This document shows positions 1 to 43,205 of a stretch of 43,205 nt of DNA, one piece after another. Every line of letters begins with the position of its first letter. The first letter of the stretch is position 1. The notes under the pieces were generated by a model. That model did no database searches, was not told where the DNA came from, and worked only from the letters and a program-made list of their open reading frames with translations. Both the position numbers and the translations under genes were made by a program. Origin of the DNA: Schmidtea nova (taxonomy: Eukaryota); assembly GCA_044892505.1 (NCBI GenBank), contig CM097883.1, positions 408,352,796 to 408,396,000 of the forward strand, in the 5' to 3' direction.

Positions 1-10634: not shown

Positions 10635-11510
10635 ACCACGAAATTACGAAAAAATGAATTAAATTAGGAAAAGAAAGAATTAATTCGAAAAATAAATCAA
10701 AAATTAATCAAAAATTATTAAATATGAAAATGAATAGAACATTTATTAAAAATATAAAAGCCTATAATAATTGGATAATCAAACCAATTAAAAGCACAGA
10801 TCGGTTCTGATTGGCTGATTGAACGCAAAAATTACTATATAAAGGACGCTCAATCAGCTGTTTTATAAAAATAAACAGCACGTTTTAAAATCACTTTTAG
10901 ACACAGTTTTAAGCACTTTTAGCCGTTATAAAATTCAAACAACGAAATTACGAAAAGAAATTAAATTACGAAAAGAAAGAATTAATTCGAAAAATAAATC
11001 AAAAATTAATAAAATATGAAAATGAATAGAACATTTATTAAAAATATAAAAGCCTATAATAATTAGATAATCAAACCAATTAAAAGCACAGATCGGTTCT
11101 GATTGGCTGATTGAACGCAAAAATTACTATATAATGGACGCTCAATCAGCTGTTTTATAAAAATAAACAGCACGTTTTAAAATCACTTTTAGACACAGTT
11201 TTAAGCACTTTTAGCCGTTATAAAATTCAAACAACGAAATTACGAAAAGAAATTAAATTACGAAAAGAAAGAATTAATTCGAAAAATAAATCAAAAATTA
11301 ATAAAATATGAAAATGAATAGAACATTTATTAAAAATATAAAAGCCTATAATAATTGGATAATCAAACCAATTAAAAGCACAGATCGGTTCTGATTGGCT
11401 GATTGAACGCAAAAATTACTATATAAAGGACGCTCAATCAGCTGTTTTATAAAAATAAACAACACGTTTTAAAATCACTTTTAGATACAGTTTTAAGCAC
11501 TTTTAGCCGT
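10635..11510 (+). repeat. About three tandem 292-bp units, each carrying the CCAAT/TATA module (LTR B)
   Basis: Units at 10927-11218 and 11219-11510 plus a diverged upstream copy; CTGATTGGC...TATATAA in each. Confidence 0.9.
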
Positions 11511-11560
11511 TACTATCAATAACCTAATTTCAACCGTTAGCTACCCACTGTGAGAAATTT

Positions 11561-11609
<49 letters not shown>

Positions 11610-13084
11610 CGTTTTCATTTGTGTTCATTCGTGATCTTCATATATAGAATTTTTCTTGAGGTTGCGGACGGCCCACAAGTTCGCCAACTTCACTGCGACT
11701 CGTCCATTAGACTTGCCTTTAGTGTAGAACGAAAGGAGGAATTTTCGGATTTTTCGAGTTAATGATTTATTCCATGGAGGTGTTCGTGGTTTGGTGTTCC
11801 TATGGTGACAGATGTATTGAGAATTTAAATAAACGTGTGAGCTAGAAAATTACAAAAATTAGCTCAATCGTAATAATTTCAGTTAAATCCAAAACCTTTG
11901 AGAAAGGATTAAAATTCCATGTAAATCAGACAGAAGTGAATCTTTGTAAAATAGATAATTCCGAGTTGATAGTAAATGTCGGATAATTTCGTAATTGACA
12001 AAATATTTATTCCCATTAAAATTTTAGCAATGACAAATTTGATTGTTCGTCGGAATTGTAATTAATATTGTTAAATATTGTCATAAGGCCGATGAGCATA
12101 AAAATAAACCAACGAAATTAGCGGAAAATTGATACTAAATGTTATTAAATAAATTAAATTAAATAAACAGCATAATAAAGCTGGAACATTTTATTTGTTA
12201 TATGCATATACGAATCTAAAACAAAAAAATAGTTTGAACAACATTTAATAATAACTAAACGAAAATCAAATACAAATCTAAATAAATTTATAAATGTTTG
12301 TAAAACTTCTCTAAAGCTGTATTCCTTTTTGTCATTGGGATTTCATTTCCATCTAGTTCCTATAACTGTGATAGAGCTAATATCACTAAATGCCGATAAT
12401 TGAAAATTTTTGCGATGGGGTTTTGAAGAAGGCTTAAGCTTCTCAACTTGAAATATATTTTTAATGGATAAATATCTTTAGGATTCTCTATTTTATTAAA
12501 ATCCAAATTTTATATCACCATATTTCGGAGAGAGAGAGAGGCTAGTTGTAGATAAAATCGTTTTGACTCCCCTGCATCTATAATTTCAAGGTTTTTGTTT
12601 TTCTTAATTCTGCTTTTTCTAATTATGATTTTTTCCAGTCATCCAGTTTGTTGATCCCCAAAGATGGTCTGTGGTTTTTTCCTGTAGACGTTGTAAAATT
12701 GTTTGATGTCATCGTATCTAGAACAAATCTTTGTAATAAAATTAATCTATCAAAGATAATTCATAAAGATTATATACTAACTCTGTAAAATGAATACGTT
12801 TAATAATCTGATAATCAAGACTCTTTGGTGTTACTAAATATTTATAATCTAATAATATTTCATCAGTATCTTATTGCTTAAATTTCCTATAATTTATACC
12901 ATTTCAATTTCACCTTTTTTTTCTTTCAATTTTACCTTTTTTTCTTTCAATTTCACTTTTTTTCTTTCAATTTTTTTCTTTCTTTCATTCAATTTTTTTC
13001 TTTCTTTTTCTATTTCTTTCTATTTCAACACATTTCAAATATTTTAAAAATCAAAAAATTGACTATCGAATTTATTGATGATTA

Positions 13085-13620
13085 AGGCAGACCAGCCGCA
13101 CAGTTTGTAATGTTATGAAATACCCTGCAAAATCTGCTGCGGTAACATTCTCTACTTCCGACAAAATAAGTTCGGAAAGTTCATTTGATTCGGCCATTCG
13201 TAACCGAGAAAGTGTTTTCAATTGAACGTGTAACCAAATTCTTCTGTAATTCTTTGAAGTTCGTCTCTTTTATGAACTCTAGCATCGTCAAGAATCAAAC
13301 ATACTTATTCCATATTTAGGTTATTACGTTTTTATAATAGGACCGACTTTCCATTTTTAACAATCAAAAACAAATTATATTTATGATTATTATTAATATA
13401 ATTCTGAAATAAGGTAATAAATAATAAAGGTAGTCAAATTTACTTGGATTACATATTTCTTTCGAATAATATGGTAAATATAATATGAAAGTATTGTCAA
13501 GAATCAAACATACTTCTTCCATATTTAGGTTATTACTTAAATATTGGCACAATTCCAAAAGCATTTATTGTAGAATTTGTGATGTTTTTACAAAAACACA
13601 TCTGATTTATTGACATACTG
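13085..13620 (-). pseudogene. Tc1/IS630-like DDE transposase relic, duplicate copy 1
   Basis: NVFSEYVLELCQYLSNNLNMEEVCLILDN, VCLILDDARVHK and IENTFS fragments match DDE_3-type motifs; internal partial duplication and deletion. Confidence 0.6.
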
Positions 13621-13893
13621 ACATATCTGACCTACCTCTAATTGTTGGTATACTTATATTTGCTCTTGTTCCTTTGCGTAAAGAATAAATGTCAATTTAA
13701 TATTTTAATAAACTTTAAAAATAAGAATAGATAAAAAACCAACAAATTTGAATTCAAAAAGAAGAAAAAAGGGTGAAATAGAAAGAGAAATGGTATATAA
13801 ACATTATTTGCTATCATGTAAATTTTTATAAATTTAAATATAAAATTATAAAATTAAATATTTTCAAATTTCAAATCACTATTAACAAAAACT

Positions 13894-14446
13894 GGATCAG
13901 AATTAGAAGTTTCCCCACAAAATTAACAGAATTAAAAGTTTCCCCCAGGTAATTTAAAATTACAAATTAAATAAATTGAATTATATATTACAGAAAATAT
14001 TATTATTTTAAATTAAACCAAGTTATATATATATATATAGTAAAAAGGGCGACGCTCTAGTGTATGTCGCCCGAAAATTTTAAATAAAAAAATGAATTTT
14101 AAATTATAATGTAAAACTAACAACATATATTTATTCAAAAATAAACTAAATAAGTATTAACAACAGTAACAATCAGATTTATTCACCGATATCGTACTTC
14201 GAAGCAACCAACCGCCTAAATATAATCAAAATATCCTCTTTGTCAACATTTTGTCTTGAAAGCCACAATCGAAAATCCAGAAAATTAATCTTTTGTTCAA
14301 TACTCATTCCTCGCCTTTTCCTCATGTCTACCTTAATGTTTCCCCACCGTCCTTCCATTTTATTGGTATGGACATTGGTTACTGGATCTTTGAACCAGAG
14401 CTTGTGATTAACGGACAAATGTATATAATTTTGATTTTCCAAATTT
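13894..14446 (-). mobile_element. Duplicated left ends of the TIR element and Merlin, with the transposase C-terminus (14179-14446)
   Basis: Identical to 17464-18010; Merlin TIR starts at 14048; truncated at the duplication junction. Confidence 0.85.
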
Positions 14447-14496
14447 AGCACGTTTTAAAATCACTTTTAGACACAGTTTTAAGCACTTTTAGCCGT

Positions 14497-15060
14497 TATA
14501 AAATTCAAACAACGAAATTACGAAAAGAAAGAATTAATTCGAAAAATAAATCAAAAATTAATAAAATATGAAAATGAATAGAACATTTATTAAAAATATA
14601 AAAGCCTATAATAATTGGATAATCAAACCAATTAAAAGCACAGATCGGTTCTGATTGGCTGATTGAACGCAAAAATTACTATATAAAGGACGCTCAATCA
14701 GCTGTTTTATAAAAATAAACAGCACGTTTTAAAATCACTTTTAGACACAGTTTTAAGCACTTTTAGCCGTTATAAAATTCAAACAACGAAATTACGAAAA
14801 GAAAATAAATTACGAAAAGAAAGAATTAATTCGAAAAATAAATCAAAAATTAATAAAATATGAAAATGAATAGAACATTTATTAAAAATATAAAAGCCTA
14901 TAATAATTGGATAATCAAACCAATTAAAAGCACAGATCGGTTCTGATTGGCTGATTGAACGCAAAAATTACTATATAAAGGACGCTCAATCAGCTGTTTT
15001 ATAAAAATAAACAGCACGTTTTAAAATCACTTTTAGATACAGTTTTAAACACTTTTAGCC
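14497..15060 (+). repeat. Second array of 292-bp promoter-bearing units (one shortened, one full)
   Basis: Copies of 10927-11510. Confidence 0.9.
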
Positions 15061-15112
15061 GTCACTATCAATAACCTAATTTCAACCGTTAGCTACCCAC
15101 TGTGAGAAATTT

Positions 15113-15161
<49 letters not shown>

Positions 15162-16635
15162 CGTTTTCATTTGTGTTCATTCGTGATCTTCATATATAGA
15201 ATTTTTCTTGAGGTTGCGGACGGCCCACAAGTTCGCCAACTTCACTGCGACTCGTCCATTAGACTTGCCTTTAGTGTAGAACGAAAGGAGGAATTTTCGG
15301 ATTTTTCGAGTTAATGATTTATTCCATGGAGGTGTTCGTGGTTTGGTGTTCCTATGGTGACAGATGTATTGAGAATTTAAATAAACGTGTGAGCTAGAAA
15401 ATTACAAAAATTAGCTCAATCGTATTAATTTCAGTTAAATCCAAAACCTTTGAGAAAGGATTAAAATTCCATGTAAATCAGACAGAAGTGAATCTTTGTA
15501 AAATAGATAATTCCAAGTTGATAGTAAATGTCGGATATATTCGTAATTGACAAAATATTTATTCCCATTAAAATTTTAGCAATGACAAATTTGATTGTTC
15601 GTCGGAATTGTAATTAATATTGTTAAATATTGTCATAAGGCCGATGAGCATAAAAATAAACCAACGAAATTAGCGGAAAATTGATACTAAATGTTATTAA
15701 ATAAATTAAATTAAATAAACAGCATAATAAAGCTGGAACATTTTATTTGTTATATGCATTAACATATCTCAAACAAAAAAATAGTTTGAACAACATTTAA
15801 TAATAACTAAACGAAAATCAAATACAAATCTAAATAAATTTATAAATGTTTGTAAAACTTCTCTAAAGCTGTATTCCTTTTTGTCATTGGGATTTCATTT
15901 CCATCTAGTTCCTATAACTGTGATAGAGCTAATATCACTAAATGCCGATAATTGAAAATTTTTGCGATGGGGTTTTGAAGAAGGCTTAAGCTTCTCAACT
16001 TGAAATATATTTTTAATGGATAAATATCTTTAGGATTCTCTATTTTATTAAAATCCAAATTTTATATCACCATATTTCGGAGAGAGAGAGAGGCTAGTTG
16101 TAGATAAAATCGTTTTGACTCCCCTGCATCTATAATTTCAAGGTTTTTGTTTTTCTTAATTCTGCTTTTTCTAATTATGATTTTTTCCAGTCATCCAGTT
16201 TGTTGATCCCCAAAGATGGTCTGTGGTTTTTTCCTGTAGACGTTGTAAAATTGTTTGATGTCATCGTATCTAGAACAAATCTTTGTAATAAAATTAATCT
16301 ATCAAAGATAATTCATAAAGATTATATACTAACTCTGTAAAATGAATACGTTTAATAATCTGATAATCAAGACTCTTTGGTGTTACTAAATATTTATAAT
16401 CTAATAATATTTCATCAGTATCTTATTGCTTAAATTTCCTATAATTTATACCATTTCAATTTCACCTTTTTTTCTTTCAATTTTACCTTTTTTTCTTTCA
16501 ATTTCACTTTTTTTCTTTCAATTTTTTTCTTTCTTTCATTCAATTTTTTTCTTTCTTTTTCTATTTCTTTCTATTTCAACACATTTCAAATATTTTAAAA
16601 ATCAAAAAATTGACTATCGAATTTATTGATGATTA

Positions 16636-17190
16636 AGGCAGACCAGCCGCACAGTTTGTAATGTTATGAAATACCCTGCAAAATCTGCTGCGGTAACATT
16701 CTCTACTTCCGACAAAATAAGTTCGGAAAGTTCATTTGATTCGGCCATTCGTAACCGAGAAAGTGTTTTCAATTGAACGTGTAACCAAATTCTTCTGTAA
16801 TTCTTTGAAGTTCGTCTCTTTTATGAACTCTAGCATCGTCAAGAATCAAACATACTTATTCCATATTTAGGTTATTACGTTTTTATAATAGGACCGACTT
16901 TCCATTTTTAACAATCAAAAACAAATTATATTTATGATTATTATTAATATAATTCTGAAATAAGGTAATAAATAATAAAGGTAGTCAAATTTACTTGGAT
17001 TACATATTTCTTTCGAATAATATGGTAAATATAATATGAAAGTATTGTCAAGAATCAAACATACTTCTTCCATATTTAGGTTATTACTTAAATATTGGCA
17101 CAATTCCAAAACATACTCCGAAAATACATTGGCATTTATTGTAGAATTTGTGATGTTTTTACAAAAACACATCTGATTTATTGACATACT
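16636..17190 (-). pseudogene. Tc1/IS630-like DDE transposase relic, duplicate copy 2
   Basis: Paralog of 13085-13620; retains a short segment deleted in copy 1. Confidence 0.6.
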
Positions 17191-17742
17191 GACATATCTG
17201 ACCTACCTCTAATTGTTGGTATACTTATATTTGCTCTTGTTCCTTTGCGTAAAGAATAAATGTCAATTTAATATTTTAATAAACTTTAAAAATAAGAATA
17301 GATAAAAAACCAACAAATTTGAATTCAAAAAGAAGAAAAAAGGGTGAAATAAAATAGAAATGGTATATAAACATTATTTGCTATCATGTAAATTTTTATA
17401 AATTTAAATATAAAATTATAAAATTAAATATTTTCAAATTTCAAATCACTATTAACAAAAACTGGATCAGAATTAGAAGTTTCCCCACAAAATTAACAGA
17501 ATTAAAAGTTTCCCCCAGGTAATTTAAAATTACAAATTAAATAAATTGAATTATATATTACAGAAAATATTATTATTTTAAATTAAACCAAGTTATATAT
17601 AAAGTAAAAAGGGCGACGCTCTAGTGTATGTCGCCCGAAAATTTTAAATAAAAAAATGAATTTTAAATTATAATGTAAAACTAACAACATATATTTATTC
17701 AAAAATAAACTAAATAAGTATTAACAACAGTAACAATCAGAT

Positions 17743-18603
17743 TTATTCACCGATATCGTACTTCGAAGCAACCAACCGCCTAAATATAATCAAAATATCC
17801 TCTTTGTCAACATTTTGTCTTGAAAGCCACAATCGAAAATCCAGAAAATTAATCTTTTGTTCAATACTCATTCCTCGCCTTTTCCTCATGTCCACCTTAA
17901 TGTTTCCCCACCGTCCTTCCATTTTATTGGTATAGACATTGGTTACTGGATCTTTGAACCAGAGCTTGTGATTAACGGACAAATGTATATAATTTTGATT
18001 TTCCAAATTTTCAAGGTTATAAGTTTCCTTCCAATAAGCGGGCCACCTATCACTGTAAATAATGCTGTTCGGCTTAACAAATTTCTCAATTAAAGCAATT
18101 AGTGTTTCTCGGCTTCGCTCAAGCACAATTTGTCCAAACCATTTTTTGGTACCTCGTTCGGTTCCTCCAAATAGCCATATTTCAGGATAGCGTCTTCCGC
18201 GATAATATTTCCATTTTTTTGAAATCAAAGTTTCGTCAATTTCTACTATTACGCCATTAGGACCGTCCGACATTTCAAGTAAAGATTCCGAGCACACCTC
18301 ATACAAGAAATTATTCCAATCAGAAATTGTTTGGTTAGCCATGCCAATCATAGACTGTATCCTGTTTGTGGGAATATCTCGCAGTCAAAAATACGTGAAT
18401 AATACCAGTTTTTTGAGTGGCATTCTGCTTTTTTCAAAAAAAACTGTCTTTGCGAATAGAAACTTGACTGCATTTCCTCGGACATTGAAAAACAAAACCG
18501 TCACTAGTTTGTGCCCTCTTTATCAAGGACATGTTACTTCCACAGCGACAAATTTTTGTCGTTGCAATTAGGTGGTGCGTTTGAAGATAGCGAATTATAC
18601 GTT
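17743..18603 (-). pseudogene. Merlin transposase with one frameshift and one stop upstream of the 202-aa open part
   Basis: VEIDETLISKKWKYYRGR, WLFGGTER, IYSDRWPAY, VNHKLWFKDP, TNKMEGRW; N-terminal CRCGSNM...FQCPRKC..SIRKDSFF/EKSRMPL. Confidence 0.9.
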
Positions 18604-18631
18604 CATTTTTTTTATTTTAAATTATTTAAAA

Positions 18632-18660
18632 CTAGCTGTTGTACCCGGCGTTGCCCGGGT
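18632..18660 (-). mobile_element. Helitron 3' terminus (hairpin plus CTAG|T)
   Basis: Minus strand ACCCGG-GCAACG-CCGGGT hairpin, then ACAACAG and CTAG followed by T; canonical Helitron end. The 5' TC end was not identified. Confidence 0.7.
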
Positions 18661-18664
18661 TTTT

Positions 18665-19640
18665 TTACTGTGTCACAACTCCAGGATTCTTGCTGTCTTT
18701 TGCTTTGGCAAACCTGTAAGCTGCTATTAATAAACTAAAAAAATGTTCATGGTTTTGATTTGCATGAGCTATTTTGATATGTCTGTTAAAATGATTTTTT
18801 CTTGAAAAACTGTTGTGGCAAATATGACACTGAAATCTTTGTTGCTTTTCATGCACTGTTTTTGTATGTGAAAGCAGATTATTTCTTTTTCCAAATGTGA
18901 TTTTGCAGATTGAACATTCAAATGTCTTTTGTTTTTCATGCACTATTTTTGTGTGTGAAAGAAGATTACTTCTCTTTCCAAATGTTTTTTTGCAGACTTG
19001 ACATTCAAATGTCTTTTGTTTTTCATGTACTGACTTTATGTGTGAAAGAAGATTGTCTTTTCTTCCAAATTTTTGGTTACAGATTGAACACTCAACAGGT
19101 TTTTGTTCTTTGTGAATTGCTTTGGTGTGGTTTAGAATACGTTTTTCTCTTTCCAAGCCTGTATTGCTACTTTTACGTTTCAAAATTTGGTTATGATCTT
19201 TTATCTGCTGATCACTGTAATTTGTAGAATCCTGAAAACAAATAGAAGTTTAATTTTTTTTTAATAAGTACAAAGTGAAACGTGCAATATAGGCATCTAA
19301 AAAATACAACTAAAAAGAGAGTCAATTTGGTCCTGGTAATTTGAATTAGACTTTTTGATATTTTCAACTCTTTTTAATAAAAACTATAAAGACTTTCAAA
19401 TCATTTTTTTAATTGTTTATCCATTAAAGGTTTTCTAAATCATCAGCGTTAAAGTTTTTTTGTCACTTTCGTTGAGTTAAAACTATTAAGAACTTTTTTA
19501 CAATATTTTGCACTAACTTTTTCTAGCTTTTTACGAATTTTATTTGTTAGAAACTTTTCAACAAAACCAAACAAAACACTTGGTCACATAAATTTTTTAA
19601 AACATACAAACAAACAACTAAAATTTAAAAATCTTACCAT
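18665..19640 (-). CDS. C2H2 zinc-finger gene (four full fingers plus a half finger), probably two exons
   Basis: Four CxxC-x12-HxxxxH repeats with HEKQKTFEC linkers. ATG at 19640-19638 is followed by GTAAG; acceptor TTTTCAG at 19232; exon 2 from 19231 is in frame (M|DSTNYSDQQ...). Confidence 0.75.
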
Positions 19641-20504
19641 GATTTTGTTGATGAATCTTCACAAAATAATAAGTAATAGCTTTGCGTCGTAATAACAGTA
19701 AATAAAAAACAAAATATTAAATGGAAATAATTAAATGAAAAGTAATTAAATTAAATTAATTCCATTGAAAAATGCGGCCAGAATAAAAATTCCTAATAAA
19801 TTAAATTAATTAAATCAATCTATGAAAAATCCCTGCTGCTGCTGCTACCATTTTTTGGTCTGACCTCCGCTTTTATATATGTAGATTTTCGGGCGACATA
19901 CACTAGAGCGTCGCCGTAAAAAGAGTTATTTTGTCTAAAGTAATCAAAGAAAGACGTAAAAATCAATTCTAATATTTAACAATAAACATAAAAATAAAAA
20001 GTATTTAAAATATATAAAATTTATGAAAAGTACGCTTTAATAATACGCTTAGGAATACATATCGAATCATTGTTAGCTGTTTGCATTTTTGTTTGTGATC
20101 AGTGTGAATATGAAAAAATGTAAATATTAAAACAACGTCTATTAATTTTTACTCCATTTAATAATTACTTAAATTAAATTAATTAATTTAAAAAATAAAA
20201 GAAATTTACAAAATTGAATATTTAATCTAAGGCACTACGATACGCGTTAAAACTTGAAATCAAACACAGGAAAGGAGTTGAAGCAAATTTAAGATGTGCA
20301 TTTCTAAGAGTTTTGCTATTTGTTCAATAACAGATGAAATGTTTTTTACAGTTTTCAATTTGATTTAAGTCTAATTAAATTTTCTTATATTTTATACTTT
20401 CAAATAATTTAAGTTTTAATAATATTTTTATAACTTATTACTCTAATATTTATATTACTCATATAAATATTTATTTATTTTATATTAATATTTATTAAAA
20501 TAAC

Positions 20505-20544
20505 AGAATTAAAAGTTTCCCCACGCGGGGAAACTTTTAATTCT
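20505..20544. repeat. Perfect 18-bp inverted repeat with 4-nt loop
   Basis: AGAATTAAAAGTTTCCCC-ACGC-GGGGAAACTTTTAATTCT; formed by a subterminal repeat abutting the TIR. Confidence 0.9.
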
Positions 20545-21862
20545 CATCCCAAAAACTCGATGCATTTGCAAATATTGTTGTTCATATTTGGGAAAAAATA
20601 ACTAATAATATGAAATAGTGACATAATATTGAAAACTTAGTTCTTTATCATCGAACATTGCAATTATCATCCTATTAACATAAGACAATCATAATAAATA
20701 AAATTAATTTCTTGAAAATTTTTGATTAGTTGAAATGAGAGTTGTTATAGAGGAAAAAATTCTACAATCTGCATAATGAGTAAAATAATAATAATAATAA
20801 TAATAGTCTTTTAGGTAATAAATTTAAATTTAAATATTTTAATAGCAGATTTAATAAGAGTTAATCATTAAAATCTTTAATTTTCGTCACATTTGATCTT
20901 TATTTCAATTTCATGTATCTTCATTTTTAATAAACACTTGATAAATATTGATAAATATCCAAAATATATCCTTTTTGTGCAGTGTTTTCCAACTCTTCCA
21001 ATGAAGCATTCTACAAACTTAGTTTAATGACCTTCGCGTATCCTTTTTTATAAACTTTGGATGTTCATTTTCTACATGCAGGAAGGTGTCTTGAAAAATG
21101 TTTTCATAATACGTTACGTGACATTCAGTCACTTCCGAATATTTAGATATATTTAATTTATAATCGATATTTTGAAAGTGAAAAAACCAAAAACAATTAC
21201 ATTATTTATTTATCATTCCATGAGAAAATTATCAGCATATCATTTTTACCAAGTTATCTATCTCTTTATCTGTTTTATCGTTTGGTTAGAGATTTGTTAC
21301 CACGAACGATTCAAACAACATCGATAAACTTCTAAATAGTTGGATGCTGAACTCGAGTAAACTTTCATTTTACAATTGATGCTTTGGAGTAGAATTACAT
21401 AATTCCTTCACAACTTCCGATGTGCGCATTGCACGTATTATTTTTCGCTAATATAAATCTAGTTGTTTTTTAGTAAGTTAACTTATCTTTTTTATACTTC
21501 ATGGAAGTGATTAATCATCTCTTATTTTCGAAAACCATCTCGGTGATATCTAAGTAAAATGTAATTAATTTTATTATCAAAGTCTAATCTGACCGCTATT
21601 ACGGCTTTCGAATTCGCCGATTTTTGTTGTTCTATCGAAATGATTAATGTCGTCAACAAAATTTTAATTAATTAATTAGTTTGTATTTTTGTAATAAAAT
21701 TGTCATAAAATTCTTCATTAGTCTATAACTATTATATTTTTCTAAAACTTTTTATTTGCTACCAGCTTATAGCTTCATCTCGAACAATATTACTGTTTCA
21801 GCCAAAGTTTGCTTGTAGTTTCCTGGTAATGGAATTAATGGATTTTTGATAAACCTGAATTA

Positions 21863-22870
21863 TAATTGATTTTCTAGATATTCTAGAATTGTTTTAATAA
21901 TCCAATTTATTTGGATTTTTGGGAATTTTTTGAAATTTTTTGAAATGGTTTTTTAATTTTGATTGGTGATTTGAATTTATTGGAATTGATTTCAAAAAAT
22001 ACGATGAGTGAATATAAAGGTATGAAGTGTGAGAATATTATGCGTTCTGCAAATTGCTTCTCTTCGAAAAAGGTGTTATCATGTGTTTTGCCATCAATGT
22101 TTATAGAATGTATACCTGACCAAATAACTAGAAAATGCTTAACATTAAATTGTCCAATGATGAAAGTTGTTGAAAACGATAATGTGATATTTCATTGTGA
22201 ATATTGTGATCAATCAAACTGTTTGAGATGCAATAAAAGGTATTATCCAAATCAACGTGGGCTCAACATTACAGAATTATCGATGAAATTTTGGGAAGTT
22301 GGGAGAGGCGAAATATTAGACAGAAATGAGCCATTATTGACATTAAACGAGAAAGGATTTGTTCTACTTCCAATACAATATGATGACATTCATGCAACAT
22401 TTCAAATGATGGCATCTAAATTCTATATTCCACAGCGATCTGGAACTGAAACCTTTTCTCTGGATAGTTTGCCGATCGCTGAGCAGTGTATTGTCGAACT
22501 CATCTTATCGTATTGGAGTTTGTCTTCAGAGCAAAGCTTGACATTAAAGCTCAATAACGACATCAAGATCCCTGAAGCGCGCTGGTTTTCTGGATCTCAA
22601 ACCAATGGCCAAACAAATCACAGAGAGCCTCTTTCTATTCTTTTACGTGGTGTTCATTACAAACAACAATTTAGTGATTACAAATTTTCAGCTAAAAATT
22701 CTGAATTCAACTTAAAATTCCCCCAATTTTTAATGAATAGCCCGAATCCAAATTTCCAAGTTGGAACCAATTAATAATCGAATAAATCTCCAAAAATCAT
22801 TCAAAATAATCCAAAAAATCCAAACACCAATTGGATTATTAAAACAATCCCGATTTTCAGAAATCAATTA
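21863..22870. repeat. Imperfect ca.60-bp inverted repeats flanking the 271-aa ORF
   Basis: Perfect 20-bp core ATTGTTTTAATAATCCAATT (21888-21907) vs 22829-22848, with flanking partial matches; no TSD found. Confidence 0.65.
21959..22774 (+). CDS. Intronless ORF with an IBR-like (RBR E3 ligase) Cys cluster fused to an unknown region; likely ATG at 22004
   Basis: CLTLNC...ENDNVIFHCEYCDQSNCLRC resembles the IBR of HOIL-1/RBCK1-type proteins (C.T..C.....F.C..C...NCL.C); terminal His/Cys ligands appear to be missing. Confidence 0.55.
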   Translation: MIGDLNLLELISKNTMSEYKGMKCENIMRSANCFSSKKVLSCVLPSMFIECIPDQITRKCLTLNCPMMKVVENDNVIFHCEYCDQSNCLRCNKRYYPNQRGLNITELSMKFWEVGRGEILDRNEPLLTLNEKGFVLLPIQYDDIHATFQMMASKFYIPQRSGTETFSLDSLPIAEQCIVELILSYWSLSSEQSLTLKLNNDIKIPEARWFSGSQTNGQTNHREPLSILLRGVHYKQQFSDYKFSAKNSEFNLKFPQFLMNSPNPNFQVGTN

Positions 22871-24067
22871 AAGAATAATCAATTCAAGATAATAATATCA
22901 ATTATCCCACCAAATCAATAAAAAATTGACAAATGCGCACACGGACGCGATAATCAAAAAAACAATTTACAATTACAGGAATCCCTCGATTAGGGCGATT
23001 AATTGGTTTTCTGAAAGTGTCGCTCTAATCGAAGTTAATAAACAATACAAAATATTTTGATGCGCCCCAAGTCCTTAAATGCTTTACTTTGTGGGAAAAC
23101 TATTGCTATTTCCTTTCGAATAAAACAAATATGATGTAATGAATCGAAAAAAGAATGCAATATTCTATTTAATCAAGAATTAAAGGAAATAAATGTAATT
23201 CATAAAATCAATCAGTGACAATAAATAAGGAATGGGCTAAGAAATACTATTAGTAATTCAAGGATGAAACGAAACAGAATGCGTATGATGAAACGAAAAT
23301 TGAAATTACTGTAATATAATTGGCACAGAGACTCTAATAAATTGCGAGTGTCTGTTAGGGCTACGTTGAAAATTTGTTACACTTCCATGACTGTGCTTAC
23401 ATTTACTCGCGGTTAAACCAATCGAATTACAAGGATGTCAATGAGCAAATATCGATTGGAAACGTAAAATGAAATTAACAAAATGTCGTTGAGATATTGT
23501 TGACTAATAATGAGTCTTTGATATAGAAATATGAAGATGAAGTATTTCGAATGTTACTTTCGTATTCTTCAAAAATCATTATTAGTTTAACTTAACACTT
23601 ACATGTTATGAATACTTTGTCAATAAAGTTTACAAATTGGATTTGCTTCGAGGTCGACTAATTTTAATTAAACATAAGTAAGATAAATAGAATAATTCAA
23701 ATTCAAATATAAAATTTATTTTACTCAATTTAAACCTCCCAATTGAATTTATGGTACACACAAACAACATACAACTTATCGATTTCTACTCTGTGTTATC
23801 TAAATGCCCTAACCCTCTTCTTTATGACTTCATAAATTTGTCGTATTATGATTGTTTACTATTGTTGTATAGATGAACTTTACCCGATACAACATGTGTG
23901 TCGGCTAAGCCCAAGCGAAAAATTTAGTTACAAATTTTATTTCTGCACTAATTTACAAACAAACTCCTACACCATACACATCGATTAATTCACTAAAACT
24001 AATACATATATTCGTTATTATTCACACAAAGGATTTTCACAATTAGAAATAAGTTTTTTTCAAGCAA

Positions 24068-24430
24068 CTAAATTTCGGATCCAGTCGGACTCAAGGGGGA
24101 ATCGGGAATAGGAGAATCCGAATCGGGCTCGTAAATTTATCGGCCAATCTTTCGGAATTCTTCCTTATATATAGTTCCTTTGTATTGAATGATGTCGAGT
24201 CCCGGGATGCAACTCGAGGACTCCACAAAATATTTCGGTGTGTCTTCCGGATAAGTGCTATCGACGTCAATCGGCCATTCGGGTCCTCGTAGCCAGACAA
24301 AGTTATCTTGCCTATAGATATGGAGACTGAAACTCGGAGAATCGCCCGTTTGTTTGAATTAATTTTCATGCTTACGGAAAAATTCTTGAGCGAGCTCGGT
24401 TGGGATATTCTTCTTTAACGGCATTAACAT
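24068..24430 (-). pseudogene. Decayed ORF of unknown function (different frame from track ORF 24091-24369)
   Basis: MLMPLKKNIPTELAQEFFRKHEN*FKQ...FVWLRGPEWPIDVDSTYPEDTPKYFVE...IYKEEFRKIGR*IYEPDSDSPIPDSPLSP; two TAA interruptions. Confidence 0.35.
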
Positions 24431-24904
24431 TATCAAGAAATTATCGTATTGTTTGTCCTTATGAAGATTTTTCTCTACTTGCACAGATCTCTCCCCGAGT
24501 CGACCTCTGAAGCTGGAGTTACTCTTGCAATCATGTTTTCTCTTAATCTACAATAAAAATATCATCTATTCAACCTTTAAATTTATCCCTGGAATCATTC
24601 GAAGCTCTTATGAATTTTATTTGATAAAATTTTCATATTTATGGATCAAAAATTAAAAAAACATAAATCATTAACTATTCCCTCTAAAGTTCGTAAGTCC
24701 GCATTACATTTATATTCTCCAACCGCATAGGGTGAATCTATTAACAATTTCCCTTCTCCATAAATTGAATTGCCGCGCTTTAATCTTTGATCCCCGTTGT
24801 TGGTGTGGGAATGTCTAATGCAGTCGCAGTGATTGATATATACGATAATCGATTTCCATTAGCGACATATTTCTATTCAATGGGATTTCGCTTGGTGTTA
24901 ATTA

Positions 24905-27010
24905 TCTTGGTGTGCTGGCTGATGTTAGTCAACTTGGGATTTTATTGATGTTCGTATTAGGGTAATGCCGCCAACATAAAAATGTCTTTTTTTACATAAA
25001 AGTGTCCTTGCAATGCCTCTTTCATGGCCATCGGACTAAACTAGGTCCACTGTAACTCCTCAATACCTAGACCTTGCTTATTAATCTTACCCTCCAAAAG
25101 TTAGATTCGACGTTGTAGTTGTCACTTTCTGTCGGTATCTACTATTTGTTTAAGTCCTTCCATCTAAAAGAATAATTATAAAACATACATTTTATTGGCT
25201 AAATGGGATCATCCTATCCTTGTTCCTTTACAATTCAGGTCTAGTTTTCGCTATATTTATGATTCAATATTGATCCTGAAGTACTCTCTTCCCTTTACAC
25301 CACTCGTCGACATCGTCTCTAATATCTTCCTTATCGATTATTTGTCAAGCATGCCGCAATCATACGTTTTCAACCATGCAGATCACCATCCGTACGTATT
25401 CTTCATGTTACCTCAAGCATCCAAAATCCTCACAGATACTTCATTCATACAAAAAGTAAATAGAAGTCATAGCCCCAATTGTATTCAGTAATACTTAAAA
25501 ACAAACGAACAACAAAATGCAATGCTACGAGCGATTATTGGTTAGTTACACGTTGATTTAAATCCCACCCGTTAACTCTCGGGATCTGATAAGGTCCCTT
25601 CCTGGGAAGCGGTGGCTTCTTACTTGAGAACTCCGTTTGCTCGATAAAGCTCCGGATTCAGAGTCCAACAGACCCTCGAATTATATAGGAAAATCTCATA
25701 GACTTGAATATTTTGGGCCCACTGAGAGGAGTATCGCCAATCTGTTGAAAATGCGAAAGGAAGGTTTGAGAACTCCTGTGGCTCTTCGGTGTCTAGTCTT
25801 CTGGGACGATCTAGAAGAACATATCCTATTCGATGTAAGTCGCGTGTCGGAATGCGATCACCCAGCGGGGTGTCATTTCGTTATCGCGAAGAATGATAAA
25901 CCATTTGCGATGTTGATGTTTGAAATTTATCGATGGTCAGAGTGGTCCACCTTCGAACCATTTTTCCTCTGAGGGTTTTTCCCATAATTTGAAGGGTGCC
26001 TTGACAATGAATTGGCTACGCCATCGCCATCGCCGTGCTTGTCGGTGTGGATCGTTAAGCACACCTGCCGGGGCCTGTTTGGGAGGCCAGATTCCGTATT
26101 TGTTGACCTTTCCGTTTCAGCAATAGAGATGTTGACGATTTCGCATTATCTTAGAGATAGATTGCTTGCTGTCGAGAATGGGGGTTCGGTTTGTAGAGAG
26201 ATCGTTTGACGTGTAGGTCTTCTGATGCGTGAATTTGGTAATGTCTTCTGGCTACTCTACTATAAAAATGGCCAATATCCCTTATGACTATGTCTCCTTA
26301 CTTAATCGTGATTGAATCAGTCGATGAGTGGTACTGAATACATTATTCCATAACTTTATTGCGTCATTGATGTGATTTACTACTTCGTACTGCTAGGTAC
26401 TGCAAGGTGAGCGAATGAGTTACACCAGCGATCGGTTAACTTTTTTAACCATTACCCCAAAATATTTTTGCGTAAGTCGATATTATCCCCCCACCCATTC
26501 TGAAAAGAAAACAATCAATGTAAATTTTAAATAAACATTATTTATTAAATTAATTTACATTTACATATTTATAAAAAAAGTTACATGAAATAGCAATTTA
26601 AATATTAGAAAAATTTCCCTATTACCCAAAAATTTTTCATTTTTACCCCACTTGGGGTAATTTACCCCGGTTCCCCGACCGCTGAGTTACATTGTCGTGA
26701 AAGTCATATTTCAATCATTGGTAGGTTACGAACTATTTGTATTCACTCTATTTTCACAAATTCTACCAATTTCCTCTTTGGGTGACAACTTTCTATCTCT
26801 TATTGTCGACTCTCATATACTCTCAATTGTTTTTTCTTCCTTTTTATCTTCTGGGAGCTGATTCGTTTCCTTTTCTTAATTATAGTTTTCGGTTCAACCG
26901 ATGTCTCGCCTGAGTCTTCTTTCTGAATGGTGGTAGGGTACCATTTGGATAGAGTCATGGGCCGGATTAGTTCTGGTAGGTAATCAGCCACGAACTACTG
27001 GGTGATGTAA
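24905..27010 (-). mobile_element. Truncated LTR-family unit E
   Basis: Terminus TCTTGGTGTGCTGG...CAACTTGGG matches the A terminus; GATGTTCGTATTAGGGTAATGCCGCCAACATAAAAATG matches D; carries a coiled-coil ORF fragment; promoter end missing. Confidence 0.6.
26426..26684. mobile_element. hAT-type MITE, 259 bp
   Basis: TIR CAGCG(A/G)TCGG; 8-bp TSD AGTTACAC/AGTTACAT; TTACCCC subterminal repeats. Confidence 0.75.
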
Positions 27011-27012
27011 AA
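26800..27012 (-). pseudogene. C-terminal fragment of the coiled-coil/basic-tail ORF, copy E
   Basis: YITQ*FVADYLPELIRPMTLSKW...KKRKRISSQKIKRKKKQ vs F YLTQELSQLIRPITYQHW...KKKSKMGARQRR. Confidence 0.6.
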
Positions 27013-27184
27013 TTAAATCAAATTAAACAATTATTAAAAAACAGTATTAACAAGTTAGATGTCAAATCAAACAAACCAAATCAAAAACGAAAATACAACA
27101 TTAATATTACATTATATTAGTATATTCGTCCTAATCACGATCTTGATAATATCAACTTCAATACGGCTTGAGAAAATGTCTAAG

Positions 27185-27262
27185 GTTCCTCCGAATAATA
27201 TACCTATGAATAATATTCTTACGAATTATATACCTATGAAATATATTCCTATGAATAATTTT
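27185..27262. repeat. Degenerate 15-bp minisatellite (TATACCTATGAATAA-like)
   Basis: About five units; explains the PNNIPMNN peptide in the ORF track. Confidence 0.7.
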
Positions 27263-28078
27263 CAGTCAAAATATTTGGGTTAGGTGTCTAGATAACTTAC
27301 ACGTATCTTTAAATATTTACTTTTTTCAAGCACACACACCTTTAAAGGTATGACCATTCATTACAAGGGTTGACTTTATTTAACCTTTAAAAATAATAAT
27401 TTAAAATTTGACCTTGAAAACGATGGTGATTTTTGTTCTTTGTTATGAGTCATGTCTTTGTTATTTTATACCAAAAGATACTTTTAAAAAATCAAAAGAT
27501 GAAATATACTTCGAAAATAAAATTAATTTTAAATTACAAATAAATCTACAAATTTTAGATAATTGGGCTTCTTATTAAATAAAGATAAGAAAAAATCAGT
27601 AAAATTGTAACACAATAAAATGTACAAAACATTCTACAATAGATAAAGCGTGTTGACCTGATTGAGAGGAAAATATTGGTGCGTTACTTATTCTGCAATT
27701 ATAACACTTGAATTAAAACTATTAAATACTGGAATGATAAAAATAAAACAAAATAAGAATAAAATTACCATAAATTAACAAAACGTAATCGAGAGCAGTG
27801 AAGCCTGAAACAAAATGATAAATTTAAGAATGAGTAATAAAAATATACCAATTGAAAATCACGCGAGCAGAACGAGAGAGACGAAGTAAATGACTAGGCC
27901 ACTCAAGAATGACAGCGCGTGGGTGGACAACAGAGTGAGTCACCGGGTATGACAATAACCAAAAATAAAGATATTGATAAAAAAAACTCAATGCATAAAT
28001 TAACATTAAGAAAAATAATCATAAAGCAACAACCAATTAAAAATAAAATACCGGACAATTTCACAAACATATTGAATC

Positions 28079-28131
28079 CTGATTGGCCGGCCCAAACCAA
28101 AAACTACTATATAAGCAGTGGTTAAATCAGT
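28079..28131 (+). promoter_or_regulatory. Inverted CCAAT box plus TATA box (unit C)
   Basis: ATTGG at 28082, TATATAA at 28108 (26 nt). Confidence 0.7.
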
Positions 28132-29184
28132 TGAAGTAGTGTCATTTTACTGACTTAAAGACATATGGAAATTGTACCTGTATCAACGAGAATTTGTGAA
28201 AATAAAGGTATGTTCATGATCATTTAGTTGTGTTGTTATACGTCCCGAAGGTCTCCGGACCCGACGGGTGACAATGGGTCTCTCGTAGCAACACCTTATG
28301 GGTGATGGCCGATGCGGCGGAGGAGCACCAATAAATGTGGGAGAGGTTGCGCATAGGATTGTCCGAAGTAGTGTCGTGAACACTAGTAGAGATATCCCTC
28401 CAATTTCAGAAACATTTCTTTTTCAATGAACATAACAGCTCGATTTATCATCAAGGGAAAGGGAATTTAACAATGCCACTCGCATTCATAGGAATCACTA
28501 CATGCAGAAATTTTTACCCAAGTGCAATATGGGAGCGACAATAGAGATCCGCACCAAAATACCCCGACATGAGGTGGAAGGAATGTCAGGGGAAATGTTT
28601 GATATGATACAGTTGATGGTGTTTGGTTGATGTACTGATTGATGGTGTGATACATGAATTGAACGCGCCAACTACCGTAGGAAATCAGAGGAGGTAGGGC
28701 GAATGCATGAGGCTTGAAATGTTTTCGGTCGACGGCACCACTGGATGAAAGGCTGCTTGTCGACGGATTGGAGTATACATAAGAGTAATTTGACGTATAA
28801 AAAGGCAGATCTGACCGCTGAGTGCTGAAGTTTGTTGAAAATATCTAGTGAGTGAACAACAATTGTAGTTGAATGCAGACCGAGATCAGTGCATAATAAG
28901 TCACGGTTGAGCGTAGGCTACCACACAATACAGAACCATGGCTGAATGGTTACAGTGATAATTTTCTGAATTACTGTAGGAATGAGTGCTGTTGTGATTG
29001 AAAGAATGAGGATGCGTGGAAAGGGACAATGAGAAATGAATGTTGTATGGAATTTTCTAAATAAGGAATGATGTGATGAAGGGAAATTAAAAGACTATAT
29101 GACGGGATCGAAAGAATAAGTGGTGTGGGGTATATAAACTTAGCGAAATATCTTGAGCGTATAGAATTGCGACCGGAACAAATC

Positions 29185-29340
29185 CACACAGGTCTTCTAT
29201 CGGCAGTGGTGAACCCGTAAATTTTACCTGCCGTTAGACTACAACGCTAGATGCATTACTAACATGATGAGCAATTAGGGACGAGTCATGGGCATCAGCG
29301 GGAGAATGTTAATGTGGGTGGGATTGCCCTAATATTAACA
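29185..29340 (+). ncRNA. Conserved structured RNA element, copy C
   Basis: CTTCTATCGGCAG...CTGCC; CATGAT/GTCATG stem (29263-68 with 29285-90), 16-nt loop with ATTAGGG complementary to CCCTAAT at 29327. Confidence 0.65.
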
Positions 29341-30042
29341 TCAAGAAATATCCATGTTAAACATCAACCAACAAATCAGCATGGTGGTTTTGTGTAATAA
29401 CAAATGAAATAAATTTTATTGAATTGAAAATTTGAAAATGTATAGTTGACATTGTCATCGCAGAGACACCCAATCTTCGTTCTTCAGATATTGTAATGAC
29501 TTTTCTACCCAATCCGGATCGACTCTTTCTTGCTTGATTGTCATGTTGACTTTTGTATTTTAAAATGTCATGCTTCGTAGAAATCATAGTATTTGTAATG
29601 TTACTATAAAATAATATATATGTCTATCAATTTACTTTTATTTTATTTAATATCATGTTTATAATAATATTAATTTTTTGAATTAAAATTTATACATCAG
29701 ACACAAACATTTATTTAAACCAATTTTGAAAACGAAATTTTTATGTTTTATAATTTTAAATTTATAAAGTTATTTTAAATTTATAAAACGGAAATTAATT
29801 GGAAATTAGTATTTACAATATTTTAAAATGAAAAATTGTAAATAAAAACGCCTCTGATTGTATGGGGCAATTAACTCATTACATGCAAATTTATCCCAAA
29901 TGAACCTTTACAATTAAATCGGTTAATCTATGCGCAAAATGGACAGGAACCGGAACTCAGATAATTTCCATCCAATTGAATTACAGTTATGTTTAAGATA
30001 TAGACATAATCTGTTTCATTAATTTTCTTATTACAATTGATA

Positions 30043-30380
30043 ATGAGTGGACTTTGGGATTGGTTATCTGACCTTTTTCAAGTGATCTCAGATATTTGAG
30101 TTTTTTTAAAAATTGGGTTGACTTTTTTTCTTGATTTTGAAAATACTAAAAAAACACATTTCTTCAAAGACTGTGAAATGGCTTCTCATTATCTCATAAT
30201 TCATGCAACAGCCGATATATTAATTATACGTGGTTGAAATTCATTTCTTATATTGTATTCCATGAATAAGCACGAAAAGTTATTAAAAATTATATATTTT
30301 TTATTTGATGGACTTTTGTGAGCTAAAAGAGATTGTAGAGAACTTATTAGAGCTCATAGAGAAGCTTCTAAGTATATCTA
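30043..30380 (+). pseudogene. SAR1: Heavily decayed intronless Sar1-like small GTPase copy
   Basis: MSGLWDW...KIGLTFFLDFENTKKT-HFFKDCEMASH...HATADILIIRG matches Sar1 W(D)W...K.GKLVFLGLDNAGKTT..H.LKDDR..QH...HPTSEEL.I.G in order and spacing; several stops; C-terminus not recognised. Confidence 0.5.
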
Positions 30381-30824
30381 GGTTTCGGTTCAGTTATATA
30401 AGTGGACTAATTTGACTTTCGATTATAATTAACCTTTTGATGCATCAGTTCCATCATTTATGCTGTGGAGGTAGTTCAATCGAATATCCATTTAAATATC
30501 TGCTATTACTGGTTTCATTAATGGTTTCAGTCAGATAATCTAAGCTGCTTTGAATTGGACTAATTAAGATGCAATCGGTCCTCAGTTGGCCATTATCTAC
30601 AGCGGAGTTTAGTCCGCAACTTCTCCATATTAAAAATCAAAGTTTCCACTACTATAACTGGCAATCCAGCTTCGCATTACATATTCAATAGCTCTAATCT
30701 AAACCCAAGACAAATTAATGTTCTGAGTTGCTTACGTTGAACTATTTCCGAGTTTGAACTTGAAAAGGTAAATTATACGAAAACCTTTTCTGGACATCAT
30801 TTTAATTCTGAAAAATATTTTTAA

Positions 30825-31322
30825 ACATCGGCATGATGTATTAAAAATATGATTTCAGTATGAATACAGGTCAAATCTCGATGTAACGAATACCGAAGTA
30901 ACGAAATTTCCAGTATAACAAATCTATAATTTGTCCCCGACGAACTTCCATACATACTTATAGTACTCACTATAACAAATTTTCAGTATAACGAAACAAT
31001 TTACTCAGTCCCGTGAGCTTCGTTACAACGAGATTTGACTTGTATAATGAAGTGTTATATGAAGTATTATAATTGATTTATTTATTTAATATTTGTGATT
31101 AGTTATCACTACATTTTCTTTTATACATTAAAACAAGAAAAAACGAAAACATAAAATACAGTAACTACATCGGCATGATGTATTAAAAATATGATTTCAG
31201 TATGAATATAATGAAGTGTTATATATGAAGTATTATAATTGATTTATTTATTTAATATTTGTGATTAGTTATCACTACATTTTCTTTTATACATTAAAAC
31301 AAGAAAAATCGAAAACATAAAA
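30825..31322. repeat. Tandem duplication of ca.155 bp, first copy carrying a MITE
   Basis: ACATCGGCATGATG...GAAAACATAAAA at 30825-31156 (with insert) and 31167-31322. Confidence 0.9.
30867..31042. mobile_element. pogo/Tigger-type MITE, 176 bp, TA TSD
   Basis: TIR CAGGTCAAATCTCGATGTAACGAA vs TTCGTTACAACGAGATTTGACTTG; empty site in the adjacent duplicate confirms TA duplication. Confidence 0.9.
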
Positions 31323-32998
31323 ACATAAAAGTAAAAATTAAAAAAAGATAAATAAATAACTTTTAAAATTGTAAGAACTAATATTTATTTTTCACAACGA
31401 TTTATCACTAGAGTGTTTCAAAATGCATTCAAACAAAATGTTCATTATTTTTGAGCAACCTAATAAATTATGTTAGAATAAATAATACCAAAAATTTAAT
31501 ATTTAAATAATTATTTTTTAAAGTCTTGGTAACTTCGTTACTTAATCGTTAAAATCAGTTGGAAGTGGTGATAAAAATTTACCTTCATATTACGCTTTGT
31601 CTTTGTGATACTTAAAATTTAAATTTCCCTTTTAAAACAAAAAAAGTCAAACGTACCTATCTTTATCTTGCTAATCTATTTTATGTTTGTCTCTTTACGT
31701 CTTCTACAGATCGCTGACAAAAAGTGGTACCGAATTTTAGGTGTATGTAGTATTTATCGAAACAAGTATAATATTAATGGAACATAGGTCTCAAAATGCT
31801 GCCTCTAAAAGTTAAATTTCATAAAGTTTGATTAATACTAACACTATCATAAAATATATAATAATTATGAAATAAATTTATTGTAAATTATTTATAAATT
31901 TCAAATGTCTTAGACACATTTAAAATATAAATTTTAAAAATCAAAAAATTTTTAAAAGTTTATTCAAATGATATTCAGTAGGACTTCTAATGGTAGACGC
32001 ATTTAGAGTTTATTTGACTCTCATCAATACCATGTAAGAAACTCGACTCCACCCGAAATAGAACCCAATGACTTAATGATCAAACCCAAGATTCTGACCA
32101 CTTCTTCACCAAGCTGCATCAAATATCACAATTATTGAACCGCTCTCCTCAAATGTATTAATGTATATTCGATATCTTACAAACTAAGGACATCAGTAAC
32201 TCGCATCCAATAGTTGTAAAAAATCTAAAACTTTTTACTACATCAATGATTTTATATTTAGTAAAAATTAATATAAATAAATTTAATAAGGAAAATAATC
32301 TCCAGTAAATCCTATTTTTCATAAACCGCAAAATCTTTATCTAATTAATAATTAAATTCTTAATAAACTAAAAACTTCATCGTTTATATATTTCTCATTT
32401 AAACAATCCTTTCTTTAATTTCTTAATAAACATTTTTTTGAGTATTACTTCGCATTCTTGCAACAGTCAATCGGTTGGGTCCAACTATTAATATATCTAG
32501 CTCAATCCAGACTAGTTTATTTCCCCTCAAAATATATCAACGTCAGTTTTTCATGTTGCATTTCTCAAAATTGTTTGTTAAGTATTTTTAATAATAACAA
32601 GGTATCGAACTATAATGGGCAATGAAGCTTTTAATCCAATTTTCGTATATAACTCATTTGAAATCAATGATGGCTACAGAGTAGTGATAGGAAAATACAG
32701 ATGGAATGTGCACATATACGGCAATGAAGGTATGATAATGGATCGGATGACAATTTATTAATTTGTAATCTTGTGAACATGTATTGACATTTTTGTTTTG
32801 TGGTGGTTGGAGGCAATTGGGGATGAAATTTTATGAATATTTTATGTTCTAAATAGTTTATGTAAATGAAATGATAATTATTATAATTTTAAAATTAATA
32901 ATTAAAAAAAGTAATATTTTTTATTTTTGTTGATTATTATTTCCCTGTTTAAACAAAAAAAGTAATTTCAAGCACATCGGTTGCTTTCGGAAAAACAC

Positions 32999-33160
32999 NN
33001 NNNNNNNNNNNNNNNNNNNNNNNNNNNNNNNNNNNNNNNNNNNNNNNNNNNNNNNNNNNNNNNNNNNNNNNNNNNNNNNNNNNNNNNNNNNNNNNNNNNN
33101 NNNNNNNNNNNNNNNNNNNNNNNNNNNNNNNNNNNNNNNNNNNNNNNNNNNNNNNNNNNA
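32999..33160. other. Assembly gap (162 N)
   Basis: N run. Confidence 1.
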
Positions 33161-33625
33161 ATAGCGAAGGTAATTAATAATATATAAAATAATAATAGTT
33201 ATTAATAAATATCCTTTTATTCAATGGATGGTATCACAATTGAAATGTATACCTTTTATTCCTTTGATGATACGAATAGATATAGTTCAATAATTTCAAA
33301 TTGGTACACAATAATTCACAAGGTTATAATGCAAAGATTATGCTCCGGTTCTGCTTTCAAAAGATAATTCACAGGTATTGTTTGCTTATACGTGTTTCTT
33401 TTTATTCCTCTATTCTCTTGTTAATCTGTTTTATTTTCAGTTTCTATTCTGATGGTGTTAATTTATTAATATTAAATTTATTTATATATTTATAATTTAC
33501 AATATAATTGCACGAGCTCCCTATAGCTCACCACTGATACTAACTTTATTACTCTTCTTTGTCCTGGAGAGATTCAAACTTATTCTTTATTCATTATAAT
33601 TAATTTTATTCATGCTTTTTTTAAT

Positions 33626-33798
33626 TTATTTCAATACTTGGCTGTATACAAAATATTTAGTCTCTTGACAAATCACGATGACTAACAAGCTTAGAATTCA
33701 TTCGCCCTTGACATTCCTTCATACATCTGTCCATGTCTGAAGCAGTCGTCAGTCATACCCAAGGCTGTTACTTTTAGCGGTTGTCTTTGTGCCTTATT
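33626..33798 (-). pseudogene. Helitron PIF1-helicase C-terminal relic
   Basis: NKAQRQPLKVTALGMTDDCFRHGQMYEGMSRA resembles NKSQGQSL..VGL....CFSHGQLYVA.SRV; then TKYFVYSQVLK* resembles TKNIVY.EVL*. Confidence 0.7.
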
Positions 33799-34102
33799 CT
33801 AATATTTTCTATACCTTCTTAGTTTCTTATAAATCTTGGTTTTCATTTCTCTTCTTTTTGGTCATTTTTAAAATAAATATTTTTTATAGTTAAAGAAAAT
33901 CATTTTAAATCTGATTTTTATTTCAAGGATCTTTCGTTGTATTTAATAATAATTGTAATGTTACTCGTGAGCGATAATTTTCATTGAGGTTTGTTGTAGG
34001 ATGGAGTATTCGTGTGAATGATTTTTGTGGAAGATTGAAGAACCCAACAAATTCTCCAGTGAAAACTGTGTCTTGACTGTTGGGGTGCGTGTTGTGTAGT
34101 TG

Positions 34103-34104
34103 TA

Positions 34105-34177
<73 letters not shown>
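34103..34177. repeat. (AT)n microsatellite (others at 3628-3661, ca.11566-11602, ca.15116-15154)
   Basis: Direct. Confidence 0.95.
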
Positions 34178-34180
<3 letters not shown>

Positions 34181-34311
34181 CATTAACAAATAACAAACAG
34201 ATAATGAACAACTTTTATAATAACTTTATTTAACAAAAAAAATACAATTAATGTCTACTCACGATAAAAAAAATCAAATGTTTTGAATAATCTTCTGTTT
34301 ATTCTATAATA

Positions 34312-34974
34312 TAGGGTTTCCCTTTCGTTAGGGACAATTTCCCTACCAAAAGTAACAGTTTTCCTATCAATATGATAATTTTCCCTATCAATAGTAACAT
34401 TTTCCCTATTAATAAGGACTTCCGTAAATTAAAATTATGAAATTTAAGATACCAATCCTTGATTTATTGATATGTAAAGAAAGGGATGGGTATACACCAT
34501 AAAAGTGTATATGGTATAAAAGTGCATATGTAGCATCATTACCGAGGATTGGATGAATTAATTCAAAGAGATAATATTAATTTGTTTTTCTTGCCACCAT
34601 ATTCACCGATGTTAAATATTATCGAAAATTGTTTTTCAAATTGGAAAAATAATGTTGCAAGGTCTGAGGTTACATCTGAGGTGGAGTTATTTCGCCAAAT
34701 AAACACTGTATTTCAAACAATAACAACCGAGGATTGTAATGGATTTTTTTAAGAAAAATGCTGAGGTATTTCGAACGCTGTAGAAATCGTGAAATATTTA
34801 TTGAATAAAATCATATATGATAATCTCATTTTTATTCTTTACTTTATGTATTTCATTTTATTTGTTACTTTTATATTTTTTAATTATTTCCATAATGATA
34901 GGGAAAATGTCCGATTTGATAGGGAAATTGTTACTTTTGGTAAGGAAATTGTCCCTAACGAAAGGGAAACCCTA
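34312..34974 (+). mobile_element. Tc1/IS630-like internal-deletion derivative, 663 bp
   Basis: TIR of about 50-60 bp starting TAGGGTTTCCCTTTCGTTAGGGACAATTTCC, TA flanks, transposase remnant inside. Confidence 0.85.
34549..34790 (+). pseudogene. DDE_3 transposase C-terminal fragment
   Basis: FLPPYSPMLNIIENCFSNWK is the Tc1/IS630 YSPDLNPIE motif. Confidence 0.85.
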
Positions 34975-36554
34975 TAATTGCTTCATCGATTTTTTTAAAA
35001 ATTTTATTATTATTCATACTACAATGATATAACAGATGTAATTTTAATGATTTGTGTGGTTTATTTTCCGCTGTAGTTAATTTATATTTTTGTGTTTGCC
35101 ATTATAATATGAATTCAAATTCTAAATTTGAATTTGGCTTGCTATAGTAAATTACAAAGAATACAAAAAACCAATCTACAAATTAACAAATGAAAAGTCT
35201 ATTGAAGGAAGCTAAATTATTTAAGAAGACACTCAATATAAATTAAATATCAGAAACTTCGAATTATCAACCAAAAGAAACCAAATTGTCGAAAAGAAAG
35301 TAATCTAATCAAAGAAGTGGAAAACCCATTTATCATAAGTATTTTTTTGAAAATCCTAAAACGTAATAATGCGTGAGTGTTATTATTATAAATAAATTTT
35401 ATCATTTCTCATTGTAATTTTTTATTCAATTATAAAATTATACACTCATTCATACAAGCACGCATACTTAACCCACATTATAGAAATAACATTCACCCTA
35501 GCAGTCCAGGCACACTTTTACAGGAGACTCGCTAGGCTCTACATTTTCTCAATACACTGTCAATAAACTAACATATAATAAATATCGACACAATTACAAC
35601 AATCGTAACGATAATCAAGACAGATAATAACAGTCATATATTAAAAGATAATAAAAGATACACACACAATAAAAGGGGATTCACAAAAAGGGGAACCTGA
35701 ATTCAAAAATTTTACGAACACTATCGACAAAACAAAACAGAATTATCTCATTAGTACACTACAATAATGTTAAAAGTTGAAAATAGCATTCATTACCTAA
35801 AAATGACAGTCAGATTTACACGTGGAAATGTTTCGTCGCTACTGTTTACCGCCTGGGAGGATTTCTTGTGACAGATCGAAAGTCACATGTTTTTTTCTGT
35901 TTTAAATAATCGAAATCGGAAAAAATACAAACAACCAGCACATTTTACTGAAATGTTTTTTATTCAAACATAAAATTCCTGATTTTTTCAAACATTTAAT
36001 TTACAAAAAAATTTTGAACCCTATCAAAATTTTTTTTTATTATTTATAAATAAGTTTTCCTTGTTATTATTGACAGTAACTAGTTTTTTAATTCATTTAA
36101 ATTTATAATTTTTCTATATAATAATCTATTGATAACATAAAAAGGATGACATTAATTAGTAATTAAATTATTAACCAAAAATATCATATAATATGATAAT
36201 CTGAAAAAAATGCAAACTACCTTCATGTTTTACTGAAATGGTAAATCAAACCTTTTTTCTAAAAAAAAATTAACAAAATGTAATTTAGAATAATTATAAT
36301 TTAGTTTGCCTAACTATCTTTTGATAACAGATAATTCGTTTAAAACCATTGAGTTATGTTACAACAATCGGTTCCATTTAAAGATCTATTATCCATAAAT
36401 ATAGAGTGATCACTTTTAAATAGTCATGTATATTCTGAAATAAATAACACATTTATTGAATTACGCAATATACAGTGAACTGCTTCACCTTTGGTCTTTG
36501 GTCTCTAATGTTGGCGGTCTGGATTGGGTTAAAACAAAAATAGTAAATTAAACA

Positions 36555-36755
36555 AAACGCTCTAGGGATTCCTCCATCCAAAACCTTAACATAAAATGCT
36601 TACATATCACACGAGCACCCTCGATCATTTCCCTGTAATAATCGAGTTGGAAATGTGCAAGGTGTTTGAACAATGATGGGCAGGTGAGCTCTATTGCTAA
36701 AACTACTCCCCATTTATGTTCACGGGTTCGTCTCGCTGCCGATAGAAGGACTTAC
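36555..36755 (-). ncRNA. Conserved structured RNA element, copy F
   Basis: Minus strand CTTCTATCGGCAG...CTCACCTGCC; CTCGAT/ATCGAG stem with 15-nt loop whose AGGGA complements downstream TCCCT. Confidence 0.65.
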
Positions 36756-37074
36756 GCTTTAACTTTAATCTATCCGCATCCATTGTCTCTCATTTCAATT
36801 ATTTCTTTTCGGCCCCCTGTCTTTATAATAATTCAATTTTTCTTTCAGCGCCCTTCTTTACAATATCAACAAATAATCTTTAGTCAATTTCAATATATTA
36901 TCTCTTTAATGTTTCTATTGTTTATTAGATTTATGTTAATCCTATTGTTAATTCTAATTTATGTTTAATTTATTTGAAATTTTTAATAAATTACTTTATC
37001 TCATATACGTTACAATAAAATAAATACAAAACAAAAATTATTTAATAAGCGAAAATAACTAAATCACAGAATTT

Positions 37075-37668
37075 CTATTCAAAGTATTTGGTAATGTCTT
37101 CATCCGATATTGCAAAGTTCATTGTTAGATCAATCTCGGGAATCTCTTTTGACTGTTGTGCCAATTGCTGAAGAACTTGTTTCTTCCAGCGACGCTGGCG
37201 CGCTCCCATCTTGCTCTTCTTCTTCCTTTTACCTTCTGGATTTGTCGTGTTCTTTGGTGTACTTGCTGCTATTGTTATTGCGCGAACCTGAGATGGTTCC
37301 TCGGTGTTCGTTCCTTTTGTGCATCCTGCTTTCTCGTCAGCCCAATGCTGATAAGTGATTGGTCGAATGAGCTGGCTGAGCTCTTGAGTTAAATACGACG
37401 CCGTTACAGATTTTAGACATTTCTTTAGTTCCATCTTCGTCGCGTCCAATTCCATTTTGATCTCCTCGTTTACTCGCTGTGAGCGTTGATTTTTTATAAT
37501 TTGTGTTTTCATCTGCTCTGGACTGAACCAGCTTTTCTTCAGGTTTGAGATTATGCCATCGGCTTCTTTTATTTTTTCAGATTTCCGTAACATTTCTTTT
37601 TCCAGGCTTCGAATTATCCTCCATGCTTTATCCAATTCGGCTTGATTAGTTGCTGTGTTGGCTGACAT
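37075..37668 (-). CDS. Uncharacterised 197-aa coiled-coil protein with Lys/Arg-rich tail, encoded inside the LTR
   Basis: Intact ATG-to-stop frame preceded by an acceptor-like TTTTAG; homologous to three decayed copies in this window. Confidence 0.75.
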   Translation of the reverse strand: MSANTATNQAELDKAWRIIRSLEKEMLRKSEKIKEADGIISNLKKSWFSPEQMKTQIIKNQRSQRVNEEIKMELDATKMELKKCLKSVTASYLTQELSQLIRPITYQHWADEKAGCTKGTNTEEPSQVRAITIAASTPKNTTNPEGKRKKKSKMGARQRRWKKQVLQQLAQQSKEIPEIDLTMNFAISDEDITKYFE

Positions 37669-37795
37669 TCTCTAAAATTCAAGATGGTTTATTAACATAA
37701 ATTGGTTGTGTTGATTTGAACAATTCTCATTCTTTCGACGACTGTTAATTGTTAATTCAGGAAGAGAAAATGATTTACCTATTACACTTTCAACA

Positions 37796-37932
37796 CTGTC
37801 GCTATGTACAGCGATCAGATACATTTATTTCATAATATATTTTATTTGTTCACACCTGTGCTATGTACAGCAATCAGGATACGAAATAATTTAAACAAAA
37901 CTAAGATCTGCTGCCCTATATACAGGATTCAG
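37796..37932 (-). repeat. Three spaced short hairpin repeats (loop AT(G/A)TAC on +)
   Basis: CTGTCGCT-ATGTAC-AGCGATCAG, CTGTGCT-ATGTAC-AGCAATCAG, CTGCTGCCCT-ATATAC-AGGATTCAG. Confidence 0.65.
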
Positions 37933-38390
37933 GATAAGCAATTATATTTAATTATTTATGTGGAATGTTTGATCCTATAGCCTATTGCTGCTATGTTACT
38001 TGCGTAGTAGATCACTACGCTATTAAATTATCGATTTTTGAAATGGTTATGTTTTAAAAAATGTATTATGTACAAATTCTTAACCGTGTATCTGCCGCTT
38101 TATGCCCACAAACCCCAGATGTGACAATCGAAAAATATATATTAACACTCGGTGAATTCAAAAGAAAAATCAGATTGATAAAATCACAGTTACATCTGTA
38201 TCAACTAAAATCAAACTCTCCTCAACTATAACTCAAAAAATCAAATCGGTTATAAAATAAAACTTCAACTGGTTATACTATCCAGTGAAAAATCATGGTT
38301 AAAATAAAAATTCCTACCCTCTTCACGGCGCTTTACACCGGTCGGACGGCCTAACTGTACGGAGCAGTCATTCTACTCGGCACAGTATGC

Positions 38391-38685
38391 CTCCATTTCA
38401 CCGATTGCACGGTGATCGGAGCCCCTTGAATCATACGTATTTTTCTACTATATCTACTGTATATAAATAATATATATTCGCCTCCTTCCACTGATTGCAC
38501 AGTGGAAGAAGCTCGACCCAAAAATTACTTCTAAAAAATATATACTTGTAAGTAATGGTTAGCATACTACACTAAGGTTGTCTCCTTCCACCGATTACAC
38601 GATGGAAGAAGCTCAATAAAAGATAGATAAATAGATATATAGATATCGTCTTCTCCTTCCACTGATTGCACAGCGGAAGAAGCTT
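38391..38685 (-). repeat. Four spaced ca.32-bp hairpin repeats (loop ATT(G/A)CA on +)
   Basis: Starts at 38391, 38482, 38582, 38653; consensus CTCCTTCCACTG-ATTGCA-CAGTGGAAGAAGCT. Confidence 0.85.
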
Positions 38686-38897
38686 AAGTTTAATTCTAAA
38701 TTCAAATAGAATATAACATATTCAAAAAGGAAGTTTTATTAGTTTAATTTAAATAACTACAATGGCTAATGACAGAATTTCATAATAACAATTTATAAAT
38801 TCAAGAAAAATAAAATATTCATACCTAGTAGCTTCTCACAAAATTTGTATATAACAATACAAAGAAAAAATTTTTCAATCATAAAAACATTAAAAAT

Positions 38898-38952
38898 ATC
38901 TGAATCTGGATCAGTATTTATACTGACCAGATCAGTTCATTGACCAATCAGC
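38898..38952 (-). promoter_or_regulatory. Inverted CCAAT box plus TATA box (unit F)
   Basis: ATTGG starts at 38948 and TATAAATA at 38922 on the minus strand (26 nt); the TATA sits in the centre of a palindrome at 38906-38930. Confidence 0.7.
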
Positions 38953-39414
38953 ATCAATCTGATGGTCATCAATACAATTCTATTAAAAATAAAATCAATT
39001 TTATTAACAAATATGATTTTCATTTTCTTGTTTTAATTTACCGAATTTTTATTAATTCTTCTTCTTTTTTACTTATTTATTTCGCTTTCTTATTATTTAA
39101 ATATAATTAAATATCACTTTCTTTAACGTTTTTACATTATCCATTTACTTTCTTCAAATATTTGATATTAAATTAATATTCTTTATTACATTTTAATTCG
39201 TTTTATACTGATATTTCTCGTAATTATATTCATTTAATTTGTTCCTATTTATTTCTTATTATTATTATTTTTTATGTTAAATGTGGACCAAATGGTGGAT
39301 CCAACACTAATGCAATATCATTACTCTCCAATTCTTAAGATTGATGCCATCTCTTTAACCATTTGATTCGTCGGTGCTGCGTTGTATCTGGATATCATCT
39401 TGATCTGACACAAA

Positions 39415-39950
39415 TCTAAGAATTTTATATGTACCATCATATTGAATATATCATTTTTGTTTCTTCTACGTGGTTCTCGTCGTACTAGTACCTCTCCACT
39501 TTAAAATGTCGTTTAATTCTTTTGTCGTCCTCGAATTCCCTCATCTTTTGAACAGCTTGTTTGTTATTCGTTTGTGCTTATATTCGACATCTGTTCTAGA
39601 AATTCAGAACATGTGACACATCGTTTTACTATCTCTTTAACACTTTGGGGCATGGCGGGATTAAAAGTGTCCCACATTTTTGTTACTTGAATCTGCATAG
39701 TGGGATCTTTTCAACACCACCCTATAATTAAAAACCTAAATGTTTTTATATTTTTTTTGTAGTTTTATTTCTTTATTAATAATAATAATAAACCAAAATT
39801 TTAATAAAAAAAAGATAAATTTTAATAAAATTTTTTTTGTGCAACACGGGCTTTTTTATTTGTCAAAATTCCATGCCTCAAAGAGTTAACGGTTTCTTGT
39901 CTTTTCGGCCAGAAAAATTGCCTTCTAAATATGTTTATATTCGATGACAT
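39415..39950 (-). pseudogene. Ty3/Gypsy integrase relic (end of H2C2 finger plus GPY/F-like tail; core deleted), split by a MITE
   Basis: After removing the MITE: RRQFFWPKRQETVKEIVKRCVTC; downstream GEVLVRREPRRRNK.../YDGTYKI. Confidence 0.65.
39641..39885. mobile_element. piggyBac-type MITE, 245 bp
   Basis: TTAA|CACTTTGGGGCATGG vs reverse complement TTAA|CTCTTTGAGGCATGG; TTAA TSD; excision restores the integrase frame. Confidence 0.8.
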
Positions 39951-40694
39951 TATGTTATCGTTTCATTAAAAAGTGATTTATGATTATTCTGATCGATAAA
40001 CTGAAACGCTTCCAACTTGATATCAGACGAATCTTTTAATTAAAATGAGTTCGAAATTGTTAATTGACAGAAATAAATAAAACTCGATTGAATCTTAGTA
40101 GGATAACAAAAAAAATTACCATTGTAAATCTTAGACTTTAATGGATTATTTTTGCAACATGTTTATATTTTATGATATGGATTCCAATAATGTTACTCGA
40201 TATAGAATGTATTTGTGTTGATATTGTACTTTTAAATAGTTCATATTTTTTTAAATTTTCTAGAAATTAGGCTTCATCCAATTTACTGATAATCAAAATT
40301 TATTTAGTGTAGCTACTGAAAAATTAATATAAATACATTGAAAAATTCATTTTTTATGAAATTTTGGAAATTTTTCATGCTCTAAAAGCTTTATAAATTT
40401 AATGATTCGAGAAGCATGGAAATAAGGCGCTGATCTACTGGAATATTCAAAAATGATTAAGATAGACCATAATCTACTAAATCCACTTTCATTTTCATTT
40501 TCCATCCTTTGGTAATCTTCATTTGAGTCATTTTTTAAATCGATATATGTTGAATCATCCAGTTTTTCATCGTCATCTATCAAATAATATACTTAGTCAT
40601 ATGAAAAGTTATCTAAATCAAAATCATCGGTTAAAAGTTATCCGTTAGATATGCTGGTTCGTTGGTTTGGTCTTAAAACTAAGGTTATTACTGA

Positions 40695-40885
40695 TGTTAG
40701 TATTAGGGCAACCTCACCAACATAAAAATATTCCCCTCGCTGATACCTGTGACTAGTCCCTAATTATTCGTCATGTTGGTACTGTATCTAGCGTTGTAGA
40801 ATGATGAGGCAGGTGAGCAACCTTGTGGCTACTATTCTCTCATTTATCTACGGGTCCACCACTACCGATAGAAGGTCTATGTGGA
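40695..40885 (-). ncRNA. Conserved structured RNA element, copy D
   Basis: Minus strand CTTCTATCGGTAG...CTCACCTGCC; TGAC/GTCA stem with 16-nt loop, ATTAGGG complementary to CCCTAAT. Confidence 0.65.
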
Positions 40886-41069
40886 TTTGTTTCAGTCCCT
40901 ATTTCCTTCATTCACTAGTCAATTTACATCTAGGGTTCTAGTTAATTATTCGCCTTCGGCCTTCCGGAAAAAAGAATTGTGTGAATCTCATGTCCTTTAC
41001 TTAAACATTCATTTCATCATCCATAACTCATCAAATGATTAAACAGACACAAGACATTTCGGCATTTTA

Positions 41070-41628
41070 TTAGGCTAACAACACCTTTGGATTAATTACA
41101 TTTAATAATTGTCGTTCTGACAGCCCGCTCAACAAGTCTACTTCGATGCCCATTCGCTTGGCATAAGCGCGTCTTTCTCGTCGGCGTTTTGCTCCTAACC
41201 TGTTTCTCTTTTTCGTCTTGGCGTTTGCTACTGTCGTTCCGGTTTGAATATCATTATTCATGAACAAGCTGTTTGTCTGATTTTCGGTTTGGGTCTCAAT
41301 ATTTACACTCCGCGACGTAACCCATCTGTCGAATGTGGCCGCCCGGATCTGATCTTTCAGGTATTCTGAGATAAAGTTGGCCGAAACTGTCTTGAGACAG
41401 CGATTCAATTCTACTCGGTAGCCGCCAGTTCAATTGATTTTTCGTTGAGGGCGCGCTGAGTACGATCCTTTCCTTTTAAGATCTCCTTAAAGGCGGCGGG
41501 CAAAACCAGCTCCGTCGGAATTTCTCTAAATCTACACTTTGCCTATTTACCGTTCCTTCCAGGAGACGGATACGTCGACGCATTTGTTCAATCTCCTCGT
41601 CCGCTATTGATTTAGGTAGGGGCTCCAT
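41070..41628 (-). pseudogene. Coiled-coil/basic-tail LTR ORF, copy D (two frameshifts)
   Basis: MEPLPKS...RRIRLLEG...RRSWFCP/AAFKEILKGKDRTQRALNEKSIELAAT/RVELNRCLKTVS...IRAATFDRW...KKRNRLGAKRRRERR; aligns to F KKSWFSPEQMK...SQRVNEEIKMELDATKMELKKCLK. Confidence 0.8.
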
Positions 41629-42583
41629 TTCCTAGAATGGAAACATGCTCATGTTATTATTTTAACGGTTAAAATGATTGATCGTCACTCTCATGTAAAT
41701 GCGTTGAATCCACAGCGAAACCCAAATTTATCTCATCTTTCACCCAATACTTGTCATCAATATACTCTCACATGCATCCCTCCCTCACAGACTCGTTTGG
41801 CATACTTAATCACTCCGAGTTACTACCTTTCGTATTTCAACTCATTCAGACGCAACATACAAATTACAACAATTTCCGAGAGACAATCAATTTATTTAAT
41901 AATTTTTTGATCTACACTGATCATAGCATTTTCATCGGGCTTTCCCGGGAACGCCTGAGGCTCCAATTCTGATCGTATTCGCTATCGCTCCGTTGAATAC
42001 CGTTTGCGTACTAGAGGTCTGGGTTTGGGTCCCAACACAATTGTCACTTGTATAGAAAGACCTCTTTCCATTCGACACCTGCTGCCCAAATTGAACTTTT
42101 CTCGCTCGAGGCCGGTGCTCCGGTTGGTAGATTGGTATATGGGGTCAGTTCTCTGGTGACCAGATTCCGTGGTCGCTCCAAAATTATGTATCCCAAACGG
42201 TGGATTTCGGTCACTGCTATTGGCTGAAAATGGATTAACCATCAGGGTTTTTCAGAAGGTTCCTGCATTTCGATGAACCTATTCAATTTACCCGAAGGGG
42301 GTTGGCGGGTTTCTAGCGGCCAATGGGAGTCACCTTCCCGTGGCAGCTTGATTCTTCATGACGTTTCGCTGGAAAAGAATCACGATATATCGTGCGTTCT
42401 ACGCCAATGGCGCAAATGCCTCTTTAAGTCGTCCTGGAGTCGTGTTGGCGCGTGGTTTAACGCTAGGATAATTAAAAATGAACGAGCGGGGTCATCCTTC
42501 CACTTCGCGTCTTTACATAGGTTAAAATTCAAGTACTAAGATTTATAATAATTTAGTTACTATAAATTTCATTCCAAATAGAA

Positions 42584-43205
42584 ATGTACAAGTTAGAAAA
42601 TCATGATTTGAGACTTCTTTATTTATTTAAGTGGAAATCGAAGAACAATTCAGTTGAGGCGGAGGGAATATTAATAATGCTTTTGGGAGCAATACAGAAT
42701 GAAAGAACTATTAAGTTGGTTTTAGAAATTTGATGACGGCGAAATTATATCGAAAATATGCCTCGTTGTAGACCCAATATCAAGCTGTCGGAGGAAGATT
42801 TTCGTGAAGCTGTTGCTTAAAGATCAACAAGGTCTGTTCGAGAAATTGCTATAGATCTGTCTGCCTCCTAAACAACCGTTCATGGCAATCAAGTTAATTG
42901 GAATGGTCAAAATGCTTCAAAAATGGATCTCACATGAATTGACTGAGTTGCAGAAATTAAACAGATTCCAAACTTGCTTATCCCTTCAAGCACGACATCG
43001 AAAGTCATCTTTTCTTAATAATATAATTACCTGCGATGAAAAATGGATTCGTAAGCGGTTAGGAGAACGGTTGGATAAACATCAATTCCCAAATCAGTTT
43101 CCAAAACCGGAACTTCGCCAAAAGAAAGGCCTTTAAGTGAAATCGAAGAAATGGAAGTTCAATGATTCGGAGGAAATAAAATTGACAGTTATCACTTTCT
43201 TGGAC
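42584..43205 (+). pseudogene. Mariner (DD34D-type) transposase relic running off the window
   Basis: N-terminal HTH region (LRLLYLFKWK...NINNAFG), RSVREIA, KWISHELTE.QK.NR...C, IITCDEKWI; multiple stops and frameshifts. Confidence 0.88.

What the first reader, a model, noticed from the sequence alone, without database searches (positions are those of the whole stretch)
36509..39306. Family of 1.7-3.3 kb LTRs that each carry their own expression unit (promoter, gene, structured RNA)
Seen: F has TGTTGG...CCAACA ends and a perfect CTAA TSD; A (7024-10366) has the same ends with a 3/4 TSD; C, D, E and probably B are divergent or truncated relatives. Shared layout: A-rich tract, CCAAT/TATA module, variable interior, coiled-coil ORF (A, D, E, F), structured RNA, then a TG(T/C)TG(G/A)-N3-(G)YTGG terminus. 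Known: TG...CA ends with 4-bp TSDs typify Ty3/Gypsy solo LTRs, and LTR-borne genes are rare (MMTV sag, HIV nef overlapping U3). Inference: a complex Gypsy lineage, possibly related to giant planarian retroelements, leaves behind solo LTRs that are self-contained genes and spread a protein plus a cis-RNA.
Basis: partly seen in the sequence, partly recalled or inferred. Interest (0 to 1): 0.9.

Follow-up and report, generated by a model that had tools for sequence, protein, structure and literature searches.

The report
Gene-carrying mobile units, probably solo LTRs
The window holds six old, very divergent copies of a 1.5-3.3 kb mobile unit with retrotransposon-type ends, each built as a small two-exon gene plus a conserved end-domain; they are probably solo LTRs, but no paired copy or gag-pol partner could be found to prove it.

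Summary
F (36509-39306) has TGTTGG...CCAACA ends and a perfect CTAA duplication. A (7024-10366) has the same ends and a 3/4 duplication.

Six copies (A, B, C, D, E, F) share some or all of these parts:
- a 5' end motif and an A-rich tract;
- an invariant CTGATTGG box followed by a TATA box (8 sites against 0.01 expected);
- a short leader exon with a GT donor, and a variable interior that reads as an intron, with an AG acceptor just before the ATG;
- a gene for a helical, arginine-rich protein of about 200 aa;
- a conserved end-domain of 260-290 nt that stops exactly at the terminal CA.

Only F keeps the gene intact. A, E and C are broken, and D has no trace of it, contrary to the finding. Codon-position differences show the protein evolved under purifying selection.

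The end-domain has compensatory base-pair changes, but its folding energy is ordinary.

No relative of the protein or of the DNA was found in any library.

None of the six copies is paired or sits next to a primer-binding site, a polypurine tract, or proven gag/pol. "Solo LTR of a Gypsy-type lineage" is therefore the best reading (about 0.5) but unproven. The link to planarian elements was not tested.

The parts
36509..39306 (-). Unit F, complete and the youngest-looking copy (2798 bp); its gene runs on the minus strand
   Evidence: TGTTGG/CCAACA ends read; intact ORF; purine-rich sense strand, 31.9% GC against 26% in the background
36505..36508 (.). Left copy of the 4-bp target-site duplication CTAA of F
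   Evidence: chance estimate
39307..39310 (.). Right copy of the 4-bp target-site duplication CTAA of F
39293..39306 (-). 5' end motif of F (TGTTGG-RYCMRCCA), shared with A and B
38975..39280 (-). A-rich tract of F (T-rich on the plus strand) between the 5' end and the promoter box
38917..38951 (-). Promoter-like module of F: inverted CCAAT box (CTGATTGG) followed by TATAAA
   Evidence: 8 sites against 0.01 expected
38825..38890 (-). Inferred non-coding leader exon of F. The start is inferred about 30 nt after the TATA box. It holds the ATTTTGTGAGAA motif and ends at an AG|GTATG donor.
   Evidence: Read; the motif is shared with A; the donor position matches D and A. Inference, no expression data.
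37672..38824 (-). Inferred 5'-UTR intron of F (the 'variable interior')
   Evidence: GT...AG bounds read; an AG acceptor directly before the ATG is also seen in E and C
38354..38682 (-). F-specific array of four repeated 12-bp-stem hairpins, plus one further unrelated hairpin, inside the inferred intron
   Evidence: fold z = -6.4; absent from the other units
37075..37668 (-). Intact ORF of F, 197 aa: two long helices, a disordered linker, an arginine-rich helix and a short C-terminal helix
36509..36785 (-). Conserved end-domain of F, running to the terminal CA (proposed U5)
7024..10366 (+). Unit A (3343 bp), complete ends, flanks AGTC/CGTC, nested inside B. Contains a 512-bp perfect tandem duplication.
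7506..7542 (+). Promoter-like module of A
9677..10029 (+). Broken homologue of the ORF in A: at least one frameshift, and the N-terminal third is no longer recognisable
10090..10366 (+). Conserved end-domain of A
6412..7023 (+). Unit B, 5' part: same end motif as A, first 97 nt 75% identical to A, then an A-rich tract. Interrupted by A.
10371..11560 (+). Unit B, continuation after A: an A-rich tract and three 292-bp tandem repeats, each with a CCAAT/TATA module. No ORF or end-domain of B was found.
24913..26300 (-). Unit C, an E-like copy with a large internal deletion. It keeps an ORF remnant with several stops and the last ~80 nt of the end-domain. The 5' bound is approximate.
26974..29381 (+). 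Unit D: A-rich tract, promoter module at 28079-28113, leader with a GT donor, end-domain at 29126-29381, no ORF homologue. The 5' bound is uncertain and no target duplication was seen.
40652..42490 (-). Unit E: end-domain at 40652-40935 (77-83% identical to D). The 5' part is cut off by an unrelated insertion near 42490 that runs to the end of the window.
   Evidence: (I2, I3)
41073..41631 (-). Broken homologue of the ORF in E: it lies in three reading frames, so at least two frame changes

Best explanation
The units are solo LTRs, or LTR remnants, of an old and diversified Ty3/Gypsy-type retroelement lineage with unusually long LTRs that hold a complete gene.

Proposed layout in gene orientation (F as the example):
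- U3 runs from the TGTTGG end through the A-rich tract to the CTGATTGG/TATA promoter, about 0.4 kb in F.
- Transcription starts about 30 nt after the TATA box.
- R carries a roughly 65-nt leader exon with a splice donor, a 1.15-kb intron, and a second exon that begins 3 nt before the ATG. That exon encodes a ~200-aa helical protein with an arginine-rich helix.
- AATAAA signals lie at or just after the stop codon.
- The conserved, base-paired last 260-290 nt is U5. It would be kept for cis functions of the element's RNA and DNA ends, such as leader structure and integrase recognition, and it ends in CA.

The protein would be an accessory factor of the element, probably one that oligomerises and binds nucleic acid.

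Shown: the ends, the duplication, the shared modules, the protein-level constraint and the covariation.
Inferred: the LTR identity, the U3/R/U5 assignment, the transcription start, the splicing, the polyadenylation site and the protein's role.
For: - Ends: TGTTG fits the TGTNR pattern reported for the vast majority of Gypsy LTRs (PMC2836005). TG...CA ends with 4-6 bp duplications are the LTR norm (PMC12440569). F has a perfect 4-bp duplication and A has 3/4.
- Boundaries: similarity between copies stops exactly at TG (3 copies) and at CA (5 copies), and the flanks are unrelated.
- Nesting: A sits inside B.
- Size: 1.5-3.3 kb falls within the range of known giant LTRs (1.9-6.5 kb in Ogre; Burro exceeds 30 kb with its LTRs; PMC6431247).
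- Promoter: the box lies 0.35-1.1 kb from the 5' end.
- Composition: every unit is purine-rich on the gene strand (54-58%) and richer in GC than the background.
- Protein constraint: differences by codon position are 29/27/51 and 13/5/26, and pN is 0.35 and 0.17 against saturated pS.
- End-domain: 14 of 32 predicted pairs show compensatory changes, 94.9% of cells pair, and 0 of 500 shuffles reach this.
- Polyadenylation: AATAAA lies at the stop codon in E and A, upstream of the end-domain.
- Decay tracks age: F has a perfect duplication and an intact gene. A has a 3/4 duplication and a broken gene.
Against: - None of the six copies is half of a direct pair.
- No copy is followed by a TGG-type primer-binding site that looks like a tRNA complement, or preceded by a clear polypurine tract.
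- No RT, protease or integrase core is present in the window.
- The integrase-like hit beside F is below threshold (E = 0.013). The 'gag-like' ORF at 5265-5699 has no support from Pfam, PDB, protein search or fold search, and it points away from B.
- An R region of about 1.9 kb containing an intron would be without precedent, to my knowledge.
- The end-domain structure was derived from the same four sequences on which it was counted. Its folding energy is ordinary (z between -1.1 and +0.9), and the sense strand is only slightly better than the antisense strand (112 against 101 of 118 cells).
- No relative was found anywhere outside the window.
Confidence: 0.5

Rival explanations
1. The units are free-standing, non-autonomous mobile gene cassettes, not LTRs. 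Each is a whole element that is moved in trans by an integrase-type enzyme recognising the TGTNR...CA ends.
For: All six copies are solitary, with unrelated flanks. Each unit is a self-contained gene. Integrase-related cut-and-paste elements (Ginger) share TGTNR ends and 4-bp duplications (PMC2836005).
Against: The terminal inverted repeat is only 6 bp, whereas Ginger has 40-270 bp. The targets CTAA and AGTC fit neither CCGG/CCGT nor RTATAY. No transposase is present. No known mechanism copies a unit that lacks terminal repeats through reverse transcription.
Confidence: 0.2
2. The units are LTRs, but the gene lies antisense to the retroelement, comparable to an antisense LTR transcript. The T-rich end would then be U5 and the conserved domain would be the start of U3.
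For: B's 5' end abuts a purine-rich region, 1-6411 read on the minus strand, that holds ORFs on the opposite strand starting about 0.7 kb away.
Against: That neighbour has no proven gag. The sequence next to B's end is not a primer-binding site. The purine-rich strand of every unit is the gene strand, as in the neighbour's own sense strand. G-U pairs favour the gene strand for the end-domain. The integrase-like remnant beside F runs in the gene orientation.
Confidence: 0.1
3. This is a dispersed host gene family made by segmental duplication, not a mobile element.
For: Conserved promoter, intron position, coding sequence under constraint, and a 3' element. Six members cluster within 43 kb.
Against: The ends are sharp and shared. 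F has a perfect 4-bp duplication and A is nested in B. Orientations are mixed, flanks are unrelated, and most copies are broken.
Confidence: 0.07
4. The ends and the flanking repeat are chance matches in AT-rich DNA, and there is no family.
For: The hexamer ends are short, and each hexamer occurs 13-14 times in the window.
Against: Profile hits at E = 1e-58 to 1e-77. Promoter box 8 sites against 0.01 expected. Protein homology at E = 2.5e-21. Only 3% of simulations give a perfect duplication.
Confidence: 0.02

Closest known systems
Solo LTRs of Ty3/Gypsy (Metaviridae) retrotransposons with giant LTRs (Ogre in plants; Burro/GYPSM1 in planarians)
   Same: TGTNR...CA ends, a short terminal inverted repeat, a 4-bp target duplication, kilobase size, an internal CCAAT/TATA promoter, nesting in repeat-rich DNA, and internal tandem repeats.
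   Different: A complete two-exon protein gene lies inside the unit. No paired copy, primer-binding site, polypurine tract or gag/pol was seen. No sequence relation to any described element could be tested, because no eukaryotic genome or repeat library was available.
Genes carried in or overlapping retroviral LTRs (MMTV sag in U3, nef and the foamy-virus accessory ORFs overlapping U3, the antisense bZIP gene of HTLV-1); from my own knowledge
   Same: A protein-coding sequence inside the LTR, so a solo LTR could still express it.
   Different: Here the promoter, intron, ORF and polyadenylation signal all lie inside the unit. The protein matches none of these proteins or any other family (Pfam, PDB sequences, fold search).
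Ginger1 / Ginger2 integrase-related DNA transposons
   Same: TGTNR ends and 4-bp duplications (PMC2836005).
   Different: No 40-270 bp terminal inverted repeats, no transposase, and no CCGG/CCGT or RTATAY target.
Arginine-rich regulator plus structured response element of complex retroviruses (Rev/RRE, Rex/RxRE); from my own knowledge
   Same: An oligomerising helical protein with an arginine-rich helix, encoded beside a conserved base-paired RNA domain at the LTR end.
   Different: This is an analogy only. No homology, binding or expression evidence exists, and AATAAA signals suggest the domain may lie downstream of the gene's own polyadenylation site.

Membership tests
LTR of a Ty3/Gypsy-type retrotransposon (solo LTR) | 5'-TG...CA-3' ends following the TGTNR pattern, with a short terminal inverted repeat | tested here: met
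   A and F have TGTTGG...CCAACA. B has the 5' end only. C, D and E end in CA. Pattern taken from PMC2836005.
LTR of a Ty3/Gypsy-type retrotransposon (solo LTR) | Target-site duplication of 4-6 bp | tested here: met
   F has CTAA/CTAA and A has AGTC/CGTC. A perfect match arises by chance in 3% of simulations. Not determinable for B, C and E; none was seen for D with the guessed 5' end.
LTR of a Ty3/Gypsy-type retrotransposon (solo LTR) | Occurs elsewhere as two near-identical direct copies enclosing an internal region | not testable with these tools
   No pair exists in the window.
LTR of a Ty3/Gypsy-type retrotransposon (solo LTR) | Primer-binding site after the 3' end or polypurine tract before the 5' end of some copies | tested here: inconclusive
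   None is convincing next to any copy. Solo LTRs are not expected to have them. There are no tRNA genes in the window to compare with.
LTR of a Ty3/Gypsy-type retrotransposon (solo LTR) | Association with gag, RT and integrase | tested here: inconclusive
   The only hit is Integrase_H2C2 at E = 0.013, below the cut-off, beside F. The 'gag-like' ORF at 5265-5699 is unsupported.
LTR of a Ty3/Gypsy-type retrotransposon (solo LTR) | Internal promoter and polyadenylation signal that define U3/R/U5 | tested here: inconclusive
   The motifs are present and conserved. Their use is not tested, as there are no expression data.
Ginger1/Ginger2 DNA transposons (non-autonomous derivative) | Terminal inverted repeats of about 40-270 bp | tested here: not met
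   Only 6 bp are inverted at the ends of A and F.
Ginger1/Ginger2 DNA transposons (non-autonomous derivative) | Target CCGG/CCGT (Ginger1) or RTATAY (Ginger2) | tested here: not met
   The targets are CTAA and AGTC/CGTC.
bZIP transcription factors | Basic region followed by a leucine zipper, passing the Pfam threshold | tested here: not met
   bZIP_1 scores E = 0.035, 14.7 bits against a cut-off of 27.6, on the E copy only. The hit was not reproduced. There is no heptad leucine repeat after the basic helix.
Known LTR-borne retroviral accessory proteins | Sequence or fold similarity of the F protein to any of them | tested here: not met
   No hit in Pfam, PDB sequences or PDB folds. The model has a mean pLDDT of 65.8.
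Burro-type giant planarian Gypsy elements | Sequence relation to Burro LTRs or its polyprotein | not testable with these tools
   No comparator sequence was available. Features are known only from PMC6431247.

The most novel reading that the evidence does not exclude
The units belong to an invertebrate retroelement lineage that independently evolved 'complex retrovirus' regulation. The LTR would encode its own oligomerising, arginine-rich nucleic-acid-binding regulator together with a matching structured cis element at the LTR end. A solo LTR would then remain an expressible gene that can act in trans on other copies.
Probability: 0.1. Interest if true: 0.8.

Novelty: new variant of a known kind. 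Interest (0 to 1): 0.5.

Why it matters
LTRs are normally treated as non-coding promoter and terminator modules. If this reading is right, the LTR is itself a spliced protein-coding gene kept under selection. That would mean three things:
- Solo LTRs in this genome are potential genes rather than inert scars.
- The lineage carries an accessory protein with no known relatives.
- Genome annotation of this organism could be missing a whole gene family that is masked as repeats.

It would also be a natural case for studying how long-LTR retroelements organise U3, R and U5.

Tried and rejected
Searches that led nowhere:
- **F against the rest of the window:** blastn found nothing outside F itself. 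The family shows only in profiles, motifs and protein comparison.
- **Protein families and structures for the F ORF and its relatives:** Pfam, PDB sequences and PDB folds gave no hit.
- **Protein databases:** the word-indexed search of 5.8 billion proteins and a profile search of 1.84 billion representatives gave zero hits. Exact look-up of six window ORFs found none in the collection.
- **DNA collections:** a pattern scan of viral and metagenome contigs for the end-domain motif returned 130 loci. All matched only the ~30-nt pattern itself, so they are chance hits. A protein-based scan of viral contigs found nothing.
- **RNA families:** Rfam gave nothing at gathering thresholds for the whole window and nothing meaningful at E <= 1 for F. 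There are no tRNA genes.
- **'gag-like' ORF at 5265-5699:** no support from Pfam, PDB, protein search, or a low-confidence fold (pLDDT 43). It was dropped as evidence.
- **Integrase remnant beside F:** sub-threshold only.

Ideas considered and rejected:
- **E and F as the two LTRs of one deleted element:** rejected, because they share no similarity outside the end-domain and F has its own duplication.
- **Ginger membership:** rejected, because of the missing TIRs and the wrong target.
- **bZIP membership:** rejected.
- **Hammerhead or other ribozyme in the hairpins or the end-domain:** no Rfam hit.

A target duplication and a 5' end for D could not be established.
Full report
**1. What is at the coordinates**

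F runs from TGTTGG (36509) to CCAACA (39306). CTAA lies directly outside both ends. A (7024-10366) has the same hexamers, with flanks AGTC and CGTC.

In first-order Markov simulations of the window, such a hexamer pair 1.5-3.5 kb apart with a perfect 4-bp flank appears in 3% of runs. The motif was picked after seeing the data, so the ends alone are only moderately convincing. The case rests on what the units share.

**2. The family**

blastn of F against the window finds nothing but F. More sensitive comparisons do find relatives.

- **End-domain.** A 260-290-nt domain at one end aligns between A, D, E and F (alignment A1). A profile built from it recovers the four at E = 1e-58 to 1e-77, and finds the last ~80 nt of a fifth copy, C, at 5.6e-12.
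- **Promoter box.** An invariant CTGATTGG (inverted CCAAT box) followed 14-30 nt later by TATAWA occurs 8 times against 0.01 expected. The sites are in A, D, F and five duplicated copies in B.
- **5' end.** A, B and F share the motif TGTTGG-RYCMRCCA followed by an A-rich tract. The first 97 nt of A and B are 75% identical.
- **Protein.** The F ORF has homologues in E (E = 3e-11 pairwise) and in A. A and E are 42-74% identical to each other at E = 2.5e-21 and about 1e-15.
- **Boundaries.** Similarity between copies ends exactly at the terminal TG or CA, and the flanks are unrelated.
- **Composition.** Every unit is purine-rich on its gene strand (54-58%) and has 32-43% GC. The surrounding DNA has 49% purine and 26-29% GC.

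These are therefore inserted units of one old family. A is nested in B.

**3. Anatomy in gene orientation**

The order is: TGTTGG end, A-rich tract (0.3-1 kb), CCAAT/TATA box, short leader, variable interior, ORF, conserved end-domain, terminal CA.

- The leader contains ATTTTGTGAGAA in A and F. It ends at a good GT donor in F, D and A.
- In F, E and C an AG acceptor lies 0-3 nt before the ATG.
- The 'variable interior' is therefore best read as a 5'-UTR intron, 1153 nt long in F. This is inference, as no expression data were available.
- F's intron holds four repeated 12-bp-stem hairpins, plus one further unrelated hairpin, that are absent from the other units (z = -6.4).

**4. The gene**

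- F is intact at 197 aa. A 197-codon open frame is unlikely by chance in DNA this AT-rich (my own rough estimate, not a tool result).
- The homologue in E lies in three reading frames, so it has at least two frame changes.
- The homologue in A has at least one frameshift and has lost a recognisable N-terminal third.
- C keeps only a short N-terminal remnant with several stops and has a large internal deletion.
- D has no detectable homologue, contrary to the finding.

ORF pieces were searched one frame at a time.

Differences between A and E fall by codon position as 29/27/51 over 75 codons and 13/5/26 over 38 codons. pN is 0.35 and 0.17 against saturated pS. The coding region is also the only interior part of the units that is still alignable. 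The protein therefore evolved under purifying selection while the family diversified, and single copies decayed later.

AlphaFold gives two long helices (residues 3-46 and 50-114), a disordered linker, an arginine-rich helix (153-173) and a short C-terminal helix. Mean pLDDT is 65.8. No family, solved structure or fold matches. A bZIP_1 hit on E (E = 0.035) is below threshold and was not reproduced.

**5. The end-domain**

RNAalifold predicts 32 pairs in six helices. Of these, 14 show compensatory double changes and 94.9% of cells pair. No shuffle out of 500 reaches this, and sliding the partners gives 31-38% pairing.

Caveats:
- There are only four sequences, and the structure was derived from them.
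- The folding energies are ordinary on both strands (z between -1.1 and +0.9).
- The gene strand is only modestly better than the antisense strand (112 against 101 of 118 cells).

AATAAA lies at the stop codon in E and A, which is 330-420 nt before the unit's end. The domain may therefore lie downstream of the gene's own polyadenylation site.

**6. LTR or not**

In favour:
- TGTTG fits the TGTNR pattern of Gypsy LTRs (PMC2836005).
- TG...CA ends with 4-6-bp duplications are the LTR norm (PMC12440569).
- The size is within the range of known giant LTRs (PMC6431247).
- The layout of a promoter near one end and a conserved, structured other end maps naturally onto U3, R and U5.

Against:
- All six copies are solitary.
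- None adjoins a credible primer-binding site or polypurine tract.
- No RT or integrase core is present in the window.
- Beside F there is only a sub-threshold integrase zinc-finger match.
- Left of B lies a purine-rich region (1-6411, minus strand) whose 'gag-like' ORF no tool supports, and it points away from B.

Ginger-type DNA transposons share the end pattern and the 4-bp duplication. They require long terminal inverted repeats and specific targets, and neither is present here.

I rate solo LTRs at about 0.5, a free-standing cassette at 0.2, an LTR with an antisense gene at 0.1, a host gene family at 0.07 and chance at 0.02.

**7. Outside the window**

Nothing was found. There were zero protein relatives in two very large libraries, only chance DNA pattern hits and nothing in viral contigs. 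The source organism was not identified. The >70% A+T composition is compatible with the planarian genomes described in PMC11410931, but that is not evidence.

**8. Verdict**

This is a real and well-defined family of gene-carrying mobile units, most likely solo LTRs of a long-LTR Gypsy-type lineage. The gene is genuine and an orphan. The LTR status, the planarian/Burro link and any function of the protein or the end-domain remain open. It is a new variant of a known kind, of moderate interest.

Noticed in passing
34310-34976: Internally deleted Tc1/IS630-like DNA transposon. It has 84-nt terminal inverted repeats (88% complementary) around a DDE_3 fragment at 34534-34749(+) (E = 5.5e-11).
   Followed up: partly
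17743-19183 (minus strand): An ISXO2/IS1595-like transposase ORF (Pfam 6.3e-9) lies next to an ORF with four C2H2 zinc fingers. They may belong to one Merlin-like DNA transposon gene.
   Followed up: partly
10963-18066: A ~3.55-kb tandem duplication at 99-100% identity. It includes promoter-bearing 292-bp repeats and a truncated second copy of the transposase ORF. It is either a recent duplication or an assembly artefact.
   Followed up: no
10671-11554: Three 292-bp tandem repeats, each carrying a full CCAAT/TATA module of the family. The promoter of unit B is triplicated.
   Followed up: partly
3733-4070: A 15-bp minisatellite of about 22 copies (GGGGGATATTGTCC-type) that produces spurious ORFs on both strands.
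   Followed up: no
1800-3300 (minus strand): A ~700-bp tandem repeat with paralogous ORFs (1889-2194 and 2492-2959, 54% aa identity) of unknown function. The whole 1-6411 region is purine-rich on the minus strand, like the family units, and may be the interior of another retroelement.
   Followed up: partly
7736-8547: A perfect 512-bp tandem duplication inside unit A.
   Followed up: no
42500-43205: A sequence that looks by eye like a mariner-type transposase remnant (plus strand) cuts off the 5' part of unit E. Pfam gave no hit.
   Followed up: partly
38354-38682: Four repeated near-identical 12-bp-stem hairpins, plus one further unrelated hairpin, in F's inferred intron, spaced about 70-100 nt apart. 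They are palindromic at the DNA level and their function is unknown.
   Followed up: partly
25623-25880 and 42047-42241 (minus strand): C and E share a further conserved stretch upstream of the ORF (39.7% identity over 58 aa when translated, E = 3e-13). It is unclear whether it is coding.
   Followed up: no
32999-33159: A run of 161 N. It was left as it is.
   Followed up: no

What the first reader, a model, noticed from the sequence alone, without database searches (positions are those of the whole stretch)
36555..36650. Covarying H-type pseudoknot next to the LTR terminus in four divergent copies
Seen: stem 1 differs in sequence but stays paired (A GTGAT/GTCAC, C CATGAT/GTCATG, D TGAC/GTCA, F CTCGAT/ATCGAG). 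The loop is 16, 16, 16 and 15 nt and holds (T)AGGG, which pairs with downstream CCCT(A) (F: AGGGA/TCCCT). A conserved GG(T/C)A(T/C)(C/T)AGCG (F GGTGCTCGTG) follows stem 1. G-U pairs occur on the ORF-sense strand, indicating RNA-level selection. Other copies: 10241-10315, 29263-29333, 40701-40773; partial at 24950-24985. It did not fit hammerhead, HDV, twister or pistol cores by eye, although the loop-GGG/CCCUA topology recalls pistol/twister. Inference: candidate new ribozyme, exonuclease-resistant RNA, or packaging/priming element.
Basis: partly seen in the sequence, partly recalled or inferred. Interest (0 to 1): 0.85.

Follow-up and report, generated by a model that had tools for sequence, protein, structure and literature searches.

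The report
Conserved folded RNA in repeat tail
Four very divergent copies of an unknown, decayed repeat share a non-coding end that keeps the same two-part RNA fold through compensating base changes, so the fold is real and probably a recognition tag for copying the repeat, but the proposed pseudoknot, ribozyme role and LTR setting are not shown.

Summary
The "conserved GGYAYYAGCG" is the 3' strand of those helices. A second structured domain lies about 60 nt upstream. Over 28 nested pairs in 4 copies, 95% of cells pair and 12 pairs carry changes on both sides; no shuffle reached this (0/500), and slid controls pair at 30-37%.

The pseudoknot (loop AGGG with downstream CCCU) is complementary in all four copies. 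Its core never varies, and it is no stronger than pairing with shuffled sequence, so it is unproven.

G-U pairs in the upstream hairpin favour the ORF-sense strand.

No Rfam family matches, even at E<=10.

The "LTR" label is unsupported: no paired repeat and no RT, integrase or protease motif or Pfam match in the pieces I scanned. Every copy of the block lies 3' of an orphan coiled-coil/arginine-rich ORF or is 5'-truncated.

Best reading: a cis-acting 3'-terminal RNA recognition structure of a retroposon-like repeat. This is a new member of a known kind, of modest interest.

The parts
36480..36794 (-). Copy F: conserved 3'-terminal non-coding block (contains the finding)
   Evidence: nhmmer profile of the four copies; alignments
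36610..36664 (-). Copy F domain II: three-part hairpin P1a/P1b/P2.
36564..36568 (-). Copy F: UCCCU, the proposed pseudoknot partner of loop AGGGA (36630-36634)
36679..36740 (-). Copy F domain I: 5-bp closing helix, a 3-bp helix and a 6-bp apical hairpin with a 4-nt loop (36688-36703)
37075..37668 (-). Copy F: intact 197-aa orphan ORF (N-terminal coiled-coil-like part, arginine/lysine-rich C-terminal part), 3' of which the block lies
   Evidence: no Pfam, word-index or profile homologues
40623..40913 (-). Copy D block: domain I 40808-40866, domain II 40738-40793, CCCUAA 40703-40708
41073..41631 (-). Copy D: homologue of the coiled-coil/Arg-rich ORF, broken (at least 2 frameshifts)
42047..42355 (-). 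Copy D: further upstream orphan coding remnant shared with copy E, broken at least once
10120..10395 (+). Copy A block: domain I 10167-10226, domain II 10222-10277 (the linker is deleted, so the two domains abut), CCCUA 10309-10313
9535..10029 (+). Copy A: homologue of the ORF, broken (at least 4 breaks: 2 stops and 2 frameshifts by a parsimony count)
29156..29407 (+). Copy C: block only, with no homologous ORF upstream (5'-truncated or solo). Domain I is shortened (29202-29232, apical hairpin deleted); domain II is 29245-29300; CCCUAA is 29327-29332
24897..24984 (-). Copy E: 3' part of the block only. One internal deletion removed domain I, the hairpin and most of the ORF
25014..25880 (-). 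Copy E: remnants of the upstream coding region and of the coiled-coil part of the ORF
26803..26994 (-). Sixth, weak remnant of the Arg-rich ORF with no recognisable block after it

Best explanation
The finding is part of a roughly 250-290-nt non-coding block that ends a repeated, now decayed, retroposon-like unit. On the ORF-sense transcript the block folds into two domains. Domain I is a closing helix plus a small hairpin with a 4-nt loop. Domain II is a three-part hairpin (P1a 3 bp, P1b 5 bp, an 8-nt/1-nt internal loop, P2 6 bp) that presents a 15-16-nt loop with an invariant AGGG. The stems drifted in sequence between lineages but stayed paired. The single-stranded motifs stayed fixed: CUUCUAUCGG before domain I, loop AGGG, UUUAUGUU and CCCUA downstream. 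I infer that this is the tag by which the element's own copying or RNA-binding machinery recognises the 3' end of its transcript. The helices would give the shape and the invariant unpaired bases the specificity, as in stringent-type LINE 3' tails. Loop AGGG may also pair with CCCU to compact the fold, but that is optional in this model. Shown: the helices, their covariation, the 3'-terminal position and the absence of any known family. Inferred: RNA rather than DNA as the structured molecule, the recognition function, and the non-LTR-like nature of the element.
For: Slid partners pair at 30-37%. The hairpin alone gives 92.7% paired and 7 double-changed pairs, 0/500. Column-shuffle z-scores are -2.8 to -3.7 on the sense strand. 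Each copy folded alone gives the same three-part hairpin. Strand: five G-U cells in the domain-I hairpin, one in its closing helix and three in P2 fit only the sense strand; two cells fit only the antisense strand. Position: homology among copies stops shortly after the block. Four of five blocks lie 3' of homologous ORFs on the same strand. Copy C holds only the last 250 nt, as 5'-truncated retroposon copies do. The ends carry short ACCAA(C/G)-type repeats at varying spacing. Precedent: stringent LINE proteins bind a cognate 3' stem-loop, with general recognition of the stem and specific recognition of the loop (PMC4176376); R2 protein binds structured 3' UTR RNA (PMC11194090).
Against: No reverse transcriptase, endonuclease, integrase or protease was found. 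The motif scan of all pieces of 40 aa or more and the Pfam scans of about 38 selected pieces were empty. The retroelement nature is therefore inferred from layout only. There are only four full copies, and several double changes come from the single most divergent copy, F. Single-copy folding z-scores are modest, -0.9 to -1.7. The antisense strand folds at least as well by energy, z -4.4 to -4.5. No clear target-site duplication flanks copy C. There is no poly(A) or clean microsatellite tail. The last ORF before the block is not an RT, unlike classical LINEs.
Confidence: 0.45

Rival explanations
1. The block is (part of) a short LTR of an LTR retrotransposon, and the fold is a U3/R/U5 structure used for packaging, dimerisation or primer activation.
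For: In copy D, a purine-rich tract precedes a TG and the conserved part ends in CA. In copy C, TGG follows the CA end. Copy C could be a solo LTR. Structured, pseudoknotted terminal domains are known in Ty1 RNA (PMC5454406, PMC3681743).
Against: None of the five blocks has a partner repeat in the window, although 6-18 kb upstream of copies A, E and F could be searched. No block is followed by sequence conserved in other copies. No RT, integrase or protease signal was found. Similarity between C and D runs about 9 nt upstream of the putative TG (pair I3). No target-site duplication was found at TG/CA bounds.
Confidence: 0.2
2. The fold, with the AGGG:CCCU pseudoknot, is a new self-cleaving ribozyme or an exonuclease-resistant RNA.
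For: The hairpin-loop-to-downstream-strand topology is sterically possible: 6-8 nt before the pairing strand within the loop, 4-5 nt after it, and 36-51 nt between stem 1 and the CCCU strand. Both partner motifs survive even in the divergent copy F. Ribozymes are known in retroposons, for example twister variants at the 5' ends of Perere-3 (PMC8501958).
Against: No hit to any ribozyme or xrRNA family at E<=10 in any of the four blocks. The pseudoknot has no compensatory change; copy F loses two of its pairs without compensation. Its energy is within the shuffle range. Known retroposon ribozymes sit at the 5' end of units, not the 3' end.
Confidence: 0.06
3. The inverted repeats act in DNA, not RNA: as a protein-binding palindrome or a single-stranded DNA hairpin of a DNA transposon, a rolling-circle element or an integrated DNA virus.
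For: The helices are mostly Watson-Crick, and the antisense strand scores as well or better. No retroelement enzyme was found.
Against: Nine G-U cells fit only one strand against two for the other. The helices are interrupted by asymmetric internal loops. There are no terminal inverted repeats. The hairpin lies about 100-130 nt from the end of the unit.
Confidence: 0.1
4. The copies are endogenised fragments of an RNA virus or viroid-like agent, captured repeatedly, and the block is its 3'-terminal replication structure.
For: The ORFs are orphans. A roughly 200-aa coiled-coil plus arginine-rich protein and a unit of about 1.7 kb loosely recall small RNA agents. The divergent copies are clustered in both orientations in a region full of decayed repeats.
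Against: The D and F units are not rod-like: folding z +0.7 and -0.1, with 7% long-range pairs. No protein homologue was found among 1.84 billion representatives. There are no HDV-like ribozyme hits.
Confidence: 0.08
5. Chance: the four sequences are related, and the apparent pairing is a by-product of shared ancestry.
For: There are only four sequences, and shuffle controls ignore phylogeny.
Against: Slid-partner controls, which keep relatedness, drop from 95% to 30-37% paired and from 12 to 0-3 double-changed pairs. About seven independent compensatory events fall on different branches.
Confidence: 0.04

Closest known systems
3' tail stem-loop of stringent-type LINEs (UnaL2, ZfL2-1/2; PMC4176376)
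   Same: A hairpin with upper and lower stems near the 3' end of the unit, followed by short repeats. Stem shape is tolerated while the loop sequence is specific. 5'-truncated copies keep it.
   Different: Here there are two structured domains spread over about 200 nt and a much larger loop. The hairpin lies 100-130 nt from the end. No RT ORF is seen upstream. The last ORF is a small coiled-coil/Arg-rich protein.
R2 retrotransposon 3' UTR RNA (Rfam R2 element family; PMC11194090)
   Same: A multi-helix 3' UTR fold with a proposed pseudoknot, bound by the element's protein to start copying.
   Different: No Rfam match at any threshold tried. There is no rDNA target context and no R2-type ORF.
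Ty1 5'-terminal cis-acting domain with a pseudoknot (PMC5454406, PMC3681743)
   Same: [quoted passage not shown]
   Different: The Ty1 domain is 5'-terminal and tied to a primer-binding site. Here the block is 3' of the ORFs, and no LTR pair or primer-binding site is shown.
Pistol and twister self-cleaving ribozymes (Rfam; twister variants in Perere-3, PMC8501958)
   Same: A hairpin loop that could pair with a downstream strand, in a repeat-element setting.
   Different: No covariance-model hit at E<=10. The pseudoknot is unsupported. The position is 3' rather than 5' of the unit.

Membership tests
H-type pseudoknot | Stem 1: a hairpin stem maintained across homologues | tested here: met
   22 of 24 cells paired. 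Two pairs have changes on both sides and two have one-sided changes.
H-type pseudoknot | Stem 2: loop bases pair with a strand 3' of stem 1, supported by covariation or an energetic excess | tested here: inconclusive
   5-7 complementary bases are present in all four copies, and this is always the best loop-to-downstream duplex. The core is invariant, there is no double change, and the energy is within the shuffle range.
LTR of an LTR retrotransposon | Two direct copies flanking an internal region | tested here: not met
   blastn, nhmmer and a covariance model find each block once per unit and no partner.
LTR of an LTR retrotransposon | gag/pol domains (protease, RT, RNase H, integrase) in the internal region | tested here: not met
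   Motif scan of all pieces of 40 aa or more and Pfam scans of about 38 selected pieces found none. The copies may be truncated.
LTR of an LTR retrotransposon | TG...CA termini, a polypurine tract before the 3' copy, a primer-binding site after the 5' copy, and target-site duplication | tested here: inconclusive
   TG/CA and a purine-rich tract are plausible in D only. TGG follows the end in C. No target-site duplication was found. No tRNA was available for comparison.
Stringent-type LINE 3' tail | A conserved stem-loop in the 3'-terminal non-coding region | tested here: met
Stringent-type LINE 3' tail | 5'-truncated copies sharing a common 3' end | tested here: met
   Copy C holds 250 nt only. 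A, F, D and E extend different distances upstream. All copies stop shortly after the block.
Stringent-type LINE 3' tail | An endonuclease/RT ORF upstream of the tail | tested here: not met
   Only orphan ORFs lie within the 1.7 kb of shared upstream sequence.
Stringent-type LINE 3' tail | A terminal short tandem repeat or poly(A), and target-site duplications | tested here: inconclusive
   ACCAA(C/G)-like units occur once or twice per copy near the end, but there is no clean array. A 6-nt flank match in C is not significant.
Known self-cleaving ribozymes, xrRNAs and retroelement RNA families in Rfam 15 | A covariance-model match | tested here: not met
   No match at gathering score in the window. 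Nothing relevant at E<=10 in the four blocks.
Deltavirus-like agent | A rod-like, self-complementary genome of about 1.7 kb with HDV-type ribozymes | tested here: not met
   Folding z +0.7 and -0.1. No HDV-family hits.

The most novel reading that the evidence does not exclude
The two-domain fold with the AGGG:CCCU tertiary contact is a new class of catalytic or nuclease-blocking RNA that processes or protects the 3' end of an unknown retroposon or virus-derived transcript.
Probability: 0.06. Interest if true: 0.8.

Novelty: new member of a known kind. Interest (0 to 1): 0.36.

Why it matters
If the reading holds, this is an uncatalogued cis-acting RNA structure, absent from Rfam, that marks the 3' end of an orphan repeat family with no detectable protein relatives. 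It would give a handle for finding and classifying that family in its genome. It would also be a further example of stems that drift while loop and linker motifs stay fixed, as in 3' tail recognition. It does not open a new question by itself, because structured terminal RNAs are expected in mobile elements.

Tried and rejected
- More copies: a metagenome scan with a 27-position pattern that three of the five window copies match gave two hits, both unrelated on reading. The covariance model with filters off and nhmmer found no further copies in the window. I did not scan the viral contig collection (see referred steps).
- Protein relatives: the word-index searches and the exhaustive profile search found nothing for the element's ORFs. 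Exact look-up of the intact ORF found nothing.
- Source organism: homologues of a neighbouring transposase lie only on short metagenome contigs, so the organism stays unknown.
- Alternative genetic code: no long ORFs emerge under any alternative set of stop codons.
- Deltavirus-like rod: rejected.
- tRNA-like or primer-binding reading of the TGGTGAACCCGT stretch: no tRNA was found by ARAGORN. The motif keeps TGG in only two copies and lies inside the block, 3' of the ORFs, so I dropped it.
- Alternative nested fold that uses AGGG...CCCU and drops stem 1: it appears in the single-sequence folds of copies A and C only, not in the consensus.
- Pairing of the internal loop with the conserved UUAUGUUGG: strong in copy D only.
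- Block remnant after the sixth ORF fragment: none found.
- Palindromic kissing-loop motif in the apical loop: present in copies C and D only, by eye.

Full report
**What the window is.**
The window is AT-rich, eukaryote-like DNA. It holds C2H2 zinc fingers, a mariner fragment and an IS1595/Merlin-type transposase. It has one N gap, no tRNA gene and no Rfam match at gathering score. Reading frames are short and decayed, and changing the genetic code does not restore them.

**The observation.**
- The stem 1 strands, the loop lengths (16, 16, 16, 15 nt), the loop AGGG and the downstream CCCT are as described.
- The partial copy E keeps only the 3' half, because of an internal deletion.
- The copies are 60-77% identical over the block and cannot be aligned outside the shared unit.

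RNAalifold on the four copies returns stem 1 (here P2) enclosed by a 5-bp helix, P1b. In C, D and F it is further enclosed by a 3-bp helix, P1a; copy A keeps two of those three pairs.
- The "conserved GGYAYYAGCG" after stem 1 is the 3' strand of P1b and P1a.
- An 8-nt/1-nt internal loop separates P1b from P2.
- About 60 nt upstream lies a second domain: a 5-bp closing helix just after the invariant CTTCTATCGG, a 3-bp helix, and a 6-bp hairpin with a 4-nt loop. That hairpin is deleted in copy C.

**Statistics.**

| Test | Hairpin alone (14 pairs) | Both domains (28 pairs, 102 cells) |
|---|---|---|
| Cells paired | 92.7% | 95.1% (shuffles 83.7%) |
| Pairs changed on both sides | 7 | 12 |
| Shuffles reaching the observed values | 0/500 | 0/500 |

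- With the 3' partners slid by 1-3 columns, which keeps relatedness, pairing falls to 30-37% and double-changed pairs to 0-3.
- Column-shuffled alignments give z = -2.8 to -3.4 for the hairpin region and -3.7 for the block on the sense strand.
- Each copy folded alone reproduces the three-part hairpin, but with modest z-scores of -0.9 to -1.7.
- With four sequences this is good evidence, not final proof. Several double changes come from copy F alone. Others separate A from C and D, so roughly seven independent compensatory events are implied.

**Strand.**
By energy the antisense strand folds as well or better, z = -4.4 to -4.5. The sense strand has 52 of 56 cells paired and the antisense 51 of 56, and D's two mismatches become G-U on the other strand. 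The apical hairpin of domain I does discriminate: five G-U cells there would be A-C mismatches on the antisense strand. Overall about nine cells fit only the sense strand and two only the antisense strand. I take the ORF-sense RNA as the likely structured molecule, with moderate confidence.

**Pseudoknot.**
In all four copies the best duplex between the apical loop and the next 110 nt is AGGG with CCCU: 5 bp in A and F, 7 bp in C and D. Shuffled downstream sequence does as well in 12-57% of trials.
- The 4-bp core never varies.
- Copy F loses two flanking pairs without compensation and gains one through a one-sided change.
- The geometry is feasible. The joint survival of both motifs in the divergent copy F suggests that each is constrained.
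- Their pairing is not demonstrated.

**Known families.**
No Rfam 15 family matches at gathering score. None relevant matches at E<=10 with permissive filters on any of the four blocks, on either strand. This covers hammerhead, HDV-like, twister, pistol, hatchet, xrRNA and R2 models.

**Context.**
In A, D, F and E the block is preceded on the same strand by homologous orphan coding sequence.
- The main ORF is about 200 aa, with a coiled-coil-like N-terminal part and an arginine/lysine-rich C-terminal part.
- It is intact only in F. It is broken at least twice in D and at least four times in A, and is mostly deleted in E.
- D and E share a further upstream remnant.
- These proteins have no Pfam match, no word-index relatives and no relative among 1.84 billion representatives.
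- Copy C has the block alone.
- Homology among copies stops shortly after the block, where short ACCAA(C/G)-type units recur.
- No block has a partner repeat, none is followed by conserved sequence, and no RT, integrase or protease motif or Pfam match was found in the pieces I scanned.

The "LTR terminus" is therefore not supported. The layout is that of a 3'-terminal untranslated region shared by copies truncated to different extents at the 5' side. That layout is typical of non-LTR retroposons. The absence of an RT leaves the class open.

**Mechanism.**
The pattern is drifting but paired stems with fixed unpaired motifs: CUUCUAUCGG, loop AGGG, UUUAUGUU and CCCUA. This matches RNA tags read by a cognate protein. 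For stringent LINEs, the protein recognises the stem generally and the loop specifically (PMC4176376). R2 protein likewise binds structured 3' UTR RNA (PMC11194090). I therefore rate a template-recognition or packaging tag as the best explanation (0.45). Below it come an LTR-borne structure (0.2), a DNA-level hairpin (0.1), a captured RNA-agent terminus (0.08), a ribozyme or xrRNA (0.06) and chance (0.04).

- All inference rests on four copies from one window. The metagenome scan found only chance matches.
- In my reasoning I briefly recalled from memory short consensus motifs (a primer-binding-site consensus and RNA polymerase III box consensus) for comparison by eye. I stopped, sent none to any tool and base nothing on them.
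- Scripts printed the bounds of stop-to-stop pieces used as search references. This implicitly shows where frames end.

Noticed in passing
window 10877-18010: Two tandem copies of a 3.55-kb unit, 98% identical. Each starts with 292-bp tandem repeats. The second copy ends with an IS1595/Merlin-type DDE transposase ORF (17743-18351, -), of which the first copy keeps only part. It lies directly after copy A's block and may have been inserted there.
   Followed up: partly
window 7736-8766: A 512-bp tandem duplication, 99% identical, upstream of copy A.
   Followed up: no
window 18665-19183 (-): An ORF with four C2H2 zinc fingers next to the transposase. It contains internal repeats.
   Followed up: no
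window 42855-43133 (+): A mariner-type transposase fragment upstream of copy D. It may interrupt that copy at its 5' side.
   Followed up: no
window 5265-5699 (-): A 144-aa ORF that looks gag-like by eye but has no Pfam match. It is not linked to the block.
   Followed up: partly
window 1892-2203 and 2642-2911 (-): Two adjacent paralogous orphan coding pieces, 54% identical over 90 aa, within a roughly 700-bp direct repeat.
   Followed up: no
window 3700-4090: A low-complexity array with a 30-nt period that is open in several frames (GYCP-type repeats).
   Followed up: no
window 34310-34393 / 34893-34976: An 84-nt inverted repeat, 88% complementary, with arms 499 nt apart. The layout is MITE-like. 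It lies next to a long (TA)n tract.
   Followed up: no
window 40709-40783 (-): In copy D only, the internal loop plus the start of P2 can form 11 bp with the conserved UUAUGUUGG stretch (-13.6 kcal/mol). This is a possible alternative conformer. It is not conserved in A, C or F.
   Followed up: yes
loops at 29275-29280, 40758-40763; partners 29327-29332, 40703-40708, 24955-24960: The loop motif and its partner read TTAGGG and CCCTAA, one unit of the common telomere repeat and its complement. This may be coincidence.
   Followed up: no

What the first reader, a model, noticed from the sequence alone, without database searches (positions are those of the whole stretch)
37075..37668. Unrecognised protein family present four times in 43 kb
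Seen: copies at 9513-10032, 26800-27012, 37075-37668 and 41070-41628 share parts of SW(F)xP/SP, ATx(M/L/V)ELx(K/R)CLx(S/T)V, IRxxT(F/Y/L)xxW, T(Q/N)T and KK(R/K)xx(F/L/M)G followed by an Arg-rich run. The N-half looks coiled-coil. Only short motifs are conserved between F and A/D, which suggests long purifying selection. I do not recognise any Pfam domain.
Basis: partly seen in the sequence, partly recalled or inferred. Interest (0 to 1): 0.75.

Follow-up and report, generated by a model that had tools for sequence, protein, structure and literature searches.

The report
Orphan protein of an enzyme-less repeat
The repeated "unknown protein" is real: it is the cargo of a 1.3-2.9 kb repeat unit that has its own promoter-like start and a structured 3' end but encodes no copying enzyme, so it is most likely a new protein-coding "hitch-hiker" mobile element of an AT-rich animal genome; one of six copies is intact.

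Summary
The 197-codon ORF at 37075-37668(-) is intact. It has decayed relatives at about 9495-10032(+) and 41070-41628(-), with window-wide E values of 1e-7 to 1e-18. A borderline fragment lies at 26803-27006(-) (profile E 0.005), and I found an extra N-terminal remnant at 25014-25163(-).

Pfam, PHROGs, PDB sequences, Foldseek, a word search and a profile search of 1.84 billion proteins found no relative. The model is all-helical: a long helical hairpin, a disordered linker and a Lys/Arg-rich helix.

The ORF sits inside a repeat unit:
- a CCAAT/TATA-like motif and a leader motif at the 5' end;
- in one lineage, a second conserved coding piece (ORFa);
- the ORF;
- a 240-295-nt 3' module, better conserved than the protein, with a covarying 14-bp stem-loop.

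One unit (28080-29386) has both ends but no ORF. I detected no reverse transcriptase, nuclease, integrase or gag domain anywhere in the window and no transposase beside the copies. There are no LTRs or terminal inverted repeats.

Best reading (0.45): a non-autonomous, half-LINE-like element whose protein packages its own RNA. Main rival (0.25): a birth-and-death host gene cluster. Mobility and expression are untested.

The parts
36504..38950 (-). Unit F, the only unit with an intact ORFb
   Evidence: Bounded by the promoter-like motif and the end of the 3' module.
37075..37668 (-). ORFb of F: intact, 197 aa, pI 9.6
36504..36798 (-). 3' module of F
   Evidence: nhmmer E 2e-58; alignments A3 and A8; covarying stem-loop.
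38917..38950 (-). TGATTGG-N-TATAWA promoter-like motif of F
   Evidence: 8 hits in the window against 0.23 expected.
38833..38842 (-). Leader motif TTTGTGARAA of F, followed by an AG|GTAT donor-like site
40647..42560 (-). Unit D; the 5' end is approximate
41070..41628 (-). ORFb of D, broken by two frameshifts
41996..42241 (-). ORFa of D: second conserved coding piece, broken at least once
   Evidence: E 7e-17 to 2e-18 against G.
40647..40914 (-). 3' module of D
   Evidence: nhmmer E 9e-73.
7507..10370 (+). Unit A, containing a 512-bp internal tandem duplication (7736-8766)
9495..10032 (+). ORFb of A, broken by at least two frameshifts and about two to four stops
10129..10370 (+). 3' module of A
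   Evidence: nhmmer E 7e-64.
24901..26100 (-). Unit G with a large internal deletion; the 5' end is uncertain
25623..25880 (-). ORFa of G
25014..25163 (-). N-terminal remnant of ORFb in G (three in-frame stops)
24901..24986 (-). Tail of the 3' module in G
   Evidence: nhmmer E 4e-19.
26803..27006 (-). Fragment B: the middle part of an ORFb-like frame with one stop and no 3' module
   Evidence: (E 0.005).
28080..29386 (+). Unit E: promoter-like motif, leader motif and 3' module, but no ORFb
29153..29386 (+). 3' module of E, the closest to D's (77-83% identity)

Best explanation
The ORF belongs to a lineage-restricted family of dispersed repeat units 1.3-2.9 kb long.

Anatomy, read 5' to 3' on the ORF strand:
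1. A CCAAT-type/TATA-type motif.
2. About 70-80 nt later, a conserved leader motif followed by a donor-like GT.
3. A variable stretch of 0.6-1.7 kb. In the D/G lineage it holds a second conserved coding piece (ORFa).
4. The ~190-200-codon ORF (ORFb).
5. A 100-280-nt AT-rich spacer.
6. A 240-295-nt 3' module with a covarying stem-loop and a tail of short ACCAAC-like repeats.

The unit encodes no polymerase, nuclease, integrase or transposase.

Most likely mechanism (all three steps inferred, none shown):
- The unit is a non-autonomous mobile element of the 'half-LINE' kind.
- Its protein self-associates through the N-terminal helical hairpin and binds nucleic acid through the Lys/Arg-rich helix. 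In this way it coats the element's own transcript.
- The 3' module is the cis handle recognised by a copying enzyme that an autonomous element elsewhere in the genome supplies in trans.

Shown here: the family, its anatomy, selection on the protein, conservation and covariation in the 3' module, and the absence of enzyme domains in the window.

Not shown: RNA binding, self-association, mobility and the identity of any partner.
For: - Six units lie in both orientations, interleaved with other repeats. They carry different degrees of decay.
- Lineages are so diverged that synonymous sites are saturated, yet pN is 0.17-0.41. Several long-lived lineages were therefore each under selection, and individual insertions then decayed.
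- The 3' module is better conserved than the protein: an 11-nt invariant block, and 77-83% identity between D and E.
- The module holds a 14-pair stem-loop. 49 of 52 cells are paired and 7 pairs show changes on both sides. Slid controls gave 8-24 paired cells and 0-2 such pairs.
- Unit E keeps both ends but has no ORFb. Unit G keeps the 5' part and the module tail around an internal deletion. Derivatives that keep only the termini are typical of mobile elements.
- No RT, endonuclease, integrase, gag or transposase domain was found in the 124 open pieces of 62 aa or more across the window (apart from two DDE transposase pieces not assigned to any family unit: the IS1595-like one at 17746-18384 and one unlocated DDE_3 match). 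None was found in 100 further pieces of 42-61 aa around the copies.
- There are no LTRs or terminal inverted repeats.
- Protein architecture: helices 6-45 and 50-87, a disordered stretch at 116-148, then a basic helix at 155-175 with 10 K/R in 28 residues; pI 9.6.
Against: - No partner enzyme, no shared LINE tail and no homology to any known ORF1p could be shown.
- I identified no target-site duplication, poly(A) tail or clean 5'-truncated copy. Unit ends are approximate, because every copy here belongs to a different lineage.
- A TATA-type promoter upstream of the transcript start would not be carried by a simple RNA copy. Yet it is conserved in A, E and F.
- Intron-like signals seem to be retained.
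- Single-sequence folds of the 3' module are not unusually stable (z -0.7, -1.0 and +1.2).
- Six copies in 43 kb could equally be a local gene cluster.
- Only one window was available, so genome-wide copy number is unknown.
Confidence: 0.45

Rival explanations
1. A lineage-specific host multigene family evolving by birth and death in a local cluster. In this reading there is one working gene (F) and five pseudogenes or relics. The 5' motifs are an ordinary RNA polymerase II promoter and leader exon. The 3' module is a conserved 3'-UTR or a neighbouring RNA element.
For: - All copies lie within 36 kb.
- The promoter-like CCAAT/TATA motif and the leader motif sit at fixed spacing in A, E and F.
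- In F, D and G the ATG is preceded within 0-3 nt by a T-rich run ending in TAG, which looks like a splice or trans-splice acceptor.
- There are no enzyme genes, repeat termini or target duplications.
- The protein has been under purifying selection.
Against: - Five of six copies are dead although their lineages were under selection until recently. D has only two frameshifts.
- Copies point both ways and are separated by unrelated repeats.
- E lacks the ORF although its 3' module is the closest to D's. Uniform pseudogene decay would not leave both ends recognisable and remove the middle.
- None of the protein collections searched holds a predicted relative.
Confidence: 0.25
2. ORFb is the first ORF of an autonomous retroelement (non-LTR or another kind). 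The enzyme-encoding part has been deleted from every copy seen here, or lies outside what one window shows.
For: - The coiled-coil plus basic-tail architecture resembles first-ORF proteins of such elements.
- The 3' stem-loop and short-repeat tail resemble 3' ends of stringent-type LINEs (the comparison is from my own knowledge).
- HAL1 shows that such deletions recur (PMC5753468).
Against: - Three lineages that differ by saturated synonymous change (F, D, A) all have ORFb only 100-280 nt from the 3' module. The short architecture is therefore old and was propagated as such.
- No RT or EN remnant was detected.
Confidence: 0.15
3. A DNA-mediated element of unknown type, or a captured host gene carried by one. 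It is copied as DNA together with its promoter and introns.
For: The promoter-like motif upstream of the presumed transcript start and the intron-like signals are part of the conserved unit. The same promoter motif recurs in a neighbouring 292-bp tandem array.
Against: No terminal inverted repeats, no hairpin-plus-CTRR end and no transposase next to any copy. The Merlin-like and DDE_3 pieces in the window are not adjacent to the units.
Confidence: 0.1
4. A chance open frame plus low-complexity similarity, with no real family.
For: The basic Lys/Arg runs are compositionally simple. Fragment B is borderline.
Against: E values run from 1e-7 to 1e-18 within the window. The matches are collinear and multi-motif. 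pN is far below pS. All copies share the 3' module in the same position.
Confidence: 0.02

Closest known systems
HAL1 ('half-L1') of mammals: a non-autonomous LINE-1 derivative that encodes only ORF1p (PMC5753468, citing Smit 1999 and Bao & Jurka 2010)
   Same: A repeat unit that keeps a nucleic-acid-binding first-ORF-type protein under selection but has no reverse transcriptase. By inference it depends on an enzyme supplied in trans.
   Different: No sequence relation to L1 ORF1p, and Pfam and PDB give no hit. No poly(A) tail and no known partner. The unit has a TATA/CCAAT-type 5' end and, in one lineage, a second coding piece. Mobility is not shown.
First-ORF proteins of non-LTR retrotransposons (L1 ORF1p type: coiled coil plus RNA-binding part)
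   Same: An N-terminal long-helix region and a basic nucleic-acid-binding-looking C-terminal part, on a small basic protein.
   Different: No RRM, CTD, zinc knuckle, esterase or PHD domain was detected. The modelled fold is only helices plus disorder. No ORF2 follows.
Stem-loop 3' tails of 'stringent' LINEs and their SINE partners (my own knowledge, not tested here)
   Same: A conserved 3' non-coding module with a covarying stem-loop and a short-repeat tail, more conserved than the coding part.
   Different: No LINE with this tail is available for comparison. The strand of the structure is not settled. Single-sequence folding energies are ordinary.
LTR-retrotransposon Gag
   Same: A small structural-type protein encoded near the 5' part of a repeat.
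   Different: No Pfam gag or zinc-knuckle hit, no LTRs and no pol.
Small delta antigen of delta-like agents (architecture only, recalled from memory)
   Same: About 195 aa, with an N-terminal coiled coil followed by Arg-rich nucleic-acid-binding segments.
   Different: No hit to the Pfam delta-antigen family or to any PDB chain. No ribozyme family in Rfam at gathering score or at E up to 5. The unit is genomic DNA with promoter-like and AT-rich parts. I reject membership.

Membership tests
LINE first-ORF proteins (L1 ORF1p and other described ORF1 types) | Sequence or profile similarity to a described ORF1 family | tested here: not met
   Pfam best E 7.5; PDB best E 0.24-1.2; 0 hits among 1.84e9 proteins.
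LINE first-ORF proteins (L1 ORF1p and other described ORF1 types) | Coiled-coil multimerisation region plus a nucleic-acid-binding region | tested here: inconclusive
   The AF2 model has a helical hairpin (6-87) and a basic helix (155-175), but pTM is 0.30. No oligomer or binding test was done.
LINE first-ORF proteins (L1 ORF1p and other described ORF1 types) | Followed in the same element by an ORF with endonuclease and reverse transcriptase | tested here: not met
   No such Pfam domain in 224 open pieces. ORFb lies 100-280 nt from the 3' module.
HAL1-like ORF1-only non-autonomous retroelement | Encodes a structural protein but no polymerase | tested here: met
HAL1-like ORF1-only non-autonomous retroelement | ORF and 3' end derived from an identifiable autonomous partner | not testable with these tools
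   The source genome is not available. The metagenome scan gave only a bacterial chance hit.
HAL1-like ORF1-only non-autonomous retroelement | Insertion hallmarks: target-site duplications, 5' truncation, 3' tail | tested here: inconclusive
   Short-repeat tails are visible. No target duplication or clean 5'-truncated copy could be defined, because the copies are too diverged to fix their ends.
LTR-retrotransposon Gag | Gag or zinc-knuckle profile match | tested here: not met
LTR-retrotransposon Gag | Flanking long terminal repeats and a pol gene | tested here: not met
   The 3' module occurs once per unit. No direct repeats flank the units. No pol domains.
bZIP transcription factors | Basic region plus leucine zipper above the Pfam threshold | tested here: not met
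   bZIP_1 scores 14.7 bits against a cut-off of 27.6, in copy D only; there is no hit for F.
TIR DNA transposon or its non-autonomous derivative | Terminal inverted repeats and a cognate transposase | tested here: not met
   The DDE pieces in the window are not adjacent to the units.
Host multigene family | Own promoter and exon-intron structure | tested here: inconclusive
   Motifs are enriched and correctly spaced, but no transcript data are available.
Host multigene family | Syntenic orthologues and expression | not testable with these tools
   No genome or transcriptome of the source or its relatives is on hand.
Delta-antigen-like proteins | Profile match to the delta-antigen family, with flanking self-cleaving ribozymes | tested here: not met

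The most novel reading that the evidence does not exclude
The units are a previously undescribed class of protein-coding but enzyme-less mobile element. It has been maintained for a long time as several lineages. Its single orphan protein, with no detectable relative in 1.84 billion sequences, is a new RNA-packaging or chaperone fold. Its structured 3' module hijacks the machinery of another element.
Probability: 0.2. Interest if true: 0.7.

Novelty: new variant of a known kind. Interest (0 to 1): 0.4.

Why it matters
If the units are mobile, they would be a protein-coding parasite of another retroelement outside mammals. Such an element keeps a packaging-type protein under selection while borrowing its copying enzyme. 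That would show that the 'half-LINE' strategy is more general than HAL1. It would also add an orphan nucleic-acid-binding protein and a conserved RNA handle for study. In practice, the family is invisible to current annotation libraries, so it will be left as unclassified repeat or mis-called as genes in genomes of this lineage. If it proves to be a host gene cluster instead, it is a fast-evolving orphan family with an unusually conserved 3' RNA element.

Tried and rejected
Searches and analyses that gave nothing:
- Pfam, PHROGs and PDB sequence searches, with the single protein and with profile A1: nothing significant.
- Word search with ORFb and with ORFa: nothing.
- Profile search of 1.84e9 representatives: zero hits.
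- Exact-sequence look-up of F and of a neighbouring ORF: not on record.
- Foldseek of the F model: only generic helical hairpins, best E 0.29.
- AF2 of ORFa: pLDDT 38, unusable, so I did not search with it.
- Rfam at gathering score and at E up to 5, and tRNA scan: nothing in or near the units.
With the conserved C-terminal stretch it returned one G+C-rich bacterial contig (L001), which is a chance word match and which I discarded.
- Terminal repeats and LTRs: none.
- 5' regions of the copies: too diverged for DNA alignment.
- A common G+C-rich 5' module: convincing only between A and E and partly F, with no conserved fold. I do not list it as a part.

Ideas dropped:
- An intron joining ORFa to ORFb. 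The donor-like site in G is out of phase and is not conserved in D.
- Antisense ORFs over the 3' module. I judged them a by-product of nucleotide conservation.
- Delta-antigen likeness and bZIP likeness (see Membership tests).

- I did not use the count of structure pairs, because it needs a long typed dot-bracket string. I made the same counts in a script.
- I left the N run at 32999-33159 untouched.
- I met no contig that I take for human.

Full report
**1. Setting**

The window is AT-rich eukaryotic DNA, about 31% G+C, with one N run at 32999-33159 that I left alone. I could not establish the source organism.

**2. Observation**

The ORF at 37075-37668(-), copy F, runs from ATG to stop over 197 codons.
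- It has 42% G+C against 20-30% in its flanks.
- No shuffle of the window gave an open frame as long.

Similarity within the window:
- tblastn of F finds a copy at about 9.5-10.0 kb(+) (A, E 1e-7) and one at 41.1-41.6 kb(-) (D, E 2e-10).
- D and A match each other at E 2e-18.
- The fragment at 26803-27006(-) (B) is weak pairwise. It scores E 0.005 against a profile built without it.
- A fifth remnant, an N-terminal piece at 25014-25163(-) (G), matches the N-terminus of D at E 3e-6.

Only F is intact. Counts of breaks in the others:
- D has two frameshifts.
- A has at least two frameshifts and about two to four in-frame stops.
- G has three stops in its remnant and one large internal deletion.
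- B has one stop and lacks the N-terminal half.

**3. The protein**

No library recognises it:
- Pfam best E 7.5. A sub-threshold bZIP_1 match appears in D only, at 14.7 bits against a cut-off of 27.6.
- PHROGs: nothing.
- PDB sequences: best E 0.24-1.2.
- Word search of 5.8e9 clusters: nothing.
- Profile search of 1.84e9 representatives: zero hits at E <= 1e-3.
- The exact sequence is not on record in the assemblies index.

The proteins I had in mind were L1 ORF1p, retrotransposon Gag, bZIP factors and the small delta antigen. None came back as a hit.

The AlphaFold model (mean pLDDT 69, pTM 0.30) has:
- two long helices, 6-45 and 50-87, with pLDDT 85-92;
- two short helices;
- a disordered Ser/Thr/Pro/Asn-rich stretch at 116-148;
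- a basic helix at 155-175;
- a short acidic C-terminal helix.

The protein has pI 9.6 and carries 10 Lys/Arg in residues 149-176. Foldseek returns only generic helical hairpins (best E 0.29).

Between lineages, non-synonymous differences are 0.17-0.41 per site, while synonymous sites are saturated at about 0.9 (each segment computed separately). The protein was therefore under purifying selection while the lineages diverged.

**4. The ORF is one module of a larger repeat unit**

*(a) A 3' module.* A non-coding module of 240-295 nt lies 100-280 nt downstream of every ORFb.
- nhmmer with alignment A8 finds exactly five copies: D 40647-40914(-), A 10129-10370(+), F 36504-36798(-), E 29153-29386(+), and the tail only in G at 24901-24986(-).
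- It is better conserved than the protein. It has an 11-nt invariant block, and D and E are 77-83% identical.
- RNAalifold finds a 14-pair interrupted stem-loop. 49 of 52 cells are paired and 7 pairs change on both sides. Partners slid by 1-3 columns gave 8-24 paired cells and 0-2 such pairs.
- The structure was derived from this same alignment of four sequences, so the paired-cell figure is biased upwards. The compensatory changes are the stronger evidence.
- G-U pairs do not settle which strand folds.
- Single-sequence folds are not unusually stable.
- The module ends in short imperfect ACCAAC- or AGACCAA-like repeats.
- Rfam has no match for it.

*(b) A 5' end.*
- TGATTGG-N(14-30)-TATAWA occurs 8 times against 0.23 expected. 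It lies upstream of A, E and F in the units' own orientation, and once in each unit of a neighbouring 292-bp tandem array.
- 68-80 nt after it, A, E and F carry TTTGTGARAA (5 hits against 0.87 expected). AG|GTAT follows this motif.
- In F, D and G the ATG of ORFb is preceded within 0-3 nt by a T-rich run ending in an in-frame TAG. This looks like a splice or trans-splice acceptor, but it is untested.

*(c) A second coding piece.* ORFa lies upstream on the same strand in D (41996-42241) and G (25623-25880).
- The two are 40% identical, E 7e-17, with pN 0.41 against pS 0.86.
- There is a weak trace in A and none in F.
- ORFa has no relatives and no usable model.

*(d) Structural variants.*
- Unit E (28080-29386) has the 5' motifs and a 3' module close to D's but nothing like ORFb.
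- G joins the N-terminus of ORFb to the module tail.

**5. What is absent**

- None of the 124 open pieces of 62 aa or more in the whole window matches reverse transcriptase, endonuclease, integrase, protease or gag. The same holds for 100 further pieces of 42-61 aa within a few kb of the copies.
- The only enzyme hits in the window are an IS1595/Merlin-like DDE piece and one DDE_3 piece. The Merlin-like piece lies at 17.7-18.4 kb, away from the units; the DDE_3 piece was not localised.
- No LTRs or terminal inverted repeats flank any unit.
- I could not define target-site duplications. Each copy here is from a different, deeply diverged lineage, so unit ends are known only approximately.

**6. 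Interpretation**

The pattern has five elements:
- several old lineages, each selected for its protein;
- individual copies in both orientations at different stages of decay;
- termini more conserved than the interior;
- derivatives that keep the termini and lose the middle;
- no enzyme.

This fits a non-autonomous mobile element best. The nearest known analogy is HAL1, the ORF1-only derivative of L1 (PMC5753468). A small basic protein with a long-helix N-terminal region is what one expects of a packaging or chaperone protein. A conserved 3' stem-loop with a short-repeat tail is what stringent-type LINE enzymes recognise; that point rests on my own knowledge and was not tested here. I put this reading at 0.45.

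Points against it:
- A TATA-type promoter is conserved upstream of the presumed start.
- Intron-like signals seem to be retained.
- There is no poly(A) tail or target duplication.
- No partner is known.

The main rival is a birth-and-death host gene cluster, at 0.25. It explains the clustering and the promoter. It explains less well why five of six copies are dead, and why E keeps both ends but not the ORF.

Two further readings remain open:
- ORFb is the first ORF of an autonomous element, with its enzyme part deleted in every copy seen here (0.15). Three saturated-divergence lineages share the short architecture, which argues against this.
- The unit is a DNA-mediated element of unknown type (0.1).

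**7. Novelty and score**

Nothing here is a member of a described family by any test I could run. By analogy it works like a known kind, an enzyme-less retroelement that keeps a structural protein. Unclassified repeats with orphan ORFs are common in AT-rich invertebrate genomes. A specialist would be interested rather than astonished. Interest: 0.4.

**8. Conduct**

- Profiles for searching were built from alignments of the sequences as they stand. Every query ended at a stop or frameshift.
- Slips, stated as required. Scripts printed coordinates of stop-free pieces or of per-frame matches inside the decayed copies. The approximate places of breaks could be read from those. In my working reasoning I also discussed frame changes in D and A.
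- After noticing, the family-specific scripts printed only outer bounds and counts. again listed stop-free pieces, because the Pfam scan needs them as references.

Noticed in passing
window 17746-19249 (-): An IS1595/Merlin-like DDE transposase piece (E 7e-9) next to an ORF with four C2H2 zinc fingers (E 1e-19). Relatives at 51-75% identity sit on ~1-kb metagenome contigs.
   Followed up: partly
window 10877-14446 and 14447-18010: A 3.57-kb tandem duplication at 98% identity. It includes part of the Merlin-like piece.
   Followed up: no
window 10632-11554 and 14447-15106 (+): A 292-bp tandem array. Every unit carries the same TGATTGG-N-TATAWA motif that precedes family units A, E and F, which recalls tandem promoter monomers. 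Its relation to the family is unknown.
   Followed up: partly
window 7736-8766 (+): A 512-bp tandem duplication at 99% identity inside the 5' region of unit A, so it is recent compared with the age of the copy.
   Followed up: no
window 38400-38720 (-): Three to four copies of a ~30-nt palindromic unit (CTTCCACTG...CAGTGGAAG), spaced 70-100 nt apart, in the 5' region of unit F. A second 18-nt motif is repeated three times at 37801-37932.
   Followed up: no
window 5265-5699 (-), 2492-2959 (-), 1889-2194 (-), 995-1567 (-): A run of same-strand ORFs without Pfam hits. The first reads by eye like a retrotransposon capsid-type protein. The second and third are paralogues of each other (self-similarity at 1.9-3.3 kb). 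This is probably another unclassified repeat.
   Followed up: no
window 3664-4166 (both strands): A 30-nt-period repeat that stays open in several frames and encodes Cys/Pro/Gly/Tyr-rich repeats.
   Followed up: no
window, not localised (one of the 124 pieces in alignment A7): One open piece matches the DDE_3 (Tc1/mariner-type) transposase domain at E 5.5e-11.
   Followed up: no
window 34310-34393 / 34893-34976: An 84-nt inverted repeat (88% complementary) with 499 nt between the arms, next to a long (TA)n tract at 34095-34190. It may be a small terminal-inverted-repeat element.
   Followed up: no
L001 (PVBE010029779.1): The only hit of the metagenome scan. It is a G+C-rich bacterial contig that shares one 8-residue word by chance and is not a relative.
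   Followed up: yes
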